The notes under the pieces: generated by a model
What the model was told of the DNA's origin: nothing
Database searches by the model: none
Seen by the model: the letters and a program-made list of their open reading frames with translations, nothing else
Program-made: the position numbers and the translations under genes
Source of the DNA: Candidatus Gottesmanbacteria bacterium GW2011_GWA2_43_14
Lineage (GTDB): Bacteria > Patescibacteriota > Microgenomatia > 2-02-FULL-39-11
Direction: 5' to 3'
Length of the DNA: 64,000 bases
Assembly: GCA_000999095.1 (NCBI GenBank)
Contig: LCFP01000001.1
Coordinates: 10,230-74,229 of the forward strand
Shown: positions 1 to 64,000 of the stretch, piece by piece
Layout: each line of letters starts with the position of its first letter
Position numbering within the stretch: position 1 is the first letter of the stretch

Positions 1-630
1 GCCTATGACTAAGCCGGCTGTGTGGGCAATATCAGCAGCAAAATAAGCGCCGCAACTGTCTGCTATTTCAGCAAATTTATCAAATTCATATTGGTAAACG
101 TAGGCTGTTGCACCTGTCCAGATTAACTTGGGTTTGAATTTTTTAACCAACTCCTTGACTTCGTTGAAATCAACCCGGCCTTCACGAGTCACATGATACA
201 TGACTGTGTTGAAAAAAATGCCGGTAGCCGATACTTTCCAGCCATGAGTCAGATGGCCGCCATGTGTCAGGTCCAAACCCATAACCGTGTCGCCGGGTTG
301 GCAAGTAGCCAGGTATACAGCCAGATTTGCAGGGGATCCGGAATACGGCTGGACATTTGCATGAACTGTTTTAAAAAGTTTTTCTGCTCTTTCCTTAGTC
401 AAAAGTTCAATTTTATCTATAAACTCATTTCCTCCATAATATCTCTTGCCCGGGTACCCTTCGGAGTATTTATTTGTCAAAATTGATCCCATCGCCTCCA
501 ACACCGCATCAGAAACATAATTTTCCGAAGGAATCATTTCCAAACCGTATTTTTGCCGATGGGATTCCTCCTGAATATATGCAGATAGTACTTTATCTGT
601 TTCCCTTATTTTTTTGTATTGATTCACCTT
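1..630 (-). CDS. glyA: Serine hydroxymethyltransferase, partial; N-terminal ~210 aa are present and the 3' end runs off the window start
   Basis: Minus-strand translation from GTG at 628-630 reads VNQYKKIRETDKVLSAYIQEESHRQKYGLEMIPSENYVS...EGYPGKRYYGGNEFIDKIE...VQPYSGSPANLAVY...HGGHLTHG, the typical SHMT N-terminus. An AAAGGAGG Shine-Dalgarno sits 5 nt upstream. It is not in the ORF track because there is no stop inside the window. Confidence 0.8.
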
Positions 631-648
631 GCCTCCTTTGATTAAATA

Positions 649-2067
649 TTAACAACTGGTATTTTCCAGAATATTTTTCCTGAAATTGTGTTTGACCGGC
701 ATCGGATACATACCTGAAAAACAGGCCGTACATAACTCATCTTTTCGCTGGGCTGAAGCTTTTGTCAAACCGCCCAGGCTTAAATACTTCAAACTGTCAG
801 CGCCGATGAATTTATTGATCTGACTGACTGTTTTGCTGGCAGCTATCAGGTCTTTTCGGTACGGCGTGTCCACTCCGAAATAACAGGGCCAGCGGACGGG
901 AGGAGAACAAATCCTGAGATGAACTTCTTTTGCCCCGTTCTTTTTCAGAGTTTCGACAATTTTTTTCATGGTCGTACCGCGGACGATCGAATCGTCAACC
1001 AGAATCAGCTTTTTGCCTTCAATTATACTTTTCATGGGATTGAATTTTATTTTAACACCCAACTCCCTTATATGCTGCTCCGGCTGAATAAAAGTCCGTC
1101 CTATATAGCGGTTTTTAATTAAAACTTCACCGAAAGTAATACCCAGCTCTGAAGCAAAACCAATGGCGGCCGATGTACCCGAATCGGGGATGGCAGCTAC
1201 CAGATCCGCCTTAAGGGGAGCTTCCCTGGCCAAAAGTTGTCCGCTACGGAACCTGACGGCGTGAACCAGTTCACCGTTCATGACACTGTCGGGCCTTGCT
1301 AAATAAACAAATTCAAACAGGCAGAACTTTTTACCAGAACCCTGAGGACTGATATTGCCTAAAGTTGTTATACCGTTACGGTTTATCTCGATTACTTCTC
1401 CCGGTTCTACTTCACGCACAACAGTCGCTCCGATTGTCTCCAATGCGCAGCTTTCGGAAGCGACTACATGATATCCGTTGAGCTTTCCCAAAACCATAGG
1501 CCGGAATCCCCATGGATCCCGGAAAGCATAAAGTCTTTTTTTTGAACAGGCGACTATAGAGTAAGCTCCTTTAAATAGAGGTGCAGCATTTATTATTTTT
1601 TCGTTCCATTTATCCCCGGGGGCATTATAAATAGTATAGGCAAGAACTTCAGTATCACTGGTGGAAACTCTTTTGACATTGTCTAATTTTTCAGCCAACT
1701 CACCGGAATTGACGATGTTGCCGTTATGGGAGACAGCGAAAATTTTATGCTTTAAAGATAGAATTACGGGTTGGGTATTGGCTTGTGTATTGCCGCCTGT
1801 TGTTGAATAACGGTTATGTCCGATGGCGATAAAACCTTTCAGCTTGCTTAAATTGTTTTCATTAAAAACTGAGGTAACCAAACCCAAATTCCTGATGCTT
1901 CTGAGTTTCATCCCGTCGGAAACGGCAATACCCGCCCCTTCCTGTCCCCGGTGCTGCAATGAATGGAGGGCAAAATAGGCGATTTTGGCCACATCTTCAC
2001 CCGGGGCATAAATGCCGAAAACACCGCACTTATCCCTGACTGCATCCTTTGGATCAGGTAATATCAT
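649..2067 (-). CDS. purF: Amidophosphoribosyltransferase with a short propeptide before the catalytic Cys and a C-terminal Cys cluster (Fe-S type)
   Basis: N-terminus MILPDPKDAVRDKCGVFGIY..HRGQEGAGIA is the Ntn glutaminase motif. PRTase domain is present, and C-terminal CTACFSGMYP has the cluster cysteines. Confidence 0.9.
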   Translation of the reverse strand: MILPDPKDAVRDKCGVFGIYAPGEDVAKIAYFALHSLQHRGQEGAGIAVSDGMKLRSIRNLGLVTSVFNENNLSKLKGFIAIGHNRYSTTGGNTQANTQPVILSLKHKIFAVSHNGNIVNSGELAEKLDNVKRVSTSDTEVLAYTIYNAPGDKWNEKIINAAPLFKGAYSIVACSKKRLYAFRDPWGFRPMVLGKLNGYHVVASESCALETIGATVVREVEPGEVIEINRNGITTLGNISPQGSGKKFCLFEFVYLARPDSVMNGELVHAVRFRSGQLLAREAPLKADLVAAIPDSGTSAAIGFASELGITFGEVLIKNRYIGRTFIQPEQHIRELGVKIKFNPMKSIIEGKKLILVDDSIVRGTTMKKIVETLKKNGAKEVHLRICSPPVRWPCYFGVDTPYRKDLIAASKTVSQINKFIGADSLKYLSLGGLTKASAQRKDELCTACFSGMYPMPVKHNFRKNILENTSC

Positions 2068-2069
2068 AG

Positions 2070-2528
2070 TTATTTGTTGGAATTGACGATTTCCTGCCTC
2101 ATCTGTTTTTGGAAAGCAGTGATTTTTCGGCGCAGGACTTTCGATTCCAATGCCAGAATTTTTACCGCTGCGATTGCTGCCTGGTCCGGCTCAAGTACGG
2201 TTAAAGCCGCCACCCCGGATGGCATTCTGAGGCTGGAGAGAATATCCAAACCGGCGTAATTTTCGCTTTTAGGAGGACAGTTTATAACAGGAAATGCTGT
2301 TTGTGCATCGACAAAACCGCCCAGGGCATTGCTCCTTCCCGCAACCGTGATATAAACCAGAGGCTTCTGCCTGTTTTCATACCCGGTAAGAATTTTCAAC
2401 AGATATTCAGGGGTTTTATGAGCTGAGGCAATCTCCACTTTTGAAGGCACTCCAAGTATGTCCAGATGTTTTACGATAGCCCCGAAGGTAGGGGCATCTT
2501 TACCGGATCCGGCAATAATTATAATCAT
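2070..2528 (-). CDS. purE: N5-CAIR mutase / AIR carboxylase catalytic subunit
   Basis: MIIIIAGSGKD...SAHKTPEYL...TVAGRSNALGG is the PurE signature. No purK is visible in the window. Confidence 0.85.
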   Translation of the reverse strand: MIIIIAGSGKDAPTFGAIVKHLDILGVPSKVEIASAHKTPEYLLKILTGYENRQKPLVYITVAGRSNALGGFVDAQTAFPVINCPPKSENYAGLDILSSLRMPSGVAALTVLEPDQAAIAAVKILALESKVLRRKITAFQKQMRQEIVNSNK

Positions 2529-3502
2529 GAAATTCTCCTGTCCAGATATTCAGTCATATTCTTTTCGATGGCTGCTGTAGCCGGATAATATCTGGGAATG
2601 AATTCGCGGCCGGTGATCATCTCATAAATGGCAATATATCTTAAAGCAGTTTTCACAATCAGATCCTCCGTCATTTTCGGCGGTTCACCCTCTCCGGTGT
2701 AACCCCTGTCTGCATACCAAATCCGCAGAAATTCCTTATCAAAGTTATCCGGTTCAAACCCCTGCCGCAATTTTTCCCGGTAACTGTCTTTTTTCCAGAA
2801 ACGGCTGGAATCCGGCGTGTGGATTTCATCAATGAGCATCAGTTTCCCCTGGTAATCGGCAAACTCGTACTTGGTATCAACCAGGATTATGCCCGCCTGA
2901 CGGCAGATGCGGCTTCCCCTGTCAAACAAGGACAGGGCAACGTTTTTCATTTTTCCCCAAACCTCGGGAGGCACAATTTTCAGTTTGAGAATTTCTTTTT
3001 CGGTCAGCTTCCTGTCATGTGCACCGTCTTCAGCTTTGGTAGTCGGAGTTATCACCGGTTTTTCCAGCTGCTCATTTTTGTGAAGGCCATCGGGAAATTT
3101 CAGTCCGTATATCAGACGCTCGCCGTTTTCATAAGCTTTCCAGATCGAAGTCGAAGTCACACCCGATAAATAGCCTCTGACCACCATTTCGACCGGATAT
3201 GCCCTGGCTTCGACCGCCACCGTGACATTAGCATCCGGGACCGCCAATAAATGGTTGTCAACGATATCCCTGGTTTTATCAAACCAGAAAGCTGCCAGCT
3301 GGTTAAGCACCTGCCCTTTATAGGGAATGTAACCCAAAATTCTGTCAAAAGCGGAAATTCTGTCGGTAGTTATTAGAAGCCTCTGCTTTTTGAGCCTGTA
3401 TATATCCCTGACTTTGCCCTGCTGTTTATCTTTAAGATTGGGAAGATCGACCTTTTTTATGACATATTTCAAGGCCTGCCGGATGGTTTCTTCCGTTAGC
3501 AC
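2525..3502 (-). CDS. purC: SAICAR synthetase
   Basis: GKVRDIY...LLITTDRISAFD...LVDTKYEF motifs. There is a 4-nt overlap with purE. Confidence 0.85.
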   Translation of the reverse strand: MLTEETIRQALKYVIKKVDLPNLKDKQQGKVRDIYRLKKQRLLITTDRISAFDRILGYIPYKGQVLNQLAAFWFDKTRDIVDNHLLAVPDANVTVAVEARAYPVEMVVRGYLSGVTSTSIWKAYENGERLIYGLKFPDGLHKNEQLEKPVITPTTKAEDGAHDRKLTEKEILKLKIVPPEVWGKMKNVALSLFDRGSRICRQAGIILVDTKYEFADYQGKLMLIDEIHTPDSSRFWKKDSYREKLRQGFEPDNFDKEFLRIWYADRGYTGEGEPPKMTEDLIVKTALRYIAIYEMITGREFIPRYYPATAAIEKNMTEYLDRRIS

Positions 3503-3543
3503 GATATACCTTTTTTATACTCTTCCATAATAAAAATCAATAA

Positions 3544-4344
3544 TTAATTCCTGAAATAACGCACCGCATTGACAAATATCTGATGACCCGGCCCGTTTCT
3601 GGGCAGCTCTTTACCCTCTCTTTTATATTGATCCGCCAGGTATGTCCAGTGGGGAAGCTGGTGGAAAAATTGAGCCCGCTCCGGATGCGGCATAAGACCT
3701 AAAATTCTGCCTGACTCGTCGCTTATTCCGGCTATATCATCCGAAGAACCGTTGGGATTTGCCGGCAAATCAGCATACGAGCATATTTCACCGCGTATAA
3801 AACGCAGGGCAACCATTTTTTTGGATTGCAGTTTTTTCATGATATCCGGTCCGGCATGGAATTTGCCTTCACCGTGTGCAACAGGCATTGATATTTGTTT
3901 TATGCCTGCTGTCCAGGGCGTCCTGTTTTCAACCGACAAATCGACCCAGCGCGTTATAAGACGGGCCTGGTTGTTATGAATTAAAGCCGCCTGCCGGATT
4001 CCATAATTTTTGTCCACAGCAGGCAATAGTCCCAAATTAACCAAAATTTGGAAACCGTTGCATATACCAATAACCAGCTTGTCGTTTCTTATAAAAGAGA
4101 TTATCTCCGGCCATAGGTGGTTCCTCAATTTATTGGCATAAGCATTGCCCGATCCCGTGTCATCCCCGTACGAAAATCCTCCCGGAAAGGCCAAAATTTG
4201 AAAATCGGAAAGTCGCTTTTTATTTTCGATCAGGTCATTAATATGCACAATTGTGGCAACCGCCCCGGCGGTATCAAAAGCATACTTTGTTTCCGCTTCG
4301 CTGTTTAAACCGTATCCGGAAAAAACTAAAACTTTCGGTTTCAT
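3544..4344 (-). CDS. purQ: FGAM synthase glutaminase subunit. The likely start is the internal MKPKVLVFSG; the ORF track extends it 11 codons upstream to 4377.
   Basis: MKPKVLVFSGYGLN...GICNGFQIL...HPE is a class I glutamine amidotransferase (GATase) triad context. The proposed start lies 1 nt after the stop of the purL C-terminal fragment. Confidence 0.8.
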   Translation of the reverse strand: MKPKVLVFSGYGLNSEAETKYAFDTAGAVATIVHINDLIENKKRLSDFQILAFPGGFSYGDDTGSGNAYANKLRNHLWPEIISFIRNDKLVIGICNGFQILVNLGLLPAVDKNYGIRQAALIHNNQARLITRWVDLSVENRTPWTAGIKQISMPVAHGEGKFHAGPDIMKKLQSKKMVALRFIRGEICSYADLPANPNGSSDDIAGISDESGRILGLMPHPERAQFFHQLPHWTYLADQYKREGKELPRNGPGHQIFVNAVRYFRN

Positions 4345-4345
4345 A

Positions 4346-5194
4346 TCAATATCCCGCAAATTTATTACGATATACACTTAAAGTCTGTTTAACCGTCGTA
4401 TTGACTGAACTTGGGCCGAAATTGAGGTTGATCCCGTCATTTTGACTTACGACGCCTATTTCCGAAAAAGCAACGCCTTTAAACAGATCTTCAAACTTCT
4501 TTTTATTTTCAGGGGTGATACTGACAATGATTCTGCCCATGCTTTCAGAAAAAAAAGCAGTCATCGCTTTGGATACCTTGCCTTTTATGCCCGACAACTG
4601 TACCTTTATTCCCAATTTCCCGGCCATGGAGCCTTTGACCAGGGCTACCGCCAGACCCCCTTTATTAACCGATACGGCTGATGAAATCAGGTTATTTAAT
4701 ATGGCCGTATGCAAAGTTTGGTAAATTCTTAGGTTTTTAGCTGCATCAACGTAAGGCAGCAGTTCATTAAATGTATCACCCAGAAGGTAAAGCAGGTCAC
4801 CGGCCTGTTTGAAATCCGGGGTAACGGCTGAATAAACGTTTTCGATTATTCCTATGCTTGTGATTAAAAGGGTCGGTTGAATGGAAATTTTCACTGGCCG
4901 GCCGTTTTTGTCATAACCCTGAAAGTCATTGTACATGCTGTCCTTGCCTGAAATAAATGGGGTTTGGTAACTTACGGCATAGTCATGGCAGGCTTGGGCG
5001 GCATTTTTCAGCTGATATAACCGGTTTTCATCATCTGGTGAACACCAGCAGAAATTATCGAGCAAAGCAATCCGTTTGGGATCCGCGCCGGCGGCTACCG
5101 CATTCCTTATGGCTGTATCTATACAAAAAGCAGCCATCCGGTAGCTGTCCGCTTCACTTAAGTCCGGATAAAGTCCGTAGGAAGTAACAATCAT
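4346..5194 (-). CDS. purL: FGAM synthase II (PurL), C-terminal fragment (second PurM-like half). It overlaps the upstream purL ORF out of frame.
   Basis: AAFCIDTAIRNAVAAGADPKRIALLDNFCW...GKDSMYN matches the PurL C-domain. The frame differs from ORF 5154..7157 across the 41-nt overlap. Confidence 0.7.
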   Translation of the reverse strand: MIVTSYGLYPDLSEADSYRMAAFCIDTAIRNAVAAGADPKRIALLDNFCWCSPDDENRLYQLKNAAQACHDYAVSYQTPFISGKDSMYNDFQGYDKNGRPVKISIQPTLLITSIGIIENVYSAVTPDFKQAGDLLYLLGDTFNELLPYVDAAKNLRIYQTLHTAILNNLISSAVSVNKGGLAVALVKGSMAGKLGIKVQLSGIKGKVSKAMTAFFSESMGRIIVSITPENKKKFEDLFKGVAFSEIGVVSQNDGINLNFGPSSVNTTVKQTLSVYRNKFAGY

Positions 5195-7157
5195 ATTGGC
5201 TGGAAATAAATTCGAAACCGCAAAGTGGAGGATTTCCCAAAAGTTTAAATAAAAATTGAAGCGGCTTTTTACCTCCGAAAGAATCCTTAATCGCGGAAAC
5301 AGTTTTTTTACGCGTTTTTAATTTTTTTTTAGGGTATCCTTCATGAAGAAATTTCAGTTCCATATCCATGATGGTTTTCCCGAAATAATTAACAACGCAT
5401 CTACCCGATGAAGTAAATTTACCGATGGCAGTTGCTTCAATCCCCCGCTTCTCTATCAGTTTTTTAAAAGCTGACCATTTATTGGGAGGGACTGCCAAAG
5501 TCATGCGTTCCTGTGATTCCGAAATCCAAATTTCCCATGGCTTGAGTCCGTCGTATTTAAGGGGAACTTGATCAAGTTCTACCTGGCATCCCCCTGATTC
5601 CCTGGCCATTTCAGCAACTGAACAGGACAGACCGCCTGCCCCGTTATCGGTTATTGAATGATAAAGCTGCCTGTCACGGGCTTCTTTGACCAGGGCATCG
5701 CTGAATTTTTTTTGAATAATGGGGTTGCCGATCTGTACAGCCGTAACCGGACTGGCTGAATTCATAATCTCTGAAGAAAATGTAGCTCCGTGGATACCGT
5801 CTTTACCGACCCGGCCGCCGATCATAACAATATAGTCTCCTTTTTTGGCATTTTTTTGGGTTAAAATCCTGCCATTTGATTTTTTGGGAATAAGTCCGAT
5901 CGTTCCCACAAAGACCAGCGGTTTTCCCCGGAATTTTTCATCACAGTATAAAAATCCCAATGATGTTGGTATACCCGACTGATTACCTCCAGTATTGACT
6001 CCACTGACAATACCCTCAAGAATCCTTCTTGATGACAGCATTTTTTGAGTGAAATCAGTTCCTTTATAAAGAGGCTCATCGCGGTCCGGATCAGCGACGC
6101 AAAAACCGTAAAAATTGGCAATGGGCATTGCGCCCAGGCCGAAACCGATGGTATCGCGGTTAACGCCGACGATGCCGGTGACTGCTCCGCCGAATGGGTC
6201 CAAAGCCGAAGGGCTGTTATGAGTTTCTACCTTATGGGTTACCAGATAATCTCCGTCAAAATGGATGGCACCGGAATTATCAGTAAAGACTGAAGCTGCA
6301 AAATTCTTCTTTTTTTTTAGTATTTGGCTGGTTGCCCCTTTGATATAGGTTTTATACAAGCCGTCCTTGACTTCATCAATGGAACTGCTGAAGATAATAT
6401 GTTTGCAGTGTTCAGACCAGGTCTGAGCCAGTGACTCCAATTCAATATCAGTGGGAGCGCGCTTCTCCTGGTGGAAATATTTACGGATTTCCTTCAATGA
6501 AGGCAAATCCAAAGCCAAGGGGCCTCTTGGAAGGCTTTCCCTGTCTTTAATGCCTGTTTTACCGATGTCAGCTAAAACATTATCGTTAACATCCAAATCA
6601 ATGTCCAAAACGATGGAACTGGAGTTTAGTTTGACTTTAGGTACAAAAAAATCCATCCCCTCATCATTTATATATTCCGCTCTTCTTTTCAGAGAAGCAA
6701 TTTCTATCAGGGGATTATAAAAATTATGGCTTATTTCATTAATTTCGGCGGCAGTTAATACTCCCTCAATAAAAGTGATTTGCGACGAATAGACACCTTC
6801 TCCTTTTTTGAATTTCATTTTACGGAAATCTTCAATGGATTCACGGCTGGTTATGGCTATATTATCAGTTACTCCCGGCAGAAAATTTATTTCGAAAGCC
6901 CAATTAAAAAAAGGCAGCTGACGGTATATTTGTTTGCTGTTTTCCCAGGTTATATGGAAGGACTCAGTTATGGGGTTGGCGAACATCCCGGCAATTTCTT
7001 GCGGTTTTTTAAGGATTGCCGAGTCTATACTGTAGACATCGGCCAAAAAAACCTTTTTAATTTTTTTGGCAAAGCCAGACTCCTGAAGTTTTTTTTGGCG
7101 TTGAAAAGCCCGGCTGTCAGCAACTTTGGCGTAAACCTCAATCCGAGTTACCATCAA
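5154..7157 (-). CDS. purL: FGAM synthase II (PurL), N-terminal part, with a ~220-aa N-terminal extension that looks like tandem PurS-like domains (PurS-PurL fusion). It ends in a frameshift relative to the C-terminal fragment.
   Basis: The PurL motifs begin only near residue 220: ...SLAQTWSEHCKHIIF...THNSPSALDPFGGAVTGIVGVNRD...LLGNP..EFISSQYD. The preceding 220 aa (MVTRIEVYAKVADSRAFQRQ...) are PurS-like. No separate purS is present in the window. Confidence 0.7.
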   Translation of the reverse strand: MMVTRIEVYAKVADSRAFQRQKKLQESGFAKKIKKVFLADVYSIDSAILKKPQEIAGMFANPITESFHITWENSKQIYRQLPFFNWAFEINFLPGVTDNIAITSRESIEDFRKMKFKKGEGVYSSQITFIEGVLTAAEINEISHNFYNPLIEIASLKRRAEYINDEGMDFFVPKVKLNSSSIVLDIDLDVNDNVLADIGKTGIKDRESLPRGPLALDLPSLKEIRKYFHQEKRAPTDIELESLAQTWSEHCKHIIFSSSIDEVKDGLYKTYIKGATSQILKKKKNFAASVFTDNSGAIHFDGDYLVTHKVETHNSPSALDPFGGAVTGIVGVNRDTIGFGLGAMPIANFYGFCVADPDRDEPLYKGTDFTQKMLSSRRILEGIVSGVNTGGNQSGIPTSLGFLYCDEKFRGKPLVFVGTIGLIPKKSNGRILTQKNAKKGDYIVMIGGRVGKDGIHGATFSSEIMNSASPVTAVQIGNPIIQKKFSDALVKEARDRQLYHSITDNGAGGLSCSVAEMARESGGCQVELDQVPLKYDGLKPWEIWISESQERMTLAVPPNKWSAFKKLIEKRGIEATAIGKFTSSGRCVVNYFGKTIMDMELKFLHEGYPKKKLKTRKKTVSAIKDSFGGKKPLQFLFKLLGNPPLCGFEFISSQYDCYFLRTLSGLK

Positions 7158-7180
7158 AAGCTTTATTATTCAGTCTGTTT

Positions 7181-8830
7181 TTACCGAATACAGGCAGCCA
7201 TGAATTCCGTAAATAATGGGTGGGGGGACAGCGGCCTGCTCTTATATTCCGGATGCCCCTGGGTACCGAGATAAAACGGATGCATGCTTTTGGGTAATTC
7301 TATAATTTCAACCAGATTTTCAACAACGCTTCTGGCTGAAACGATCAATCCTGCTTTTTCAAAGTCCTTGACAAACCGGTCATTGAATTCATATCGGTGG
7401 CGGTGCCTCTCCGTAGTCAATCCTTTGGCCGGGTCAAGAAAATGTTGGTGTTTTTCGTAAGCCTGCCAGGCTATAGTGTCTTTTTTAACTATTGCCTGCC
7501 AGGCGCCCAACCTCATGCTGCCGCCGTAAGCCCTTCTGGCCATGATTTCTTTCTGGGCCGGCATCAGATGGATAACCGGATAATTAGTATCCGGAGAATT
7601 TTCCGTCGTATCAGCTTTTTCCCAACCCAGTACTTCCCTGGCAAAAGAAACAGCCGCCAACTGCATGCCGTAGCATAAACCGAGATAGGGAATTTTTTTT
7701 CTGCGGGCGTATCCGGCGGCTTTTATCATGCCTTCGGATCCGCGCTCTCCCCATCCGATGGGGACAATCAGGCCGTCGACTTCCGGGATGAACGATTCTC
7801 CCTGTTGTTCGACTTTTTCGGCATCAATCCAAAGGGTTTTGACCTGAGCCTCATTAGCCCAGGCGGCATGATCGATGGCATCCATCAAAGCAGCGTATGA
7901 ATCACGAAGCTGGTATTCGCCCGTCTTGAAATATTTACCGACAATGGCAATGGTGATCTTTTTCTTCTTTGGTGACTTTATTTTTTTAACCAGTTCCGCC
8001 CATTCATCCAGTTTCGGTTCCCGGTATTCCAAACCAAGCTTCTGACAGACCTTGGAAAGGAAATTCTGCTCATGAAACTGTAATGGCACTTCATAGACGG
8101 TTTGGGCATCGGGACTGGAAAGAATATCCTCGCTTCTAATATTGCAAAAAAGGGAAAAGCGGTCGCGGCGCCTTTTATCAAGCGGTTTTTCGCTTCTGGC
8201 AATAATGAAATCAGGCTGGATTCCCATGGAATTTAAACTGCGGACAGACTGCTGCGTCGGTTTGGTCTTTGGTTCACCCAGATGGGGTGGGGTAGGCAGA
8301 TAGCTGACATGGACGTGGATGACGTCGCCGGGATTTTTTAAAGTTAAAATTCTGGAGGCTTCGTAATAAAAAAGATTCTGGTATTCCCCGACTGTTCCGC
8401 CCAATTCGACAATGACCACCTCAGCCTTGTCCTTCCTGGTTGCAAAATTTATCCGGTCGATTATTTCATTGGTAATATGAGGGATGCCTTCGACATCTTC
8501 ACCGTTATACTCAAAACGTCTTTCCCGGTCGATGACTTCCTTGTAAATCTGGCCCATGGTGACGAAGTTGTGGCGGAACATGTTTTTATCCAGGAATTTC
8601 TCGTAGGTGCCGATATCCATGTCTGCTTCTGTGCCGTCCTCGCAGAGAAAGGGGTCGCCGTGCTCGATAGGATTGATGGTGCCGGCGTCCAGATTCAGGT
8701 AATTTTCACATTTTACATTGGTGACTTTATAGCCGGAAGCCTGAAGAAGAAAGGCTATCGAAGCGGATGAAATGCCTTTGCCAAGCCCTGAAAGCACTCC
8801 GCCTGAAATGAAGACATATTTGATCGGCAT
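7181..8830 (-). CDS. pyrG: CTP synthase
   Basis: MPIKYVFISGGVLSGLGKGI...GICYGMQ-like GATase C-domain (LGLCYGMQLA). Confidence 0.92.
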   Translation of the reverse strand: MPIKYVFISGGVLSGLGKGISSASIAFLLQASGYKVTNVKCENYLNLDAGTINPIEHGDPFLCEDGTEADMDIGTYEKFLDKNMFRHNFVTMGQIYKEVIDRERRFEYNGEDVEGIPHITNEIIDRINFATRKDKAEVVIVELGGTVGEYQNLFYYEASRILTLKNPGDVIHVHVSYLPTPPHLGEPKTKPTQQSVRSLNSMGIQPDFIIARSEKPLDKRRRDRFSLFCNIRSEDILSSPDAQTVYEVPLQFHEQNFLSKVCQKLGLEYREPKLDEWAELVKKIKSPKKKKITIAIVGKYFKTGEYQLRDSYAALMDAIDHAAWANEAQVKTLWIDAEKVEQQGESFIPEVDGLIVPIGWGERGSEGMIKAAGYARRKKIPYLGLCYGMQLAAVSFAREVLGWEKADTTENSPDTNYPVIHLMPAQKEIMARRAYGGSMRLGAWQAIVKKDTIAWQAYEKHQHFLDPAKGLTTERHRHRYEFNDRFVKDFEKAGLIVSARSVVENLVEIIELPKSMHPFYLGTQGHPEYKSRPLSPHPLFTEFMAACIR

Positions 8831-8885
8831 GTTTTAAGATACCAAAAATTAGCTTTAACTGTCAACAAGCGGAAGAATTGTAAAA

Positions 8886-9542
8886 TCAGGCAAGACCCTG
8901 TTTCATTGCCCAATTAGGTGGGTCCTTAAACCAAAGATCAATTTTTTCCTTTTCCTCCTGCGTAATTTTATGCATTTCCCTGGCAGTTTCGACAATAACT
9001 TTGCCTGTGGTTAATGTAACTAATTTTATCTTTGCCTCTTTTAAATTATCTATGGATTTTTCTGTTTCGTATGTAGTTGTGGCTATACAATATTCCACCA
9101 GTCCTCCCATATCCCTGATACTTTTAGCGTTATCGGAAACACTTTCGGCTGAAGAGATATGATCTTCAACAATCAGAACTTTACTTCCCTTTAATAAATA
9201 TCCTTCGACCTTGCCTCCCTTACCGTAAGTTTTTGTCGATGGCCGTACAAAAACCATCGGCAGCTTAAGCCTGTCAGCAACCCAGGCACCGTGAGGAATG
9301 GCAGCGCTGGCAGTAGCTGATATCCAATCTACGTTTTCCAAACCGATATCTGATTTGATTGTCTCGATATAATAATTAATTATTTGACGCCGGATTTCAG
9401 GATAAGAAATAATTAGACGGTTATCCAGATAAACCGGGCTTTTTAAGCCGGAGGTAAAAGTATAAGGCGGATTAAATCTGAAAGTCATGGCATTTATTTC
9501 CAGCAATAATTTGGCCGCCTCAACCGCGACTTTTCTATTCAT
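8886..9542 (-). CDS. pyrE: Orotate phosphoribosyltransferase
   Basis: FTSGLKSPVYLDNR...VLIVEDHISSAES is the PRTase motif. There is a 4-nt overlap with pyrF. Confidence 0.85.
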   Translation of the reverse strand: MNRKVAVEAAKLLLEINAMTFRFNPPYTFTSGLKSPVYLDNRLIISYPEIRRQIINYYIETIKSDIGLENVDWISATASAAIPHGAWVADRLKLPMVFVRPSTKTYGKGGKVEGYLLKGSKVLIVEDHISSAESVSDNAKSIRDMGGLVEYCIATTTYETEKSIDNLKEAKIKLVTLTTGKVIVETAREMHKITQEEKEKIDLWFKDPPNWAMKQGLA

Positions 9543-10369
9543 ATAAATTCCTTTCTGAATTGATTAATTGCATCTCGAAGTTTTAGGGTTTCCTGACAGG
9601 CTTTATCAGCAAAATTCGACCCGGCTGAGGCAAAAATGATGTTTCGGGAAGAATTGATAATGGCATTCAAGCCCTGATTATCAACTCCCGCCTTGACAGT
9701 TTTTTCAATTTCTCCTCCCTGGGCACCGATACCCGGAATTAATATGGGCATTTCTCCCGCAATATGTCGCACAATCTCCAATTCAGCAGGGTAGGTGGCA
9801 CCGACGACCAAACCGCAATTTTCTTTCTCATTCCAGTTATTAACCACATTTTCAGCCACAATCTGAAATAATTTTTTACCGTTTACCGCCAAATCCTGAA
9901 ATTCCCCTGCTCCGGGATTGGATGTCCGGCACAAAATGAAAATTCCTTTGTCTGCTCTTTCCAAAAATGGAGAAAGGGCATCTTTACCCAAATATGGGTG
10001 AAGAGTGACGGCATCAGCTCCCAAATAATCAAAAATAAATTTAACATAACCGCTGTTGGTATTGCCGATGTCGGCTCTTTTAGCATCGATAATAACTGGA
10101 ATTTCCGGATATTTTTCCTTCAGATAATCACAGGTCATTTTCAATGCCTCAATGCCCGCAGACCCAAGCGCTTCATAAAAAGCCGTATTCGGCTTATAGG
10201 CGCAAACCAGATTATGGGTGGCCTCAATAATTGCCTTGTTGAAAGTTGACTTGGGATGCTCCCCTTTTTGAATAAATCCCGGCAGTTTACCGGTTTCGCT
10301 GTCCAATCCAATACATACCAGACTGTTATTTTTCAGGCTGACTGCTTTAAGTTTGTCCTTGAATTTCAT
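9539..10369 (-). CDS. pyrF: Orotidine-5'-phosphate decarboxylase, long (type 2) form
   Basis: VCIGLDSE...IIDAKRADIGNT motifs; 276 aa. Confidence 0.85.
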   Translation of the reverse strand: MKFKDKLKAVSLKNNSLVCIGLDSETGKLPGFIQKGEHPKSTFNKAIIEATHNLVCAYKPNTAFYEALGSAGIEALKMTCDYLKEKYPEIPVIIDAKRADIGNTNSGYVKFIFDYLGADAVTLHPYLGKDALSPFLERADKGIFILCRTSNPGAGEFQDLAVNGKKLFQIVAENVVNNWNEKENCGLVVGATYPAELEIVRHIAGEMPILIPGIGAQGGEIEKTVKAGVDNQGLNAIINSSRNIIFASAGSNFADKACQETLKLRDAINQFRKEFI

Positions 10370-11307
10370 CTGTGTGCGGCGCCGATTAAATCATCCAATT
10401 CAGATATGCTGTTATCTGCCAGGTATTTTGTTAAACCGGCGTTCAATTCATCAAAAACTTTCATGCCTTTATAATATGTCGCTGATCCGACCCCGACCAG
10501 TGTTGCTCCGGCCAATATCATCTCGACAATGTCCTGCCATTTTAGAACCCCGCCCATACCTATTATCGGAATTTTTACTGCTTCAAAAATTTCATAGACA
10601 CATCTGACGGCGACCGGTAATATTCCCGGTCCTGAAACTCCGCCTTTTTTAGTGCCCAGAACAGGCTTTTTTTTATAGATATCAATCATCATCCCCGGAC
10701 CGACAGTATTTATAGCCACTATTCCGTCGGCGCCGGCCCCCTCGCATGATTTGGCAATATCTGCGATATCGTTCACGTTCGGAGACAATTTGGCCAGGAG
10801 TGGTATTTTTCCCGAGAGTTTTTTTACTTCCCCGACGATTTTACCGGCCGCGCCTTTCTCCATTCCCAGAGGTTTACCGAATTCATCATCGACATTGGGA
10901 CAGGATAAATTAAGCTCAATCAAATCAGGCGAGGCGGGTACAAGCTTTTCGACCATCAGGGAAAATTCGGAAAACCTGGTGGCATAGACACTGGCAATGA
11001 GCGGGATTTCCCGATGGTCCTTTTTAAACAGGGCGATCTCCCCGGCACCTTTAGCTATGCCGGAATTTACCAAACCGACCGAATTAATAACATTGTATTC
11101 ATTTTTCCAGACCCGGGGGGGAGGATTGCCTTCTCTTTTATGGACAGTCAGAGATTTGAAAGTGATGCCGCTGGCTCCGTTTTCATAGGCTTTCAGATAG
11201 GCGTTGGCTGCAGCATAGATACCGGAAGGCAAAACAAGGGGATTTTTAAATTCAACCCCGCAAAAATTTACCGTTAATTTATCCATCAGTTGAATAATTT
11301 GTACCAT
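10366..11307 (-). CDS. pyrD: Dihydroorotate dehydrogenase, class 1 (Cys active-site base). No pyrK partner is present, so probably the fumarate-dependent class 1A.
   Basis: NLSCPN active-site loop with Cys and GGV..IIGMGGV FMN-binding motifs. There is no N-terminal membrane anchor. Confidence 0.85.
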   Translation of the reverse strand: MVQIIQLMDKLTVNFCGVEFKNPLVLPSGIYAAANAYLKAYENGASGITFKSLTVHKREGNPPPRVWKNEYNVINSVGLVNSGIAKGAGEIALFKKDHREIPLIASVYATRFSEFSLMVEKLVPASPDLIELNLSCPNVDDEFGKPLGMEKGAAGKIVGEVKKLSGKIPLLAKLSPNVNDIADIAKSCEGAGADGIVAINTVGPGMMIDIYKKKPVLGTKKGGVSGPGILPVAVRCVYEIFEAVKIPIIGMGGVLKWQDIVEMILAGATLVGVGSATYYKGMKVFDELNAGLTKYLADNSISELDDLIGAAHR

Positions 11308-11356
11308 AGTAAACTAACAGGCGCAACAGTCTGAATCTCTATGTTATTATTCCCGT

Positions 11357-12760
11357 ATGAAATACCGTACGGAAAAGGATTCTTTGGGAAAAGTCAGTAT
11401 TCCCGCAGACACATATTACGGAATTCAAACTTGGAGGGCACTTCAGAATTTTCCCGTATCAGGGCTGCTGCCTGATCCGCGTTATGTCAAAGCTTCGGTA
11501 CTTATCAAAAAAGCAGCGGCTTTGGCCAATTACCGGCTTAAGCTGCTCGACAAGGATATATATCAGGCAATCATTTTTGCCTGCGACCGTATTCTGGCAG
11601 GTTACCATTCAGACCAGTTTGTAGTCGATCCCTTTCAGGCTGGAGCCGGCACTTCACACCATATGAATATCAATGAAGTCATCGCCAATATCGCTTCCGA
11701 AAAACTGGGTTTTCCAAAAGGAATATATACCAGGGTTCATCCCCATAATCATGTGAACTTGGCCCAGTCAACCAATGATGTTATTCCGGCCGCTGCCAGA
11801 CTGACAGTTTTGCTCTATTGGCCTGACCTTGCCTCTGCCGTGGATAAAACTGTGGCTGTTTTTCAAAAAAAGGGCCGTGAATTCGCCGGAATCCACAAAA
11901 GCGGGCGAACTCACTTAAGCGATGCCCTGCCGGTCACGCTCGGTCAGGAATTCAAAGCCTATGCGTCTGCTTTAAAAAATGACCTCAAAAGGCTTCAAGC
12001 AAGCAGGAAAAACCTCTTTTACCTGGGACTGGGAGGCACGGCTGTGGGCACAGGTGTTAACAGCCATCCTGCATACCGGAAACTCGTAATCAAAGAGCTT
12101 GCCAAGCTTACCGGATTAAAACTGAAAGCTGCTCCCGATAGCGCCGAATCTATGCAAAACGTGGCCGACCTGCTTGATTTCTCCGGTGCTTTAAGAATCT
12201 TAAGCCAGAACCTGATCAGAATCAGCAATGATCTCAGACTTCTGTCATCCGGTCCCGGAACCGGCTTGGCTGAACTCACGCTGCCGGAAGTTCAGGCCGG
12301 ATCAACGATTATGCCTGGAAAAGTCAATCCTTCACTGCTTGAAATGCTGACTATGACGGCCTTCCAGGTTATCGGCAGCGACCAGACGATTCTATTGGCC
12401 TCTATGCACGGTCAACTGGAGCTTAATGTATTTTTGCCCGTCGTGGTGCATAATCTCACCAACCAGATCAGGATTTTAACAAATGCCCTGGGAGCTTTTG
12501 AAAGTAAATATTTGCGGTTTGTTGAGGCGGACCGTGAAATGTGCAATTATTGGTTGGAAAAGTCAAGCGGTCTGGCGGCAATTCTTAATCCCCACCTGGG
12601 CTATGAAAAAGCTGCGGAACTCTACCGTGAATCAAGAAAAAGCAAAATTCCCATTACAGAACTGGTAGTTAAAAAAGGCTTAATGACATCTCAAAAAGCA
12701 AAGGCAGTTTTCGACCTGAAAAAAATTATAAAACCTAACCTGACCGGAAATAAAAAATGA
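11357..12760 (+). CDS. fumC: Class II fumarate hydratase / aspartate ammonia-lyase family enzyme. The C-terminal region resembles FumC more than AspA.
   Basis: GSTIMPGKVNPS signature; ELNVFLPVVVHN and LNPHLGYEKAAE resemble FumC, while the N-terminal PADTYYGIQTWRALQNF looks aspartase-like. Confidence 0.75.
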   Translation: MKYRTEKDSLGKVSIPADTYYGIQTWRALQNFPVSGLLPDPRYVKASVLIKKAAALANYRLKLLDKDIYQAIIFACDRILAGYHSDQFVVDPFQAGAGTSHHMNINEVIANIASEKLGFPKGIYTRVHPHNHVNLAQSTNDVIPAAARLTVLLYWPDLASAVDKTVAVFQKKGREFAGIHKSGRTHLSDALPVTLGQEFKAYASALKNDLKRLQASRKNLFYLGLGGTAVGTGVNSHPAYRKLVIKELAKLTGLKLKAAPDSAESMQNVADLLDFSGALRILSQNLIRISNDLRLLSSGPGTGLAELTLPEVQAGSTIMPGKVNPSLLEMLTMTAFQVIGSDQTILLASMHGQLELNVFLPVVVHNLTNQIRILTNALGAFESKYLRFVEADREMCNYWLEKSSGLAAILNPHLGYEKAAELYRESRKSKIPITELVVKKGLMTSQKAKAVFDLKKIIKPNLTGNKK

Positions 12761-13884
12761 TCGGCGAAGATAGCCTGAATCTCCATAAAAAATTGGGGGG
12801 CAAACTGACAATAGCATCGAAATTACCTCTTTCATCCAAACGCCTATTATCGCTTCTCTATACACCCGGAGTTGCCTCAAGCGTGGAGGCAATCGCCCGC
12901 AAAAAAGAGCTTGTTTATCAGTTAACGGTAAAAGGAAATACCGTTGCTGTTGTTACCGACGCAACCGCTGTTTTGGGTTTCGGCCGTCTCAGCCCCGAAG
13001 CGGCATTGCCAGTTATGGAAGGCAAATGCCTGTTGTTTAAGGAATTGGCAGGCATTGACGCTTTCCCTCTCTGCCTGAAAACCGGCAGCTGGCAGGAAAC
13101 AGTTAAAGTCATCAGAAGCATATCCCCGGTTTTTGCCGCCATAAACCTCGAAGACATTGCCGCGCCTGATTGTTTTCATATTGAAAAAAACCTGCAGGAT
13201 TTGGGAATTCCGGTAGTTCATGACGACCAGCATGCGACTGCCATTGCTGTTCTCGCCGGTCTTCTCAATGCCACAAAAATCGTTACCAAAGATTTAAAAA
13301 AATGCAAAATTACCGTCTGCGGAGCCGGAGCAGCCGGAAATGCCGTCATCAGACTGCTGAAAGATTATGGCTGCCGGAATTTAATTGCGGTAGACAGCCG
13401 GGGAATAATCAGTAAATTCCGTCCTGATCTGGATGATTACAAAAAAATATTGTCAGATATTACAAATTCGGAACAAATCAGGGGCAAACTCGAAACAGCG
13501 GTCGAAGGAAGCGATATCCTGGTTGGAGTCTCAAAAAAAGAACTGTTTTCAACGGATTTAATCGGATCGATGAATAAAAAAGCCATTGTTTTTGCCCTGG
13601 CCAATCCTGAACCGGAAATCAGCCGGAAAGAAGCTCTTAAAGGAGGTGCTGCGGTCTATGCCTCAGGCTCCAGCGAAGATACAAATCAAATTAATAATGC
13701 CCTGATTTTCCCCGGCCTGTTTCGCGGACTTCTTGACGGCCGAAGAAAAAAAATATCCTCTCAGCTTAAAATCAAAACAGCCATGAATGTTGCCGCACGC
13801 GTTAAAAAACCGGTTGCCGGCAAATTCATGCCTTCAGTCCTTGATAAGAAATTGGTCGAAATAATTGCGGGAACAGTAAATTAA
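12757..13884 (+). CDS. NAD(P)-dependent malic enzyme, short form
   Basis: LSLLYTPGVA...VVTDATAVLGFG...CGAGAAG is the Rossmann region. ATGA overlap with the upstream gene. Confidence 0.8.
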   Translation: MIGEDSLNLHKKLGGKLTIASKLPLSSKRLLSLLYTPGVASSVEAIARKKELVYQLTVKGNTVAVVTDATAVLGFGRLSPEAALPVMEGKCLLFKELAGIDAFPLCLKTGSWQETVKVIRSISPVFAAINLEDIAAPDCFHIEKNLQDLGIPVVHDDQHATAIAVLAGLLNATKIVTKDLKKCKITVCGAGAAGNAVIRLLKDYGCRNLIAVDSRGIISKFRPDLDDYKKILSDITNSEQIRGKLETAVEGSDILVGVSKKELFSTDLIGSMNKKAIVFALANPEPEISRKEALKGGAAVYASGSSEDTNQINNALIFPGLFRGLLDGRRKKISSQLKIKTAMNVAARVKKPVAGKFMPSVLDKKLVEIIAGTVN

Positions 13885-14936
13885 TTAATTTTCCGGCCGA
13901 AACCGGGAGGGACTAGGATTTTATTATTTTCGAAAACAGTTTGGCCTCTGATCACTGTTTTGACGACCTTTCCGTTAACGATCCAGCCGTCAAAAGGCGA
14001 CCAACCGCACCTGGTAAAGAGATTTGTGTTTTCAATCCGGTACTTTCCGCCTGACTCAGCCTCCACATATGTGTCTATTTCCTGGTTGATCCCGAAAATT
14101 TTACGCGGTCCTTCATTGGTCAGTCTGATAATTTCTTTGACAGTCACTTTTCCATCGGCAACAGCCGTTAAAAGCAGGGGCAGCATTGTTTCCAGTCCCG
14201 GAAATCCAAATGCCTCTTTACGATGTTTTTCCTCTAAAGTATGCGGGGCGTGGTCTGTTGCCAGACAATCAACTTCGCTTATATTTTGCCAAAGAAAAAC
14301 CTGATCTGAGATTGTGGCTAAAGGCGGTTTAACCTGGGCCAGCTTGCCAAGTTTTTGACCATCCTCCTGATTTAAAAACAGGTGGTGAGGCGTGACATCG
14401 CAGGTTAATGCCAATTTGTCTTTTCTAGCCCTGATTATCTGTTCAAGAGCGTTTTTGGTTGAGATATGGGATATATGCAATTTGCTTCCGGTTTTCGCGG
14501 CCATTTCAATAGCCAGATTGATTTGATCCCCTTCACCGTGTATTACGATGACTTTTTCTTTAGGCCAGGCAACAAAAATCCGTTCCAGTAATTTCGGATC
14601 CGAAATAAACTGCCTGCCGGTAGTCAAACCAAGATATATTTTCAGGCCGGCTGTTTTAAGGGCGGCTTTTGCAAATATATCTAAATTTTTGCCGTCTGTT
14701 CCGAAATATAAACCGTAATCGCAGACTGCTTTATTCTCGGCGGCCAATTCTTTTTCCCGCAGCCGTTCCAAAGTAGTGACATGATCAGAATTATTAGGCA
14801 TGTCAAAAACGGCAGTGACACCTCCGGCCACCGCAGCACTGCTGCCTGTGAAAAAATCTTCTTTGTGGGTTTGCCCCGGATCACGGAAATGTACATGGAT
14901 ATCGATCAGGCCGGGTAAACGGATTAGAGAGCTCAT
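13881..14936 (-). CDS. pyrC: Dihydroorotase
   Basis: PGLIDIHVHFRDPG...DHAPH metal-binding motifs. Confidence 0.85.
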   Translation of the reverse strand: MSSLIRLPGLIDIHVHFRDPGQTHKEDFFTGSSAAVAGGVTAVFDMPNNSDHVTTLERLREKELAAENKAVCDYGLYFGTDGKNLDIFAKAALKTAGLKIYLGLTTGRQFISDPKLLERIFVAWPKEKVIVIHGEGDQINLAIEMAAKTGSKLHISHISTKNALEQIIRARKDKLALTCDVTPHHLFLNQEDGQKLGKLAQVKPPLATISDQVFLWQNISEVDCLATDHAPHTLEEKHRKEAFGFPGLETMLPLLLTAVADGKVTVKEIIRLTNEGPRKIFGINQEIDTYVEAESGGKYRIENTNLFTRCGWSPFDGWIVNGKVVKTVIRGQTVFENNKILVPPGFGRKIN

Positions 14937-15871
14937 GGATTCAAAATCAGATCAAGAAGAGCCATTCTGACGGAAAGACCGTTTTTAAGCTGTTCATTTA
15001 GATAAAGAGAACGGGGATCATTATCCATTTCGGGACTGATTTCCCCGGCGGCTATAGGCAACGGGTGCATGATAATGACTTCTTTATTTGCTCCGGTTAG
15101 TAAAGACTTATTTAGCCGGTAAAAGCTTTTTAATTTCTCATATTCGTCAGGATCGTTAAACCGTTCCTTTTGTACTCTTGTCATATAGATGACATCGCTT
15201 CCGTTGACAGCTTCTTTTAATTGATCAGTTCGGCGAACAGATGAATTTCTTTCCAAGGCTTCAGTGATTTGAGAAGGCATCGAGAGCATTAGTGGTGAAA
15301 CCAGGTTAAACGTTATTTTTCTGCCGCATTTAAGCAGGAGTTTGCTTAATGAATGTACCGTCCGGCCGTACTTTAAGTCACCGGCCAAGGTAACCGTCAG
15401 TTCTTTTTTTTCCGGAAATCGTTTGAGTATGGTATATGTGTCAAAAACAGCCTGGCTGGGATGCTCGCCTGCACCGTCTCCGGCATTAATGACGGGATTG
15501 TCGGTCAATGCTGCTGCCCTTGCCGGATATCCGATCTCCGGGTGGCGGATAATGAGACAGTCGGCATAAACGGAAAATACTCTAATCGTATGTTCAAACG
15601 ATTCTCCTTTTTCGACCGAGGTATTTTTCATACCGTTAAAAGGCAGACTGCCTCCGCCCAATCTTTGAACAGCTGTTAAAAATGAGGAAAAAGTGCGCGT
15701 CGAAGGTTCAAAAAATAGCATAGCGGTTATTTTTCCCTGAAGACGGTTGTCGGATTTTTTCCGGTTGACGATTTCCTGCATTTCTCCGGACTTGGTCCAA
15801 ATCAGCTCCAGATCAGCTGAGGTCAGAGAATCGACTGTTGTTAAATCTTTTCCAAAGAGAGAATTAATCAT
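14933..15871 (-). CDS. pyrB: Aspartate carbamoyltransferase catalytic subunit
   Basis: STRTFSSF carbamoyl-phosphate-binding motif and HPLP motif. Confidence 0.9.
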   Translation of the reverse strand: MINSLFGKDLTTVDSLTSADLELIWTKSGEMQEIVNRKKSDNRLQGKITAMLFFEPSTRTFSSFLTAVQRLGGGSLPFNGMKNTSVEKGESFEHTIRVFSVYADCLIIRHPEIGYPARAAALTDNPVINAGDGAGEHPSQAVFDTYTILKRFPEKKELTVTLAGDLKYGRTVHSLSKLLLKCGRKITFNLVSPLMLSMPSQITEALERNSSVRRTDQLKEAVNGSDVIYMTRVQKERFNDPDEYEKLKSFYRLNKSLLTGANKEVIIMHPLPIAAGEISPEMDNDPRSLYLNEQLKNGLSVRMALLDLILNP

Positions 15872-18800
15872 AACTTTTCGGTTTTGTCCTTAGGTTGAAT
15901 AGTTGCCAGATATTCCCCCCAGGACTTTACTTTCAGGTCCTCTAATTTCAACTTATAGATGGAATTGATAATAAGATTGGCATTCGAGACTTTCGTAAAA
16001 AGTGGAATATTGGCATCAACCGTTGCCCTTCTTATTTGGTAGCCGTCGGTAGTCTCCTTGGACATTTCCCGTACTCCCAGATCCTCTCTGTCGCTCAGGT
16101 TTATCACCAGTCCGACTTTCCGGCTTTTGATAAAATCAATAACGTTCGGCCTTTTCTTTTCATGAACCTTGTATACCAGTGTAGCTGGTAGCCGGTTTAA
16201 TTTCAAAAAGTCCGCCGTATTTTTAGTGGCATAGAGGGAATAACCCAGCTTGACAAGAACCCGGCAGCCTTGAAGCATTTTCTGCTTATATTCCATACCG
16301 CCAAGGGAAACCAGGGCTGCTTTCCGGTCAAGATTAACACCGGTTGATAAGATTGCTTTTAAATAAGCTTCTTTCAAATCGTCGCCAAAACAGGCAACCT
16401 CTCCTGTTGAAGCCATCTCTACTCTCAGGACCGGGTCAACACGCCGCAGACGCGTAAAGGAAAAGTGGGCAACTTTAACACCGGTATATCTCGGTCTTTT
16501 TATTTTTACCTGTTTGACATTGTCTCCCAAAAGCACTTTGGTCGCGATTTCGATAAAATTAATGCCTAAAACTTTGGAAACAAAGGGGAAACTCCGCGAT
16601 GCCCTGAGATTTCCTTCGATGACCAGCACTTCCGGAATTGCCCGGCCGTCCTCATTGACTAAAAACTGGATATTGAATGGTCCATCGATAGGCAGGGTTT
16701 TAGCGATTTTTACCGAATTTTCCTTAATCAGCTCGACGGCATCCTCCGTTAAAGAGAATGAGGGTAAAACCAGGGTGGCATCGCCTGAATGGACGCCGGC
16801 ATGTTCGACGTGTTCGGAAATTGCCCAGACGACAATCTGGCCGTTTCTGGCAACCCCGTCGAAATCCACTTCCTTTGCACCGCGGATAAATTTCGACATG
16901 ACCAGGGGATAATCGGAATTAATAATGGCATCTGTCGTCTCAAGGTATCTTTCCAGCATATTCTCCGAATAGGCGACGTACATAGCGCGTCCTGACAACA
17001 CATACGATGGTCTTATCAGGACTGGATATCCGATTTTTTCGGCAAAAGCCAGGGTTTCACCACTGCTCTTCAGCCTTTTCCACAGCGGCTGGATAATTTT
17101 GAGGTTGTCCAAAAGACCGGAAAATTTTTCCCTGTCTTCCACCCTGTCTATAGCGTCCGGGGTGCTCCCCAGAATTTTCACATTTACCCTGGCCAACTTT
17201 GGCGTCAGCGTATTGGGAATCTGGCCGCCGACTGAAACAATCAACGGGCATTTTTCCAGTTCGACAATATCCAGAACCCTTTCGTAGGAAAGTTCTTCAA
17301 AATACAGCTTATCCAGGACATCGTAATCAGTAGATACAGTTTCCGGATTGCAGTTGATCATGACCGGGGAATAGCCGAATTTCTTACTTGTAAGAGCACT
17401 GTTGACGGCACACCAGTCAAATTCAACCGAGGATCCGATCTGGTATGGACCTCCGCCCAGGATTATTACCTGTTTAGGCAAGTTAAATTTAACGTCGTGC
17501 TCTTTACGGTGATAAGACAAATAAAGATAATTGGTTTTGGCGGGAAATTCACCGGCCAGTGTGTCTATCTGGCAGACTTTAGGCAGGATACCGTATTTTT
17601 GTCTTAACCGGCGGATATCAGCTTCTTCATTTCCGTAAATTTCCCCGATCTGGCAATCGGAAAAACCATGTTTTTTGGCCTGTTCAAGGATATCCCTGCC
17701 GGGTTCATTGTTCAGGTTGTCATTAATCATCTCCCGGTAAAAATTTACGATTGCATCAAGCCTGTCGAGAAACCAGGGGTCTATTCCTGTTTTTTTATAT
17801 ATATCATCCTTTGATTGTCCGAGATACAAATTATAAGCCAGATTATAGAGCCTGTCCGGAGAGGCATCTAAAAAACGGAAGTTCTTGCCGTTAATTTTGT
17901 TTAGTTTGGCTTTATCCAAATCATCGGAGATGATGCCCTGGAAATCCAGGTCCAGACAGCGGACGGCTTTTTGCATTGCTTCTTCAAAACTGCGGCCGAT
18001 GGCCATTACTTCACCGACACTTTGCATCTCGCTGCCCAACGTTTCATCCTGGTTTTTAAATTTCAGAAAATCCCAGCGCGGTATTTTAACAACCAGGTAA
18101 TCCATGGCCGGCTCAAAAAAAGCACTGGTTGCGCGGGTTACCTGGTTGCGGAGTTCATCAAGCCGGTAGCCCAATGCCAATTTTGCCGCTACATACGCCA
18201 GCGGATAACCGGTAGCTTTGGATGCTAATGCTGAGGAACGTGACAGGCGGGCATTGACTTCGATGATGCGGTAATCCCCGTCTTTCGGGGACAGAGCATA
18301 CTGGATATTGCATTCTCCGACTATCGGCAATGATTTTACGACCTTGATGGCTATTTCTCTCAACCGGTGGTACTCCTCATTGGTCAGTGTTTGAGACGGA
18401 GCAACCACGATGGATTCGCCCGTATGGATTCCCATGGGATCAAAATTTTCCATATTGCAGACGGTGATACAGTTGTCAGAGGCGTCACGGACCACCTCAT
18501 ATTCTATTTCTTTCCAATGTTCCAGGTATTCCTCGATCAGAATTTGCGGGGTCAAAGCCAGTGCTTTTAGGCTGATATCCGTAAGATCCTGCCTTTTGCG
18601 GGCAACACCTGAACCTAAACCCCCAAGTGAAAAGCCGGCCCTGACAATGACCGGATATTTAATCTTGTCAGCTATTTTTTCCACCTCAGACATATTCCGG
18701 CAAAAACAACTTGTTGGTACTTTTAAACCCAAATTTTGGATTGCTTTACGGAACAACAGACGGTCTTCAGTTTTGCGGATTGCGGAAACAGGCGTCCCCA

Positions 18801-19146
18801 GCACTTTAACTTTATATTTTTGGAAAACGCCCCTTTTTTCCAATTCCAATCCGCAATTTAAGGCAGTCTGGCCGCCGAACCCCAAAAAGATGCCGTCGGG
18901 CGCTTCTTTCTGGATAATTTTTTCGGTAAAATATGGGGTTACCGGCATGAAATAGACTTTACTGACAAACTCATGCGAAGTTTGAATCGTAGCAATATTA
19001 GGATTAATCAGTACAACTTCAATTCCCTCTTCTTTCAGGGCTTTAGCTGCCTGTGAACCGGAATAATCAAACTCCCCGGCTTCACCGATTTTGAGTGCGC
19101 CTGATCCTAACAGCAGGACTTTTTTTATATTTTCCGTTAAAGCCAT
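15868..19146 (-). CDS. carB: Carbamoyl-phosphate synthase large subunit
   Basis: 1092 aa with two ATP-grasp halves, oligomerisation and MGS-like domains. Confidence 0.92.
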   Translation of the reverse strand: MALTENIKKVLLLGSGALKIGEAGEFDYSGSQAAKALKEEGIEVVLINPNIATIQTSHEFVSKVYFMPVTPYFTEKIIQKEAPDGIFLGFGGQTALNCGLELEKRGVFQKYKVKVLGTPVSAIRKTEDRLLFRKAIQNLGLKVPTSCFCRNMSEVEKIADKIKYPVIVRAGFSLGGLGSGVARKRQDLTDISLKALALTPQILIEEYLEHWKEIEYEVVRDASDNCITVCNMENFDPMGIHTGESIVVAPSQTLTNEEYHRLREIAIKVVKSLPIVGECNIQYALSPKDGDYRIIEVNARLSRSSALASKATGYPLAYVAAKLALGYRLDELRNQVTRATSAFFEPAMDYLVVKIPRWDFLKFKNQDETLGSEMQSVGEVMAIGRSFEEAMQKAVRCLDLDFQGIISDDLDKAKLNKINGKNFRFLDASPDRLYNLAYNLYLGQSKDDIYKKTGIDPWFLDRLDAIVNFYREMINDNLNNEPGRDILEQAKKHGFSDCQIGEIYGNEEADIRRLRQKYGILPKVCQIDTLAGEFPAKTNYLYLSYHRKEHDVKFNLPKQVIILGGGPYQIGSSVEFDWCAVNSALTSKKFGYSPVMINCNPETVSTDYDVLDKLYFEELSYERVLDIVELEKCPLIVSVGGQIPNTLTPKLARVNVKILGSTPDAIDRVEDREKFSGLLDNLKIIQPLWKRLKSSGETLAFAEKIGYPVLIRPSYVLSGRAMYVAYSENMLERYLETTDAIINSDYPLVMSKFIRGAKEVDFDGVARNGQIVVWAISEHVEHAGVHSGDATLVLPSFSLTEDAVELIKENSVKIAKTLPIDGPFNIQFLVNEDGRAIPEVLVIEGNLRASRSFPFVSKVLGINFIEIATKVLLGDNVKQVKIKRPRYTGVKVAHFSFTRLRRVDPVLRVEMASTGEVACFGDDLKEAYLKAILSTGVNLDRKAALVSLGGMEYKQKMLQGCRVLVKLGYSLYATKNTADFLKLNRLPATLVYKVHEKKRPNVIDFIKSRKVGLVINLSDREDLGVREMSKETTDGYQIRRATVDANIPLFTKVSNANLIINSIYKLKLEDLKVKSWGEYLATIQPKDKTEKL

Positions 19147-20237
19147 TTTTTCACCACTCGGAAATAATAATCAAACAACCAGTTGGTGTCAGTCGGGCCT
19201 GGACTGGCTTCAGGATGGAACTGAACACAAAAAAAAGGCAATTTCTTATGCCTTATGCCTTCATTGGTGCCGTCGTTGAGGTTGGTAAACCAGATCTGCC
19301 AATCTTTTGGTATAGATTTTTCAACTACGGAATATCCGTGATTTTGCGAAGTAATAAAGCATTTGCCGCTGACAACATCCCTGACCGGCTGGTTCTGACT
19401 GCGGTGCCCGTACTTTAACTTATAAATATCCCCTCCGGCGGCAAGAGCCATGATTTGGTGTCCCAGGCAAATACCGAATGTGGGTATTTTTTTGGCTAAG
19501 GACTGCCTGACTGTCTCAACGGTTTCCGGCATGGTCCTGGCATCTCCCGGACCGTTACTGATAAAGACCGTATCAAAATCGGGCGGCTTTTTTTCCTGGT
19601 ACGGATTATAATTCCAGGGTACCCGGATAACGGTCGTATCGTAGTTCAGCATCAGACGGATCTGGTTGTACTTTAACCCGCAATCGATAAAAAGTACGCG
19701 TAATCTCCCATTTCCGTAGATTTCAGGCTTCCTGCAGCTGACAAACGGCACCAGATTTTCTCTGTTTATGTCCTTAAAAGAAAAACCCCCGAATTTATCG
19801 GGGGGTTTTTGGAAAGTGATCAGTCCTTTCATGACGCCTGTAGTTCTAAGGGTTTTAGTCAGAGAGCGGGTGTCGATTCCTGACAGTCCCGGCACTTTCT
19901 CTCTCTTCATCCATGAGGCCAGTACTTCTTTTGCCTGATAATGCGACTTGTTTTCTTCATACCGCGAAACGACTAATCCTGAAATTTGCATCCTGTCCGA
20001 TTCAAAATTTTCAGGCATCCTTGCGGATTTGCCTGCCGGAGGAACTCCGTAGTTGCCGATTAAAGGATAAGTTGCTACCAGAATTTGACCGTAGTAAGAG
20101 GGGTCCGTAAATCCTTCAGGGTAGCCGACCATGCCGGTATTAAAAACTACTTCCCCGGCAATTTCCCTGTCTATGCTGAATGAATCGCCTTCGTAAATAT
20201 CACCGTTCTCAAGTATCAGATATCCTTTTTTAGGCAT
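19137..20237 (-). CDS. carA: Carbamoyl-phosphate synthase small subunit. The start was moved to the internal MPKKGYLILENGD, which has a GAGGAA Shine-Dalgarno.
   Basis: CPSase small-subunit N-domain plus GATase (ICLGHQ). Confidence 0.88.
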   Translation of the reverse strand: MPKKGYLILENGDIYEGDSFSIDREIAGEVVFNTGMVGYPEGFTDPSYYGQILVATYPLIGNYGVPPAGKSARMPENFESDRMQISGLVVSRYEENKSHYQAKEVLASWMKREKVPGLSGIDTRSLTKTLRTTGVMKGLITFQKPPDKFGGFSFKDINRENLVPFVSCRKPEIYGNGRLRVLFIDCGLKYNQIRLMLNYDTTVIRVPWNYNPYQEKKPPDFDTVFISNGPGDARTMPETVETVRQSLAKKIPTFGICLGHQIMALAAGGDIYKLKYGHRSQNQPVRDVVSGKCFITSQNHGYSVVEKSIPKDWQIWFTNLNDGTNEGIRHKKLPFFCVQFHPEASPGPTDTNWLFDYYFRVVKKWL

Positions 20238-20334
20238 CTCTAAAATTCCTCGTCCCATCTTAAAAAAAATCCCCTGTTTTGCCCTTGGGGTTATATTTTA
20301 ATACTATCAGCCAACTTAGACAACCCTTAACTCC

Positions 20335-22992
<2,658 letters not shown>

Positions 22993-22993
<1 letters not shown>

Positions 22994-24501
22994 TAAAAAT
23001 TTTTACTGAAACTTTCCAACGCCTTATTTAAATCCCTGCTAAGATCATCACTGATTTTTTCTTCGGTCCTGATTTTTTTCAAAATATCCTTATGCTGTGC
23101 ATTAAAGTATTCCAGCAGTCCTTCCTCAAAGTCACCGATTCTTCCGACAGGAATACTGTCCAAAAAACCATTGGTACCGGCAAAAAACAGGACGACCTGC
23201 TCTTCAACGCTCATAGGATTAAATTGTCCCTGTTTGAGAAGTTCGATCATCCGTGCACCCCGTTCAATCTGCTGCTTTGTTTTCTCATCCAGGTCTGTGG
23301 CAAACTGGGCAAAAGCAGCCAGGTCACGGTACTGTGCGAGATCAAGCCTGAGCCTGCCGGTAACCTGTTTCATGGCTTTAATTTGAGCGGCTCCACCGAC
23401 GCGGGAAACCGACAATCCGACATTGATGGCCGGACGGATACCTGCGTAAAACAAGTCGGATTCAAAATAAATTTGGCCGTCGGTAATGGAAATAACATTG
23501 GTAGGAATATAAGCCGACATGTCTCCGGCTTGGGTTTCGATAATCGGTAGGGAGGTTAAGGACCCGCCGCCGTATTTATCAGCCATCCTGGCACTTCTTT
23601 CCAAAAGTCTTGAGTGCAGGTAAAAAATATCACCGGGATAGGCTTCCCTTCCGGACGGTCTTCTCAATATCAGGGAAATCTGTCTATATGCCCAGGCATG
23701 CTTTGTCAGATCGTCATAAACTACCAGGGCGTCTTTTCCCTGGTCCATAAAAAATTCACCAATGGCAGTACCTGTGTAAGGGGCAATATACTGAAGTGAA
23801 GCCGGATCGGAAGCATTGGCAGCCACTACGATAGTATGTTCGATTGCATGATGGCGGTTAAAAAGATCTATTATTTGGGCAACCCGCGAAGATTTTTGTC
23901 CTATGGCTATATATATACAGATGACTTTTTTGCCTTTTTGATTGAGGATAGTGTCCAAAGTGACTGCAGTTTTACCCGTGCCGCGGTCGCCGATAATCAG
24001 TTCCCTTTGCCCGCGGCCGATGGGAATCATGCTGTCAATGGCTTTGATGCCTGTCTGAAGTGGTGTATTGACCGGCTGGCGTTTAACAACTCCGGGTGCC
24101 AATTTTTCAATGGGGTAGAATTTTTCGGTTTTAATGGAGCCTTTTCCGTCCAGAGGATTTCCCAGGGGGTCTATTACCCGGCCTATCAATTCATGGCCGA
24201 CTCCGATTGACAGCAATCTGCCTATTCCCCTGACACGGTCGCCTTCCTTAATATCCAGATAATTTCCCAGAATGACGATACCAACTTCTTTTTCCTCTAG
24301 GTTGATAGCCACTCCCAAAACCCCGCTCTCAAATTCAACCATTTCTGAATAGGATAAATCATCCAGACCTGAGACTTTAGCTACTCCGTCTGAGACTTCG
24401 ACCACATTTCCGATATAACCGGACTCAATTGTCGTTTTGACTTTATCAAGTTTTTTTAATAAATCACTGACAATAATGCTGGTAGAAATTTTATGAGCCA
24501 T
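22993..24501 (-). CDS. atpA: ATP synthase F1 alpha
   Basis: GDRGTGKT Walker A. Confidence 0.95.
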
Positions 24502-24506
24502 ATCTA

Positions 24507-24749
24507 TTATTTCAGAGAGTCTTTTATTTTTTGCAGATCCCTTATAACGGAAGCATCCAGGAACCAGTCTCCTACCCTGACCGTAAAACCGCCCAAAAGC
24601 TGCCTGTCCAGTTCATTGGTGATCGTAACTTCTTCACCGAACAGTACTCGCAGTTTCATTTCAAATTCATTCCGTTGCCCCGCAGTTAAAGGCACCACGC
24701 TTTTGACAACCGCGGTTTTTAGCTTACTTACGGATTCTCCGGTTTTCAT
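24507..24749 (-). CDS. atpH: ATP synthase delta (OSCP), C-terminal domain only (80 aa)
   Basis: [15 protein letters not shown]...[18 protein letters not shown] matches the delta C-domain. The N-terminal helical domain is absent, and the upstream frame hits a stop after 13 codons. Confidence 0.6.
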
Positions 24750-25249
24750 TATGCTTTTAATTTTCCCGAGACATCTTTGAGTTTTCTGTCAATCAAAGCC
24801 TTGTGGGCTGATTCTGACAGTGATTCCTTAATAACTTTCTCAACTATCTTCTCGGCAATTTCGACCGCTTTAACTTTTAGCTCTTTTTCCAATTCTTCCT
24901 TCAAAGCCTCGCTGTCACGCCTGGCCCTGGCATTAATCTCCTGGGCTTGCACATTTGCCTCATCAACTATTTCCGCTTCCTGCTTTTTAGCCGCTTTCTT
25001 GGTTTCTTCCAGAATTTTACGGGCATCTGCTCTGGCTTTACTGACAATTTCCTCCCGCTTCTTTTCACTTTTTTCAAATTCTGCTTTTGTCTTTTCACTG
25101 AATTCCACACCTTCCTCGATTTTTTTCTTGCGTTCAGCCAGCATTTGTAAAATCGGCTTATAAAGGAATTTCTTTAAAACCAAAAGTAGTATCAGGAAAT
25201 TAAGAGCCTGTAAAAGAAATGGTATTGGTTGTATGCCTAAACTCTCCAT
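24749..25249 (-). CDS. atpF: ATP synthase Fo subunit b
   Basis: N-terminal transmembrane helix followed by a long charged coiled-coil. TAATG overlap with atpH. Confidence 0.75.
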   Translation of the reverse strand: MESLGIQPIPFLLQALNFLILLLVLKKFLYKPILQMLAERKKKIEEGVEFSEKTKAEFEKSEKKREEIVSKARADARKILEETKKAAKKQEAEIVDEANVQAQEINARARRDSEALKEELEKELKVKAVEIAEKIVEKVIKESLSESAHKALIDRKLKDVSGKLKA

Positions 25250-25272
25250 AATATAACTGCCTGTCTGCCTCT

Positions 25273-25515
<243 letters not shown>

Positions 25516-25557
25516 TTAACTATTAACTTTAACAATCTTGATAAACTTATATATTAT

Positions 25558-26433
25558 TTAATGCCCCTCTTTGCTTACAGCCAATGAAAAGAAGACTGCA
25601 GCCAAAAGCGGGAACACTAAAGCCTGGATAAAACCGACAAACAGTTCCAGTCCCAAAAAGGGAATAGGTGCAAGTAACGGCATCAAAAAAGCAATTACCG
25701 TGAGCAGCACTTCTCCGGCAAAGATGTTGCCGAACAGCCTGAAAGAAAACGAAATGATTCTGGCAAATTCCGATACCAGCTCCAGAATACCGACCACAAA
25801 ATTAATGGGATTGGAGATATTAATAAATTTTTTAACATAATTCATTTTCAAAGCGGAGAGACCGGCAAATTGAATATAACCCATGGTGAGGATGGCTAAA
25901 GCCAGTGTTGTATTCAAATCAGCTGAGCCTGATCTCAACAGGGGCACAAAAATCTTTTGATCTTCATTGCTTTTTCCATCAAACCAATCAGTTTGTGCTT
26001 TAACTTCTCGGCTGACTGCGGATTCGCCCGCATTTTTGTCTTCTTCCGCTAGTATTACTTCGGAGGCGCTGGCAGATCGGATAATGCCCGCATGAACTTC
26101 CTCTTCTTCATAAATGCCGATTGTTCCAACTCCGGGCAGTAATCCTGACCAGTTGTTGAAAATAATAAACAGGAATAAAGTCATTAAAAACGGAAAAAAT
26201 TTGGCATTGTTCTCATGTAGTATTTCCTCAAATAGGTCATGGATACCGCCGATAATGGCTTCCATTATTGACTGCAGATAACCGGGGATCAATTTTATGC
26301 CTGAAGATACTTTCAGAGCCAAAATAATTAATACGGCCATTACCAGCCAGGTCGTCAGCAGGGAATTGGATACCGGTATACCCATAAAAGTAAAGATTGT
26401 TTCAGCGCTTAAAGATATGTGAATCGATGGCAT
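25558..26433 (-). CDS. atpB: ATP synthase Fo subunit a, with an acidic insertion
   Basis: C-terminal R-containing helix (...FSFRLFGNIFAGE...). Confidence 0.8.
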   Translation of the reverse strand: MPSIHISLSAETIFTFMGIPVSNSLLTTWLVMAVLIILALKVSSGIKLIPGYLQSIMEAIIGGIHDLFEEILHENNAKFFPFLMTLFLFIIFNNWSGLLPGVGTIGIYEEEEVHAGIIRSASASEVILAEEDKNAGESAVSREVKAQTDWFDGKSNEDQKIFVPLLRSGSADLNTTLALAILTMGYIQFAGLSALKMNYVKKFINISNPINFVVGILELVSEFARIISFSFRLFGNIFAGEVLLTVIAFLMPLLAPIPFLGLELFVGFIQALVFPLLAAVFFSLAVSKEGH

Positions 26434-26449
26434 ATATTAATTCAAACCG

Positions 26450-26728
26450 TTACTCCTGAGTCATATTTCTTATTGAACGGTACATGCTGTAAAGTCCGAC
26501 TATTAATCCTGTAAAAATCAAAGAGAGAGTCAGTCTAGGAGAGGTATTTAATTCCCTATCCAAATAGGAGCCCAATAAGGCTCCACCGACGAGAGGAACG
26601 ACGAGAGCAAAACCCAAATCTGATGCTAATTTAAATCCGTATACAATATTTCTTACTTCGGATGTATCTTTTTGTGCTGTTGCTTTCTTCTTCTCCGCAA
26701 TTCCCCGCTCTTTAGCTTTTGTTTTCAC
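26450..26728 (-). CDS. AtpI/AtpZ-like small membrane protein
   Basis: 92 aa with 2 TM, sitting at the head of the atp operon. Confidence 0.5.
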   Translation of the reverse strand: MKTKAKERGIAEKKKATAQKDTSEVRNIVYGFKLASDLGFALVVPLVGGALLGSYLDRELNTSPRLTLSLIFTGLIVGLYSMYRSIRNMTQE

Positions 26729-26804
26729 TCTTTAATTATGGTTTTATTTTAGATTGGCGAATGAAACCAGTCAAGATGCCGTCACGATGCACCTGAAATG
26801 CCTT

Positions 26805-29800
26805 TCAAACCATCAGTTTGGCATCATCGACAAGGACAGCCAGCCGGTCGTCTTTTTCGCTGACTTTGCCTTTTACCAAAACAACTTTATCGGAAATCCA
26901 GGTGAATTTGGTCCGTTCAAAAACCGTAGGGAAGACAACCAATTCTATTGACCCGGTAAAGTCGTCTATTTTGACGAATGCCATTTCCTGTCCGCCATTT
27001 CTGGTAGTAATTTTTTTTACCTGGGTTATGATGCCGCCCACAACAACAGTTGATTTGACCTGACTGGCCAGCATGTTGAGTCTGTGCGAGACTCTTTTCT
27101 CCAATTCATTTATCTGGTTGGAAAGAGGGTGTTCCGTGATATAAAAACCTAAAAATTGTTTTTCGAAAAGCAAAAGCTCCTCCCTGGAAAGTTCTTCCAT
27201 CTCCGGCAGGTGGTCGGTGATTTCTTCGCTCTCGTCGGTCACAAACAGACTGACCTGGCCGCTGTCTTTTTTCATCTGTCCCTTGTGCACTCTTTCAATA
27301 ATTTCCGAAAAAGCAGCCAGAAGCGAGGATCTTTTACCGAACTGGTCCATGGCTCCCGCTTTTATCAGGCTTTCCACCGTTTTCCGGTTGACTTTGGACA
27401 AGTCTACCCTGGTGATGAAATCGGTAAAAGATTTGAAATCGCCATTTTTATCCCTGGTTGCCAGGATGGAATCGATAGCTGCCGTTCCCACATTTTTAAT
27501 GGCCGAAAGCCCGAACCTGATTTTGCCTCCGGCATCTTCGTCGCTCTCAATTTTAAACTCGACATCAGACTTGTTGATGTTCGGTCGAAGTAGGCTGATC
27601 TTCATCCTGCGGCATTCGAGAATCGCCTGGGCAATTTTATCGTCACGGGCAGGTCCCGATGCACCGCGGCTTTCTGCAGCCAGAACAGCCGTCATAAACT
27701 CGACCGGGAATTTCTGTTTCATATAGGCGGTCTGGTAAACTATCAAAGCGTAGGAAGCTGAATGGGCTTTATTGAAGCCGTAGCCGACAAACTTTTCGAT
27801 CAAGGAAAAGATCTTTTCCGCCATCTCATCCGACAAACCCCTTTTGGCACATCCTTTGATGAACTTTTCCTTTTCCTTTTTCATGACTTCCCTTTTTTTC
27901 TTGCCGATGGCCATCCTGAGTTTATCGGCCTCCACCATGGAATAACCTGCCATTTTATTGGCGATCAACATGCATTGTTCCTGGTAGACGGCAATGCCGT
28001 AGGTTTCAGCCAGAATTGATTTCAAATCAGGGTGGATGTATTTGATTTTGCGGGGATTTTCCTTGGATTCGATAAAAGTCGGGATCCACTCCATCGGGCC
28101 AGGCCGGAAAAGGGCAACCATGGCGGAGATATCGGTAAATTTTGTCGGTTTCAAATCCCTGGCCAGTCTGCGCATACCGGATGATTCCATCTGGAAAATG
28201 CCCGTTGTCTCCCCGGAAGAAATCAATTTAAAGACGGCTGCATCATCCAAAGGCAGGTTGCGCAAATCAATGTCAATTTGCTTGGTAGCCTTTACGAACT
28301 TGATGGCATTTTCCAGGATTGTCAGGTTCCTCAAACCCAAAAGGTCCATTTTGAGAAGCCCGACCGCCTTGCCGTCTGCCGCATTCAGGTCCAAACAATA
28401 CATGTCATATTGGGTAATAATGCGCTGCCCTTTGGTTTCCCGTTGAAGAGGGGTATATTCTGTCAGCGGTTTGTCGGAAATTACCACTCCGGCCGCATGG
28501 ACTGAAGCGTGGCGGGCTACCCCTTCGAGTTTCCTGGCCAGATCAATCAGTTTCTTGGTCTCCGGTTCGTTTTGGTAAGCCTGCGACAGTTCAGGTGATG
28601 TCTGCACGGCTTTATCTATGGTCATGGGAAACCCCTGTGCACCGGGCGGTATTAATTTGGCTATCCTGTCGGGTTGGGCATAGGGCATCCCTAATGCCCT
28701 GCCGACATCGCGGATGGCTGCCCTGGCCTCCATTGTCCCGAATGTAATAATCTGTGCCACCCTGTCATTGCCGTATTTTTCAGTGACATAAGCGATAACT
28801 TCATCCCTGCGGGTATCGGCAAAATCAAGATCAATATCCGGCGGTGACGGACGGTCAGGGTTTAAAAACCGTTCAAAAGGCAGGTTGTGCCTGATCGGAT
28901 CAAGTTCGGTAATGCCGGTTGAATAGGCGACCAGACTGCCGGCTGCCGAGCCCCTGCCGGGCCCGACGGCAATTTCCTGTTTTTTAGCCCAGTTGACGAA
29001 ATCAGCCACAATCAGAAAATAAGTAGAATAGCCTTTCTTGGCAATAATGTTGAGTTCATAGTCCAGCCTTTTCTGAAGTTCCTCAGTCATATGCCCGTAG
29101 CGCTCTTTAACCCCGGCTGTGGCTGTTTTAGTCAGGAAAGATTCAGCTGTTTCGTCTTTGGGGACTTCAAACTGGGGTAAAATCCAGTTACCAAGGTCAA
29201 TTTCTACATTGCACTCGGCAGCTATTTTAACGGTATTTTCAATAGCCTCCGGGTATTGGATAAACAATCCCGTCATTTCTTCCTTGGACTTCAAATAAAA
29301 ATCCGGTGAATCGATCATGGAAATGGGGCGTTTCGGTTCGAGGATTGTATGCTGCGTTTGGACGCATAAGAGGATTTCCTGTGCGTAGGCGTCCTCCGGC
29401 ATAATATAATGTATATCGTTGGTAGCCACCAGTGGTATTCCCAGTTTGCGGGAAAGCGCAATCAGCTTCTCATTAACTTCATCCTGCTCCGGAAATTTAG
29501 GATGCTTCTGAAGCTCGAAATAATAGTCTTTGCCGAAAATCTCCAGAAATTCTTTGGCTTTCCTTTCGGCAGTCTCCTCCTGTTTGTGCAATAATAGTTG
29601 GGGCACCTGGCCGTTGAGGCAACCCGACAGGCAAATCAATCCCTCACTGTGCTCGTTCAGTATCTCCAGGTCGATTCGCGGTTTGTAGTAATATCCTTCC
29701 AGATTGGCGTGGCTAACCAGCTTCATCAGATTGTGGTAGCCTGTATTATTTTTGGCCAGCAGTAAAAGATGATGCTGGTCATTATCAGTTCCGTTCTGCT

Positions 29801-30032
29801 TTTCCAGACGTGAACGGGCCGCCTGGTAGGCTTCGACGCCGATGATCGGTTTGATGCCGGCCTCTCTGGCTGCAAGGTAGAATTTGATCACTCCGTACAT
29901 CGAGCCGTGATCGGTAATGGCCAGGGAATCCATGCCGAGTTCGCGGGTTCTGGCCAGCAAGTCTTTGATCTTGGCCAAACCGTCCAAAAGCGAAAATTCC
30001 GTATGGCAGTGCAGATGTACAAAATCAGACAT
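26805..30032 (-). CDS. dnaE: DNA polymerase III alpha subunit. The start was moved to MSDFVHLHCHTE; the track start at 30068 overlaps the upstream gene.
   Basis: PHP domain HLHCHTEFSLLDG, polymerase core and OB fold. Confidence 0.9.
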   Translation of the reverse strand: MSDFVHLHCHTEFSLLDGLAKIKDLLARTRELGMDSLAITDHGSMYGVIKFYLAAREAGIKPIIGVEAYQAARSRLEKQNGTDNDQHHLLLLAKNNTGYHNLMKLVSHANLEGYYYKPRIDLEILNEHSEGLICLSGCLNGQVPQLLLHKQEETAERKAKEFLEIFGKDYYFELQKHPKFPEQDEVNEKLIALSRKLGIPLVATNDIHYIMPEDAYAQEILLCVQTQHTILEPKRPISMIDSPDFYLKSKEEMTGLFIQYPEAIENTVKIAAECNVEIDLGNWILPQFEVPKDETAESFLTKTATAGVKERYGHMTEELQKRLDYELNIIAKKGYSTYFLIVADFVNWAKKQEIAVGPGRGSAAGSLVAYSTGITELDPIRHNLPFERFLNPDRPSPPDIDLDFADTRRDEVIAYVTEKYGNDRVAQIITFGTMEARAAIRDVGRALGMPYAQPDRIAKLIPPGAQGFPMTIDKAVQTSPELSQAYQNEPETKKLIDLARKLEGVARHASVHAAGVVISDKPLTEYTPLQRETKGQRIITQYDMYCLDLNAADGKAVGLLKMDLLGLRNLTILENAIKFVKATKQIDIDLRNLPLDDAAVFKLISSGETTGIFQMESSGMRRLARDLKPTKFTDISAMVALFRPGPMEWIPTFIESKENPRKIKYIHPDLKSILAETYGIAVYQEQCMLIANKMAGYSMVEADKLRMAIGKKKREVMKKEKEKFIKGCAKRGLSDEMAEKIFSLIEKFVGYGFNKAHSASYALIVYQTAYMKQKFPVEFMTAVLAAESRGASGPARDDKIAQAILECRRMKISLLRPNINKSDVEFKIESDEDAGGKIRFGLSAIKNVGTAAIDSILATRDKNGDFKSFTDFITRVDLSKVNRKTVESLIKAGAMDQFGKRSSLLAAFSEIIERVHKGQMKKDSGQVSLFVTDESEEITDHLPEMEELSREELLLFEKQFLGFYITEHPLSNQINELEKRVSHRLNMLASQVKSTVVVGGIITQVKKITTRNGGQEMAFVKIDDFTGSIELVVFPTVFERTKFTWISDKVVLVKGKVSEKDDRLAVLVDDAKLMV

Positions 30033-30033
30033 T

Positions 30034-31056
30034 TTATTTCGGTCCGGCTTTTTTAAGACAAAATTCAATTACTTTTTTGTTTGCTTCCGTTGTTTGGGGA
30101 TTTAATTCCTTCATAATTTGTTCCAAAGGTTTTTCTTTTTTTATTCCCTTATTAATAATTTGAAATGATTGACTCATTAATAATGCGGTATCAATAATTT
30201 TTCTGCGAATTTCAAAATAAGTTAATTCGGAAAAATCTGGATTTTCATTTACCAGATAATTGATGACTTCCCTGAAAGTTGTAAATCCATCGGAAAAATT
30301 TATTGGCTCACCGCTTATCTGTTTTTCCGGATGATCTTGTCTTTTAACATCGCTAATTCCATAAGGCAAACCATCATCCCGGATAATTTGCATGGCTTTA
30401 GCTATCTCAGCATCATTACTTATTCCGGGCATGATAAGCATATTTTCATCCCCCCGGTATATTCTACCGGCGATACCGCCGGAAGATCTTAAAGCATTGG
30501 CCACAGCCTGGATCGCCCCGTTACCAAAATTATATCCAGGTTTATTATGTTTTTTTAGATTATCCAAATCAATAAAACAAATAGCGCTGTCACTTTCTCC
30601 CATCAGGAAATGTTCCAGCATTTCTTCCATACCCCTGACCATAAATCCTCTGTTGTATAAGCCTGTAGATTCATCTCTGATGCTATTGTTTTCCCAACCT
30701 AAATCTTTATCTATAAGCCTTACTGCGACTCCTCTGACCGCAGGCAAAGGCACATTCTGATTAATTAAAGTTTTCAACAGGTAAATATCTTCATCCAAAT
30801 CTTCCTTTTTGGATTTTTCTTTAAATACTCCACGGTAAATATATGTATCTCCGGCCTCATCTCTTTCGGTTAAGGCCTCTCTCATAACCTGATTGAGCCT
30901 ATCAGTCCTTTCCTGATTTACGCTATCCGGATCAAGCCAGAATAAAACACTCTTCCTGGCTTCAGGATAAGGTCCTTCAGCGACTAATTTTTTAGCAATT
31001 TCAGTCCGGGTTAATTCGAAGTTATTAAGTGGTATAAGCTCACTTTGCATTAACAC
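30034..31056 (-). CDS. Degenerate GGDEF-domain protein (RGDEN in place of GGDEF) with an ~120-aa N-terminal extension. The stop sits 1 nt before the dnaE start codon.
   Basis: DESTGLYNRGFM...ICFIDLDNLKKHN...GNGAIQAVANAL...RIYRGDENMLIMPG follows GGDEF topology with the signature glycine replaced. Confidence 0.6.
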   Translation of the reverse strand: MLMQSELIPLNNFELTRTEIAKKLVAEGPYPEARKSVLFWLDPDSVNQERTDRLNQVMREALTERDEAGDTYIYRGVFKEKSKKEDLDEDIYLLKTLINQNVPLPAVRGVAVRLIDKDLGWENNSIRDESTGLYNRGFMVRGMEEMLEHFLMGESDSAICFIDLDNLKKHNKPGYNFGNGAIQAVANALRSSGGIAGRIYRGDENMLIMPGISNDAEIAKAMQIIRDDGLPYGISDVKRQDHPEKQISGEPINFSDGFTTFREVINYLVNENPDFSELTYFEIRRKIIDTALLMSQSFQIINKGIKKEKPLEQIMKELNPQTTEANKKVIEFCLKKAGPK

Positions 31057-31059
31057 ACC

Positions 31060-32397
31060 CTATTTTAGTTTAGTTTCCAATATTTTACGAGTGGTGTTTG
31101 CATCAGCGCGACCCCGCGTCTCCCTCATGACCTGGCCAAGAAGGAACATCATGGCTGTTTCTTTTCCGGCCCTGTAATCGGCAACTGCTTTGGGATTGGA
31201 ACTGATTATTTTAGAAATAATTTCCTCCAGCTCCTTATCCGGCATGGAAGAAACTTGTGACTTGGATTGGATCAGTTTAACCAGTTCTTCCGGAGATAAT
31301 TTCTTAATATCCGCTTTTTTGTTGATTATCCAGTTGGTTATTGTTTTTGCGGGCACGGTTTTGCTTATGGCGGCTTTTTCAAAATAAGCGGCAACCGCTT
31401 TTTCATCTGTCAGGATGACGGCATCATATTCGGACAAAACGTATTCTTTAATAAATCTGGTCAATTTCCGGTCAGGCAGTTCCGGAATCTGCGATTTGAA
31501 GGAATTGATTTGTGATTTCTGCCAGCGGATCGGAGGAATATCAGGCTCCGGAAAATAACGGTAATCCTGGGCTTCTTCTTTGGATCTTTGCGAAAAGGTG
31601 ATACCTTTCTTTTCGTCCCAACCGCGGGTTTCCTGTTCAGGCAGACTGCCCGTTTCCAGAATGGCTATATGCCTGTTAACTTCGTAATCAATGGCTTTTT
31701 TGGCAAAGGAAAAAGAATTTATGTTCTTGACTTCGACTTTATAGGGAGGCAGTTCGCCTGCCCTCGATTTGCTGACTTCACTGACTGAAATATTGGGCTC
31801 AAGTCTCATGGTGCCTTTCTCCATATCGGCATCGGAGATTTCCAGGTAGCGTATTATCTGATGGAGCTTTTTCAGAAAAATTCTGGCCTCTTCACTTGAC
31901 CGCAAATCCGGCTCGGTGACTATCTCGACCAGAGGCACTCCGCTGCGGTTGAAATCGATCAATGAGACTTTTTTACCGTCCACCGTGGCATGCATTAACT
32001 TGCCGGTGTCTTCTTCCAGATGCACCCTGGTTATGCCGATCCTTTTCTTTTCTTTTCCCGAAGTGATGTTCAAATAACCGCCGACGGCAAACGGCTGGTC
32101 GTACTGGGATATCTGATAACCCTTCGGCAGATCCGGGTAAAAATAATTCTTGCGGTCGAATTTGGAAAATAGGGGGATATCGCAATTCAGGGCTAGCCCC
32201 AATATGATGCACCACTCTACCGCCTTGCGGTTGGGAACAGGTAGCGCTCCGGGCAATCCCAAACAGACCGGACAGGTATAAATGTTGGGTTTGGGAGCTC
32301 CGAAAGGGTCATTTTTACAGCCGCAAAACATCTTGGAGGCGGTCTTCAGCTCCACATGTATTTCCATACCGATTATAGGATGGTAGTTTTTATTCAT
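31060..32397 (-). CDS. gatB: Asp/Glu-tRNA amidotransferase subunit B
   Basis: MEIHVELKT..KMFCGC. Confidence 0.9.
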   Translation of the reverse strand: MNKNYHPIIGMEIHVELKTASKMFCGCKNDPFGAPKPNIYTCPVCLGLPGALPVPNRKAVEWCIILGLALNCDIPLFSKFDRKNYFYPDLPKGYQISQYDQPFAVGGYLNITSGKEKKRIGITRVHLEEDTGKLMHATVDGKKVSLIDFNRSGVPLVEIVTEPDLRSSEEARIFLKKLHQIIRYLEISDADMEKGTMRLEPNISVSEVSKSRAGELPPYKVEVKNINSFSFAKKAIDYEVNRHIAILETGSLPEQETRGWDEKKGITFSQRSKEEAQDYRYFPEPDIPPIRWQKSQINSFKSQIPELPDRKLTRFIKEYVLSEYDAVILTDEKAVAAYFEKAAISKTVPAKTITNWIINKKADIKKLSPEELVKLIQSKSQVSSMPDKELEEIISKIISSNPKAVADYRAGKETAMMFLLGQVMRETRGRADANTTRKILETKLK

Positions 32398-33809
32398 TAT
32401 GAAATCATTTCAGGCTTCTTTTTGTGCCAATCAGTTACCAGTTGGTACTGATGTCCGATATTAAGCAATATTTCTTCAGTAAACATTTTGCCTATAAGTT
32501 GCATGCCAATCGGCAGTTTATTTTTAGTAAAGCCGCATGGAACCGCCAATGAAGGCACACCTACAGGATTTTGGGTTACGGTATAAAAATCTGCCAACAA
32601 ATTCTGGAGCGGATCACCTATCAATTCTCCGATAACAGTCGGCGGAGTAGGATTAACCGGCATAAGAATTGCGTCAAATTTCGAAAGGATATCCTGATAG
32701 GCTTTGATAAATAATGTTCTGGCCTTTTGGGCTTTCCGGTAAAAAGCATCATAATAACCTGCTGATAAAGCGTATGTTCCGATCATGATCCGGCGCATAG
32801 TTTCTTCGGTGAAATTTGACCTGTCATTACCATATCTGATACCGTCGTATCTGGCTAAATTCGAGCTGGTTTCACAGGGTGCGATTACATAATAAACAGC
32901 CAATCCGTAGTCAAAAATCGGCATCGATACTTCCTCAACAGCTACCCCAAGAAAGTTAAATTTTTCAGCTGCCTCTAATATGGCGTTTTTAATCTCAGGA
33001 TCAAGTCCTTTTCCCAATAAATCTTTCGGCAAAGCAATTTTTTTTCCTTTTAGAGTTTTGTCCAGGGAAGCCGTATAAGTTGGTACGGGATTAAGGGAAC
33101 TGGTGGCATCATAAGGATCTTTTCCTGCAATCCTCTCCAGGATAATAGCGCAGTCTTCGGCTGTTTTTCCCATAGGTCCGACTGTATCAAAAGACGATGC
33201 ATAGGCAATTGATCCGTATCTTGATACCCGGCCGTAGCTTACTTTTAGTCCTGTTATGTTGCACCAGGCTGCAGGATTTCTGATTGAACCTCCTGTATCT
33301 TCTCCTATAGCGAATACTGACATGCGTCCGGCTAGAGCTGCTGCCGGACCTCCGCTTGATCCACCAGCAACACGCGTTAAATCCCAGGGATTATGGGTCG
33401 GTGCAAAATCAGTATTTTCAGTACTTCCGCCATGACCCCAGGCATCCTGATTCATTTTTCCGATTAAAACCGCTCCCAAATCATTGAGTTTTTTATAGAC
33501 TGTTGCATTATATTGAGGAATATAGTCAGCTAAAACGTTTGAGGCACAGGTTGTTCTAATTCCGCGGGTTACATAGGCATCTTTTAAGACGAAGGGTATA
33601 CCGCAAAGAAGATCGCTAACTTTGTGTTCTGCATCTATTGCTTTGGCTTTTTTTAAGACAGATTTTTTATCGAGGACGGTAATGGCCGAATTAATTTCAG
33701 AATCATATTTTTCAATATTTTTATATGTCTCTTCAATAATTTCAACACAGGAATAATCCCTTCTTTTCAGGCCTGAGTGTATTTCCTTTATTGTCTTATC
33801 GGTTATCAT
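32397..33809 (-). CDS. gatA: Asp/Glu-tRNA amidotransferase subunit A (amidase)
   Basis: Amidase signature GGSSGG. Confidence 0.9.
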   Translation of the reverse strand: MITDKTIKEIHSGLKRRDYSCVEIIEETYKNIEKYDSEINSAITVLDKKSVLKKAKAIDAEHKVSDLLCGIPFVLKDAYVTRGIRTTCASNVLADYIPQYNATVYKKLNDLGAVLIGKMNQDAWGHGGSTENTDFAPTHNPWDLTRVAGGSSGGPAAALAGRMSVFAIGEDTGGSIRNPAAWCNITGLKVSYGRVSRYGSIAYASSFDTVGPMGKTAEDCAIILERIAGKDPYDATSSLNPVPTYTASLDKTLKGKKIALPKDLLGKGLDPEIKNAILEAAEKFNFLGVAVEEVSMPIFDYGLAVYYVIAPCETSSNLARYDGIRYGNDRSNFTEETMRRIMIGTYALSAGYYDAFYRKAQKARTLFIKAYQDILSKFDAILMPVNPTPPTVIGELIGDPLQNLLADFYTVTQNPVGVPSLAVPCGFTKNKLPIGMQLIGKMFTEEILLNIGHQYQLVTDWHKKKPEMIS

Positions 33810-34120
33810 ACTTCCTCAAAAATGGCTTTTACCATAAAATACCCGTTGTGATTATTTTTGGAATTTGAAAGGGCTTCTGCTTGGGACAACATGCGTTCTG
33901 CATCAACGACATCATCTCGGAAAACATTTTCCTGCCCGGTTACCTGTGAAGTTTCCTCTGTATCGGTTGTATTTAACGATTTTAATTGAGAGACATAAGA
34001 CAGGACTGATGAAACGCTTTCAGCCATTTTTTTGATTTGTGCTTCCGTAAGCTTTAAATTAGCCAATTTAGCTAATTTCTTTATTTCGTCAGTTGTCAGT
34101 TTGGTACTAGCTTTATCCAT
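33806..34120 (-). CDS. gatC: Asp/Glu-tRNA amidotransferase subunit C
   Basis: 104 aa, LTEAQIKKMA.... Confidence 0.75.
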   Translation of the reverse strand: MDKASTKLTTDEIKKLAKLANLKLTEAQIKKMAESVSSVLSYVSQLKSLNTTDTEETSQVTGQENVFRDDVVDAERMLSQAEALSNSKNNHNGYFMVKAIFEEV

Positions 34121-34179
34121 ATCTATTTATGAATATACTATTATAATATTTTTTTAATCTCCGATCATAACGTATAAAA

Positions 34180-34205
34180 GAAGCCCCGGTTGCAGGGCTT
34201 CTTTT
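34180..34205 (-). terminator. Rho-independent terminator downstream of glnA
   Basis: GAAGCCC-cggttgca-GGGCTTC 7-bp GC-rich stem followed, on the minus transcript, by UUUUAUA. Confidence 0.6.
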
Positions 34206-34226
34206 AAATGTTTATTGCCAATTTGC

Positions 34227-35573
34227 TCAGAGTATTTCCAGGTAGTTGGCCGTTTCCCAGTCGGTGACCGAAATGCGAAAATTGTCCCATTCCGCATTCT
34301 TGGCCTCAATATATCTTTTCCAGGTATATTCTCCGAAAATGTCTCTGACGATCCTTCCCTTTTCGATTTCGTCGATTGCTTCTTTGAGTGAAGCCGGCAG
34401 TTTGGCAATATAGTGTTTAGCCAAACGTGCATCGTCAAATTCGAATAGATTCTCTTCGACCGGCTCCGGCGCTTTCATCCCCTTCTTTATGCCTTCCAAG
34501 CCCGTTTTGAGCAAGGCGGCGAAAGTCAGATAAGGGTTGCTGGACGGATCAGGGCTTCTGATCTCCATCCGGGAAGCTTTTTCTTCCGTGCCTTTGGAAA
34601 CTTTCGGCACCCTGATTAAAGCTGAACGGTTTATCCTTGCCCAACAGGCATAAACCGGTGCCTCATAGCCCGGTGTCAGCCTTTTATAGGAATTGACAGT
34701 AGGCGCAAAGATACCCGTTATCTCCCGTACATGCTTTAGCTGACCGGCCAAATATTGGTAAGCAATTTTTGACAGGCCGTATTTATCGGTTTTGTCATAG
34801 AAAACATTGCGGCCACCTTTCCACAAAGACTGGTGCGTGTGCATGCCCGAACCGTTGATGCCGAAAAAAGGTTTAGGCATAAAAGTAGCATGGAAATTAT
34901 GCTTGAAGGCAATGAATTTTGTCGCCATCTTCAAAGTGATGGTATCATCAGCTGTTTTCAGAGCCTTATCATAACGGATGTCAATCTCATGTTGGTTGTC
35001 AGCCACTTCATGGGTGGAAGTTTCGGTGATGATGCCCATTTGGCCTATTGCTTCCATAATCTCCCTTTTAATGAGATAGGTCTCATCCATGATAAGGTCG
35101 AAATAATAGCCGTTGCCTTTCGACTGGAGCATAATCTTTCCGTCAGCTCCTTTGGGAAACAGGAAAAATTCGCATTCCGGCCCCGTGTAAAACTCGTAAC
35201 CCATTTGCCTGGCTTCGACCAATACTTTTTTCAGTATTTGCCGCGGGTCACCATCGAACGGTTCGTGATTTGGTTTATAAACATCGCAGATTAGCCTGGC
35301 CACTCTGCCGGTTTCGATATTGTTCCTCCAGGGCAACATTGCATAGGTGGTTGTATCCGGCATCAGAAACATGTCCGACTCATGAATCCTGGCATAACCT
35401 TCAATAGATGAGCCGTCGATCCAGATACCGCGGGAAAGGGCGTCAGCCAGATTATAGACGGGAATTGTCGAACTTTTTATATTTCCCAAAAAATCAGTAA
35501 ACTGTAAATCAATAAAGGTAACTTTGTCTTTCTTGGCACGCTCCAAAACTTCTTTAATTGCATCTTTAGGCAT
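34227..35573 (-). CDS. glnA: Glutamine synthetase type I
   Basis: 448 aa with GS beta-grasp and catalytic domains. AAGGAG Shine-Dalgarno sits 8 nt upstream. Confidence 0.9.
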   Translation of the reverse strand: MPKDAIKEVLERAKKDKVTFIDLQFTDFLGNIKSSTIPVYNLADALSRGIWIDGSSIEGYARIHESDMFLMPDTTTYAMLPWRNNIETGRVARLICDVYKPNHEPFDGDPRQILKKVLVEARQMGYEFYTGPECEFFLFPKGADGKIMLQSKGNGYYFDLIMDETYLIKREIMEAIGQMGIITETSTHEVADNQHEIDIRYDKALKTADDTITLKMATKFIAFKHNFHATFMPKPFFGINGSGMHTHQSLWKGGRNVFYDKTDKYGLSKIAYQYLAGQLKHVREITGIFAPTVNSYKRLTPGYEAPVYACWARINRSALIRVPKVSKGTEEKASRMEIRSPDPSSNPYLTFAALLKTGLEGIKKGMKAPEPVEENLFEFDDARLAKHYIAKLPASLKEAIDEIEKGRIVRDIFGEYTWKRYIEAKNAEWDNFRISVTDWETANYLEIL

Positions 35574-35612
35574 CAGTGTAAACTCCTTAAATAATTTTTA
35601 ATAATTAAATCC

Positions 35613-35681
35613 AATAAAAAAGCCCTCTGCCTCATCATCGAGTACAGAAGACTTCACTGTCTTCGTCCGCTTCTTCGCGGA
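35613..35681 (-). promoter_or_regulatory. ANTAR-type antitermination leader: two tandem hexaloop hairpins (35647-35681), with an overlapping intrinsic terminator (35613-35652) and a U6 tract
   Basis: Transcript order: UCCGC-GAAGAA-GCGGA, C, GAAGAC-AGUGAA-GUCUUC. The 3' arm of hairpin 2 (GUCUUC) is shared with the terminator stem GUCUUCUG...CAGAGGGC, which is followed by UUUUUU. Confidence 0.65.
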
Positions 35682-35718
35682 TTTGATATTTTATCTTAAA
35701 TCTGATTACGGACTTCTG

Positions 35719-36435
35719 TCAAGCCCCAAGTTTCATCCGCTCAGCCAGAATAATTGCCTCGGCTATTTCACCTATAGACTTGCGGCTGTTCATGCTTTCC
35801 TGGCGCAGCCTGCGGTAGGCTTCATTTTCATTAATGCGATTATTTTTCATTAAGATGCCCTTGGCTTTATCCAATACTTTTCTCATTTCAAGTGTTTCCC
35901 GCAAACTTAACGACTCTTCTATCAGAAGCGCATTTTCGACAGCCGTACCGGCCAGCTTACCGATGGCAGAGAGCAGGTTTATTTCCGTTGCCGTATGTTT
36001 ATGGGCTTTCTTATGCTGTACATTGATGACACCGCAGACCCCTTTTTTATTGAGGACAGGCACGGACAAAAAAGCTTCAAATTTGTCTTCCGGTAGATTA
36101 CGGAAATATTTGAAGCGCGTATCCTTGGAGGCTCCGCTGCCGATGGCCACCGGTTTTTTTTCTTTGGCAACCCAGCCGGTAATGCCTTCCCCCATTTTCA
36201 TTTTGATTTTTTTTAATAGATGCGAATGGGGATTTTTGGAAGCGCGCAAAACCAGCTCGTTTTTTTCCTGATCCAAGACATAAATCAGACAGGAATCTGC
36301 TCTTGTTACCTGGTCGGCGATTTTGACAATTTCCTGAAGCAGCTCGCTGATTTCCAGTTTATGAAGGTCCTGGGTAATTTTATACAAAAAGGATAATTCC
36401 TTCTTCAGCTCACTGACTTTATCTTCTTTTTTCAT
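35719..36435 (-). CDS. GAF-ANTAR RNA-binding antiterminator protein
   Basis: N-terminal GAF domain and a C-terminal ANTAR helix bundle (LMKNNRINENEAYRRLRQESMNSRKSIGEIAEAII). Confidence 0.75.
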   Translation of the reverse strand: MKKEDKVSELKKELSFLYKITQDLHKLEISELLQEIVKIADQVTRADSCLIYVLDQEKNELVLRASKNPHSHLLKKIKMKMGEGITGWVAKEKKPVAIGSGASKDTRFKYFRNLPEDKFEAFLSVPVLNKKGVCGVINVQHKKAHKHTATEINLLSAIGKLAGTAVENALLIEESLSLRETLEMRKVLDKAKGILMKNNRINENEAYRRLRQESMNSRKSIGEIAEAIILAERMKLGA

Positions 36436-37187
36436 GTTATTGATTTGAGCATCTTTTTATGCGCCACCTTTTCCTCAAAACTCACCAGAGGCTGTAATTT
36501 TATCTTTTTTCGGTATTTGACTTCAAGAGCCCGGGCAATCAGCCAGTCGGCCAGCTGGGGATTTTTCGGCAAAAGGGGACCGTGGTAATAACTGCCTATG
36601 GCATGACGGTATACTCCTCCTTCAAATCCGTCCTCCCCGTTATTGCCTCCTCCCGTCAGAACTTTAGCCAGAGGCTTCATTTTGCCGCCCAGATAGGTCC
36701 GGCCGCCGTGGTTTTCAAAACCAACCAGAGTTGTGCCTTTAAGTTCCGACAGGTTTACTATTTCGGAAGCGCAGTTGCCGATAAGTCTTTGTTTTTGATC
36801 GCCTGGGTGTTCAGTGTAAAGATCGAAAATTCCTGCTCCGGGAATGTCTTTTCCATGGTACGGCTTATAATAATAACCGGCTGCCTGGTAGGCGGCGCAG
36901 ACAAACAAAGCAGGAATATCCGAGTTAATCATCCTTTTTATGACCGGGCCTTTATGGTGAATAAAGTCATCCGCGGCCACTTTTTGCTGCCGGTCCTGGG
37001 CTCCTCCCATAAACAGTAAATCGGCAGTTAACAATTCTGAAATACCAGTTTCCAAGGTGATATTTTTAATTTCAACCTCAATTTTTCGCCAACTGCAGCG
37101 TTTCTCCAGACAGATCAGATTGCCCCGGTCTCCGTAAGTGGACATTAAATCAGGATACAGCCAGGCGATTGTCAGTTTGAATTTCAT
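36432..37187 (-). CDS. gatD: Lipid II isoglutaminyl synthase, glutaminase subunit (CobQ/GATase-like)
   Basis: MKFKLTIAWLYPDLMSTYGDRGN.. is typical of GatD. It overlaps murT. Confidence 0.8.
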   Translation of the reverse strand: MKFKLTIAWLYPDLMSTYGDRGNLICLEKRCSWRKIEVEIKNITLETGISELLTADLLFMGGAQDRQQKVAADDFIHHKGPVIKRMINSDIPALFVCAAYQAAGYYYKPYHGKDIPGAGIFDLYTEHPGDQKQRLIGNCASEIVNLSELKGTTLVGFENHGGRTYLGGKMKPLAKVLTGGGNNGEDGFEGGVYRHAIGSYYHGPLLPKNPQLADWLIARALEVKYRKKIKLQPLVSFEEKVAHKKMLKSIT

Positions 37188-38461
37188 AATATTTTCTTCC
37201 CGGAAATAATCTTGCGGATATCCAGCATGGCCGAATAGGTCGGCAGAACATACAATTTTTCTTCTGCTTGCCCGGCAGCTTTATTTATGGCATTGGACAG
37301 AACTGTTTCAACTGCATATTTTAGTCCGGCATATTTCATACGCAAACCCAAATCCAATGCCCTGTCGCCGGCTACCGTAATCTGTACCTTGGCGGGGATC
37401 ATTTCAAAATCAACATCCCAGATCCAGGAAACATCACGACCGTCCGGAATCCGGTCATTTAAAACCAGCAGTATGTTTTTTGCCTTAAGACCGATCACAG
37501 TTCTAAGACTTTCATTAAAACCGGCCGGATTTTTTGACAGCATCAGTTTAAGCGGTTTTCCCTGATGAACCAGTTCCTCCTGCCGTCCGAAGGCGGGACT
37601 GACTTTTTTCAAGGACTTGGCAATTAATCCGTCTTCAACACCCAATGTTTTGGCAACAGCCGCGGCTGCCTGGGTATTGTATTTGTTGTAAAGTCCCGGC
37701 AAAGGGGATTCCCAGTTGAAAAATTCCGGGTCCGGCCTTTTCAGTCCGCACTTTAGACACTGCCACCAGCCTAGGTGGGAATAATAAATGGCCGCAAACT
37801 TTAAGCGCCGGCCGCAGTTCGGACAGAATATCGAATCCGTAGCATGTTCAAAAGAATATTTCTGCAGCTTTTTAACATTGAGCCCGAAATAGACGGTTTT
37901 ACCGGCATACTTTTTTCCCAAAAAAGCAATTTGCGGATCATCGCTGTTTAAAATTAAAGCAGTCTTTTTATTCATATTTTTAATGGCCAGAGCCCATTTC
38001 TCAGTAATGACATCCACTTCCCCATAACGGTCCAGCTGGTCTCTGAAAAGATTTAGGCAAACGACCGCATTGGGAGTTATCTCCTCAACTATCGCCGGCA
38101 GTGAATTTTCATCTGTTTCCAAAACAGCATAATCACAGTTAAGCCTGCCCCATATATCAGCCTGTCGGATGAGCGAAGCGGTGATTCCGTTTATCAGATT
38201 GGCTCCGGATGAATTATTAATTACTGAGTTTCCGTTTGCTTCCAAAATGGTTTTTATCATCAGCGTAGTAGTTGTCTTGCCGTTGGTTCCGGCCACGATA
38301 ACGATGCCTTTGCGGATATGTCCGGCTAAATTTTTCAAAATATGAGGATCGATTGAAAGGGCGAGTTCACCCGGCCAAGTACCGCCAGCTCCGAGATTTA
38401 ACAGCCGGCTGAATTGCCCGACAGCTTGACCAATAATAAGTGCTGCGGTTTGTCTTATCAT
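37184..38461 (-). CDS. murT: Lipid II isoglutaminyl synthase, Mur-ligase subunit
   Basis: GTNGKTTT P-loop, CPNCG..CLKCG zinc ribbon, and a DUF1727-like C-terminus. Confidence 0.8.
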   Translation of the reverse strand: MIRQTAALIIGQAVGQFSRLLNLGAGGTWPGELALSIDPHILKNLAGHIRKGIVIVAGTNGKTTTTLMIKTILEANGNSVINNSSGANLINGITASLIRQADIWGRLNCDYAVLETDENSLPAIVEEITPNAVVCLNLFRDQLDRYGEVDVITEKWALAIKNMNKKTALILNSDDPQIAFLGKKYAGKTVYFGLNVKKLQKYSFEHATDSIFCPNCGRRLKFAAIYYSHLGWWQCLKCGLKRPDPEFFNWESPLPGLYNKYNTQAAAAVAKTLGVEDGLIAKSLKKVSPAFGRQEELVHQGKPLKLMLSKNPAGFNESLRTVIGLKAKNILLVLNDRIPDGRDVSWIWDVDFEMIPAKVQITVAGDRALDLGLRMKYAGLKYAVETVLSNAINKAAGQAEEKLYVLPTYSAMLDIRKIISGKKIL

Positions 38462-38473
38462 AATTAGGGGATT

Positions 38474-40283
38474 TTATCTGACTTTGAAGGTAATTCTATT
38501 GTCTTTGTAGTCCGCGGTCAATTCAGAACCTGCTGTAGCTTTATTTTCGATCATCCTAAACGCCAGTTCATCAAGGATTTTATCCTGGATAATTCTTTTT
38601 AAAGGCCTGGCCCCGTAGACAGGATCAAAACATGTTTTAGCCAGATATGATTTTAAATCTTCACTGAAACTGATTTTTATATTCTGCCGATCAAGCTTTT
38701 GCCGTACTTTGCCAAGCTGAATTTCTGCGATTTGCCCTACCTGTCTTTCCGTCAGACGGTGGTAGACAACAATCTGGTCAAGCCTGTTCAAAAATTCGGG
38801 CCGGAAGCTTTTACGCAACAAGTTAAGTACGCTTTCCTGCAGCTTTGCTTCACTTTTACCTTCCAATTCCTGGATTATGTCGCTGCCGAGATTTGAGGTC
38901 ATGATCAAAGATAAGTCGGGCAATATTATGTGCCTCCTGGTATTCGCTCATGTCAATTCTGATCAATGCTTTTTCGCTATCAAAAAGATATTCAGCCAAA
39001 GCTTTGGCTCTTTCGGTCTTACCGACCCCTGTCGGCCCCAGAAAAAGGAAACTGCCGATAAGTCTGTCTTCTTCGGAAAGACCTGCCCTGTTCCGCCGGA
39101 TGGCCCTGGCAATTTTTATAAGGGCTTCATCCTGGCCAACAACTCTTTTTTGCAATACTTTATCCAGTTGTACCAGTTTTTCGGTCTCGGAAGATAATAG
39201 TTTGGTAACCGGAATACCGGTCCAGCGGGCAACCACTTTTGCCACATCTTCTTCTGTGACTTCTTTCCTGATCAGCTTATCCTGATCAGGTATGTTTTGC
39301 CAGTTGCTTTCCAGTTCACGCAGTTTCTTTTCGGTTTCAGGGATCCTGCCGTATTTAATTTCCGCGGCTTTATCAAGAAGTGCCTCCCTTTCAGCTCTTT
39401 CCAATTCCAGCCTCAACTGGTCCATTTTTACCCGTTCCGACTGGAGTTTTCCGATGATTTCCTTTTGCTGCTGCCACTTTCCTGCCAATGTCTTCTCCTC
39501 TTCCTTAAGCGTTTTGACTTCATCGTTTAAACGCTTTTTCCTGTCTGTCTCCTTTTTCTCTTTTTTCAAAGAAGCCAGCTCAATTTCCAGTTGGGTGATT
39601 TTTCTTTTCAGTTTGTCTAAAGCTTCCGGCAGGCTCTCTGTTTCGATTTTTAAAGCCGAGGCTGCCTCATCTATCAGATCAATCGCCTTATCGGGCAAGA
39701 AGCGGTCAGTCAGGTAACGGACCGACAAATTGACAGCCGCGATAAGGGCATCATCGGTTATGCGGATGCCGTGATGGATTTCATATTTTTCCTTTAAACC
39801 CCGCAGGATTGCCAAAGAATCTTCAGCCGCCGGTTCATTGACCATAATCGGTTGGAAACGTCTCTCCAAAGCAGCGTCCGTTTCGATATGCTGGCGGTAT
39901 TCGCGAAGCGTGGTAGCGCCGATGGCATGTAGGTCGCCGCGGGCCAGGGCCGGTTTTAAAATATTTGCCGCATCCATGGCTCCGGCAGCTGCTCCGGCGC
40001 CGACCAATGTATGCATTTCATCCATAAACAGAATGTATTTGCCTTCCGACTTCTCGATTTCCTTTAATAGCTTTTTTAACCTGTCCTCAAACTCGCCTCG
40101 GAAACTCGAGCCGGCGACGAGTGATGCCATATCCAGAGCCAAAACAGTCTTGTTTTTGAGGGTATCGGGCACGTCTTGCGAGACAATCCGCTGGGCCAGG
40201 CCTTCGACTATGGCTGTTTTGCCCACTCCCGGATCTCCGAGAAGGACAGGATTATTTTTGGTGCGGCGGGACAGGATTTGCAT
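38474..40283 (-). pseudogene. clpB: ClpB/Hsp104-family AAA+ disaggregase, degraded. It has no N-domain or canonical start, and an internal deletion plus frameshift removes the NBD2 Walker B and sensor-1.
   Basis: Two ORFs, 38856..40283 (NBD1, M-domain coiled coil, NBD2 Walker A) and 38474..38923 (NBD2 C-terminal part, IMTSNLGS...GARPLKR). The junction jumps from ...[13 protein letters not shown] straight to IMTSNLGS in another frame. Upstream, the frame is open to 40426 with no ATG/GTG/TTG. Confidence 0.6.
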
Positions 40284-40444
40284 TAAACGGCGGATTTCAT
40301 CATTGCGGCCGATGACCGGGTCAAGCTTGCCCTTTTTGGCTTTTTCGTTAAGGTCAACGGTATACTTTTCCAGAGGATTGCCCTGGTCTTCGGGAGGTTG
40401 GTAGTATAACTTTACACCTTCCAGGTGTTACGAAGCTACACCTG

Positions 40445-41341
40445 TCACATTGCTTCCAGAATTTTGACTCTTTCGGAGATGGGGGGATGGGTATTGAAGA
40501 GATTGGCAAACCAGGCGGTAAAGTTTTTGCCTTTGAAAGGATTAACGATGTATAGATGGGCAGTGGCATTGGTGGCAGCTTCCAAAACTTCTCTGTCCCC
40601 GGAAATTTTCTGCAAGGCGCTGGCCAAAGCATCCGGATTACGGGTAAGCAAAGCCCCGGAAGCATCTGCCAGAAACTCCCGCCTCCGGGAAATGGCAAGT
40701 TGGATGAGTGTCGCAACCACAGGCGCCAACAAAGCCAGTATAACGCTTATTAACATCAGAACCGCCGATACATTATTCCGCTCGTTATCCCTGTGCCTGC
40801 CAAACCACAATGACCTGGAAAACCAATCTGACAGAAGGGCAATCACGCCGACCATGACAGTCACCATAGCCATCAGACGGATATCAAAATTCTGGATGTG
40901 GGAAATTTCATGGGCGATGACTCCTTCCAGTTCCCGTCTGGACAATTTATTGATCAGTCCCCGCGTTGCACAAACAACGGCGTGCTGCGGGTCCCGGCCG
41001 GTGGCAAAAGCGTTGGTAGCCGTATCTTCGATGACATAAACTTTGGGTTTGGGAATGCCGGCTGCCAAAGCCATGTTTTCAGTAACGGTATAAAGGTCAA
41101 AATCTTTTTGGCGGTCTGCTTTCCTGGCACCTGATATGGAAAGAACGATTTTGTCTGAATAGTAGAAACTTACAAAACTCATCAGTCCCGAAATGATTAA
41201 GCCCATCCCAATCCATGAGGAACCGTAACCCAGAGACTTCCCCAGGACGAAACTGACCGTCACCACAAATAAGATAAAAAACGTCATGACAACGGCCGTC
41301 TTCATTTTATTAGCCTGAATCTGGCTGTGAATGGAGTTCAT
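40445..41341 (-). CDS. htpX: Zinc metalloprotease HtpX (M48)
   Basis: HEISHIQN HExxH motif and N-terminal TM helices. Confidence 0.85.
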
Positions 41342-41889
41342 TCCTCAAATTTTACTTCAACCTTTTTTTTGTCAGCTTCTTCCGCTTCGTAAAATTCCTT
41401 GTCCCGGAAATTAAATCTTTCGGCAATTAACGAATTCGGGAACATCTGGAGTTTGGTATTATACTCCATCACCATCGTATTGTGATGCTGCCTGGAAAAA
41501 GTTACTTTGTCCTCGGTGTCCGACAGTTCCTTTTGAAGATGCAGGAAATTTTCATTGGCTTTAAGCGTAGGGTAATTCTCAGCTACAGCAAACAATGATT
41601 TTAATACCCCGGAAAGCTGATTGTCAGCCACGGCTTTTTCTTTGGGTCCTGAGGCAGACAAAAGAGCGGTTCTGGCTTTGGTGACATTCTCCAACAGTTT
41701 TTTTTCGTGTTTGGCATAACCTTTTACCGTCTCCACCAGATTGGGAATCAAATCAGCCCTTCTTTTGAGCTGTACGTCGATCTGGCTCCAGGCTTCAATG
41801 ACCTTCATTCTTGAGGAAACCAGATCGTTATATATAAACCAGATATATAAAGCAACCAGTCCTAAAATAGCTGCTAAAGCAAATAACAT
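41338..41889 (-). CDS. lemA: LemA-family protein
   Basis: N-terminal TM plus LemA domain. The lemA-htpX pairing is common. Confidence 0.8.
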
Positions 41890-41902
41890 TGACTATCACC
41901 TC

Positions 41903-43690
41903 CTAACTTATCAGCCAACTTTTAAACTTATTATAAGACATAGTATTCAAAATATCCTTTTTTTCAGCCCATCCCCTGCGGGCAACCGAAATGCCGTACT
42001 CCATCAAATCCATAGATTCCCTATCGTGGCTGTCCGTATCGATTATGAGTTTATTACCGTTTTCAATTGCCCTTTTTACCAAAACGTCAACTAAGTCCAG
42101 TCTTGAAGGGTGGGCGTTGATTTCTATGGCTTTGTCGTGATTTTTGGCAAAATCAAATATTCTCTGCCAGTCAATCTCATAGCCTTCCCTTTTACCGATC
42201 AACCGTCCTGAAGGATGGGCCAGAATTTTTGCCTTTGGGTGGGAAAAAGCAGCCAGCACTCTTTCAGTCATTTCTTTTTTCGGCATTTGGAAACTTGTAT
42301 GGACTGAAACTACCACGGCATCTACGAATTCAAATGCTTTTTCCGGTAGGGCTAATTTGCCGTCAGGAAGGATATCAACCTCTAACATGATAAATAATTT
42401 TACCCGAACATTTTTTTTGCTCAACATAATTTGCTCATAATCTTGCTTTCGCCGCTTCATAATAGCAATAACCTCTTTTTCAGTATGCTTGGAAACACTC
42501 GGATTATGTTCGCTTAAGCCTAAATATTCGTAACCCAAAGATTGTGCTTTATCTACCATTTCCCCCAACGGATTCTGCCCCAGGTCATGTGACGGTTCCA
42601 AATTATAATTGGAATGGACATGGACTTCCCCTTTTATGTCCGTCAGCTTTACCAGTTCTGGCAGCCGGTTATTAATGGCCGCTTCGATTTCTCCCAAGTC
42701 TTCCCTTAGTTCCGGAGGAATCCACGGCAGGCCCAGATATTTATAAAAATCCTCTTCACGCGGAAATTCAATTAGTTTTTGCTTTTTATCACTCTTTTTG
42801 AGTATCTTGATGCCGTATTCGGACAAGGACAATCCTTTTTTCAGGGCATATTCCCGCAGGTGGATATTGTGCTGCTTGCTGCCGGTAAAATACTGAAGCA
42901 TAGCACCGAAACTTCGGGGTTTCTGCACTCTGAGGTCTGCATGCTGGCCGTTACCCAGAATCAAACTGGCACCGCTTGGTCCAATCTCTATTATCTTGTC
43001 TTTTTTGGGATATTTCAGAAAGTATTCAAGTACTTTTTGAGGCTTGTCAGTTGCCACGGCCAAATCCACGTCACCGATGGTTGATACTTTCCGCCTCAAG
43101 CTTCCCAAAGGTTCCACCTGCACGGCTTCTTCAAATTTCTTTAAATAGGCAACCAGTTGTTTGGCCGTAGCATCAGCCACAGGCAAAGGCATTCTTTTTT
43201 TCTTGTTCTGGCCGAGCTTAAAGCGCTCCAGCGCTTCAATAATGTCAGCCTGGGATTTTGCCCCGAATCCCTCGAGTGGAGCGATTTTATCGCCCCTGGC
43301 AGCCTTGAGCAGCTTATCTATTGCATTTCCGGCATCGTTCAAATTGAATTCTACAGCTAACCTGTAGGCTTTTTTCGGTCCGAATCCTGAAACATCGAGA
43401 AGCGTAAGCATGCCTTCGGGCACTGCTTTAAAGAGCTCCTCATACTCCCTTACCTTGCCAGAGGTGAACAGTTGCTCCAAATGGCCGGAAATGACTGCTC
43501 CGATTCCCTGAATCTCGGATAATCTTTTATCCTGCCAAAGATCCCTGATTTCCAGATTACTGGTTTCGATGGCATCAGCTGCTTTCTCATAGGCAATGAT
43601 CCGGAATCGGTTGACGTTTTGGATAGTATAGACTGCCGCCACCTGGCGGAAAAGCCTGGCAATTTCTGCATTGGTAAATTTAACTGCCAT
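41903..43690 (-). CDS. polX: DNA polymerase X family with a C-terminal PHP phosphoesterase domain
   Basis: HhH, Pol-beta-like nucleotidyltransferase (GSLRRK..GDVDL) and PHP His motifs. Confidence 0.85.
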   Translation of the reverse strand: MAVKFTNAEIARLFRQVAAVYTIQNVNRFRIIAYEKAADAIETSNLEIRDLWQDKRLSEIQGIGAVISGHLEQLFTSGKVREYEELFKAVPEGMLTLLDVSGFGPKKAYRLAVEFNLNDAGNAIDKLLKAARGDKIAPLEGFGAKSQADIIEALERFKLGQNKKKRMPLPVADATAKQLVAYLKKFEEAVQVEPLGSLRRKVSTIGDVDLAVATDKPQKVLEYFLKYPKKDKIIEIGPSGASLILGNGQHADLRVQKPRSFGAMLQYFTGSKQHNIHLREYALKKGLSLSEYGIKILKKSDKKQKLIEFPREEDFYKYLGLPWIPPELREDLGEIEAAINNRLPELVKLTDIKGEVHVHSNYNLEPSHDLGQNPLGEMVDKAQSLGYEYLGLSEHNPSVSKHTEKEVIAIMKRRKQDYEQIMLSKKNVRVKLFIMLEVDILPDGKLALPEKAFEFVDAVVVSVHTSFQMPKKEMTERVLAAFSHPKAKILAHPSGRLIGKREGYEIDWQRIFDFAKNHDKAIEINAHPSRLDLVDVLVKRAIENGNKLIIDTDSHDRESMDLMEYGISVARRGWAEKKDILNTMSYNKFKSWLIS

Positions 43691-43718
43691 ATTTATCTAA
43701 ACTATACTATCACACGTA

Positions 43719-43747
43719 TTGACCCAGCCTCAATCATTTGATATCAT
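43719..43747 (+). promoter_or_regulatory. Putative sigma70 promoter for tRNA-Asp
   Basis: TTGACC, 17-nt spacer, TATCAT, about 22 nt upstream of the tRNA. Confidence 0.45.
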
Positions 43748-43769
43748 CGCTGAAAATAGAGCATTCTAT

Positions 43770-43842
43770 GGGCTCGTGGTGTAGCGGTTAACATGTCGCC
43801 CTGTCGAGGCGAAGATCGCCGGTTCGAATCCGGTCGGGCCCG
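43770..43842 (+). tRNA. tRNA-Asp (anticodon GTC)
   Basis: Cloverleaf hand-folded; anticodon arm TCGCC-CTGTCGA-GGCGA; T-loop GGTTCGAATCC; no encoded CCA. Confidence 0.8.
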
Positions 43843-43892
43843 CCGGTATACCCTTAAATCTCTGCCCGGAAAGGAGGAATCATTTCCTCTTT

Positions 43893-44453
43893 ATGTGGAA
43901 AAAAATTCGTAAAAAATTTGATTTTCCCGAATCATATATTTCCATTACTCTCGGCTTTTTAGTCGTCTTAGTTGCAGGCATTCTGACTTATAACTATTTC
44001 AGTAAAAACCAGATAACCTTTCGTCAGGAACAGCAAAAACAGGAGGAAGCACAAAAACAGCAGGAACAGGCTAAACTCATGGAACTTCCTGCCAAATATA
44101 CTGTCAAAGCTTCCGATAATCTTTGGAAAATCGCTGAAAAATACTACGGCTCAGGCTACAATTGGGTTTCTATTGCCAAAGCCAACAATGTTCTGGCAGC
44201 CAATCCGGATTATGTGGAAAGCGGTTGGGAACTGACGATTCCGGAGGCAGATGTCATCAGACCACCTGGAGATATTTCAGCAACAGCCAGTGTCCAACCC
44301 AAGGAATATACAGTACAAAAAGGCGATACGCTCTGGGGCATTGCTGAAAGGGAAGCAGGATCAGGTTACGATTGGACCAAAATTGCGCAGTACAACGGCA
44401 TGCAGAACCCTGATCTTATCTTTTCCGGCAACGTCATTAAAATCCCTCGTTAA
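43893..44453 (+). CDS. Membrane-anchored protein with two LysM peptidoglycan-binding domains
   Basis: Two repeats, YTVKASDNLWKIAEKYYG.. and YTVQKGDTLWGIAERE.., following an N-terminal TM helix. Confidence 0.7.
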   Translation: MWKKIRKKFDFPESYISITLGFLVVLVAGILTYNYFSKNQITFRQEQQKQEEAQKQQEQAKLMELPAKYTVKASDNLWKIAEKYYGSGYNWVSIAKANNVLAANPDYVESGWELTIPEADVIRPPGDISATASVQPKEYTVQKGDTLWGIAEREAGSGYDWTKIAQYNGMQNPDLIFSGNVIKIPR

Positions 44454-44531
44454 CAGGAGAAAGTCTTAAAACTTTAAAAATAGCCGCTTTCTGCGGATTG
44501 TTTTTATATCCTTTAACCAAATCAGCTTGTC

Positions 44532-44559
44532 TTGAAGATATTCCCCTTTTTGTTATACT
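44532..44559 (+). promoter_or_regulatory. Strong sigma70-like promoter for tRNA-Gly
   Basis: TTGAAG, 16-nt spacer, extended -10 TGtTATACT, 7-9 nt before the tRNA 5' end. Confidence 0.55.
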
Positions 44560-44568
44560 TTCAATCGC

Positions 44569-44643
44569 GCGGGCGTAGTTCAGCGGTAGAATGTCTCCTT
44601 CCCAAGGAGAAGGTCGTGGGTTCAAATCCCATCGCCCGCTCCA
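44569..44643 (+). tRNA. tRNA-Gly (anticodon CCC), CCA encoded
   Basis: GCGGGCGTAGTTCAGCGGTAGAA...; anticodon arm TCTCC-TTCCCAA-GGAGA; T-loop GGTTCAAATCC. Confidence 0.85.
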
Positions 44644-44820
44644 TACGGTAATGATTTAGGGTTTTTACAAAATTGCTTCGAGAAATCTAGATTTCCCCGA
44701 GTTCGAGCCATAAAATTCACAATAATTGCGTTAGCCTGGAAAATTAGAATACGGGTAACGGGAATCGAACCATCACTAACTATAGCAGTCATGATGATTG
44801 TCTGCTAAAATCAGGTTGTC

Positions 44821-45975
44821 ATGAACAACCAATTAACAGCCACTCATCACACACTCGATTTCAATTTGCTCCCGCCCGATAAATTCGCTCAAATTGGCCA
44901 CTGGCTGGCCGAGGATACAGGCGAATACAGGACTGTTGACTACTACGAGGGCTCCGGCGACAAGGGCAGAGATGTTATTGGTATTACCCACGATGAGGAT
45001 CTGGACTATTTCCAATGTAAAAAATACAAGGATATTACTTTCGGCGTTCTCAAGACAGAGCTGGATAAAATTGCCGGTTATATTAAAACTGGGGAGATTG
45101 ACCGCCCCAGAAGGATTTGCTTTGTGATTTCCTCTCCAGCGTCACCCGACGCAAGAGACAAAGCTAAAGCCTATGCTCAGAGCGTTGATCTACCAACGCC
45201 TGATTTTTGGGGTCCGGTAGTTCTTGATAAGAAGGTTAAGACTAATAATCAAGCCCTTAAAAACTTTTTCAATATCTCTGAGGAAGAAGAACACTTACCT
45301 CAAATCGATGTGGATGGGTTAATCGCTGGCAGCAATCAAGAAACAAGATTCACCATAATTAACACCGGTGATGTGCCAGCAATTGAGTGTAGTTGGGAGA
45401 TAAAAGGATTTGCGTGGGGAAGCTATCCTGGCCAACCAAAAAATTTTACTTTAGCACCACAGGAGAAAAAGGAGTTGAGAATTGCAATGGAGCATGACTT
45501 TATGAAGAAGAATCAGATCAGAGAGCTGCGACTGCATTTTGAATTTAGGAACGGCAAAGGTAGCTGGTTTTTCTCTGAAAGGTTGTTCAAGATTCAACTT
45601 GTTCCAAGCCAAGCATTTTACAGAATCCACCCAGAGCCAGGAGATTATATCGCCGTGCAACCATTGACTAAGTTCACGATTGACGAGATTGAATCTCGGC
45701 CACCCACAGGGCTTAATGTTACAACCTCGGTCAAATATACCTTCCAAAAGGAAACAAGATACCTTGAGATACAAGTTTCTAGGACGTTGCAGGAGGGTAT
45801 ATGGAGATTTAGCACTGACGAGCTTAACTATGCACTCAAGGAACTTGCCGAGAGAAAGATCTTCCAGATGATAAGGACAGGCGATTTCGAGGATAAGTTT
45901 GTCGTCAACAGTTACTTGAAGCCTACGCAAGAGACCGGCTTTGAAGCGTATAAAGAGTTGAGGGATTCCATCTAA
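44821..45975 (+). CDS. Mrr-cat (PD-(D/E)xK restriction-endonuclease-like) domain protein with an ~250-aa uncharacterised C-terminal region
   Basis: FAQIGHWLAEDTGEYRTV...GSGDKGRDVIGI...FQCKKYKDIT matches the Mrr_cat pattern (GDGGIDG...QCKRY). The C-terminus has no recognisable motif beyond a possible beta-sandwich (TIINTGDVPAIE). Confidence 0.6.
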   Translation: MNNQLTATHHTLDFNLLPPDKFAQIGHWLAEDTGEYRTVDYYEGSGDKGRDVIGITHDEDLDYFQCKKYKDITFGVLKTELDKIAGYIKTGEIDRPRRICFVISSPASPDARDKAKAYAQSVDLPTPDFWGPVVLDKKVKTNNQALKNFFNISEEEEHLPQIDVDGLIAGSNQETRFTIINTGDVPAIECSWEIKGFAWGSYPGQPKNFTLAPQEKKELRIAMEHDFMKKNQIRELRLHFEFRNGKGSWFFSERLFKIQLVPSQAFYRIHPEPGDYIAVQPLTKFTIDEIESRPPTGLNVTTSVKYTFQKETRYLEIQVSRTLQEGIWRFSTDELNYALKELAERKIFQMIRTGDFEDKFVVNSYLKPTQETGFEAYKELRDSI

Positions 45976-46122
45976 AAAGCGACTTCTGTGGCTAAGATGG
46001 ATCACTCGCGTGCCATCAATTCTCTAAAAGTAAGATACCTTCACCACAGAGATCATTCGGTAGTCGTAGTATATCAATTTGGCTCGACTTTTTCTCCCCA
46101 AAGTTATAAAATGTAGATACAT

Positions 46123-46845
46123 ATGTGGACTAAGCAGGACATTATTAAAGAGCTTCAAAGATACGCTAAAGAGATTGGCAAAACTCCAAGTCAAAAAGTA
46201 TTTTTCGACAACACCGAGGTTGGAATATATGATCGGATGAGATTTTGGCCCAACTATGGTGAGCTTGTGCGCGAAGCAGGATTAACTCCTAATGAGTTTG
46301 ATAAAACTAAATACAATCACGATCAACTATGTCGTCTATTTATTCGCATGGTTCGTGATGGGGGTAAGTGGCCAACCAGAGGCATTTTAGATGTTAAACA
46401 TCACTCTGACCTCAGCTTTCCAGATTCATCAACTTTTTATAAAAAACTTGGTTTGACTAGTGAATTGGCAAAAACAATCCTAAAATTTGTTGGTGATAAA
46501 CGTGGATATAAAGATATAGTAGATATTTGTAATATAGTGATTCGAGAAAACGAAGATATAAATTTTCCGGCAGAAGAAGGTGTGGTTCCGGGTTACATAT
46601 ATTTAGGTAAACAGAACGGAAGCTATAAAATAGGTAAATCGAAAAATCCAAATCGTCGTCGTGAAGATATTACACTTTTAGGATCTGAACCATTTGAGTT
46701 AGTACACGAGATAAAAACAGATGATATGAACGGTGTTGAAAAGTATTGGCATGAAAGATTTAAGTCAAGGCATAAAAGAGGTGAGTGGTTTAATTTGACT
46801 AGAACAGATATTAGTGCATTTAAGCAATGGAAGAAAATTGCTTAA
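46123..46845 (+). CDS. T5orf172 / MUG113 (GIY-YIG superfamily) domain protein with an unknown N-terminal domain
   Basis: C-terminus GYIYLGKQNGSYKIGKSKNPNRRREDI...HEIKTDDMNGVEKYWHERFKSRHKRGEWFNL is the T5orf172 signature. Confidence 0.6.
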   Translation: MWTKQDIIKELQRYAKEIGKTPSQKVFFDNTEVGIYDRMRFWPNYGELVREAGLTPNEFDKTKYNHDQLCRLFIRMVRDGGKWPTRGILDVKHHSDLSFPDSSTFYKKLGLTSELAKTILKFVGDKRGYKDIVDICNIVIRENEDINFPAEEGVVPGYIYLGKQNGSYKIGKSKNPNRRREDITLLGSEPFELVHEIKTDDMNGVEKYWHERFKSRHKRGEWFNLTRTDISAFKQWKKIA

Positions 46846-47389
46846 TTTGCATATTATCGCTAGCTCTACTTTCGCCTCTTCAGAAAACTACCTAAAACCT
46901 CCTGAAATAAACATAAGTCAACAGTCTTGAGGTGGTTTTTAAATTCGGTCAGTTGTACAATTAATTCTCGAGTAATGGAAGACCGGAGTATGATTTTGAT
47001 AGTAGTAGGAAACGTCATATCAGACTGGCTTAGAAGATATGATTTTATATGGTCATCCAGACTAGGCAGGTTCGAGCTAAGTACGGTCACCAGCTCCAGA
47101 CAAATTCCTGAAAATGAAAAGCTTATCTATTTTTCAAAGACTTGAATCATCGGACACAATTACTTTTCCCCTCTTCTCTTGTTTGGATTAAGTGTTTTTT
47201 TCGATTATGGGCTGAGCAGTACGCTTTCACTCATTTGGGCAATACATATCGCCGGTGACAGAACGTTTGGTCTGGGTCTAAAGCTTCTGAAGGGCTTAAA
47301 ACACACTTACCTGGGAAAAATCTGATCTTTGAGCAGGATGTCATCGGAGATTGGTTCGACAACGGTTGTATTATAATCAGCTTTAACAT

Positions 47390-47602
47390 ATGGCTGACAT
47401 CGGAAAGCTATTAATTACTCTGGGTATTGTCTTGGTTTTGCTGGGTTTTTTCTTCACTTTTTCCGTCAAGATTCCTTTTATTGGCAAATTGCCCGGAGAC
47501 ATACTCATTAAAAAAGACGGCTTTACCTTTTATTTTCCCCTGACCACTTCTATTATCATCAGCCTTCTTGTATCTTTAATTCTTAAGTTTTTCCAAAAAT
47601 AA
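47390..47602 (+). CDS. Small 2-TM membrane protein (DUF2905-like)
   Basis: 70 aa, hydrophobic, ending KFFQK. Confidence 0.4.
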   Translation: MADIGKLLITLGIVLVLLGFFFTFSVKIPFIGKLPGDILIKKDGFTFYFPLTTSIIISLLVSLILKFFQK

Positions 47603-47618
47603 AAGTATAATCAGGAGT

Positions 47619-48461
47619 GTGAATTACAAGATACGCACAGCTGTCAGGCATGAAATTTCAACTGTCATCGGCTGGGCGAAAGCCGAAGGATGGAATCCGG
47701 GCATTTATGATGCCGATACTTTTTTTTCATCTTTTCCCGACGGTTTTTTAGTCGGCCTTCTCGACGGTAAACCGGTTTCATTCATTTCCGCAGTAAGTTA
47801 CGGGAATGCTTTCGGCTTTATCGGTTTGTATATTGTTTCCGGGCCATACCGCGGTCGCGGATACGGGCTTAAAATATGGAACCGGGCAATTGCCAAGTTA
47901 TCGGGCCGTAATGTCGGGCTTGACGGAGTTACTGAACAACAGAACAACTACAAAAAGTCGGGTTTCAGGCTGGCTTACAGGAATATCCGCTTTCAGGGAA
48001 ATAATTTGAACATGGAAATCGATGACGGACATATTCTGCCTCTTTCCCTCATTCCCATAAAACAGGTCAGCGCATATGATCATAAAATCTTTCCGGCCGA
48101 AAGACCGCTCTTTCTTAAAGCATGGTTGACACAACCCCAAAGCTTGGCTATAGGTTATGTTAAGAATGGCGCTTTGCAGGGATACGGCCTCATCCGCCCC
48201 TGCCAATCAGGCTTTAAGATCGGACCGCTGTTTGCGGAAACGGAGCCGGTCGCGGATAAATTATTGGCAAAACTGATGCAATATGCGCCGAACGACAAAC
48301 CGGTATTTCTGGATGTACCTGAAATAAACCGGCCGGCAGTTTTATTGGCCGGACGCTACAAGATGAAGCCTGTTTTTGAAACCGCACGTATGTACAGCCG
48401 AAACCAGCCAGATGTTCCCATACAAAAGGTCTTCGGCGTGACTTCTTTTGAATTCGGATGA
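47619..48461 (+). CDS. GNAT-family N-acetyltransferase with a YitH-like C-terminal domain
   Basis: GRGYGLKIWNRAI acetyl-CoA motif. Confidence 0.7.
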   Translation: MNYKIRTAVRHEISTVIGWAKAEGWNPGIYDADTFFSSFPDGFLVGLLDGKPVSFISAVSYGNAFGFIGLYIVSGPYRGRGYGLKIWNRAIAKLSGRNVGLDGVTEQQNNYKKSGFRLAYRNIRFQGNNLNMEIDDGHILPLSLIPIKQVSAYDHKIFPAERPLFLKAWLTQPQSLAIGYVKNGALQGYGLIRPCQSGFKIGPLFAETEPVADKLLAKLMQYAPNDKPVFLDVPEINRPAVLLAGRYKMKPVFETARMYSRNQPDVPIQKVFGVTSFEFG

Positions 48462-48482
48462 TCAATTTTCCTGCAATTCAAG

Positions 48483-49256
48483 TTATGCCGTCAGGGTAAA
48501 GTAAAAAGAGGATCCCTGACCTTCCCGGCTTTCAAACCAGATCCTGCCGCCGTGCCTTCTGACCATTTCCCGCGAAAGATAAAGCCCCAAGCCCAGGCTG
48601 GGATCGTCCTTTCTCCTGGTTTTGTCGATCTGGTAAAATTTTTCAAAGATTCTCTCATGATGTTCTTCTGGGATGCCGAATCCCTCATCTTTTATTTTAA
48701 ACAGCAAATTTTTCTCATTTTTACGGTAATGAAGCAGGATCGGGCTTGCCGGACGCGAAAACTTAACAGAGTTTAGCAATAAATTAAAAATTACCTGCCT
48801 GATTTGTCTTTGGTCTCCGTAAACAAGTTCTTCGGTTTGACCCTTGACGGTAATCCTGCGGATTCCGCTTGCTGCCTCGATTTCCTCCGCCGTTTCACGC
48901 ACTAAACGGTTCAGATTGAATAGTACTTTTTTCGGTTTATAACCCCCGTTATCAATTATCGACAGATTAAGAAGCTCATCCATTAATCTGGACAAAGAGG
49001 ATATCTGCAAATTCATCTTGATGGTAATTTTTGAAGCCAAAACATCCTGTTTTTTCATCAGGTAGCGGTAGAGGATTTCTCCGTATCCGGTCATTGAGGT
49101 CAGGGGAGTCTTCAGTTCATGGCTGAGAATGCTTAAAAATTCGCTTTTGCTTTCCTCCAGTTGCCGGCGTTGCCGGAACAAAATTCTGGCAGAAACCAGA
49201 TAATAAACCAGACAGAAAATATTAACCAGCAATAAGAGACTTAGAATTTGGCCCAT
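48483..49256 (-). CDS. Sensor histidine kinase (1 TM, HisKA plus HATPase_c). No response regulator is adjacent.
   Basis: SHELKTPLTSMTGYGEIL H-box and GLGLYLSREMV...G-box. Confidence 0.75.
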   Translation of the reverse strand: MGQILSLLLLVNIFCLVYYLVSARILFRQRRQLEESKSEFLSILSHELKTPLTSMTGYGEILYRYLMKKQDVLASKITIKMNLQISSLSRLMDELLNLSIIDNGGYKPKKVLFNLNRLVRETAEEIEAASGIRRITVKGQTEELVYGDQRQIRQVIFNLLLNSVKFSRPASPILLHYRKNEKNLLFKIKDEGFGIPEEHHERIFEKFYQIDKTRRKDDPSLGLGLYLSREMVRRHGGRIWFESREGQGSSFYFTLTA

Positions 49257-49296
49257 AATACCAGTTAAAACTTAAAATATTGGAAAAATTAGGGGT

Positions 49297-49932
49297 TTAA
49301 GTAAGAAAGAAATCATGGCGTTTCTTTTCCTTTTTAAGTGTTGAAGCTTCACCGTGTCCGGGTTTGATTTCAGTATCCGCCGGCAGAGCGAAAATAATTT
49401 CCAGGGATTTTGCCAGATCTGTCGGACTGGAATAGGAGAAATCAGTCCGCCCGACTCCCCCGCCGGCAAAAAGCGTATCGCCGGAAATTAGGCACTTTTC
49501 CTTTTCGAGGTACAGGCAGACACTGCCGGGAGTATGGCCGGGAGTCCCTATCACTCTGATCTTATGACCGCCCAAAGCAATAATTTCATTTTCCTGTAAA
49601 AAATTGTCAGCATCCGGAGGGGGGTCTGTTTGGATGCCCAGAAAATGGCCGGCTGATTGCCTCATATTCTTGACCAGGAATTCATCTTTTTGATTTATGA
49701 GGAAAGGAATGTTATATGCCAGTTTAAGCTCGGTAACTGCCATGATATGGTCGAAGTGCCCGTGGGTAGCTAAAATAGTCAGGGGTTTTGCCCGGTGGTC
49801 GGCAATGATTCTTTCAAGATAGTCTCCGTCATCACCCGGATCGACAATCAGGCAGTCTCTGTTTTCGGCAATGAGCAGATAACAGTTGGATTGCATCTGG
49901 CCTACAGGCAAAGTAATGATATTAAATTCCAT
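49297..49932 (-). CDS. MBL-fold metallo-hydrolase (glyoxalase II-like)
   Basis: ILATHGHFDHI and GHTPGS motifs. Confidence 0.75.
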   Translation of the reverse strand: MEFNIITLPVGQMQSNCYLLIAENRDCLIVDPGDDGDYLERIIADHRAKPLTILATHGHFDHIMAVTELKLAYNIPFLINQKDEFLVKNMRQSAGHFLGIQTDPPPDADNFLQENEIIALGGHKIRVIGTPGHTPGSVCLYLEKEKCLISGDTLFAGGGVGRTDFSYSSPTDLAKSLEIIFALPADTEIKPGHGEASTLKKEKKRHDFFLT

Positions 49933-49992
49933 TTTTTATTATTTTAACAGATAAATTTCTTGACAAAAACTCAGTCCGGGAATAATATCATG

Positions 49993-50117
49993 GTATTCCT
50001 TCGGGGTAGGGTGAGATTCCCAATCGGCGGTATAACCCGCGAGGTCCCGATTTAATCGGGACCATGATCAGGCTGAATTCCTGAGTCGACCGTAAAGTCG
50101 GGATGGAAGAAGGATTA
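49993..50117 (+). ncRNA. FMN riboswitch (RFN element)
   Basis: P1 5' TTCCTTC...GAAGGA 3'. Conserved cores GGGTGAGATTCCC, CGGCGGTATAACCCGCGAG and GACCGTAAAGTCGGGATGGAAGAAGGA match the RFN consensus. It is followed by the hairpin CCGGCtgttttGCCGG and then the RBS/ATG of the downstream transporter. Confidence 0.8.
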
Positions 50118-50179
50118 CTATACCGGCTGTTTTGCCGGAAATATTATAAATGTTTACCCCGAAGCTAGGGGTATTTTTT

Positions 50180-50773
50180 ATGAATGAAAAACAGAAAGTC
50201 CAACCGGTTGCCGGTGTCCGGGTTATCGTCTTATCGGCCGCTTTAGCCAGTTTGTCCGCCTTTTTGCAGCTTTATCATTTGGGTTACCAGTCACCCCAGT
50301 GGGGCATGTGGCTTGATTTTGTAGCGGTCACCTGGATTGTCGCTTATTTCCTCTTCGGCTGGCGATCAGCCTTAATTGTCTCCGTTCTGGGGGCAATTAT
50401 CATTACTCTCTTTGCACCTGATACCTGGCTTGGCGCTTCCATGAAATTTGTGGCCACCGTCCCCATTTGGATCAGTCTGGCAGTCTGGGGCCGTCGCTAC
50501 AGCAATCCGAAAAATCTGATTGTTCCCTTTATCGCAGGCAATATTTTGAGGCTGATGTTGGTCCTGCCATTAAATTACTACTATGCTATACCCATCTGGA
50601 CCGGAATGACTCCGGTCCAGGCAATATCAGCCATTCCCTGGCCTGTTATTTCCCTTTTTAATATTGTCCAGAGCCTGATTGACCTCACACTGGCCTGGGT
50701 TTTGGTTTACCGGTTCCGACTGAACCGCTTCTCTGCCGGACAAAACCAGCATGAAGAAAATCTTAAATCTTAA
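50180..50773 (+). CDS. ECF-transporter substrate-specific (S) component, probably riboflavin (RibU-like). Start chosen at the second ATG, which has an AGGGG Shine-Dalgarno; the track starts at 50150.
   Basis: ~197-aa protein with 5-6 TM helices, immediately downstream of the FMN riboswitch and upstream of the ecfA/ecfT pair. Confidence 0.6.
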   Translation: MNEKQKVQPVAGVRVIVLSAALASLSAFLQLYHLGYQSPQWGMWLDFVAVTWIVAYFLFGWRSALIVSVLGAIIITLFAPDTWLGASMKFVATVPIWISLAVWGRRYSNPKNLIVPFIAGNILRLMLVLPLNYYYAIPIWTGMTPVQAISAIPWPVISLFNIVQSLIDLTLAWVLVYRFRLNRFSAGQNQHEENLKS

Positions 50774-51488
50774 AAACGTTTCGTTCAGTTATAGTCCGGA
50801 GCGTCCGGTTCTGTCAGGCATTAACCTGGAAATACCGCGAGGCTCGTTCACCGGCATTACCGGCAGCAACGGTTCGGGCAAAAGCACTTTTCTCTATCTT
50901 TTAAACGGTTTGATTCCCCATCTTATCCCCGGACTTTTCGAGGGAGATGTTTTTGTAGATGGACAAAATACCAGACAGCTGAAGATGGGCCTGCTTTCCC
51001 AAAAAGTGGGTTTGGTTTTTCAGAATCCGGATTTGGCTATTTTTAACCTAACCGTTGAGGAAGAAATCGCTTTCGGTCTGTCTAATTTCGGATATAAAAA
51101 CATCTCAGGGAAAATCCGTCAGGCTCTCTCAACTGTCGGTCTTCCAGGTTTTGAAAAAAGGGATCCGCAAAGTTTGTCATTTGGGGAAAAACAAAGGGTC
51201 AGTCTTGCTTCCATCCTGGCTCTGGATACCGACTGCCTCCTTCTCGATGAACCGACCGCCATGCTGGACTACCAAAGTTCAGAAGCTTTATATCTATTAT
51301 TGAAAAAGCTTAACCGTCAGGGAAAAACCATAATTGTCGTTGAACATGACACGGATTTCCTCTGGAAGTATGCCGGAGATGTCCTCATCCTGCATATGGG
51401 TAAAATCGCTGCCTATGGCCTAATCGAAAAGATTCTCACCGACAGGACCTTATTATCAAAAACCGGAGTCAAAAATCCGCATCTATGA
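50751..51488 (+). CDS. ecfA: ECF transporter ATPase component
   Basis: GSNGSGKST Walker A, LSFGEKQRV signature, LLLDEPT Walker B. Confidence 0.8.
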   Translation: MKKILNLKNVSFSYSPERPVLSGINLEIPRGSFTGITGSNGSGKSTFLYLLNGLIPHLIPGLFEGDVFVDGQNTRQLKMGLLSQKVGLVFQNPDLAIFNLTVEEEIAFGLSNFGYKNISGKIRQALSTVGLPGFEKRDPQSLSFGEKQRVSLASILALDTDCLLLDEPTAMLDYQSSEALYLLLKKLNRQGKTIIVVEHDTDFLWKYAGDVLILHMGKIAAYGLIEKILTDRTLLSKTGVKNPHL

Positions 51489-52045
51489 TTCGTATCAGAA
51501 TTTTTCTTCTACTAGCCGTTACCACAGTACTTCTGATCGTCAGACAACCGGCCTTGATTTTTACTTTTTTACTGCTGATAACTTTTTTTTCTTTTTTAAC
51601 TGTTCCTTACCATAAATTTATGGCCAGGCTGAAACCCCTGCTTTTCATTTCCTTTTTTATTATTATTTTCCAGCTGATATTCAACCTGTCGGTTTCACCT
51701 CTTGACCGGTTTTTGCTCGGGATTAATGCTGTAGCTAAAATCCTGGCGATTTCTTTATCGGTTTTTTATTTCACCACAACTACTTCCCTGGGTGAAATAA
51801 TAGGAGCTTTATCATTCCTGCCGTCCTCAGCCCGCCTGGCACTGACTGTCACCTTCAGCCTGATTCCGGCCGTGATCGAAGAAGGCAGGCAAATTTCCAT
51901 AGTGCAATCATCCCGGGGATTAAAAAAATCGATAAGAAATCCTCTGGCGGCTGTTATCCCCGTTATTATCCCGCTGATCCACCGGGTCTTGTCCCGGGCG
52001 GAAAAAATCAGCCTGGCTTTATATACTAAAGGTTATGGAAAATAA
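51485..52045 (+). CDS. ecfT: ECF transporter transmembrane (T) component, short
   Basis: Polytopic protein with SSARLAL and QSSRGL motifs. It is 186 aa, shorter than the typical EcfT. Confidence 0.6.
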   Translation: MIRIRIFLLLAVTTVLLIVRQPALIFTFLLLITFFSFLTVPYHKFMARLKPLLFISFFIIIFQLIFNLSVSPLDRFLLGINAVAKILAISLSVFYFTTTTSLGEIIGALSFLPSSARLALTVTFSLIPAVIEEGRQISIVQSSRGLKKSIRNPLAAVIPVIIPLIHRVLSRAEKISLALYTKGYGK

Positions 52046-52406
52046 AATATATTCTTCAAAGGTTATTCACGGCCGGAAAATAGGGAAAAAAATGGGTTTC
52101 CCGACAATTAATCTGGCCGATCCCGGAATATTGGCCGGGCATAAAGACGGAGTTTATGCTGCAACAGTCTCTATTGAAAACGAAAATCATCTCGGACTGC
52201 TTTATAAAGGGCCCAGGCTAATATTGGGAGAAACGGAAACAATATTGGAAATTTATCTTTTGGATTTTGAGAGAGAAATATACGGTCAGACTGTCTCTTT
52301 CAGACTGCTTAATTTCATCAGGGGAGTCATGGATTTTTCGGATACGGAGGCTTACAAAAAACAACTTAAAAAAGATGTTCAAGGGGCCGGAAAACTGCTA
52401 AAATAA
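52035..52406 (+). CDS. Monofunctional riboflavin kinase (flavokinase domain of RibF)
   Basis: GRKIGKKMGFPTINL...GVYAATV...LEIYLLDFEREIYGQ. Confidence 0.7.
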   Translation: MENKIYSSKVIHGRKIGKKMGFPTINLADPGILAGHKDGVYAATVSIENENHLGLLYKGPRLILGETETILEIYLLDFEREIYGQTVSFRLLNFIRGVMDFSDTEAYKKQLKKDVQGAGKLLK

Positions 52407-52417
52407 GACTGCGCTCA

Positions 52418-52488
52418 GCCTCTTTAGCTTAGTGGTAAAGCAGCGGTATCGTAAACCGCCGACGTCGGTTCGATTCCGACAAGGGGCT
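52418..52488 (+). tRNA. tRNA-Thr (anticodon CGT)
   Basis: Anticodon arm GCGGT-ATCGTAA-ACCGC; T arm GTCGG-TTCGATT-CCGAC; 71 nt, no CCA. Confidence 0.75.
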
Positions 52489-52611
52489 CAATATTGACTA
52501 TTCCATGCCGATACTTATATTTATTTGATGAGTTAATGAAAGCTATTGTTAACAATCTCTGTTTATCTCCTTATATGGTTTAGTATTTTAGCGGCTGGTA
52601 TAATGTAACTC

Positions 52612-53319
52612 ATGCAGTATACCTCGCACCGTCTGCGTTCCCAGGAAAAAAAGCTTTTCAGGAAATTCATTAAAACATTCATTCTTCTCATTGTCGGTAT
52701 CATTGCGGCCATCCAGATCGGATTGCCCTTAATGGCTAAAATTGTCGTTGCCTTTTCTTTTTTAAGGAAAGACCAGGGTACAGTTGAAGAAAAACAGGAC
52801 ACTATGCTTTTTTCACCCTCTATAAATTCCTTGCCTGAAGCCACCAATTCGGCCAGGATTATCGTCTCAGGGGCTACGGATAAAAACAGTACTGTCGTTT
52901 TAGCTCTCAACGGAGAGGAAGAGATAACCGAATCGGATAATGAAGGCCAGTTTGAAGTCAGGGGCGTCGGACTTGTAGAAGGTGAAAATAAAATTGAAGC
53001 ATATCTGCAAAAAGACGGGAAAAGAAGTTCTGCCGCTTCTGTATCCATCATTTATAAAAAGGATCCGCCGGAAATCATAATCACTGAGCCGGAAAACGGA
53101 CGGAAATTCTCGGGAGAGGATAGAATAGTAACCATCAAAGGCAATACGGAAACGGATGCCCGATTGAGCGTAAATGACCGCTATATAATTGTCGGACGTG
53201 AAGGGAATTTTGAGTATGAAATCTCATTAAACGACGGCAATAACGATTTTAAGTTCAAAGCAGTCGATATTGCCGGTAACAGCAGGGAAGTGGAATTCAA
53301 ACTTGAGTATTCCCCTTAA
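52612..53319 (+). CDS. Membrane-anchored protein with two Ig-like (Big-type) beta-sandwich repeats
   Basis: N-terminal TM, then repeats ...ITESDNEGQFEVRGVGLVEGENKIEA... and ...GREGNFEYEISLNDGNNDFKFKAVDIAGN.... Confidence 0.4.
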   Translation: MQYTSHRLRSQEKKLFRKFIKTFILLIVGIIAAIQIGLPLMAKIVVAFSFLRKDQGTVEEKQDTMLFSPSINSLPEATNSARIIVSGATDKNSTVVLALNGEEEITESDNEGQFEVRGVGLVEGENKIEAYLQKDGKRSSAASVSIIYKKDPPEIIITEPENGRKFSGEDRIVTIKGNTETDARLSVNDRYIIVGREGNFEYEISLNDGNNDFKFKAVDIAGNSREVEFKLEYSP

Positions 53320-54475
53320 CCTCTTTTTGCATCAGGGCTGACAGAATATAAAGCCAGATCAGGATATACGTATAAAAAAGCGAATTCAAAAAAAGACTGT
53401 GTACAATGACGGATATCATCATGCTTTTGCCTATTTTATTAAGCTTCCGGAAAACACTAATTAAAAATACCAGGTAAACTGCCAGACCGGTTAAGCCTGA
53501 TGAGGCAGCCACAAAAAGCAGACTGTTGTCAACCCCCCCGGCCGCATGGTTAGTCCGCCAGTCCTCGCTTGATCTTTTATCGTCCCGTATCTTGAATCTG
53601 AGAGTATTGAATCCTATGCCCAAAAAAGGTTTATCGCTGATAATTTCTACCGCCTGCTGCCAGTTATTCAGCCTTTCCCTGACCGTAAATATGCGTTCCA
53701 GTTCGACGCCGACTCCTCCGGGCCTCGGCAGTAAAAACAGGGAACCGAAAAATATTATCCCTGCCAGAAAATATTTCAGTAATCTCCGTGACAGGTAAGC
53801 CCAATATAAAATGCCGGACAGGAATGCCAGGTAGGAACTGCGGGAATAAGTAAAGGCCAGTGTTGCCAGAACAACCAGCTTAATTAATATTTGCCGGTAA
53901 AAAACCTGCTGTAAAGACAAACTGAAAAGGAAAAATAAAACAAGAATAAGTCCGAAATAATTAGGGTCAAGGATGGTGGAAAAAATCCGGAAATAATGCG
54001 GGTCCCAGCCCAGATAATATAGATTTCTTAAATCAGGATAGAGAAAATACTGGAACCACCCCAGAACAATCAGCACTATTCCGGACAAGATGATCAGCCG
54101 GGTAAAAAATTTCCGTATTGGGGGATTCATTTTAAGACTGACAAGGACAGCAGGGTATATCTGGAAATAAGCGGCGAATCTGAGAAGGTAAAGCAATGCA
54201 ATTCCTTTATCAGAGGCTGATAGGCTTAATGGAGACAAAAGCCAGCTGAGTAAGGCGATGATAACAAAAGCGGAAAAAGCTTTGAACTCAAGTCGCTGCC
54301 TGTACAATTTCACTACTTCAGACCATTTGGTTATAATCCACAAGTTCAAAATAAAAACGGCAACATCAGGCGGATAAAGGACGATTGGTCCGGGGGGGAT
54401 ATTTAATCCGAATAGGGGACCGGCTACCGCAGCAGCCAGCAGCAGGATAAAGACAGTCTTAAAAGTTTTGGACAT
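53297..54475 (-). CDS. O-antigen ligase / Wzy_C-family polytopic membrane protein
   Basis: About 10 TM helices with a YSRSSYLA motif in a periplasmic loop. Confidence 0.6.
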   Translation of the reverse strand: MSKTFKTVFILLLAAAVAGPLFGLNIPPGPIVLYPPDVAVFILNLWIITKWSEVVKLYRQRLEFKAFSAFVIIALLSWLLSPLSLSASDKGIALLYLLRFAAYFQIYPAVLVSLKMNPPIRKFFTRLIILSGIVLIVLGWFQYFLYPDLRNLYYLGWDPHYFRIFSTILDPNYFGLILVLFFLFSLSLQQVFYRQILIKLVVLATLAFTYSRSSYLAFLSGILYWAYLSRRLLKYFLAGIIFFGSLFLLPRPGGVGVELERIFTVRERLNNWQQAVEIISDKPFLGIGFNTLRFKIRDDKRSSEDWRTNHAAGGVDNSLLFVAASSGLTGLAVYLVFLISVFRKLNKIGKSMMISVIVHSLFLNSLFYTYILIWLYILSALMQKEVKGNTQV

Positions 54476-55244
54476 TTTTTAAGTTAGAAAGATAAAGTTT
54501 GCCTCTGGCCAGGAATGAATGCAGGCTCATCATGACCGCCATGATTAACCCCGGTGCTCCGTCGAGAAAACCGGCTTTCAGAATATAATTATTGAAAAAC
54601 TTGCCAGGAGGATAAAAAAGAATTTCCAAAAAACCGACTTCTTTCCCCTGCTCTTTCCAAGATTGTGCGACAATAGTCGTGTATTTATTTAATTTGCCGA
54701 TAAAACTGCCAAGCGTATCATGGGGATGATGCAATAGCGGATTCCGCAAATTTCCTGTCTGACCTTTGATACGCCAGACTTCATGTACTTTCCCCTCCCA
54801 TTGCCCGAATTCTTTTTTTCCCAAACGCAAAAAACTGATATTGCCTGTTTCACCGTAATTTAGCTTCTTTCCCAGAAAAATATCCAAACGTCTAATAAAG
54901 TAACCTTTTATCCTGTCATCATCGGACTTTAACAGATTTTTTATTTCCTCAGCCAGTTCCTGGCTGACTACTTCATCGCTGTCAACAAACAATATCCGTG
55001 AGAATTCTGCTTTGCTCAAGCCGAAATTACGCTGGGCGGAAAAGTCTCCTTTCAGTTGATGCTGATGAATTTTTATCCTGATTTTATTTTTATCCTTAAA
55101 GCGGTCAATTACTTCCAATGTTTTGTCACTGGAAAAATCGTCAATAATAACGAGCTCACTGCACCAATCCAAAGATTCCAGGCACTTACGTATTTTAGTC
55201 TCGCTGTTTTTGGCGAGAATGACTGCCGATATGTCGTTTGTCAT
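54459..55244 (-). CDS. Family-2 glycosyltransferase
   Basis: SAVILAKNSE..IDDFSSD..DSDE DXD-type GT-A motifs. Confidence 0.75.
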   Translation of the reverse strand: MTNDISAVILAKNSETKIRKCLESLDWCSELVIIDDFSSDKTLEVIDRFKDKNKIRIKIHQHQLKGDFSAQRNFGLSKAEFSRILFVDSDEVVSQELAEEIKNLLKSDDDRIKGYFIRRLDIFLGKKLNYGETGNISFLRLGKKEFGQWEGKVHEVWRIKGQTGNLRNPLLHHPHDTLGSFIGKLNKYTTIVAQSWKEQGKEVGFLEILFYPPGKFFNNYILKAGFLDGAPGLIMAVMMSLHSFLARGKLYLSNLKNVQNF

Positions 55245-56029
55245 CTTTTACTTATTTTATCCCAAATAATCTTTACCGTTAAAAGGGAAAGATACATCCA
55301 GGCGGAAAGCCTGTTCAAACCAAAATGCTTATTTACTATTTTAAAATTACTGACCAGGTTATAGTAAATCGCTTTATCTGACCAGCGGCCGATGGCTGAG
55401 CTTAATTTATGCTTTACTGTGACGTTCTGGTTGACTCCTACCCGATAGCCCGCTTTTTTTGCCCGCAGACAGTAATCAACATCTTCGAAATAAAAAAAGA
55501 AACGTTCGTCGAAAAGTCCTGTTGTTTCCAGAACCGGTCGGCTGACTATCATGCAGCAGCCGCTGACATAATCCGGGTAAAAATCCGTCTTTTCAGCAAT
55601 ATTCTTCTCCAGATGATTAGTCCGTCCGGTAAAATAATTTATGCTCCCGCCGTAGTCATAAACATCTTCGTCTTCGGCATTTTTAAAATTAACAACAGCC
55701 CCGGTGATATCAAAATCAGTCCCGGCAATTTTTTCGAAATAATCAGCGGGCAGGACGGTATCGTTATTGAGAATGAGGAAATGTGAAGTCCGCTTATCCT
55801 TTAACGCCTCCCGCAGACCGCGGTTAATGCCGGCCGCAAAACCCAGATTTTTATTGTTCCTGATCACAATTATATTTTTATATTGACTGAAGTTATCTTT
55901 CGTACCGTTGTTTACCAGAAAAACTTTTACGTTCAGCATATTTTTATCAGCACTTTTTATGGAATCAAGACATTCTGCCGTATCCTGATATTTACCGAAA
56001 TGAAGAATGATGACACTGATATTTTTCAT
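55241..56029 (-). CDS. Family-2 glycosyltransferase
   Basis: VIILHFG...NNGTKD...FYFEDVD GT-A motifs. Confidence 0.75.
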   Translation of the reverse strand: MKNISVIILHFGKYQDTAECLDSIKSADKNMLNVKVFLVNNGTKDNFSQYKNIIVIRNNKNLGFAAGINRGLREALKDKRTSHFLILNNDTVLPADYFEKIAGTDFDITGAVVNFKNAEDEDVYDYGGSINYFTGRTNHLEKNIAEKTDFYPDYVSGCCMIVSRPVLETTGLFDERFFFYFEDVDYCLRAKKAGYRVGVNQNVTVKHKLSSAIGRWSDKAIYYNLVSNFKIVNKHFGLNRLSAWMYLSLLTVKIIWDKISKR

Positions 56030-57159
56030 TATTGGCTTACAGTTTCATTGAGTAATTTTTCCAGCCTGTCTGCGGATTTTTGCCAAGTCCAATTCTCCTT
56101 TACATAATTTCTGCGGAATTCTCCGTTTTTTATTCCGGATTTCAATGCTGTTTCAATATTTTCAGCAAAGACGGCTTCATCCCTTTCTACTGCTTTACCG
56201 AGTCGGCTGTCGGTTAAAATTTCCGGTATGCCCCCTCCTCCGGTTGTCAAAACATAAAGTCCGGTTGATAACGCTTCCAGAACAACCAGGCCGAACGGTT
56301 CATTCAACGGAGCGTAGAGAAACAGTCTTGCCTGGTTATAAAGTTTTTCCAGTTTTTCATCGCTGATATTCATCTCCAGCCTCAACTTTACTCCTTTTTG
56401 TTCAGCCAGTTTTTGCAAATAAACTGTCTCGTTCCCTTCCGGTCCGGCGATAACCAGGGATGGTCTGATTTTTTCAGGTATCCGGGCTATGCAATTGATG
56501 ATGAAATCATGTCCCTTAAGAAGGGTAAAAGCCCCCACAGACAGGGCAAAATTTTCCTTCTTGATTTTTATTGGCCTGAAATTATCGGTATCGACTCCAA
56601 GACGGTTCACCGAAACTTGCCTGCCGTATATTTTTTCCAGGATTTTTTTACTATACATAGATAAAGTCACAATCTTATCTGCTTTGCGGGCATTCTCGCG
56701 GTCTATATATTTCAAAGGCAGGCGGAAAAGCAGAGTCAAATTATAAGTCAATTTATTGTTTATTCTGGGAATATGCTCATAAAATTCCCTTTTCGGTTCA
56801 GGACAGGTATATAAGGAAGGAATATTCAGGTATCTCAGGACATAGGGTGCTTGGGTCAGGTAACACGGATTAACATATGCAATATCGTAATCTCCTTTAT
56901 TTATTTTTTCAGCCATCTGTATATACGCATTTTTAAGTTCTGTGTATTTGGAAAAGACGGAATAGGGAAATTTTTCCGGATGACGGTAAGTTATTTTTTG
57001 TATTTGCTTTACAAATCCGGTTAAGGGCAAATAATTTTCATTTGTCACGCTCAAAATAAAAAGGTCCAATTCATGTTTTAATGAAAGCCTTTTTACCTGC
57101 TCGTAAAGTGCTCTTTTCTGTCCACCGGCAGGCAAATTATGAACTACGGCTATTTTCAT
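56029..57159 (-). CDS. GT-B glycosyltransferase (family 4-like)
   Basis: C-terminal EPFGLVVLEAL motif. Confidence 0.75.
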   Translation of the reverse strand: MKIAVVHNLPAGGQKRALYEQVKRLSLKHELDLFILSVTNENYLPLTGFVKQIQKITYRHPEKFPYSVFSKYTELKNAYIQMAEKINKGDYDIAYVNPCYLTQAPYVLRYLNIPSLYTCPEPKREFYEHIPRINNKLTYNLTLLFRLPLKYIDRENARKADKIVTLSMYSKKILEKIYGRQVSVNRLGVDTDNFRPIKIKKENFALSVGAFTLLKGHDFIINCIARIPEKIRPSLVIAGPEGNETVYLQKLAEQKGVKLRLEMNISDEKLEKLYNQARLFLYAPLNEPFGLVVLEALSTGLYVLTTGGGGIPEILTDSRLGKAVERDEAVFAENIETALKSGIKNGEFRRNYVKENWTWQKSADRLEKLLNETVSQ

Positions 57160-57959
57160 CTGATAAATACCTTCCGCAACCGGATAAAAAATGCGTACAT
57201 TTGTATACTCCCTTGATACATACCGTAGATGACAGCTGCCCGGAATCCGTTATAGCCGTCGAGATAACCCTGTTTCCGGTAAAAACAGCGAAAAAAATGC
57301 CTGGCTGTTTCCAAAATAATTCCAGAAAATAGTGTAACTGTCGTTCTTTCGGATTTCACTATATCGTTTCCTTCGATATTTATATAATTTTTCAAACGGA
57401 AAAATGCCAACCAGGAGCTGTATTTGCTTCTTAGAGAACTGTGGAGGATTTCAACATCTTTTATAAAGCGGGTTTTCTTCTCCGGGATTTGTATCTGTGC
57501 ATGGATTACACCGGAATATTTATAGCCTCTGTGATTGCGAAAGAGTCTTAATTGCCAATCAGGGTAAAAGTAACCATACTTCAGATAAGTCTTATCATTT
57601 ATATAATTCCGCCTTGGGAACCAATATCCATCAACATTCTTATTCTTTACCAATTCCCTAATCCTCTTCTCCGCCCCCTCCGTCAACTCCTCATCAGCAT
57701 CCAATACAAGAATCCAATTTAAATTACTTTTAGATAAAGCATAATTTCTTTGAGATGAAAAATCATTAAATTTTTTAAAATATAATTTATTCTTAAATAA
57801 TTTTAATTTTTCAATAGTAGAATCATCGGAAAATGAATCTAATATAATTAAGTTATCATAATATGTTTTATTTACTATATTTAAAATATTTTTCTCTTCG
57901 TTATGAACTATTATTATCAAATCAATATTTTTTTCATCTTTGTTAAAGGCTATTGACAT
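57156..57959 (-). CDS. Family-2 glycosyltransferase. The first ~100 codons are very AT-rich and the rest has normal GC.
   Basis: IIIVHNEE...LDADEEL GT-A motifs; composition shifts abruptly near 57660. Confidence 0.7.
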   Translation of the reverse strand: MSIAFNKDEKNIDLIIIVHNEEKNILNIVNKTYYDNLIILDSFSDDSTIEKLKLFKNKLYFKKFNDFSSQRNYALSKSNLNWILVLDADEELTEGAEKRIRELVKNKNVDGYWFPRRNYINDKTYLKYGYFYPDWQLRLFRNHRGYKYSGVIHAQIQIPEKKTRFIKDVEILHSSLRSKYSSWLAFFRLKNYINIEGNDIVKSERTTVTLFSGIILETARHFFRCFYRKQGYLDGYNGFRAAVIYGMYQGSIQMYAFFIRLRKVFIR

Positions 57960-57998
57960 TATAGTAAAAAATGGATAATTTTAAATTATTCTACTTAA

Positions 57999-60335
57999 AT
58001 GATTATTATTACAATAATCATTTTATTTATATCTCTATTATACCCAACTTATGTTGCGTCTAATTTTACTCCTGAAAATTCTCCAATTTTAACAGTTGGT
58101 TCAACATGGGATAGATCTTATGTGTATGGACCATCTGTTTTATTCGATAATAATATATATAAACTTTGGTATACTGGGTCAAATTCATATAAAGTACAGA
58201 TAGGTTATTCTTCATCAAATACATATTTAAATTTTTCACCAAATCCGTCCAGCCCATCTATTCCTTATTCTGCTTTATATTCAACTGATTATGGGGTAGA
58301 ACATCCTACTGTTATTAAAATTACTGATAATCAATATAAAATGTGGTTTCATAGAGCAAGAACAAATTTTAACACTTTTGATCTCTATTATGCAGAATCG
58401 TCTGATGGTATATTTTGGGATAATTTTACTAAATTACTTTTTACTAACGAAACAACTTGGGATCAATATAGTCAAACAGCTCCATCAGTTATCTATGATT
58501 CAAATGAAAATAAATATAAAATGTGGTATTCAGGATCAGGTTATTTTAACAGCGATCCTCAACGTTGGAGAATAGGGTATGCTTTTTCTAGTGATGGGAT
58601 TACTTGGACAAAAAATGCAAACCCTGTTTTAGATGCTGACCAAGAATGGGAAGATAAGAATAATTTAGCGGGTGTATCTAATCCTCATGTTCTAAAAATA
58701 TCTAATAAATATCATCTTTGGTATCATAGTAAAGGAAAAATTGGGTACGCACTATCTAATGATGAAATAACATGGACTAAACATTCTGAACCAATACTAT
58801 CTCCTTTAGTAGGTACATATTACAGTAAATCAGTATGGGATCCCTATGTAGTATATGATAATAATCAATATTACTTATTTTTTTCAGCAATTGGGAGTTC
58901 TGTTAATTTAGGAGTTGCTTCTGATATTTCATTACCAGATGTTATTATCCCTACTCAAACTCCGACACCGACGCTTACTCCGACACCGACTATTCCTAAA
59001 GACTCACCGATTGTCATTTTACCCGGACTGGGTGCTTCATGGAATACAAAAGATATGGTTTCCTGCGGGTTGTCCAGTTCTGCAAAATGGGTACAAACCC
59101 CTTATTATGCAAGTGTGTATGATCGTCTGTTCAAAACGTTAGAAAATAATGCCCATATGACAAGAGATAAAAATTTATTTATTTATTATTATGACTGGAG
59201 AAAACCGTTGGATGAACAAGTTATATTGTTCAGAAAATATCTTGATGATATATCCAAAAAAACAAACTCAAAGGTACGCCTGATTGGACACAGTATGGGT
59301 GGATTACTGATTAGGGGATATTTATCTGATTATCCTGGTGATGACCGTGTATACAAAGCTATGACCGTTGGTACTCCTCATACCGGTACTGTCTTAGCCT
59401 ACCCCTTATGGGCAAACGGCGATATCTGGTTTACTGAATTGGGAGTTAAAATTCCGATAACTCTTCTTTTAAACTACTGTAGATTAGTCAAAACAACATT
59501 AAATTTAACCGGTATCTCCAAGGGATTTGTAACAATTGATGTTCCGACATATAAACTGTTAAGCCAGAAAGAAACTATTCAATCCCTTGCTCCTTCAATC
59601 GAATCACTTCTGCCGGTATTTAATTATCTTCAAAAGAATGGCAATTTAATCGATTCGACTTCCCTCATATCACAAAATAATTGGCTGAAAAATCATTTAA
59701 TTGATAATAACCGCATAAAGATGATTACCGATACCATTTCAGGTAACAACAGAAATACTTTAAAAGTTCTTTCTGTGAAACCTCCGTCAAAAAAGGATTT
59801 AAAAAATAAAAATTGGGTTGACGGCGTACCTATTGCTAAAGAATTCGACAAACAGGGAGACGGAACAATCTTAAATTTGAGTAGTATTCTGCCGAATATA
59901 AATAATATGACTATTGAAGGAGATCATATTCAAATTATTTATTCGGATGAAGCATTAAATAAAATATTAGAATTTCTTGATCTTGAAGATACACCAATCT
60001 ATCAAAAAGAACCTGTACCGATTGCTGAAGCTGAAACTGCCATAGTATTAATGTCGGATAAGAATGCTGAAATCCGGGCAACAAATATGGATAAAAATAC
60101 TATAAACAGTCAGGAAAATCTGTTATCCCTTTTTAACCCTCAAACCGGAAATTATAAAATACAAATAAAAGGAGACCAAAACGATCAGACGGTTCTGCAA
60201 ACCGCCTTGCTTAACAAAGTGAGCGATACAGAGGTAGATACTTATTCCGTTAAACTCAAAAAGAATGTCTGGATGAATTATCTGCTTATATATACGCCGA
60301 ACAATCCCAATAAACTTGTTCTTGTTCCGTATTAA
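57999..60335 (+). CDS. Secreted/anchored multidomain protein: N-terminal beta-propeller-like repeats (glycoside-hydrolase/BNR-like), a PT-rich linker, and a C-terminal alpha/beta-hydrolase (lipase-like, GHSMGG)
   Basis: Repeated YK[LM]W[YF] blades; linker TQTPTPTLTPTPTIP; nucleophile elbow LIGHSMGGLL. N-terminal TM/signal. The 5' third is AT-rich. Confidence 0.5.
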   Translation: MIIITIIILFISLLYPTYVASNFTPENSPILTVGSTWDRSYVYGPSVLFDNNIYKLWYTGSNSYKVQIGYSSSNTYLNFSPNPSSPSIPYSALYSTDYGVEHPTVIKITDNQYKMWFHRARTNFNTFDLYYAESSDGIFWDNFTKLLFTNETTWDQYSQTAPSVIYDSNENKYKMWYSGSGYFNSDPQRWRIGYAFSSDGITWTKNANPVLDADQEWEDKNNLAGVSNPHVLKISNKYHLWYHSKGKIGYALSNDEITWTKHSEPILSPLVGTYYSKSVWDPYVVYDNNQYYLFFSAIGSSVNLGVASDISLPDVIIPTQTPTPTLTPTPTIPKDSPIVILPGLGASWNTKDMVSCGLSSSAKWVQTPYYASVYDRLFKTLENNAHMTRDKNLFIYYYDWRKPLDEQVILFRKYLDDISKKTNSKVRLIGHSMGGLLIRGYLSDYPGDDRVYKAMTVGTPHTGTVLAYPLWANGDIWFTELGVKIPITLLLNYCRLVKTTLNLTGISKGFVTIDVPTYKLLSQKETIQSLAPSIESLLPVFNYLQKNGNLIDSTSLISQNNWLKNHLIDNNRIKMITDTISGNNRNTLKVLSVKPPSKKDLKNKNWVDGVPIAKEFDKQGDGTILNLSSILPNINNMTIEGDHIQIIYSDEALNKILEFLDLEDTPIYQKEPVPIAEAETAIVLMSDKNAEIRATNMDKNTINSQENLLSLFNPQTGNYKIQIKGDQNDQTVLQTALLNKVSDTEVDTYSVKLKKNVWMNYLLIYTPNNPNKLVLVPY

Positions 60336-60766
60336 AGGAAATCAGTATTCTTTATAATATCCCTGTGGTCAAAGGCTAATTTTCCCGGAATTTGGTTTAA
60401 AGAAAAATATTTCAAATCAGCTGCATCATCACCGGCTAATGCCTCTCCTTCAACTTCACATTTATAGGCAATAGCAACCGCCTGACGTGGGTGGCGGTTG
60501 GGCTTGCTGAAAACTCCGATTAAACGTAGGGAAATCACTTTTAAACCTGTTTCTTCAAGGACCTCCCGGGCAACGGTTTCTTCGACAGTCTCCTCGTATT
60601 CAACCATACCTCCGGGAAGAGCCCAATATCCTTTATACGGCTCGAATCCTCTTTTTATGAGTAACAGTTGACCGTCTTTGACAATTACGGCATCGATTGA
60701 AAGCGGTCTGTTGTCATACCGTCCGCATACCTGGCATTTTTTTTCATTAAGAATTCGTCTATTCAC
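60332..60766 (-). CDS. NUDIX hydrolase with an N-terminal Cys ribbon
   Basis: Nudix box GGMVEYEETVEETVAREVLEETG; GTG start. Confidence 0.75.
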   Translation of the reverse strand: MNRRILNEKKCQVCGRYDNRPLSIDAVIVKDGQLLLIKRGFEPYKGYWALPGGMVEYEETVEETVAREVLEETGLKVISLRLIGVFSKPNRHPRQAVAIAYKCEVEGEALAGDDAADLKYFSLNQIPGKLAFDHRDIIKNTDFL

Positions 60767-60770
60767 TTTG

Positions 60771-60838
60771 TGGACCCGAGAGGATTCGAACCTCTGACCT
60801 GTCCGACGTGACGTCGGACCGCTCTACCCGAAACATCC
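60771..60838 (-). other. tRNA-Val-like 3' fragment (anticodon-arm replacement, T-arm, acceptor 3' half). It lacks a matching 5' acceptor and D arm.
   Basis: Minus-strand read GGGATGTTTCGGGTAGAGCG-GTCCGACGTCACGTCGGAC-AGGTCAGAGGTTCGAATCCTCTCGGGTCCA. The last 30 nt are identical to tRNA-Val(CAC). Confidence 0.5.
60793..60826. repeat. 34-bp direct repeat, copy 1 (contains the 19-bp near-palindrome GTCCGACGTGACGTCGGAC)
   Basis: tctgacctgtccgacgtgacgtcggaccgctcta is identical at 61185-61218. Confidence 0.8.
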
Positions 60839-60845
60839 CTTTCTG

Positions 60846-60919
60846 TGGACCCGAGAGGATTCGAACCTCTGACCTTTCGGATGTGAACCGAACGCTCTAA
60901 CCGGCTGAGCTACGGGTCC
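60846..60919 (-). tRNA. tRNA-Val (anticodon CAC)
   Basis: GGACCCGTAGCTCAGCCGGTTAGAGCG-TTCGG-TTCACAT-CCGAA-AGGTC-AGAGGTTCGAATCCTCT-CGGGTCC-A. Confidence 0.8.
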
Positions 60920-61176
60920 ATTTTGATATATTTTTCCCCGATTATTTTTTTAATAATTATTTTACTTTTCAATTTCTTCAATTTATATTCGATTTGCCTA
61001 GCTTTTGTTAAGGAATCATACTTTTGGAAATATACCAAGTCAAATGGTTTTGTTAGATTTGTATATTTTGATTCTCCAGCATTATGTTCTTCCAATCTTC
61101 TTGAAATATTACTTGTTGAACCGATATAATACCTTTTATTTTTTAATGACTGCAAAATATAAACGAATCCTGTCAT
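60910..61176 (-). CDS. Small stand-alone GIY-YIG nuclease-family protein (UPF0213/YhbQ-like). Its last 3 codons overlap the tRNA-Val 5' end.
   Basis: MTGFVYILQSLKNKRYYIGSTSNISRRLEEHN has the GIY..YIG..R..E..N catalytic pattern. 88 aa, AT-rich. Confidence 0.7.
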   Translation of the reverse strand: MTGFVYILQSLKNKRYYIGSTSNISRRLEEHNAGESKYTNLTKPFDLVYFQKYDSLTKARQIEYKLKKLKSKIIIKKIIGEKYIKMDP

Positions 61177-61184
61177 TTTTATCT

Positions 61185-61218
61185 TCTGACCTGTCCGACG
61201 TGACGTCGGACCGCTCTA
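61185..61218. repeat. 34-bp direct repeat, copy 2
   Basis: Identical to 60793-60826. Confidence 0.8.
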
Positions 61219-61239
61219 ACCGGCTGAGCTACGGGTCCA
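61185..61239 (-). other. tRNA-Val-like 5' fragment (acceptor 5', D-arm, palindromic anticodon-arm replacement) with no T-arm
   Basis: Minus-strand read GGACCCGTAGCTCAGCCGGTTAGAGCG (identical to the 5' 27 nt of tRNA-Val) followed by GTCCGACGTCACGTCGGAC-AGGTCAGA, then the GIY-YIG start codon. Confidence 0.5.
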
Positions 61240-61307
61240 ATATTTAGGCTAATTATAGCTAAATAGCTCTTGCAGTGCTACCTTGTCTTTACCTATAATA
61301 GGATGTT

Positions 61308-61988
61308 ATGAACAAGCCGAAAGTTGTCATAAATACCGAGGATAGGAAACCCCAATCGCATGTCACCGTCAACAGTGAAATTGACGAAGATGAACAAAAC
61401 GAGGTAAAGGAAGACTTTTTTCTGCTGAAACTCTTTAAATCAGGCATAAATTTTGTCTTTGATTTCCTGGAAACGATTGTTGTCGCCTTGTCTGTATTTG
61501 TAGTCGTATATCTTTTTATCATCCAGCCTCACGAAGTCAAAGGCAGCTCCATGGAGCCATCATTCCAGAATAATGAATATATTATCACCGATAAAATCAG
61601 CTACCGGTTCGGAACGCCAAAGAGGGGTGATGTGATAATTTTTAAAGCACCAGTTAACCCGGACGTGGACTATATAAAGAGAATAATCGGAGAGTCAGGT
61701 GAAACCGTCATGGTACAAAACGGCAGAATTTTCATAGATGGCAAAATCCTTAATGAACCGTATATCAATGAACTGACTCCGGTGTTTCCCGGAGGGTTTG
61801 TCAAGGAAGGTACACCCATTACTGTTCCTGAAAACTATTATTTTGTGATGGGAGATAACCGTCCGCACAGTTCGGACTCAAGGGAATTCGGACCCATCGA
61901 TAAAAAACTTATTGTAGGCAAAGCAGTCTTAAGGTACTGGCCTATCAATGAAATCGGTCTGCTTCCGGGAATTTCTTACCGTTTATAA
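61308..61988 (+). CDS. lepB: Signal peptidase I
   Basis: GSSMEPSF Ser box and GDNRPHSSDSREFG box D. Confidence 0.85.
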   Translation: MNKPKVVINTEDRKPQSHVTVNSEIDEDEQNEVKEDFFLLKLFKSGINFVFDFLETIVVALSVFVVVYLFIIQPHEVKGSSMEPSFQNNEYIITDKISYRFGTPKRGDVIIFKAPVNPDVDYIKRIIGESGETVMVQNGRIFIDGKILNEPYINELTPVFPGGFVKEGTPITVPENYYFVMGDNRPHSSDSREFGPIDKKLIVGKAVLRYWPINEIGLLPGISYRL

Positions 61989-62006
61989 TAGGGATATGAC
62001 TGAAAT

Positions 62007-62834
62007 TCAGGAGTAAAGCTTCAGAAGCTGTTCGTAAAGTTTACGTATTTCCTCTGTAGTCTTTTCCGGTACACCCTTAAGTATGATTTGGATTTTAGCA
62101 GATATGGTTGACTGGTTAATTCTTACAGGAGTATTCATTTTGGTGGACAATTCTGAAGCCAATTTGTCCAATTCCACGCTCTGAATCCTGTCCGCTCCCT
62201 TTCTAACCGGCATATCCCTGGCTTCTTTCATCTGCCGTACCATGTCTTCTGTTCTCCTGACGGAGGAACCGTCTGTTAAAATTTGCTTGAAGGCTTCCAC
62301 CATCAAACGGGAATCAGACAAACCTGCAATTGCCCGGGCATGCCCCTCGGTGATATCAGTAGAAATCAGACCGTCTTTAATAGCATCAGGAAGCGCTAAT
62401 AACCTAAGTGTATTTGAGACATATGCCGGACTCTTGCCGATTCTTTTAGCAATTTCCGTCACCGGAATGGCATATTCATCTATCAGTCTTTGAAATCCTT
62501 GGGCTCTCTCAATCGGATTTAAATCTTCCCTTTGTACATTCTCAACCAATGCCAGTTCCAGCATACCCCTGGTATCCGTTTCTTTGACAACTACCGGAAC
62601 GGTCTTCAACCCGACAATCTTGGAAGCCCGCCAGCGCCTTTCTCCGGCAATAATCTGGAAACCGGCCGGTGTTTTGGCCACGACCAATGGTTCCAGCACT
62701 CCGTGCTCTTTAATTGATTCAACCAAATCAACCAATGATTCGCTTTTGATGAGATTTCTGACCTGAAGAGGATTCGGCTGCAGGAGACTAATATCCAGAT
62801 TAATTAATTCTTTATATTGTGTGACGTTTACCAT
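62007..62834 (-). CDS. parB: ParB/Spo0J partition protein
   Basis: ParB N-domain GERRWRA and HTH. Confidence 0.85.
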   Translation of the reverse strand: MVNVTQYKELINLDISLLQPNPLQVRNLIKSESLVDLVESIKEHGVLEPLVVAKTPAGFQIIAGERRWRASKIVGLKTVPVVVKETDTRGMLELALVENVQREDLNPIERAQGFQRLIDEYAIPVTEIAKRIGKSPAYVSNTLRLLALPDAIKDGLISTDITEGHARAIAGLSDSRLMVEAFKQILTDGSSVRRTEDMVRQMKEARDMPVRKGADRIQSVELDKLASELSTKMNTPVRINQSTISAKIQIILKGVPEKTTEEIRKLYEQLLKLYS

Positions 62835-62841
62835 AATTTTA

Positions 62842-63087
62842 TCAGACTACCTGAACTATTTTTCTGTCTAACCGCCGCAGAAAAGAAACTACTCCGTCCT
62901 TGACGGCATAAAGGGTATGGTCTTTTCCCATTTTGACCCCGTTTCCCGGATGGAATTTTGTGCCCCTTTGCCTGATAATGATATTCCCGGCAACTACTTT
63001 TCCTCCGGCATAAACTTTAACCCCAAGCCTTTTGGAAACAGAATCACGGTTGCCTTTGGTTGTACCCCCGGTTTTGATGTGTGCCAT
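62842..63087 (-). CDS. rpmA: 50S ribosomal protein L27
   Basis: [16 protein letters not shown]... Confidence 0.85.
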
Positions 63088-63118
63088 ATGAAAAATCTCT
63101 CTCTATTCAGGAGCGAGT

Positions 63119-63514
63119 TTACTCTCTATTTTCACGGTTGTCAATCTTTTTTTCACGCTTTGCCGCGACTTTGGTTGATGGGGCTTTTTTCGGTGATGCA
63201 TCCCTGCCAATATTTTCGATTTTGATGTCTGTCAACATGGGACGGAAACCTATCTTCCTGCGGTAACGGACCTTCGCTTTAAATTTGGAAACATGCAGTT
63301 TTTCACCTTTATATTGCTTTGTCACTTCTCCGGACACTGTCAGACCTGCCAGGTACGGGTTTCCGACCAGTACTTCCTGACCATCCTTAAACAACAGAAC
63401 TTTATCGAATAAAAATTTTTTTCCCTGCGGATGTTCCAGTTTATCCACGGTCACAATTTCACCTTCAGCAACCTTGTACTGCTTGCCGCCTGATTCAATT
63501 ACAGCGTATTTCAT
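63119..63514 (-). CDS. rplU: 50S ribosomal protein L21 with a lysine-rich C-terminal tail
   Basis: MKYAVIESGGKQYKV... Confidence 0.85.
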   Translation of the reverse strand: MKYAVIESGGKQYKVAEGEIVTVDKLEHPQGKKFLFDKVLLFKDGQEVLVGNPYLAGLTVSGEVTKQYKGEKLHVSKFKAKVRYRRKIGFRPMLTDIKIENIGRDASPKKAPSTKVAAKREKKIDNRENRE

Positions 63515-63538
63515 AAGGTTCTTATTATATATAATAAG

Positions 63539-64000
63539 CTAATGAATGACAAGCTCAATTTCCTTTTTTCTTTTCGCCACCGAGTTTAAAATTCCCAAGG
63601 CGATGAAGGTGCTTATAATCGAGCTGCCTCCGGCCGATACCAACGGCAAGGTGATACCGGTAATCGGCAAAATACCCAAATTCATGCCCATGTTAATAAA
63701 CACCTGGATAAAAATTTGGGAAAAGATTCCGGCACTGAGTACCTTTCCCATGGTATCTTCGGCACTAAAACAGATGTTTAAAATTCTGATCAATAAAAGC
63801 AGATATAAGATTATCAGTATAATACCTCCTATAAAACCCAATGATTCTACAATCGTAGCGAAGATAAAATCGGTCTGGTACTCCGGCAGGAAAAAAAGTT
63901 TGCTTTGCGTCCCACGTCCCAAACCCAATCCCCAGAATCCTCCGCTGCCCACGGCTATCATAGATTGTATGGCGTTATATCCTGCGCCTCCGGGATCAAT
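63539..64000 (-). CDS. SEDS-family (FtsW/RodA) protein, C-terminal part. It continues beyond the window end.
   Basis: ...IDPGGAGYNAIQSMIAVGSGGFWGLGLGRGTQ... then TM helices; the frame is open to position 64000. Confidence 0.75.
   Translation of the reverse strand: MDPGGAGYNAIQSMIAVGSGGFWGLGLGRGTQSKLFFLPEYQTDFIFATIVESLGFIGGIILIILYLLLLIRILNICFSAEDTMGKVLSAGIFSQIFIQVFINMGMNLGILPITGITLPLVSAGGSSIISTFIALGILNSVAKRKKEIELVIH

Follow-up and report, generated by a model that had tools for sequence, protein, structure and literature searches.

A probable ANTAR-type transcription attenuator ahead of glnA and beside a GAF-ANTAR gene in a Gottesmanbacteria genome

The target RNAs of ANTAR proteins consist of two tandem hexaloop hairpins (P1 and P2) with A at position 1 and G at position 4 of the loop (A1/G4), the second of which overlaps a terminator (PMC3369931, PMC8934654; Ramesh et al. 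2012). Loop A1 is important for both NasR and EutV (PMC3369931). The linkers between the hairpins of the Enterococcus faecalis eut leaders are 5 to 12 nt long, and induction was lost when that of eutP was cut to 3 nt (PMC3369931); this constraint of 5 to 12 nt has been established for EutV only (PMC3369931, PMC8934654). NasR and PAL are the only one-component ANTAR proteins characterized (PMC7496416), and a 2025 review merely lists the GAF-ANTAR architecture (PMC12591593).

ANTAR leaders upstream of glutamine synthetase genes were predicted in 2012 (PMC3369931, text and supplementary file 6; PMC3369936) and, in Clostridium saccharobutylicum, the GS/GOGAT genes, including glnA, are under the control of NitR (PMC6316151). 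Therefore, an ANTAR attenuator at glnA is of a known kind, and the leader described here is a further example of it that leaves the current picture of ANTAR antitermination, and of its link to nitrogen, unchanged. What is new is the GAF-ANTAR class of the sensor, the CPR host, and the signal that we infer.

The locus lies in a 64-kb stretch of DNA, which was analyzed as a whole and is called the window from here on. It is made up of the following elements, apart from the leader itself:

35719..36435, minus strand: gene of a GAF-ANTAR one-component regulator, 238 aa (ORF list, Pfam GAF and ANTAR)
35583..35588, minus strand: AAGGAG ribosome-binding site, read from the sequence, 9 nt 5' of the glnA ATG
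34227..35573, minus strand: glnA, type I glutamine synthetase, 448 aa, the gene proposed to be regulated (Pfam and TIGR00653)
34175..34206, minus strand: terminator-like hairpin 3' of glnA, a 12-bp inverted repeat with a weak T tract (TTTTAT)

The regulator gene precedes glnA on the same strand, and the spacer of 145 nt between them is the glnA leader, all of it located where the original prediction had placed it. The ATG of the regulator overlaps the stop codon of the gene upstream, gatD. The operon upstream of the leader is murT-gatD-regulator, within a cluster of the form murT-gatD ... gatCAB, and the hairpin 3' of glnA sets this gene apart from gatCAB. The identity of glnA is clear, since its product passed the equivalog cutoff of TIGR00653 (495.8 bits, with the cutoff at 429.15) and matched the Pfam families Gln-synt_C (8e-121) and Gln-synt_N (3e-29).

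An ANTAR gene beside glnA, a dual-hairpin leader, and a logic of nitrogen limitation are also features of NitR and of the leaders of Firmicutes such as Alkaliphilus Amet_3386/3385 (PMC3369931, PMC6316151), and in Alkaliphilus even the gatB neighborhood is common with the window (PMC3369931, supplementary file 6). Clostridium adds control by an antisense RNA (PMC6316151), whereas the window has a PtsP-like GAF domain and the murT-gatD ... gatCAB cluster. NasR of Klebsiella oxytoca has the same one-component design, with the sensor joined by a helix to the ANTAR domain, and also acts by antitermination at a hexaloop hairpin in favor of a nitrogen assimilation operon (PMC7496416). However, its sensor is a NIT domain (nitrate/nitrite) and its target is nasF, instead of GAF and glnA as in the window. 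EutV/EutW differs in having a phosphorylated receiver domain and a histidine kinase, with ethanolamine utilization as the target. The regulators of the glnA leaders of Firmicutes, NitR among them, are presumably receiver-type proteins as well, and not GAF proteins. In Geobacter sulfurreducens, GnfR uses the same ANTAR antitermination in nitrogen leaders (nifH, glnK, and amtB) but, unlike the regulator of the window, it is a receiver-ANTAR two-component regulator embedded in a sigma-54 cascade and in a nitrogen-fixation regulon (PMC2995071).

The GAF-ANTAR regulator and its possible signal

The pairing of a GAF sensor with an ANTAR domain that had been claimed for the regulator was recovered by Pfam, with both domains above their curated cutoffs:

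35935..36354, minus strand: GAF sensor domain, aa 28-167, PtsP/EI-Ntr-like by sequence and fold matches
35749..35904, minus strand: ANTAR RNA-binding domain, aa 178-229 (PF03861; aligns to EutV)

The ANTAR match (PF03861) reached 69.5 bits (2e-19, cutoff 27.3) and spanned profile positions 3 to 54 of 54, and that of GAF_2 reached 60.8 bits (2e-16). Some databases name the protein uroporphyrinogen-III synthase, a name that we reject, since Pfam shows GAF and ANTAR only, and that probably spread from HemD-GAF-ANTAR fusions such as the one of Terriglobus roseus. In the AlphaFold2 monomer model (mean pLDDT of 83), the GAF domain is followed by a long continuous helix (149-199) and a three-helix ANTAR bundle. 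The ANTAR domain aligns to that of EutV (6wsh, E 7e-12), the match to NasR being weaker (E 6e-6). The equivalents of the RNA-contact residues of EutV, as defined in PMC8934654, are conserved for K143, R168, M172, N173, and R175, while R177 is replaced by Ser; S214, M215, and R218 were invariant in 30 homologues.

A sequence search of the PDB with the GAF domain returned 3e0y, 3ci6, and 3trc as the best matches, with 3e0y (an unnamed Geobacter GAF domain) slightly above the PtsP entries, whose profile scores were 1e-20 (3ci6) and 4e-15 (3trc). Foldseek placed 3ci6 and then 3trc first (E 4e-12 for 3ci6, with a TM-score of 0.84 to 0.88 normalized to the target), and the best NCBIfam match was partial, to the N-terminal part (positions 17-151) of the PtsP model PRK11061, followed by NifA. 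The PtsP/EI-Ntr GAF domain (3ci6, 3trc) is thus the best match in fold and among the top three in sequence, and shares with the regulator the conserved blocks GEGxxGxV, RFxY, and FL(S/G)VP, at an identity of about 22 to 25%; the output is a PEP-dependent phosphotransferase in PtsP, whereas here it would be the RNA-binding ANTAR domain. A mutation that makes EI-Ntr insensitive to glutamine, L83Q, is known from Caulobacter. The GAF domain of PtsP/EI-Ntr reports nitrogen status by binding glutamine, which is inhibitory, and 2-oxoglutarate, which is stimulatory (PMC4848567, PMC13104625). Given that the GAF domain of the regulator resembles it, in sequence and in the modeled fold, the likeliest inputs may be glutamine, which would turn RNA binding off, and/or 2-oxoglutarate, which would turn it on, and with these inputs the protein would be a one-component sensor of nitrogen status. 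The original prediction had suggested a nitrogen-status signal, an idea that the kinship with PtsP/EI-Ntr as closest relative strengthens, short of proving it.

The widest form of this proposal is put forward here only tentatively. The protein would be a self-contained nitrogen-status sensor, in which the PtsP-like GAF domain switches an ANTAR dimer by glutamine/2-oxoglutarate, and the main, perhaps the sole, regulator of ammonium assimilation (glnA and, in some lineages, amtB) in several minimal-genome CPR lineages. It would be the first GAF-ANTAR protein with both an assigned target and an assigned signal, and would work with hairpins set 1 to about 18 nt apart, spacings not tolerated by EutV.

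The same attenuator could also be coupled to a GAF domain that senses something else, be it a cyclic nucleotide, another metabolite, or a protein partner (feedback-inhibited glutamine synthetase or PII), a version that we consider unlikely but worth serious attention. GAF domains bind many different ligands, the identity to that of PtsP is low (only 22 to 25%, as given above), and Foldseek ranked cAMP-bound Lcd1 (5w10, E 3e-10) and the GAF domains of PDE little below PtsP; the closeness of these cAMP-/cGMP-binding folds makes the ligand uncertain. However, three independent comparisons (PDB sequence, fold, and NCBIfam) have nitrogen-status GAF domains among the best, the three conserved blocks are common with PtsP, and glnA and amtB as targets fit the logic of a glutamine/2-oxoglutarate sensor. 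As for PII as a partner, neither a PII nor an amtB gene was found in the 64-kb window.

The leader RNA and its alternative folds

In the order of the transcript, the leader contains the following elements:

35693..35722, minus strand: promoter-like site TTGACA-N18-TAAGAT, with 10 of 12 consensus matches
35666..35681, minus strand: P1 hairpin UCCGC-GAAGAA-GCGGA, 5 bp, hexaloop with G1 and G4
35665..35665, minus strand: linker C, one nucleotide from P1 to P2, read from the sequence
35647..35664, minus strand: P2 hairpin GAAGAC-AGUGAA-GUCUUC, 6 bp, hexaloop with A1 and G4, the putative antiterminator element
35622..35652, minus strand: intrinsic terminator stem-loop GUCUUCUG...CAGAGGGC, part of the MFE structure
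35616..35621, minus strand: U6 tract of the terminator, read from the sequence

Both hexaloop hairpins, the single nucleotide between them, and the A1/G4 of P2 are exactly those of the original prediction; P1 folds with -7.9 kcal/mol and P2 with -6.1 kcal/mol. The terminator and its U6 tract are present too, although the stem is longer than first described, with 12 bp and one bulge, and three more A-U/G-U pairs are possible into the U tract. Its energy is -14.1 kcal/mol for the core and -18.0 kcal/mol for the extended form, with pair probabilities of 0.89 to 0.998, and its tip is a hexaloop hairpin as well (CUC-GAUGAU-GAG, 35631-35642). The whole RNA element measures 66 nt.

P2 and the terminator are mutually exclusive, as had been proposed, since GUCUUC (35652-35647) is at the same time the 3' arm of P2 and the 5' arm of the terminator. 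In constrained folds, P1 with P2 forced had -19.3 kcal/mol, against -26.8 kcal/mol for P1 with the terminator, which is therefore ahead by 7.5 kcal/mol and prevails at equilibrium (pair probability of 0.99, versus 0.002 for P2). The leader fold had a z-score of -3.5 with respect to dinucleotide shuffles, none of which was as good (0 of 200).

The architecture had been called canonical for ANTAR targets, a description that holds for the hexaloops, the A1/G4 of P2, and the overlap of P2 with the terminator, with an ANTAR gene present in the genome, but not for the loop of P1, which has G1 instead of A1, nor for the linker, whose single nucleotide falls outside the range of EutV. Set beside the eut leaders read by EutV/EutW in E. 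faecalis, the tandem hexaloops, G4, the A1 of P2, and the 3' arm of P2 common with the terminator are the same, whereas the linker of 1 nt (5 to 12 nt in the eut leaders), the G1 of P1, and the CPR host are different.

Conservation and specificity of the leader

The motif was detected by covariance model in 28 related loci. Structure was compared over 29 leaders, 22 from GTDB genomes (the window included) and seven further distinct metagenome leaders. Alignments of the leaders made with MAFFT (A2-A4) were left out of the structure counts, because they split the 3' arm of P1 wherever the linker was short; the covariance model R1 was made from 11 leaders of other organisms with longer linkers (A5), with the window and its closest relative (L001) excluded, and the remaining leaders were aligned to it with Infernal. 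Across the 29 leaders, 95% of the cells were paired (25 to 46% in slid controls), and double changes were found in 53 cells (16.5 +/- 3 in shuffles). Compensatory changes affected four of the five pairs of P1, with the closing C-G pair invariant, and the GAC/GUC core of P2 was invariant in all of them. Conservation in orthologous glnA leaders, on which the prediction depended, is thus borne out, with the arrangement kept across CPR lineages.

The loops are also kept, with the patterns AAnGnn and AnnGnn. Among the 22 aligned leaders, the P1 loop has A1 in 20, including the nearest relative L001 (AAAGAA), and G1 only in the window and in L018, while the seven leaders added later all have A1. The P2 loop carries G4 throughout and A1 in 19 of the 22. 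Measured between the modeled stems (a 5-bp P1 and a 4-bp P2), the window has a spacing of 3 nt and the 22 leaders span 2 to 18 nt and, since the linker varies so widely among orthologous leaders, the geometry of these RNAs may differ from that of EutV targets.

At all sites but one, the motif is directly upstream of glnA or, once (L075), of amtB; the exception is L009, where a small ORF and the regulator follow it. The association holds despite differing gene order. In L062, the order is leader, glnA, and then the regulator, and in L018 the motif is immediately before glnA although the regulator is 2.4 kb away. The canonical motif was not found in L047 and L055, nor was such a leader found within 4 kb of the acidobacterial homologues of the regulator, and the distant homologues (most of L006-L080 and L092-L160), whose flanks contained neither glnA nor a convincing motif, are uninformative about the leader of the window. 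A P1-like hairpin was seen in L049, with amtB-glnB 1.5 kb downstream.

The leader is also specific within the window, being the sole tandem hexaloop pair in 128 kb (both strands of the window) that combines stems of 5 bp or more with G4 in each loop and A1 in the second. R1 ranked it first in the 64 kb (17.6 bits, E of about 0.05, filters off), and a better model, R2, gave no second site in the 64-kb window, where the next match had 11 bits. That second-best match, on the minus strand at 51747-51796, scored 15.9 bits under R1 and 11 bits under R2 and was rejected as chance because of its 17-nt P1 loop and its antisense position inside a plus-strand ORF.

Upstream of P1, the -35 hexamer of the promoter-like site overlaps the stop codon of the regulator, and its -10 hexamer ends 11 nt 5' of P1. 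The best -35/-10 match ends 5 to 12 nt ahead of P1 in 15 of the 22 leaders and scores at least 10 on a 12-point scale in 16 of them. Judged by its sequence, the site at 35693..35722 may function as a promoter.

In at least 17 of the 22 homologous leaders, plus L081-L089, the 3' arm of P2 overlaps a terminator, and the homologous leaders have a run of five or more T downstream of the hairpin. It is improbable, then, that an ANTAR protein binds the dual hairpin to affect translation or mRNA stability and not termination. Actinobacterial ANTAR RNAs are reported to overlap start sites and to repress translation (bioRxiv 10.1101/660928), and no alternative terminator hairpin was found in two Roizmanbacteria leaders (L051 and L064) among the 22. 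However, most leaders keep a hairpin that contains GC, overlaps P2, and runs into U5-7, and the Shine-Dalgarno sequence and the ATG are 27 to 43 nt 3' of the U tract (27 nt to AAGGAG and 43 nt to the glnA start codon in the window), outside P1, P2, and the terminator.

Glutamine riboswitches occur upstream of nitrogen genes in other phyla, and the conservation of the leader would suit such an element. Nevertheless, it is very improbable that we are dealing with a metabolite riboswitch (e.g., glutamine-sensing) or with a leader read by a non-neighboring factor. No Rfam family was found in the leader at gathering scores, and at E up to 10 nothing appeared beyond chance matches to models of eukaryotic lncRNAs and snoRNAs; the conserved part consists of two small hexaloop hairpins with no junction resembling a ligand pocket, and a GAF-ANTAR gene co-occurs with the motif at every locus that carries it. 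Finally, a plain terminator of the murT-gatD-regulator operon, with P1 and P2 incidental, an unregulated glnA promoter, and no antitermination, is hardly credible: there is no other terminator from the regulator stop codon to glnA, and upstream transcripts would necessarily end here too, but transcripts starting at the promoter-like site upstream of P1 would have to cross this terminator, P1 covaries yet stays paired, the loop patterns are kept, and the motif is found before glnA without an upstream regulator (L062 and L018) and before amtB (L075).

Proposed mechanism and meaning

We conclude with high confidence that the leader is an ANTAR-type transcription attenuator gating glnA in this Gottesmanbacteria-like CPR/Patescibacteria genome, and it is very probably read by the neighboring GAF-ANTAR protein. 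The binding of the regulator to the leader and the direction of its effect are proposed by analogy with EutV, NasR, and AmiR. Transcription would start at the promoter-like element at the regulator stop codon, or read through from the murT-gatD-regulator operon, and the leader resulting from the former would begin almost directly with P1. In the protein-free state, the stronger downstream terminator would capture the 3' arm of P2, and the RNA polymerase would stop at U6, 43 nt ahead of the glnA start, making OFF the default. The GAF-ANTAR protein in its RNA-binding state, probably a coiled-coil dimer, would bind the P1 hexaloop and then P2, which would be held closed, blocking the terminator and letting the polymerase read into glnA.

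Gene regulation in CPR bacteria is little explored. We found no literature on ANTAR-based or nitrogen regulation in this group, although searches for ANTAR were swamped by "Antarctic". With the leaders described here, GAF-ANTAR proteins, a large one-component class without a characterized member in the reviews, gain a concrete, testable target (the leaders of glnA and amtB), and the GAF domain offers a plausible signal for the class (glutamine/2-oxoglutarate). The rules for predicting ANTAR regulons could be refined with the help of the natural differences in linker length and at the first loop position. The system, a protein of 238 aa and an RNA of 66 nt, is small, and its reconstitution in vitro or in a heterologous host would be possible with the organism itself uncultured. 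If the tentative role as a nitrogen-status sensor is true, the GAF-ANTAR protein would do in CPR bacteria the job that NtrBC/PII, GlnR/TnrA, or NtcA do elsewhere.

Architecture of the glnA leader

The 145-nt spacer between the regulator gene and glnA, both on the minus strand, contains the two hexaloop hairpins 1 nt apart that the original prediction had described (P1 and P2), and their sequences and coordinates were read directly in it. The second loop, AGUGAA, has A1 and G4, and the 3' arm of P2, GUCUUC, is also the start of the 5' arm of a terminator that ends in U6, both as claimed. The description of the dual hairpin as canonical holds for G4 in both loops and for A1 in P2 but not for the P1 loop, which differs from the ANTAR target consensus in opening with G instead of A. 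Likewise, the terminator is present where it had been placed, but its actual stem is longer than described and has a hexaloop hairpin at its tip. To this we add that the leader has a promoter-like element of its own, lying over the regulator stop codon.

Features of the glnA leader and adjacent genes
37184-38461, minus: murT
36432-37187, minus: gatD
35719-36435, minus: GAF-ANTAR regulator ORF, 238 aa
35722-35693, minus: promoter-like site TTGACA-N18-TAAGAT, overlapping the regulator stop codon
11 nt, minus: gap from the promoter-like site to P1
35681-35666, minus: P1, UCCGC-GAAGAA-GCGGA
35665, minus: linker, C
35664-35647, minus: P2, GAAGAC-AGUGAA-GUCUUC
35652-35622, minus: terminator, its 5' arm beginning with GUCUUC of P2
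35621-35616, minus: U tract, U6
35588-35583, minus: ribosome-binding site AAGGAG
35573, minus: glnA start ATG
34227-35573, minus: glnA, scoring above the equivalog cut-off for type I glutamine synthetase

In its minimum-free-energy fold, the spacer forms P1 and the terminator (-37 kcal/mol; z = -3.5 against dinucleotide shuffles). Forcing P1 and P2 in the 66-nt core carries a penalty of 7.5 kcal/mol (-19.3 versus -26.8), and in the equilibrium ensemble the pair probability is 0.002 for P2 and 0.89-0.998 for the terminator, which bears out the claim that the two structures are mutually exclusive. When both strands of the 64 kb were scanned mechanically for neighboring hexaloop hairpins with 5 bp or more per stem, G4 in each loop, and A1 in the second, the glnA leader was the sole site found. 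The terminator tip (35631-35642, minus) is a 3-bp hexaloop hairpin, CUC-GAUGAU-GAG, and at three loci with regulator homologs (L001, L088, and L089) the corresponding loop reads AAUGAU or AAUGUU, with A1/G4. The tip may be coincidental or may serve as a third loop for ANTAR binding.

The regulator ATG lies on the gatD stop codon in an ATGA overlap (36432-36435), and 3' of glnA on the minus strand there is a terminator-like hairpin followed by gatC-gatA-gatB. The order, murT-gatD, regulator, glnA, gatC-gatA-gatB (31060-38461, minus), places glnA and its regulator between two glutamine-consuming systems, the amidotransferase pair MurT-GatD of peptidoglycan amidation and the glutamine-dependent tRNA amidotransferase GatCAB, and is kept in the Gottesmanbacteria-like loci (L001, L002, L004, L005, and L081-L086). 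A ClpB-like gene (38474-40283) is broken into ORFs that overlap but differ in frame (38474-38923 and 38856-40283, minus), either by a frameshift or by a sequencing or assembly error. The window also contains an FMN riboswitch (49993-50118, plus; 102.5 bits) and four tRNA genes (43770, 44569, and 52418, plus; 60846, minus).

Conservation of the leader and its gene association

A GTDB scan with an alignment of 30 homologs as the query, using one genome per species, gave 80 loci, and in about 20 of them glnA adjoins the regulator gene. The latter are labeled Gottesmanbacteria, Buchananbacteria, Paceibacterota, Roizmanbacteria, or generic Patescibacteria; several MAGs with other labels have regulator sequences that are equally similar, and an identical public protein and the nearest relatives of the window regulator (81% identity) point to Candidatus Gottesmanbacteria. 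Nearly all the glnA-adjoining intergenic regions have a common layout: a TTGACA-type promoter, P1 with a C-G closing pair and the loop AAnGnn, P2 of the form (A)GAC-AnnGnn-GUC(U), a hairpin reusing the P2 3' arm, and a U run.

A covariance model, R1, was built from 11 of these leaders, which included neither the window's own nor that of L001, its closest relative. With filters off, it ranked the window site first over both strands of the 64 kb (17.6 bits, E ~0.05), a score lowered by the short linker. Applied to the 80 loci and the window, R1 found 22 credible sites, 11 of them outside the seed (the window, L001, L002, L004, L005, L009, L018, L027, L062, L073, and L075). Ten further loci, with regulators 58-68% identical to that of the window, came from a metagenome scan; the motif is present in nine of them (eight distinct, since L082 repeats L081), and glnA is next in all nine. 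Seven of these leaders entered the alignment, L085 being left out as a duplicate of the L005 leader.

In the resulting alignment of 29 leaders, the motif is kept in the orthologous glnA leaders. Standard pairs fill 95% of cells versus 75% in column shuffles, a paired fraction somewhat inflated because the alignment was fitted to the model structure; with partners slid by 1-3 columns the figure is 25-46%. Both-side changes number 53 cells against 16.5 +/- 3.0 in shuffles, and compensatory changes occur at all but one of the five P1 pairs, which show as many as six pair types; these changes are also apparent in the raw leader sequences. P1 is therefore backed by covariation. The P1 closing C-G and the GAC/GUC core of P2 are invariant; the strict conservation of P2 is in itself no evidence of pairing, but it fits an element recognized by a protein. 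Of the 22 GTDB leaders, at least 17 have the overlapping terminator and U run, as do the metagenome leaders.

Some leaders depart from this layout. In two Roizmanbacteria glnA leaders (L051, 3788-3850; L064, 4694-4750), a U-rich tract comes straight after P2 and the alternative terminator hairpin is absent, so the switch logic may be different there. Two Paceibacterota glnA leaders (L010, 4820-4900; L027, 4830-4900) have three tandem hexaloop hairpins instead of two 5' of the terminator, and the canonical motif is absent at L047 and L055.

The motif tracks the target gene and not the regulator gene. At L018, it lies ~55 nt 5' of glnA with the regulator 2.4 kb from glnA, and the order at L062 is leader-glnA-regulator. 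In an Uhrbacteria genome (L075, 4764-6097), the regulator, leader, and terminator are followed not by glnA but by a gene for an ammonium transporter (Pfam 2e-127). In the 64-kb window we found no amtB or PII gene, nor a second motif site with the improved model R2 (next match, 11 bits). At L009 (3640-4672), where no glnA is nearby, a small ORF and the GAF-ANTAR gene itself have the dual hairpin and terminator on their 5' side, which may be autoregulation, and at L054 (3282-4627) two tandem GAF-ANTAR genes precede a glnA leader. At L049 (4794-8066) and L035 (Acidobacteria), the GAF-ANTAR gene is followed ~1.5 kb downstream by amtB and glnB, and L049 has a P1-like hairpin, GGACAC-AACGCC-GUGUCC; the nitrogen link may reach beyond CPR.

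The regulator and its putative signal

The regulator matches the Pfam families GAF/GAF_2 (residues 28-167) and ANTAR (residues 178-229), both well over the curated thresholds. Its ANTAR domain aligns with EutV (6wsh, E 7e-12) and more weakly with NasR and Rv1626. Among the EutV residues that contact RNA or are needed for binding (PMC8934654), it keeps the equivalents of K143, R168, M172, N173, and R175, while R177 is replaced by Ser. The AlphaFold2 model (mean pLDDT 83) has a GAF fold, a single long helix (149-199), and a three-helix ANTAR bundle, a predicted layout like that of other ANTAR regulators that dimerize via a coiled coil.

By profile and single-sequence searches, the GAF domain is closest among solved structures to 3e0y (an unnamed Geobacter GAF) and to 3ci6 and 3trc, the PtsP/EI-Ntr GAF domains of Acinetobacter and Coxiella. 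Fold comparison put PtsP first, and the best partial NCBIfam matches are the PtsP N terminus and then NifA. Glutamine inhibits PtsP and 2-oxoglutarate stimulates it through this domain (PMC4848567, PMC13104625). Since the PtsP domain binds both, we propose them as the signal of the regulator, a plausible if somewhat doubtful hypothesis drawn from homology at 22-25% identity.

The homolog in Terriglobus roseus DSM 18391 (L080, 2969-4639) is a 556-aa HemD (uroporphyrinogen-III synthase)-GAF-ANTAR fusion, which probably accounts for the database name "uroporphyrinogen-III synthase" on the window protein and several relatives. Longer forms of ~410 aa with two GAF-like segments occur in several non-CPR loci (L036, L040, L072, and L079).

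Proposed mechanism and relation to known ANTAR systems

Very likely the leader is an attenuator of the ANTAR type that acts on glnA and is read by the neighboring protein; regulator binding and antitermination are inferred here by analogy. Transcription would start at the promoter-like site, or read through from murT-gatD-regulator, and transcripts would open almost directly at P1. Without active regulator, the terminator would displace P2 and transcription would stop at U6. An active ANTAR dimer would instead occupy the P1 and P2 loops one after the other, as in the EutV model (PMC8934654), and the bound P2 would stay closed, blocking the terminator and letting glnA be transcribed. By physiological logic, the ON state would be expected under nitrogen limitation (2-oxoglutarate high, glutamine low), a direction that matches the effect of both compounds on PtsP.

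The architecture had been called established, and indeed dual-hexaloop targets before glutamine synthetase had already been predicted (PMC3369931). Ramesh et al. defined the target and found it upstream of many nitrogen genes, explicitly naming glutamine synthetase, which appears 25 times in their supplementary table, including Alkaliphilus Amet_3386 with its neighbor Amet_3385, an ANTAR gene, close downstream of gatB (PMC3369931). In Clostridium saccharobutylicum, the ANTAR protein NitR induces the GS/GOGAT genes (PMC6316151). This kind of system is therefore already known and, because it fits expectations, its surprise for a specialist is limited. Unlike the known ANTAR-glnA systems, however, the one in the window has a GAF domain as its sensor and a CPR host; the GAF-ANTAR architecture has been catalogued, with no characterized example in the searchable literature (PMC3369931, PMC7496416, PMC12591593). 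In addition, the linker is 1 nt in the window and up to ~18 nt in orthologs, whereas EutV fails outside 5-12 nt. More tentatively, the regulator could be a one-component glutamine/2-oxoglutarate sensor acting as the nitrogen regulator of several CPR lineages. The leader and regulator together are of some value as an easily reconstituted way into GAF-ANTAR function and CPR gene regulation.

What the first reader, a model, noticed from the sequence alone, without database searches (positions are those of the whole stretch)
44644..47389. tRNA-Gly-adjacent low-GC islet with an Mrr-cat nuclease-domain protein and a T5orf172/GIY-YIG-like protein: candidate uncharacterised two-gene defence module
Immediately 3' of tRNA-Gly(CCC) the composition drops sharply. 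The islet encodes (i) a 384-aa protein whose N-terminus matches the Mrr catalytic PD-(D/E)xK fold (GSGDKGRDVIG...FQCKKY) fused to a ~250-aa C-terminal region with no motif I recognise, and (ii) a 240-aa protein with a C-terminal T5orf172/MUG113 domain (GYIYLG..YKIGKS...EWFNL) and an unknown N-terminal domain. Both domain families are enriched in defence islands but neither architecture is a named system to my knowledge. About 540 bp of non-coding DNA follows (46846-47389). tRNA-like debris at 44690-44710 and 44755-44780 (minus-strand GGGAATCGAACC = T-arm) suggests past site-specific insertion at tRNA genes.
Basis: partly seen in the sequence, partly recalled or inferred. Interest (0 to 1): 0.7.

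Follow-up and report, generated by a model that had tools for sequence, protein, structure and literature searches.

The report
Two unlinked mobile nuclease genes
The stretch after tRNA-Gly is not a two-gene defence system but a variable insertion spot holding two unrelated, independently mobile genes: a solitary nuclease that looks like a one-protein immune sensor, and a selfish homing-endonuclease-like gene that was recently acquired horizontally.

Summary
The ORFs, the domains and tRNA-Gly(CCC) are real, but several details are wrong. Gene 1 has background GC (0.437 vs 0.434), and only the gene 2 unit is low (0.354-0.368). The "non-coding" 540 bp holds a conserved 74-aa gene on the minus strand and a DUF4260 pseudogene remnant. 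Gene 2's "unknown" N-terminus is a homing-endonuclease-associated HTH-like repeat.

The two-gene module is refuted. None of 17 gene 1 loci holds a gene 2 relative, and none of 81 gene 2 loci holds a gene 1 relative. Syntenic relatives carry gene 1 alone (L010) or gene 2 alone (L012) after tRNA-Gly(CCC).

Gene 2 lies in a sharply bounded 1.1-kb unit (45975-47099). It is 84% identical to a copy in a WWE3 genome whose flanking proteins are only 26-40% identical. Its family has 469 loci across phyla and is enriched next to tRNA genes. I read it as a free-standing T5orf172/GIY-YIG homing-endonuclease-like element.

Gene 1 is an Mrr-type nuclease tethered to an uncharacterised ~230-aa module. In other proteins that module sits behind TIR, AbiEii or CBASS-type HNH heads. 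This suggests a solitary sensor-effector immune protein, but that is inferred, not shown.

Interest is moderate to low.

The parts
44569..44643 (+). tRNA-Gly(CCC). It is the left anchor of the variable site.
   Evidence: ARAGORN; Rfam tRNA 70.9 bits. The same tRNA precedes gene 1 in L010/L011 and the gene 2 unit in L012.
44636..44780 (+). Element A, a conserved ~145-bp trailer that follows tRNA-Gly genes in CPR genomes. It contains T-arm-like words (GTTCGAGCC, GGGAATCGAACC) but is not a detectable tRNA.
   Evidence: nhmmer finds copies in the window, L008, L010/11, L012 (two), L013 (two), L015 and L096, with E from 1e-8 to 1e-36. Alignment. No consensus fold, -0.18 kcal/mol. No tRNA hit at E<=10.
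44821..45975 (+). Gene 1 (UV73_C0001G0051, 384 aa). It is a solitary Mrr-type PD-(D/E)xK nuclease fused to an uncharacterised C-terminal module.
   Evidence: ORF. The family of 22 proteins is conserved over its full length, with mean column identity 71%. AF2 model pLDDT 78.
44875..45210 (+). Gene 1 nuclease domain (aa 19-130). D47, K48, R50, D51, D62, Q65, C66 and K67 are invariant (D...QxK motif).
45289..45972 (+). Gene 1 C-terminal module (aa ~157-384). It has an Ig-like all-beta region (162-320) plus helices (321-383) and is joined to the nuclease by a disordered linker (aa 133-156). It is the candidate sensor or regulatory module.
   Evidence: AF2. Only generic Ig-like fold matches. No Pfam or PADLOC model covers it. 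The same module occurs behind AbiEii, TIR, CBASS-type HNH and NTP_transf_8 heads in other proteins.
45975..47099 (+). The horizontally mobile 'gene 2 unit' (element B + gene 2 + small ORF). It begins at gene 1's stop codon.
   Evidence: blastn: 82% to L012 5846-6975, 74% to L013 1423-2531, 84% to L008 9869-10804, with similarity ending sharply at both ends. GC is 0.368 against 0.434.
45978..46079 (+). Element B, a conserved ~103-nt element with a 10-11-bp long-range stem, an internal hairpin and an invariant GATCATTCGG tail. It is a candidate structured RNA (or DNA site) of unknown function.
   Evidence: There are nine copies: before gene 2 in five loci, inverted in L015, and solo in L012, L013 and L015. 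17 pairs are 88.9% paired against 27-43% for slid controls; 5 pairs have compensatory changes; 1 of 500 shuffles reaches the covariation score. No Rfam match at E<=10.
46123..46845 (+). Gene 2 (UV73_C0001G0052, 240 aa). It has two HTH-like 'homing endonuclease associated' repeats (aa 3-54 and 66-123) followed by a T5orf172/MUG113 GIY-YIG nuclease (aa 157-234).
46866..47090 (-). Small conserved ORF (74 aa) of unknown function, convergent with gene 2.
   Evidence: tblastn: L012 72%, L013 69%, L076 44%, L015 30% identity, with in-frame indels. No Pfam hit.
47179..47325 (+). C-terminal remnant of a DUF4260 gene (pseudogene). It is probably resident DNA truncated by insertion.
   Evidence: Pfam DUF4260 E 4.2e-9, profile positions 68-113 of 113.

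Best explanation
The region is a variable insertion spot downstream of tRNA-Gly(CCC). It has collected two unrelated cargo genes that move and function independently, plus debris.

(1) GENE 1 is a stand-alone, single-chain nuclease.
- It has an Mrr-type PD-(D/E)xK DNase head with an intact D...QxK motif. A flexible linker tethers it to a ~230-aa Ig-like plus helical module.
- That module recurs elsewhere behind other immune 'killer' heads (TIR, AbiEii nucleotidyltransferase, CBASS-type HNH).
- The nuclease head recurs on STAND/TPR and other sensor bodies.
- I therefore infer that gene 1 is a one-protein sensor-effector immune (abortive-infection-type) protein. The C-module would sense an invader cue or control oligomerisation, and so license DNA cleavage by the head.

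(2) GENE 2 sits in a 1.1-kb selfish unit (element B + gene 2 + a small convergent ORF).
- Its protein has two HTH-like DNA-binding repeats plus a T5orf172/GIY-YIG nuclease, which is the architecture of free-standing homing endonucleases.
- I infer that it cuts a conserved sequence, often beside tRNA genes, in genomes that lack it, and is then copied in during repair.
- That would explain its near-identical copy at the equivalent site of a distant CPR genome.

(3) A truncated DUF4260 gene marks the damage done by insertion.

SHOWN: domain content, catalytic-residue conservation, lack of linkage, presence/absence polymorphism at the same backbone site, horizontal transfer of gene 2, and the domain-swap pattern.
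INFERRED: the defence role and trigger of gene 1, and the cleavage and homing activity of gene 2.
For: INDEPENDENCE
- There are no cross-hits in 17 gene 1 loci or 81 gene 2 loci, and no conserved neighbour for either gene.
- L010/L011 have LysM, tRNA-Gly(ccc), element A, then gene 1 (77% identical), followed by an unrelated 143-aa gene.
- L012 has PolX, tRNA-Asp, LysM, tRNA-Gly(ccc), element A, a 169-aa ORF, then the gene 2 unit and later tRNA-Thr, with no gene 1.

GENE 2 MOBILITY
- Unit boundaries are sharp at 45975 and 47099.
- Window vs L012 identity is 84% for gene 2, against 40% for PolX and 26% for LysM.
- GC is in the 4th percentile.
- There are 469 confirmed loci across CPR, Actinomycetota, Planctomycetota, Nitrospira and others.
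- 11 of 81 loci have a tRNA gene within 200 bp, against about 2-3.4 expected (P between 5e-6 and 6e-4).
- In L015 gene 2 lies on the other side of element B, so it moves relative to its own neighbours.
- Architecture.
- T5orf172 is described as a GIY-YIG subfamily of homing endonucleases with terminal DNA-binding repeats (PMC10448857).

GENE 1
- Catalytic residues are invariant and the C-module is as conserved as the head.
- The fold of the head matches restriction and defence cleavage domains, including Avs4 and Cap4.
- The profile search gave 920 hits that split into N-module-only and C-module-only proteins.
- C-module partners are AbiEii (E 3.5e-65), TIR (PDC-S66, E 6e-15) and CBASS-type HNH (E 2.5e-29).
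- N-module partners are NB-ARC/AAA+TPR, TIR and HTH-TPR-PIN.
- Neighbourhoods include AbiEii, Gp49/HTH toxin-antitoxin, DUF3800, NYN, PLD and phage-like genes, but also housekeeping genes.
- Precedent for nuclease plus sensor single proteins and for Mrr-like effectors: the Avs2/Upx preprint 10.64898/2026.04.30.721860.
Against: - There is no experimental evidence for any activity.
- The C-module has no informative structural or sequence relative, so 'sensor' is a guess from architecture alone.
- Some gene 1 neighbourhoods are plain housekeeping (L094, L095, L009).
- The gene 1 family is small and almost all from metagenomes. Several contigs are short, so absence of gene 2 is informative only for immediate neighbours.
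- No clean empty site (tRNA-Gly directly followed by DUF4260/DUF2905/GNAT) could be found. The order and mechanism of the insertions are therefore not established.
- Gene 2's target site is unknown, and no intron, intein or integrase is present.
- T5orf172 proteins can be domesticated as regulators or defence components, and gene 2 has a weak PADLOC PDC-S57 hit (E 0.001).
- Gene 1 is also more conserved than its LysM flank between the window and L010 (77% vs 47%). This could reflect transfer or simply stronger constraint.
Confidence: 0.6

Rival explanations
1. Gene 1 and gene 2 act together as one new two-gene defence system, for example one nuclease as sensor and the other as effector, inserted as a unit at tRNA-Gly.
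For: The genes are adjacent and on the same strand, 147 bp apart, with no predicted terminator between them. Both domain families occur in defence contexts (LmuA and PDC-S57 hits).
Against: There is no co-occurrence in 98 loci. The family sizes are unequal. Each gene occurs alone at the same backbone site. The gene 2 unit boundary falls exactly at gene 1's stop codon, and gene 2 has a different GC and its own promoter-like site at 46084-46112.
Confidence: 0.04
2. Gene 1 is a type IV (modification-dependent) or other stand-alone restriction endonuclease. In this reading the C-terminal module binds modified or foreign DNA and the Mrr-type head cleaves it directly, with no abortive-infection logic.
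For: The head is Mrr_cat. The closest folds include the cleavage domains of the modification-dependent enzymes AspBHI and MspJI, and of FokI and N.BspD6I. The gene is solitary with no methyltransferase next to it.
Against: The domain order is reversed relative to Mrr, and there is no Mrr_N, SRA or winged-helix reader. The same C-module is coupled to TIR and AbiEii heads, which do not act by cutting target DNA. That fits a signal-sensing module better than a DNA reader.
Confidence: 0.15
3. The whole 44.6-47.4 kb stretch is the decayed remnant of a single integrative element (an island or prophage that entered at tRNA-Gly and lost its integrase). The two genes would be left-over cargo of that one element.
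For: It is adjacent to a tRNA. In L012 element A is duplicated on both sides of the insert (5128-5270 and 6970-7114). The right end of the unit weakly resembles a tRNA 3' half. A DUF4260 gene is truncated. One gene 1 homologue lies in a phage-like region (L006).
Against: There is no integrase or recombinase, and no direct repeat of the tRNA end in the window. The tRNA-half resemblance is not detected by Rfam at E<=10. Gene 1 has host-like GC while gene 2 does not. The two genes have different distributions and different partners at the same site.
Confidence: 0.12
4. Gene 2 is not a selfish homing endonuclease. It would instead be a domesticated T5orf172 protein, either a sequence-specific regulator or a stand-alone defence nuclease working with the small convergent ORF and element B (for example a toxin-antitoxin-like or RNA-guided arrangement).
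For: T5orf172 relatives have been co-opted in phage-satellite conflicts. There is a weak PDC-S57 hit. The small ORF and B travel with gene 2 in CPR copies. The family is strongly conserved with intact catalytic residues across phyla.
Against: B and the small ORF accompany only the closest CPR copies (about 6 of 81 loci), so they are not core partners. No neighbour is conserved across 81 loci. The patchy cross-phylum distribution and 84% vs 26-40% identity discordance are typical of selfish spread.
Confidence: 0.2

Closest known systems
Free-standing T5orf172 / GIY-YIG homing endonuclease genes of phages (e.g. ICP1 and T5-like phages; PMC10448857)
   Same: Gene 2 has a C-terminal T5orf172/MUG113 domain with the conserved GIY...YIG, Arg and Glu positions. 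It has terminal DNA-binding repeats, a patchy horizontally transferred distribution, and it inserts beside highly conserved genes.
   Different: It is chromosomal in CPR and many other bacteria rather than in phages, with only 6 distant viral relatives. Its DNA-binding part is HNH_repeat/HTH-like rather than the CapR/DUF723 zinc fingers. It lies next to tRNA genes rather than phage essential genes. Its homing activity is untested.
Mrr-like nuclease effector domains of Avs (Avs2/Avs4), Lamassu LmuA and CBASS Cap4
   Different: Gene 1 has no STAND NTPase, no SMC partner (LmuB) and no SAVED domain. The body is a small, unannotated Ig-like plus helical module.
Upx and similar single-protein 'sensor + PD-(D/E)xK nuclease' defence proteins
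   Same: They share the logic: one polypeptide with an unannotated sensor plus a nuclease effector and no NTPase.
   Different: Upx is about 1,200 aa with a C-terminal nuclease and a large sensor. Gene 1 is 384 aa with an N-terminal nuclease. There is no PADLOC Upx hit at E<=1. This is an analogy only.
Type IV restriction enzyme Mrr / MspJI-AspBHI family
   Same: Both have the Mrr_cat catalytic domain with a D...QxK-type motif, and both are solitary genes without a methyltransferase.
   Different: Gene 1 has no Mrr_N or SRA-like reader, and the domain order is reversed. Its C-module is shared with TIR and AbiEii proteins.

Membership tests
Lamassu (LmuA/LmuB[/LmuC]) | LmuA-type effector protein matching over its whole length | tested here: not met
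   The PADLOC LmuA model matches only aa 20-117 of gene 1, to profile positions 21-124 of 336. That is the nuclease head only.
Lamassu (LmuA/LmuB[/LmuC]) | Adjacent SMC-like LmuB partner | tested here: not met
   There is no LmuB hit among 60 window ORFs. The neighbours are a tRNA and gene 2. No SMC gene lies next to the homologues.
Mrr-type type IV restriction endonuclease | Mrr_cat catalytic domain with conserved D...(Q/E)xK residues | tested here: met
   Pfam Mrr_cat scores 28.5 bits against a cut-off of 21. D51, D62, Q65 and K67 are invariant in 21 sequences.
Mrr-type type IV restriction endonuclease | N-terminal winged-helix (Mrr_N) or other modified-DNA reader preceding the nuclease | tested here: not met
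   The nuclease is N-terminal, there is no Mrr_N or SRA hit, and the C-module is Ig-like plus helical.
Avs / STAND immune NTPases | Central STAND NTPase domain | tested here: not met
   There is no P-loop, NB-ARC or AAA hit in gene 1. Only distant relatives of the head carry one.
T5orf172 / MUG113 (GIY-YIG superfamily) | Pfam domain above threshold and conserved GIY-YIG-type catalytic residues | tested here: met
   MUG113 scores 48.1 bits (cut-off 22.3) and T5orf172 scores 34.8 bits (cut-off 20). G157, Y168, G171, R179 and E206 are invariant in 34 sequences.
T5orf172 / MUG113 (GIY-YIG superfamily) | GIY-YIG alpha/beta fold | tested here: met
Free-standing homing endonuclease gene | DNA-binding module fused to the nuclease | tested here: met
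   HNH_repeat scores 27.6 bits (cut-off 26) for aa 1-61. The two helical repeats resemble HTH domains.
Free-standing homing endonuclease gene | Presence/absence polymorphism at a homologous site, and identity discordant with the flanks | tested here: met
   The gene is absent after tRNA-Gly(ccc) in L010/L011 and present in L012. Identity is 84% against 40% and 26% for flanking proteins.
Free-standing homing endonuclease gene | Site-specific cleavage of the endonuclease-free allele, followed by gene conversion | not testable with these tools
   This requires biochemistry or genetics. The target site is unknown.
tRNA-integrated genomic island / prophage | Integrase (tyrosine or serine recombinase) within the island | tested here: not met
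   There is no such ORF between 44644 and 47389.
tRNA-integrated genomic island / prophage | Direct repeat of the tRNA 3' end (attL/attR) bounding the island | tested here: not met
   No repeat of the tRNA end was found in 43700-48500. The weak resemblance at 47065-47099 is not supported by Rfam. Only L012 shows a duplicated element A.
Known RNA families (for element B) | Match to an Rfam covariance model | tested here: not met
   No Rfam hit overlaps 45978-46079, even at E<=10.

The most novel reading that the evidence does not exclude
Gene 1's C-terminal Ig-like plus helical module may define a previously undescribed family of compact single-protein immune sensors with interchangeable killer heads (Mrr nuclease, HNH nuclease, TIR, AbiEii nucleotidyltransferase). 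Gene 1 would then be a functional stand-alone anti-phage or anti-plasmid system in CPR bacteria, a group with few recognised defences. Separately, element B could be a new structured RNA associated with mobile genes in CPR genomes.
Probability: 0.3. Interest if true: 0.6.

Novelty: new variant of a known kind. Interest (0 to 1): 0.35.

Why it matters
As a two-gene system it does not matter, because it is not one.

What remains of value is a concrete, testable candidate. A 384-aa nuclease carries a C-terminal module that is not covered by Pfam or PADLOC and that swaps between four classes of immune effector. If it proves to be a sensor, it adds a compact new defence family and a handle on immunity in CPR bacteria.

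The gene 2 unit is a clean natural example of a T5orf172 homing-type gene spreading between distant CPR lineages at tRNA-linked sites. It is useful for understanding gene flow in these reduced genomes, but it is not surprising.

Tried and rejected
1. **Empty-site test.** I searched with the right-flank GNAT protein. Its closest relatives are only 55-57% identical, and two CPR contigs showed no synteny. No clean empty site was recovered.
2. **att repeats.** No direct repeat of the tRNA 3' end was found. A resemblance of 47065-47099 to a tRNA 3' half appeared in MAFFT alignments, but Rfam does not support it, so I treat it as weak.
3. **Element A as a degenerate tRNA or structured RNA.** ARAGORN and Rfam were negative, and there is no consensus fold.
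4. **Element B or the unit as a group I intron or other Rfam family.** There were no hits at E<=10. The 3' part of the unit is protein-coding on the minus strand.
5. **Element B in phages.** Three exact 16-mer matches in IMG/VR do not extend into B (best nhmmer E 0.006 over 27 nt). They are chance matches.
6. **Gene 1 on viral contigs.** None was found.
7. **AbiEii neighbour in L001 sharing gene 1's C-module.** It does not by BLASTP.
8. **Sequence search of both families against PDB.** Nothing was found.
9. **Full-length Foldseek of gene 1 against PDB.** There was no significant match.
10. **Complete known defence system anywhere in the window.** None was found. The PADLOC hits are scattered, and those located fall on a generic AAA-type ATPase at 38856-40280.
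11. **Promoter and terminator scans.** They are not above shuffled expectation, so I use them only as hints.


Full report
**SOURCE AND ANATOMY**

The exact proteins are in public databases as hypothetical proteins UV73_C0001G0051 and UV73_C0001G0052 of Candidatus Gottesmanbacteria bacterium GW2011_GWA2_4x, a CPR (Microgenomates) genome. The local order is:

| Coordinates | Strand | Feature |
|---|---|---|
| 41903-43690 | - | PolX |
| 43770-43844 | + | tRNA-Asp |
| 43893-44453 | + | LysM protein |
| 44569-44643 | + | tRNA-Gly(ccc) |
| 44821-45975 | + | gene 1 |
| 46123-46845 | + | gene 2 |
| 47390-47602 | + | DUF2905 |
| 47619-48461 | + | GNAT |

**CHECKING THE OBSERVATION**

The ORFs and the two domain calls are correct. 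Mrr_cat covers aa 19-123 of gene 1, and MUG113/T5orf172 covers aa 157-234 of gene 2. Four details are wrong.

1. The composition does not drop right after the tRNA. Gene 1 has GC 0.437 against a window mean of 0.434 (48th percentile). Only gene 2 (0.354, 4th percentile) and its surrounding unit (0.368) are low. A much stronger low-GC tract lies at about 57-60 kb.
2. The '540 bp of non-coding DNA' contains two features. One is a 74-aa minus-strand ORF (46866-47090), conserved as protein at 72, 69, 44 and 30% identity in four other loci. The other is the last 46 profile positions of a DUF4260 gene (47179-47325, E 4e-9).
4. The 'tRNA debris' is not detectable as tRNA. It belongs to a ~145-bp block, element A, that follows tRNA-Gly(ccc or tcc) genes in several CPR genomes. 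It has no conserved fold.

No att-like repeat of the tRNA end is present.

**THE LINKAGE TEST**

Gene 1 belongs to a small family: 22 proteins at 50% identity or more, all about 384 aa. Gene 2 belongs to a large one: more than 116 proteins, and 469 confirmed loci among GTDB species representatives from many phyla.

I collected 17 loci with gene 1 homologues (about 11 distinct contexts, 122 kb) and 81 loci with gene 2 homologues (822 kb). tblastn at E<=10 finds no gene 2 relative in any gene 1 locus, and no gene 1 relative in any gene 2 locus. All-against-all clustering of neighbouring ORFs finds no conserved partner for either gene. Gene 1's neighbours vary:

| Locus | Neighbours of the gene 1 homologue |
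|---|---|
| L001 | Xre-type HTH and AbiEii |
| L003 | DUF3800 |
| L006 | portal, terminase and ParB-methylase (phage-like) |
| L007 | NYN |
| L092 | Gp49/HTH toxin-antitoxin pair |
| L009 | CysS |
| L094 | YchF |
| L095 | UPF0182 |

PADLOC finds no LmuB and no complete known system among all 60 window ORFs.

**THE SAME BACKBONE SITE WITH DIFFERENT CARGO**

L010/L011 come from a relative whose gene 1 homologue is 77% identical. They have LysM, tRNA-Gly(ccc), element A and gene 1, followed by an unrelated 143-aa gene and no gene 2.

L012 is a complete WWE3 genome. It has PolX, tRNA-Asp, LysM, tRNA-Gly(ccc), element A, a 169-aa ORF, then the gene 2 unit and later tRNA-Thr(cgt). That is the same backbone as the window, with no gene 1.

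L096 has a gene 1 homologue beside element A and tRNA-Gly(tcc), in convergent orientation.

So the trailer of tRNA-Gly is a recurrent landing zone, and the two genes arrive there separately.

**THE GENE 2 UNIT**

blastn defines a 1,125-bp segment (45975-47099) shared with L012 (82%), L013 (74%) and L008 (84%). It starts at gene 1's stop codon and ends sharply. Between the window and L012, gene 2 is 84% identical and the small ORF 72% identical. The flanking PolX and LysM proteins are only 40% and 26% identical. This is a clear sign of recent horizontal transfer.

Gene 2 relatives are enriched next to tRNA genes. Eleven of 81 loci have a tRNA within 200 bp, usually upstream, against 2-3.4 expected (P between 5e-6 and 6e-4).

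The catalytic-type residues G157, Y168, G171, R179 and E206 are invariant across 34 diverse members. The literature describes T5orf172 as a GIY-YIG subfamily of homing endonucleases, built from terminal DNA-binding repeats plus the nuclease domain (PMC10448857).

In L015 the small ORF and element B are directly adjacent and gene 2 lies outside them. So gene 2 has moved relative even to its usual companions.

I conclude that gene 2 is a free-standing homing-endonuclease-like selfish gene. Cleavage and homing are inferred, not shown.

**GENE 1**

The whole protein is strongly conserved, with mean column identity 71%. D47, K48, R50, D51, D62, Q65, C66 and K67 are invariant. This is the Mrr-type D...QxK variant of PD-(D/E)xK; the naming of the motif rests on my knowledge of the Mrr literature.

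A profile search of 1.84 billion representatives gave 920 hits, which separate into two classes:

- **Head only** (profile positions 4-155). The head is fused to NB-ARC/AAA+TPR, TIR or HTH-TPR-PIN bodies.
- **C-module only** (profile positions ~173-384). It follows other heads:
  - AbiEii toxin (E 3.5e-65);
  - TIR (PDC-S66, E 6e-15);
  - a CBASS-type HNH effector nuclease (E 2.5e-29);
  - NTP_transf_8;
  - several unannotated heads.

No Pfam or PADLOC model covers the C-module.

This effector-swap pattern, the solitary distribution and the partly defence-like neighbourhoods make a single-protein sensor-effector immune function the most likely reading. It is analogous in logic to nuclease-bearing Avs proteins and to Upx. 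Gene 1 is not a member of those families: it has no NTPase, and its size and domain order differ.

A type IV restriction function is the main rival. It is disfavoured because TIR and AbiEii heads share the module.

**ELEMENTS A AND B**

Element B (45978-46079) is about 103 nt long, and nine copies were found. It precedes gene 2 in five CPR loci, is inverted in L015, and stands alone in L012, L013 and L015, twice next to Bro-N genes.

A consensus fold has a 10-bp long-range stem, a hairpin and a 3-bp stem. It is 88.9% paired against 27-43% for slid controls. Five pairs have compensatory changes, and only 1 of 500 shuffles reaches the observed covariation score. Some copies carry an extra inserted hairpin. 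No Rfam family matches.

With nine related copies this is suggestive, not proven, and the strand is undetermined.

Element A is conserved as sequence only.

**VERDICT**

The 'two-gene defence module' interpretation fails its own refutation test. The best explanation is a tRNA-Gly-linked variable spot carrying (i) a solitary Mrr-nuclease protein with an uncharacterised, effector-swapping C-terminal module, and (ii) a recently transferred T5orf172/GIY-YIG homing-type unit with a small companion ORF and a possibly structured element, next to a truncated DUF4260 gene.

Gene 2 is a new member of a known kind. Gene 1 is a new variant of a known kind of single-protein nuclease immune factor, and its function is unproven. 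Overall interest is moderate to low (0.35).

Noticed in passing
window 45978-46079 (also L012 5848-5957 and 7699-7796; L013 1426-1527 and 3870-3990; L015 1105-1227(-) and 4482-4644; L076 1157-1266; L008 9868-9969): Element B is a ~103-nt conserved element with a long-range stem, an internal hairpin, an invariant GATCATTCGG tail and some compensatory changes. It is not in Rfam. It is a candidate new structured RNA (or DNA site) linked to mobile genes in CPR genomes.
   Followed up: partly
window 44636-44780 (also L008 7425-7568, L010 821-965, L012 5128-5270 and 6970-7114, L013 344-487 and 2835-2939, L015 3059-3133(-), L096 2303-2374(-)): Element A is a ~145-bp sequence block conserved downstream of tRNA-Gly(ccc) and tRNA-Gly(tcc) genes in different CPR lineages. 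In L012 it is duplicated on both sides of the insert. It has no conserved fold and its function is unknown. It is a possible recombination hotspot.
   Followed up: partly
window 46866-47090 (-): A 74-aa ORF convergent with gene 2 is conserved as protein in L012, L013, L076 and L015 (72-30% identity). It has no Pfam match and its function is unknown.
   Followed up: partly
window 47179-47325 (+): This is the C-terminal remnant of a DUF4260 membrane-protein gene (profile positions 68-113 of 113). It is a pseudogene, probably truncated by the insertions.
   Followed up: yes
window about 57200-59800: This is the lowest-GC stretch of the window (700-bp windows down to 0.23, against a mean of 0.434). 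It overlaps the start of a 778-aa ORF (57999-60332) and is a much stronger compositional anomaly than the finding itself.
   Followed up: no
L096 283-2283 (+): One continuous 666-aa ORF joins an HTH_17 + DUF5677 N-terminal part in frame to the gene 1-like part. It may be a fusion protein, or two genes without an intervening stop codon.
   Followed up: no
L013 2591-2842; 12 of 81 gene 2 loci: Small stand-alone GIY-YIG proteins (about 80-110 aa, Pfam GIY-YIG E 3e-14) lie within a few kb of gene 2 homologues in 12 loci. Bro-N genes sit beside solo copies of element B in L013 and L015.
   Followed up: no
81 gene 2 loci (L008, L012-L091): Gene 2 relatives are enriched right next to tRNA genes: 11 of 81 within 200 bp, with Gln and Ser the most frequent tRNAs among the nearest 25 loci, and the tRNA mostly upstream.
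   Followed up: partly
window 38856-40280 (-) and an unlocated smaller ORF: A 474-aa AAA-type ATPase gives weak PADLOC hits (DolB, TRIP13, IetA, mad8), probably generic ATPase similarity. A stronger mad3 hit (E 3.5e-33) comes from one of the window's ORFs other than the ten re-scanned; I did not identify which.
   Followed up: partly

Follow-up and report, generated by a model that had tools for sequence, protein, structure and literature searches.

A putative homing-type nuclease–tRNA cassette with a conserved hairpin at the tRNA-Val(CAC) gene of Candidatus Gottesmanbacteria

SegB of T4 and T6 is a GIY-YIG homing endonuclease which recognises a T-arm motif of tRNA genes, carries the neighbouring tRNA genes along and generates tandem repeats of tRNA plus segB (PMC2330249, PMC13096335). 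It is a protein of about 220 amino acids with a separate DNA-binding region. Here we describe a locus found in 64,000 nucleotides of DNA (the window) from Candidatus Gottesmanbacteria, an ultra-small groundwater bacterium, in which a GIY-YIG gene is also located among tRNA genes. By comparison with SegB, whose repeat junction joins the 3′ end of the nuclease gene to the 5′ end of the tRNA, the 3′ end of the ORF is here fused to the 5′ end of a tRNA; SegB recognises the T arm, and it is in the T arm that one of the tRNA fragments of the locus, fragment A, breaks off. Unlike SegB, which is larger, phage-encoded and grouped with homing GIY-YIG enzymes such as I-TevI, the protein of the window has 88 amino acids and no domain besides the catalytic one, falls in the Slx1/UPF0213 clade and is encoded by the chromosome in Patescibacteria. 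SegB is also without the hairpin, the resident tRNA split in halves and the stop codon inside a tRNA that are described below.

The best sequence and fold matches of the protein are UPF0213/YhbQ (COG2827) and the Slx1 domain, with the same catalytic Tyr, Tyr, Arg, His, and Glu. Slx1 is structure-specific, with branched DNA and stem-loops as its substrates, and a hairpin substrate would fit this; however, it has a C-terminal RING-type domain and needs Slx4, and the 88-residue protein has no such domain. The function of the bacterial UPF0213 proteins remains unassigned and, to our knowledge, no link between them and tRNA genes or mobility has been reported.

Integrase islands and prophages insert at a tRNA gene, of which they re-establish an intact copy while a direct repeat of partial tRNA is left behind, as with the cassette postulated here; unlike them, the cassette is without recombinase, measures about 0.4 kb, duplicates 5′ halves too and has a foreign hairpin in the repeat. 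In REP/REPIN-RAYT and IS200/IS605, hairpins of fixed stem with an extra-helical base flank the gene of the presumed cognate nuclease, and inverted doublets place the same hairpin on both strands, as is the case here; their enzymes are of the HUH/Y1 type and their hairpins are dispersed in the genome, whereas here the enzyme is GIY-YIG and the hairpins are confined to the tRNA half-copies beside the gene. The tRNA genes of Patescibacteria hold group I introns, some of them with homing endonucleases (PMC13011429), which are also mobile DNA in tRNA genes of the same phylum; unlike these introns, the cassette has no ribozyme and is not spliced back, and a second, intact tRNA does the work. The halves of archaeal split and permuted tRNAs are separated in the genome, as here, but they are expressed and joined into the sole copy of the tRNA, whereas the halves described here have no anticodon and exist beside an intact gene. 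Full-text searches of the available paper library turned up no account of a GIY-YIG gene fused to a tRNA gene, nor of the hairpin.

The tRNA-Val locus and its orthologous site

The order on the minus strand is fragment A, the GIY-YIG ORF of 88 amino acids, an intact tRNA-Val(CAC) (B), 19 nt, and fragment C. Fragment A (61185..61238, minus strand) is formed by positions 1-27 of tRNA-Val, which are the same as in B with no differences, followed by a hairpin and by AGGTCAGA, which corresponds to the variable loop and the start of the T stem. At 13 nt 5′ of fragment A there is a −10 box TATAAT (61252..61257, minus strand), the original promoter of the tRNA-Val; the region 5′ of A that includes it aligns with that 5′ of the plain tRNA-Val in three relatives (L114, L117, and L118). 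TATAAT presumably serves as the promoter of a single transcript with A, the nuclease ORF, and the tRNA, although transcription is only inferred. Fragment A is a dead 5′ half of the tRNA-Val gene, adjoining the old promoter.

The ATG of the ORF (60910..61176, minus strand) is located 8 nt 3′ of A. The ORF ends in ATG GAC CCG TAG, where nucleotides G1 to G10 of the tRNA provide the final codons and the stop, so that the nuclease ORF shares its last nucleotides with the first 10 nt of B, and the TAG (60912..60910) is T8-A9-G10 of the tRNA. B (60846..60919, minus strand) was detected by ARAGORN and scored 73.4 bits with the Rfam tRNA model, whose gathering score is 29; it is intact and presumably functional. 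The 19-nt spacer that follows (60827..60845, minus strand) starts with CAGAAAGGG; by eye only, this start is loosely like the CAAAGTG found 3′ of C. Fragment C (60771..60826, minus strand) contains TAGAGCG (the 3′ strand of the D stem), the hairpin, the variable loop, the T arm, and the 3′ acceptor strand; its last 30 nt match the 3′ end of B exactly, and it is a dead 3′ half of the tRNA-Val gene.

The hairpin, GTCCGACGTCACGTCGGAC, is a perfect palindrome of 19 nt. The first copy (61193..61211) is inside A and the second (60801..60819), of the same sequence, within C, and in both fragments it occupies the place of the anticodon arm. TAGAGCG, the hairpin and AGGTCAGA together form a direct repeat of 34 bp (61185..61218 in A and 60793..60826 in C, both on the minus strand), which is exact and has no extension at either end. 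The earlier note, made from the sequence alone, had described these halves, the palindrome, the repeat, the ORF, the intact tRNA-Val, and the distances between them, and this description held in every detail. The whole insert is about 0.4 kb. Among the ORFs between the host genes only two had a protein-family match, the GIY-YIG gene and a NUDIX hydrolase; the latter was rejected as cargo, being absent from all other loci. At the Rfam gathering thresholds the window as a whole yielded four tRNAs, an FMN riboswitch and nothing else, and no remnants of the element were found at the three tRNAs other than tRNA-Val (Asp, Gly, and Thr).

The earlier note had proposed to look for an empty site in relatives, and it was found. 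In related Gottesmanbacteria (L114-L119, L121, and L122) the orthologous position, flanked by the same two host genes, is occupied by one plain tRNA-Val(CAC), with a promoter region colinear with that 5′ of A; four of these relatives (L114-L117) are close to the window, with ParB 91% and SPase 78% identical, and the element is absent from them. The site is filled in the window, in L112 and in L120. L120 belongs to the most distant host (ParB 56%, SPase 50%), and it has the same element, with an ORF 69% identical and 19/19 positions of the hairpin conserved; between the ORFs of L120 and the window the synonymous sites are saturated (pS 0.83). A different GIY-YIG subfamily, of 30% identity, is located at the same tRNA in L123. 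Thus the architecture and the empty site are established, the distribution of the element is patchy and incongruent with the relationships of the hosts, although few genomes underlie this, and the presence/absence polymorphism at one conserved site that is expected of a homing gene was observed. The A of L120 agrees in its tRNA parts with the odd local tRNA, both before and after the hairpin, and therefore a later gene conversion or another route of insertion is needed there. Regarding the assembly, L112 (a 291-kb scaffold) has the same arrangement as the window, and L113, assembled from another sample, starts exactly past the 3′ end of B and carries the spacer, C, and the NUDIX gene. Since it does, the junction from B to C is not a collapse artefact of a single assembly, the kind of artefact that the earlier note had raised.

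The nuclease and its homologous loci

The Pfam GIY-YIG domain (PF01541) was found in residues 3-72 of the protein with 62.7 bits against a cut-off of 22.6. Among 24 homologues, residues Y6, Y17, R27, and H31 are invariant and E63 is kept in at least 90%. The profile search matched the UPF0213 structures 1zg2 (E = 1.3e-13) and 1ywl (E = 1.4e-9), and also Slx1. The AlphaFold model (pLDDT 87.6) has the alpha/beta GIY-YIG fold and superposes on Slx1 with an rmsd of 1.7-2.6 Å and 28-33% identity; the top Foldseek matches were UPF0213 BH0048 and Slx1, with I-TevI and UvrC being weaker. Length (about 90-100 amino acids in the family), single domain and significant profile similarity agree with UPF0213/YhbQ (COG2827), and no NCBIfam equivalog matched the 88-residue protein. 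It is not an Slx1 orthologue, as the C-terminal RING/zinc-finger is absent and there is only the catalytic domain and one helix; no separate DNA-binding domain was found beyond the catalytic core. The values of dN/dS, 0.15-0.18, indicate purifying selection on the protein. We classify it as a GIY-YIG protein of Slx1/UPF0213 type, for which metal-dependent DNA cleavage is only inferred, without biochemical data; by inference too, it would resemble Slx1 in function at most as a candidate structure-specific nuclease. PADLOC gave only marginal, domain-level matches to defence systems (E about 1e-4). In a scan of viral contigs the only matches were partial and weak ones with other GIY-YIG proteins, which reached no further than the N-terminal two-thirds of the domain, and the matches to PHROGs homing endonucleases were weak; a phage origin was rejected. 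At E ≤ 1e-10 some 2,950 protein clusters, defined at 50% identity, are retrieved with the profile.

We collected 49 homologous loci, mostly of Patescibacteria, by protein similarity alone. ARAGORN detected a tRNA on the strand of the ORF in 38 of the 49, nearly always 0-31 nt past the ORF or overlapping its end, while in 5/49 a tRNA directly precedes the ORF; the adjacent tRNAs span 10 amino-acid types. The stop codon is T8A9G10 of the tRNA in 19 of the 39 loci with a downstream tRNA (the 38 and the window). Partial tRNA copies recur: fragments of type A end at tRNA position 49-61 (about 20 loci), those of type C start at position 9-21 and are also seen in L010, L014, L016, L019, L021, L024, L036, and others, and across the loci the 5′ partial copies are as common as the 3′ ones. 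The same design is repeated at many tRNA genes across the bacterial radiation of the host. It was also noted that ARAGORN labels the hairpin-bearing tRNA copies as tRNA-SeC or tRNA-Leu.

Two of the loci, L123 and L007, are informative about the origin of the intact tRNA, for there the acceptor strands of A (5′) and C (3′) are complementary to each other, and both are unlike B; in L123 the two halves match the plain tRNA of the relative L122. As the halves pair with each other and not with B, the ORF and the tRNA came in together, and foreign copies of B are present in loci other than the window. A is unlike B also in L005, L009, and L045. The subfamilies of the ORF follow the tRNA type, which indicates a site-specific spread. 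On the other hand, identical proteins (P0047, in 108 index blocks, and P0048, in 27) are each confined to one genomic context, which gives no hint that the element has moved recently within a genome; recent transposition was rejected, as identical proteins were never seen in a second context.

The conserved hairpin

The 19-nt palindrome folds with a 7-bp stem, GTCCGAC/GTCGGAC, one G-C pair, and a TCA loop. The earlier note had suggested searching for further copies, and in the 64 kb there are none besides the two at the element; in 100 dinucleotide-preserving shuffles there were no matches even allowing 3 mismatches. A loose pattern gave 12 matches in the window, and the motif is fitted by only the two at the element; the match at 50047 was rejected as a hairpin of this kind, being inside the FMN riboswitch. 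Outside the window the identical hairpin is found in L003, L045, and L120. L003 carries a tRNA-Asp, and because the identical 19-mer flanks a homologous ORF at this other tRNA, the palindrome is part of the element and not of the tRNA.

The tRNA half-copies of the homologous loci bear hairpins with the core YCCGAY…RTCGGR, and at least one is present in 43 of 46 loci. We counted 83 of them between −200 and +450 nt of the ORFs versus 6 in 170 kb of flanks. Their constant part is the 7-bp stem followed by G, the inner stems differ with compensatory changes, and the loops, which vary among loci, offer no common anticodon. Variants of the stem are GTCCGA, CCCCGA, and CTCCGAC, and in the clade with doublets there are long hairpins with a bulged G or C. 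At loci other than that of the window the halves decay and only the hairpin stays conserved, and in some the hairpins are located in the D or T loops of the half-copies, with nested hairpins and pseudo-tRNA debris. It is clear that the hairpin is under constraint. Mirror-image doublets place the same hairpin on each DNA strand, which favours a role in DNA over one in RNA. An origin from a local anticodon arm was rejected, since the likeness to one tRNA-Asp arm (L002) fails for the other tRNA types. When a metagenome collection that does not include the contig of the window was scanned for the tRNA-Val body of the locus with an anticodon arm of 17 or 19 nt, 33 loci were obtained and none had the hairpin.

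Origin of the locus

The earlier note had taken the locus for the footprint of a GIY-YIG element inserted into, or duplicating, a tRNA-Val gene, and this claim is supported by the empty site, L120, the 49 loci and the palindrome bound to the element. We hold with high confidence that a mobile nuclease element was inserted at the tRNA-Val gene. Our main reading, that the resident tRNA-Val(CAC) holds a nuclease–tRNA cassette of the homing type whose hairpin acts in cis, is a moderate preference, with a blended probability of about 0.6. Its most specific part, homing with cargo together with the hairpin as the site of the nuclease, is tentative and taken jointly falls slightly short of being favoured, cleavage and binding being inferred. 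Nuclease activity, substrate, cut site, hairpin binding, repair route, and co-transcription are all inferences, as no biochemical or transcript data are available.

In the cassette reading, the element would be very small and selfish, with a minimal Slx1/UPF0213-type GIY-YIG gene and, directly attached to it, a whole tRNA-Val(CAC). A and C would be overlapping dead pieces of the gene that existed before the insertion, with A behind the old promoter and C at the old 3′ side, and the hairpin in their anticodon-arm place would accompany the nuclease gene, rather than the tRNA, when it travels. B would maintain the supply of tRNA-Val of the cell, and the old tRNA promoter probably transcribes A, the ORF and B jointly. 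As the ORF has no stop of its own and ends at U8-A9-G10, a transcript is probably either fully translated or matured by RNase P; the stop codon inside the tRNA thus suggests a competition between translation of the nuclease and maturation of the tRNA, which would hold the levels of nuclease low. The nuclease is postulated to make structure-directed cuts at the hairpin or in the cloverleaf DNA of the tRNA gene. A break in a naive tRNA gene would then be repaired from the filled allele, with the tRNA halves as homology arms, and hairpins, nuclease gene and cargo tRNA would be copied in together, which is homing. We propose gap repair from a hairpin-bearing donor as the reason why the same hairpin lies in the direct repeat of both halves; the tRNA-like parts of A, B, and C would stay similar through later gene conversion among them. 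A simple Campbell integration was rejected, as it cannot put the hairpin in both halves, and staggered-cut target duplication was set aside, as it needs a pre-existing hairpin-bearing tRNA.

Several aspects go against this main reading. There is specificity for the tRNA type without an evident DNA-recognition domain in 88 amino acids, and for this reason the specificity is attributed to the homology arms. B retains normal anticodon and T arms, and therefore the filled allele would not be immune if the intact tRNA gene is the target; with B retained intact, the sequence gives no evidence that the filled allele is protected. How the first direct repeat arose is left unexplained.

The most probable alternative is a local origin in which no tRNA travelled. 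Only the nuclease gene would have arrived beside the resident tRNA-Val, and breaks made repeatedly by the nuclease in the tRNA gene and repaired by unequal or microhomology-mediated recombination would have produced the tandem of partial A, B, and partial C, like the segmental amplification driven by SegB, with the hairpins pasted later into the dispensable copies. In its favour, A, B, and C of the window are identical in their tRNA parts, so that the window alone cannot separate a cargo B from a local duplication, and the flanks past B and C are loosely alike. A short flank duplication is present in L014, tandem copies of C in L021, and in L016 a tandem duplicate of tRNA-Pro that includes the terminator and has the hairpin but not the ORF; the A of L120 matches its unusual local tRNA on both sides of the hairpin, and the SegB repeats have the nuclease-to-tRNA junction mentioned above. 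However, the mutually pairing halves of L123 and L007 speak for a joint entry of ORF and tRNA into an existing gene, and the same hairpin in both halves within one direct repeat is left unexplained. We consider a local origin unlikely, although it and the homing cassette are not mutually exclusive. Even less probable is a domesticated module, beneficial to the host and not selfish, that would regulate or process the transcript or guard tRNA genes against integrating elements. The strong purifying selection, the position that is stable within species over many samples, and the location in the tRNA transcription unit, with translation stopping inside the tRNA, are consistent with it; but close relatives thrive without the element, the patchy distribution conflicts with the host relationships, two unrelated subfamilies are found at the same tRNA, and pseudo-tRNA debris with nested hairpins is typical of parasitic DNA.

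The remaining explanations can be practically discarded. In an integrase island or prophage remnant the partial tRNAs would be att-site duplications, and the B-ORF-C layout of L001, L026, and L037 is similar to such an island; nevertheless, no recombinase is evident in or near the element at the window or at the homologous loci, and the insert of only some 0.4 kb, the 5′ partial copies as frequent as the 3′ ones, and the foreign hairpin in the repeats do not agree with it. The split or permuted tRNA that the earlier note had offered as its alternative, in which a functional tRNA-like RNA with a palindromic anticodon arm would result from expressing and joining A and C or from recombination at the 34-bp repeat, failed: an intact tRNA is always present and the halves have no anticodon. 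The joined A-C does fold as a cloverleaf, which ARAGORN calls tRNA-SeC(tca), but only because of a 6-bp stem; in the window the intact tRNA-Val is present and the halves bear the palindrome in the anticodon-arm place, in other loci the loops hold no consistent anticodon and the halves decay or have hairpins in the D or T loop, and a deletion between the repeats would lose the only intact tRNA-Val(CAC) of the locus. An assembly artefact from collapsed or chimeric tandem tRNA copies might be suspected, as short-read assemblers break at the repeat and L113 begins exactly at the 3′ end of B; against this, the arrangement is also seen in L112 and partly in the independent assembly L113, and dozens of unrelated assemblies share the architecture. 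A group I intron was rejected too, no intron family being found in an Rfam scan of 59500-62500 at E ≤ 1.

A bolder form of the cassette reading, which we put forward as a possibility only, is an unrecognised class of mobile DNA, in which a minimal Slx1-like GIY-YIG nuclease would recognise the hairpin and mobilise it together with its own gene and a cargo tRNA. The hairpin would be the 7-bp stem YCCGAY/RTCGGR plus the extra G, on both strands; the route might be structure-specific cuts in the loops of tRNA-gene cloverleaf DNA, and the hairpins themselves may be inserted into D, anticodon, and T loops, or even one into the loop of another. Were this so, the UPF0213/YhbQ family, a long-standing orphan, would gain its first concrete role, and tRNA genes would be transferred horizontally as cargo.

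If the main reading is true, the uncharacterised UPF0213/YhbQ branch of GIY-YIG proteins would be tied to a defined DNA hairpin as a testable enzyme-substrate pair, and a nuclease of 88 residues with a recognition hairpin of 19 nt would be of interest as a tool. The tRNA fragments and odd tRNA calls in Patescibacteria genomes would be explained, and there would be a route for the horizontal replacement of tRNA genes. Patescibacteria would hold a widespread family of very small selfish elements, which would survive in a gene that is essential and single-copy because they bring in a spare tRNA or preserve one.

The tRNA-Val locus and its empty counterparts

All the parts that the earlier note had described around tRNA-Val were found in place, on the minus strand. 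The 5′ fragment of the tRNA gene, A (61238..61185), begins with 27 nt identical to the intact tRNA and continues with the perfect 19-nt palindrome GTCCGACGTCACGTCGGAC and then with AGGTCAGA. The ATG of the GIY-YIG ORF of 88 codons (61176..60910) lies 8 nt past this fragment, and the ORF ends in ATG GAC CCG TAG, over nucleotides 1–10 of the intact tRNA-Val(CAC), B (60919..60846; called by ARAGORN, 73.4 bits in Rfam). After a spacer of 19 nt follows the 3′ fragment, C (60826..60771), in which TAGAGCG precedes a second copy of the palindrome and the last 30 nt equal those at the 3′ end of B. A and C share an exact direct repeat of 34 bp, which extends no further on either side. Beyond these two fragments no further copy of the palindrome was found in the 64-kb window, and none of 100 shuffles contained it, even when three mismatches were accepted. 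The gene order of the window was matched by a 291-kb scaffold of the same species, and a short contig from another sample begins exactly at the 3′ end of B and covers the spacer, C and the gene that follows. The junction between B and C is therefore real, and the assembly artefact that would have refuted the arrangement was ruled out for this junction.

The signal peptidase (SPase) beside the locus assigns the organism to Candidatus Gottesmanbacteria. The neighbourhood is conserved in relatives: they have a large protein of 765–812 residues and the SPase, and most also have ParB, L27 and L21. The empty site sought in orthologous loci was found: one plain tRNA-Val(CAC) is present in L114–L117 (SPase 78% and ParB 91% identical to those of the window), L118/L119 (SPase 74%), L121 (SPase 68%) and L122 (SPase 59%, ParB 73%), without nuclease gene, palindrome or partial tRNA copies. 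In the relatives, the sequence between the start of the peptidase gene and the 5′ end of the tRNA, with a TATAAT box in it, can be aligned with the DNA upstream of fragment A; A thus sits where the ancestral tRNA 5′ end was.

Two relatives were filled. In L123 (SPase 59%, ParB 73%) the same tRNA is occupied by a GIY-YIG gene of another subfamily (30% identity). L120, the most distant host examined (SPase 50%, ParB 56%), carries the window-type element at the same locus, with a 5′ fragment derived from its own, rather aberrant, tRNA-Val. Its ORF is 69% identical to that of the window and takes its stop codon from T8A9G10 of the downstream tRNA. Synonymous sites between both ORFs are saturated (pS 0.83) and still the palindromes are identical at 19 of 19 nt, which argues for strong constraint on the palindrome. 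The element is missing from near relatives yet present in a distant one, its protein is more conserved than the housekeeping neighbours, and a second, independent occupant exists; considering this, we interpret it as horizontally moving, site-specific selfish DNA, and a mobile nuclease element at tRNA-Val is very likely (about 0.85). Behind the nuclease gene of L120 lies an intact tRNA-Val(CAC) (2757–2830) that ARAGORN did not call; its T loop (GGCGGCA) is non-canonical and its D arm is odd, the latter being shared by the fragment A upstream.

Other features of the window were also observed. A NUDIX hydrolase gene (60332–60766, minus strand) starts 4 nt past fragment C, and its overlap with a convergent 778-aa gene is 4 nt. 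No other element locus has it, nor does the orthologous locus of any relative examined, be it filled or empty, and we consider it a lineage-specific addition at the same hotspot. An FMN riboswitch (49993–50118, plus strand; RF00050, 102.5 bits) precedes the ORF at 50150–50773; its 17-mer TCCCGATTTAATCGGGA, superficially like the element hairpin, is unrelated to it, and occurs as well upstream of the plain tRNA-Val of L122. The tRNA-Asp (43770–43844), tRNA-Gly(CCC) (44569–44643) and tRNA-Thr(CGT) (52418–52489) genes are all clean; they keep the order of loci L003 and L012, in which tRNA-Asp bears a homologous nuclease element.

The nuclease and the hairpin

The score of the ORF against the Pfam GIY-YIG domain clearly exceeded the threshold. 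A profile of 24 homologues matched the two solved UPF0213 proteins, 1zg2 (E=1e-13) and 1ywl, followed by the Slx1 nuclease domain and, weakly, I-TevI. The predicted structure was confident (pLDDT 87.6), and its best superpositions were with UPF0213 and Slx1 (rmsd 1.7–2.6 Å, 28–33% identity). In the alignment of homologues Tyr6, Tyr17, Arg27 and His31 were invariant and Glu63 nearly so; dN/dS was 0.15–0.18 where synonymous divergence was unsaturated, and pN was far below pS in the 12 ORF pairs tested (12/12). Taking into account the conserved catalytic residues and the dN/dS, the ORF encodes a working protein, its nuclease activity being inferred. The 88-aa protein lacks a separate DNA-binding domain and is a bare catalytic domain. 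It belongs to the branch of the superfamily in which the characterised member acts as a structure-specific nuclease; substrate and cleavage are inferred. Three family members, P0241 (214 aa), P0293 and P0306, contain two GIY-YIG stretches, and are either fused tandem copies or the product of read-through from one copy into the next.

Hairpins with the core YCCGAY…RTCGGR numbered 83 within −200/+450 nt of the ORFs versus 6 in 170 kb of flanking DNA, and at least one was present in 43 of 46 loci. They follow a rule, a fixed 7-bp stem and then G (n=90): 37 are short perfect palindromes of the kind found in the window; in 23 an unpaired G stands on the 5′ side, and in another 21 the arrangement is mirrored, with C on the 3′ side; 9 fit no class, most of them far from ORFs. 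The asymmetric ones form doublets in fixed order, with one G-type hairpin per DNA strand, and their inner stems vary in sequence while pairing is kept (GCTCCC-GAA-GGGAG, GTTCGCC-GAA-GGCGAA, CTCCGGC-AAA-GCCGGAG). Hairpins stand in place of the anticodon arm, or in the D loop or T loop of dead copies, and in some cases one hairpin lies within the loop of another (L030, L035). The identical 19-mer lies beside homologous ORFs at tRNA-Asp (L003) and at tRNA-Val (L045, L120), so the hairpin belongs to the element. The symmetry across both strands favours a role in DNA, as hairpin or cruciform, over one in RNA. That the nuclease is the partner of the hairpin is inferred from their strict linkage and the Slx1-like fold, without experimental evidence. 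Hairpin-bearing tRNA copies without nuclease gene were observed in L016 (3352–3427), a tRNA-Pro tandem duplicate including the terminator and called tRNA-Leu(taa) by ARAGORN, and in L021 (2950–3150), with tandem 3′ fragments, one with its T arm swapped for a copy of the downstream terminator hairpin. Hairpin-for-hairpin replacement and ORF loss through recombination might explain them.

The family across tRNA genes

A scan of the genome collection, with protein similarity as the sole criterion, returned 49 homologous loci, most from Patescibacteria and a few from Omnitrophota. ARAGORN detected an intact same-strand tRNA in 38 of them, nearly all beginning 0–31 nt past the ORF or overlapping its end, and a tRNA directly before the ORF in five. 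Val, Ala, Asp, Arg, Pro, Thr, His, Met, Ile and Phe tRNAs are represented. The typical copy upstream of the ORF consists of tRNA positions 1–26, the hairpin replacing the anticodon arm, and positions 44 to 49–61; a second copy frequently lies downstream of the tRNA, beginning at positions 9–21 and continuing with the hairpin and the remaining tRNA. Among the loci with a downstream tRNA (39, the window included), 19 have an ORF without its own stop, ending at T8-A9-G10; where the layout is tRNA-ORF-fragment, the TAG of the D-stem TAGAGC serves as its stop. ORF subfamilies track tRNA type, which fits site-specific spread with rare switches, and identical proteins always kept one single genomic context, so that movement within genomes is rare. 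At E≤1e-10 the profile matched about 2,950 protein clusters (50% identity); the best matches were almost all small (mostly 84–130 residues) and extended to the C-terminus. In six loci (L021, L022, L030, L038, L039, L046) the ORF has its own stop codon upstream, and leader/trailer complementarity of 12–17 nt encloses the intact tRNA and lengthens its acceptor stem, perhaps as a processing stem or cassette boundary.

Inferred routes of spread and expression

In L123 the 5′ remnant (GCGCGTA…) pairs with the 3′ fragment (…TGCGCGC), and both halves resemble the plain tRNA of its relative L122, while the acceptor stem of the intact tRNA that they enclose differs (GGATCGT/ACGATCC). Likewise, the halves of L007 are GGAGTTG/CAACTCC and its intact tRNA GGAGTCA/TGACTCC. 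Since the halves pair together and differ from the intact tRNA, in these two loci a single piece comprising nuclease gene and tRNA was inserted into a tRNA gene already present. In the window and most loci the three copies are alike, which is compatible with transfer between close relatives, later gene conversion among the repeats, or local duplication. In nine metagenome loci (L054, L067, L069, L058, L061, L070, L071, L077, L079) the D arm of a tRNA-Val-like gene contains a second, complete tRNA-Val, with imperfect inverted repeats on both sides of it (CCTGCCCGAC...TTTG / CAAA...GTC.AG.CAGGC). No ORF was evident in the flanks examined, and these loci may represent a related form of the cargo-tRNA phenomenon that lacks an ORF.

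Our preferred mechanism is homing by break repair, held, together with the hairpin as nuclease site, with slightly more doubt than belief; it is inferred, without experimental evidence. The nuclease would cut structured DNA, in a tRNA gene or at the hairpin, and the broken naive tRNA gene would be repaired from the filled allele, the tRNA halves serving as homology arms. Gap repair off a hairpin-bearing donor, with crossover, would leave the hairpin in both flanking halves, and the intact tRNA would keep the cell alive. The weak points are a filled allele without evident immunity, a nuclease without DNA-recognition domain, and L120, where local tRNA sequence on both hairpin sides is awkward for the model. 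The main rival is local amplification as in SegB, a phage GIY-YIG homing enzyme that recognises a T-arm motif, takes tRNA genes along and yields tandem repeats of tRNA and segB joined at the segB 3′ end and tRNA 5′ end (PMC2330249, PMC13096335). Fragment A breaks off in the T arm, the motif recognised by SegB. We regard this rival as unlikely, and both processes may act together.

By inference, the old promoter would drive a single transcript of A, ORF and B. The RNase P cut at G1 of B would take off the ORF stop codon and the last two sense codons, so nuclease translation and tRNA maturation would compete for each transcript.

In the full-text literature searched we came across no description of GIY-YIG genes joined to tRNA genes, of this hairpin or of UPF0213 function, and a recent survey of the mobile introns that patescibacterial tRNA genes carry (PMC13011429) does not mention a nuclease-tRNA element. 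The element is akin to a known free-standing homing nuclease gene with tRNA cargo, and there is a real chance that its hairpin-guided, loop-targeting behaviour is categorically new.
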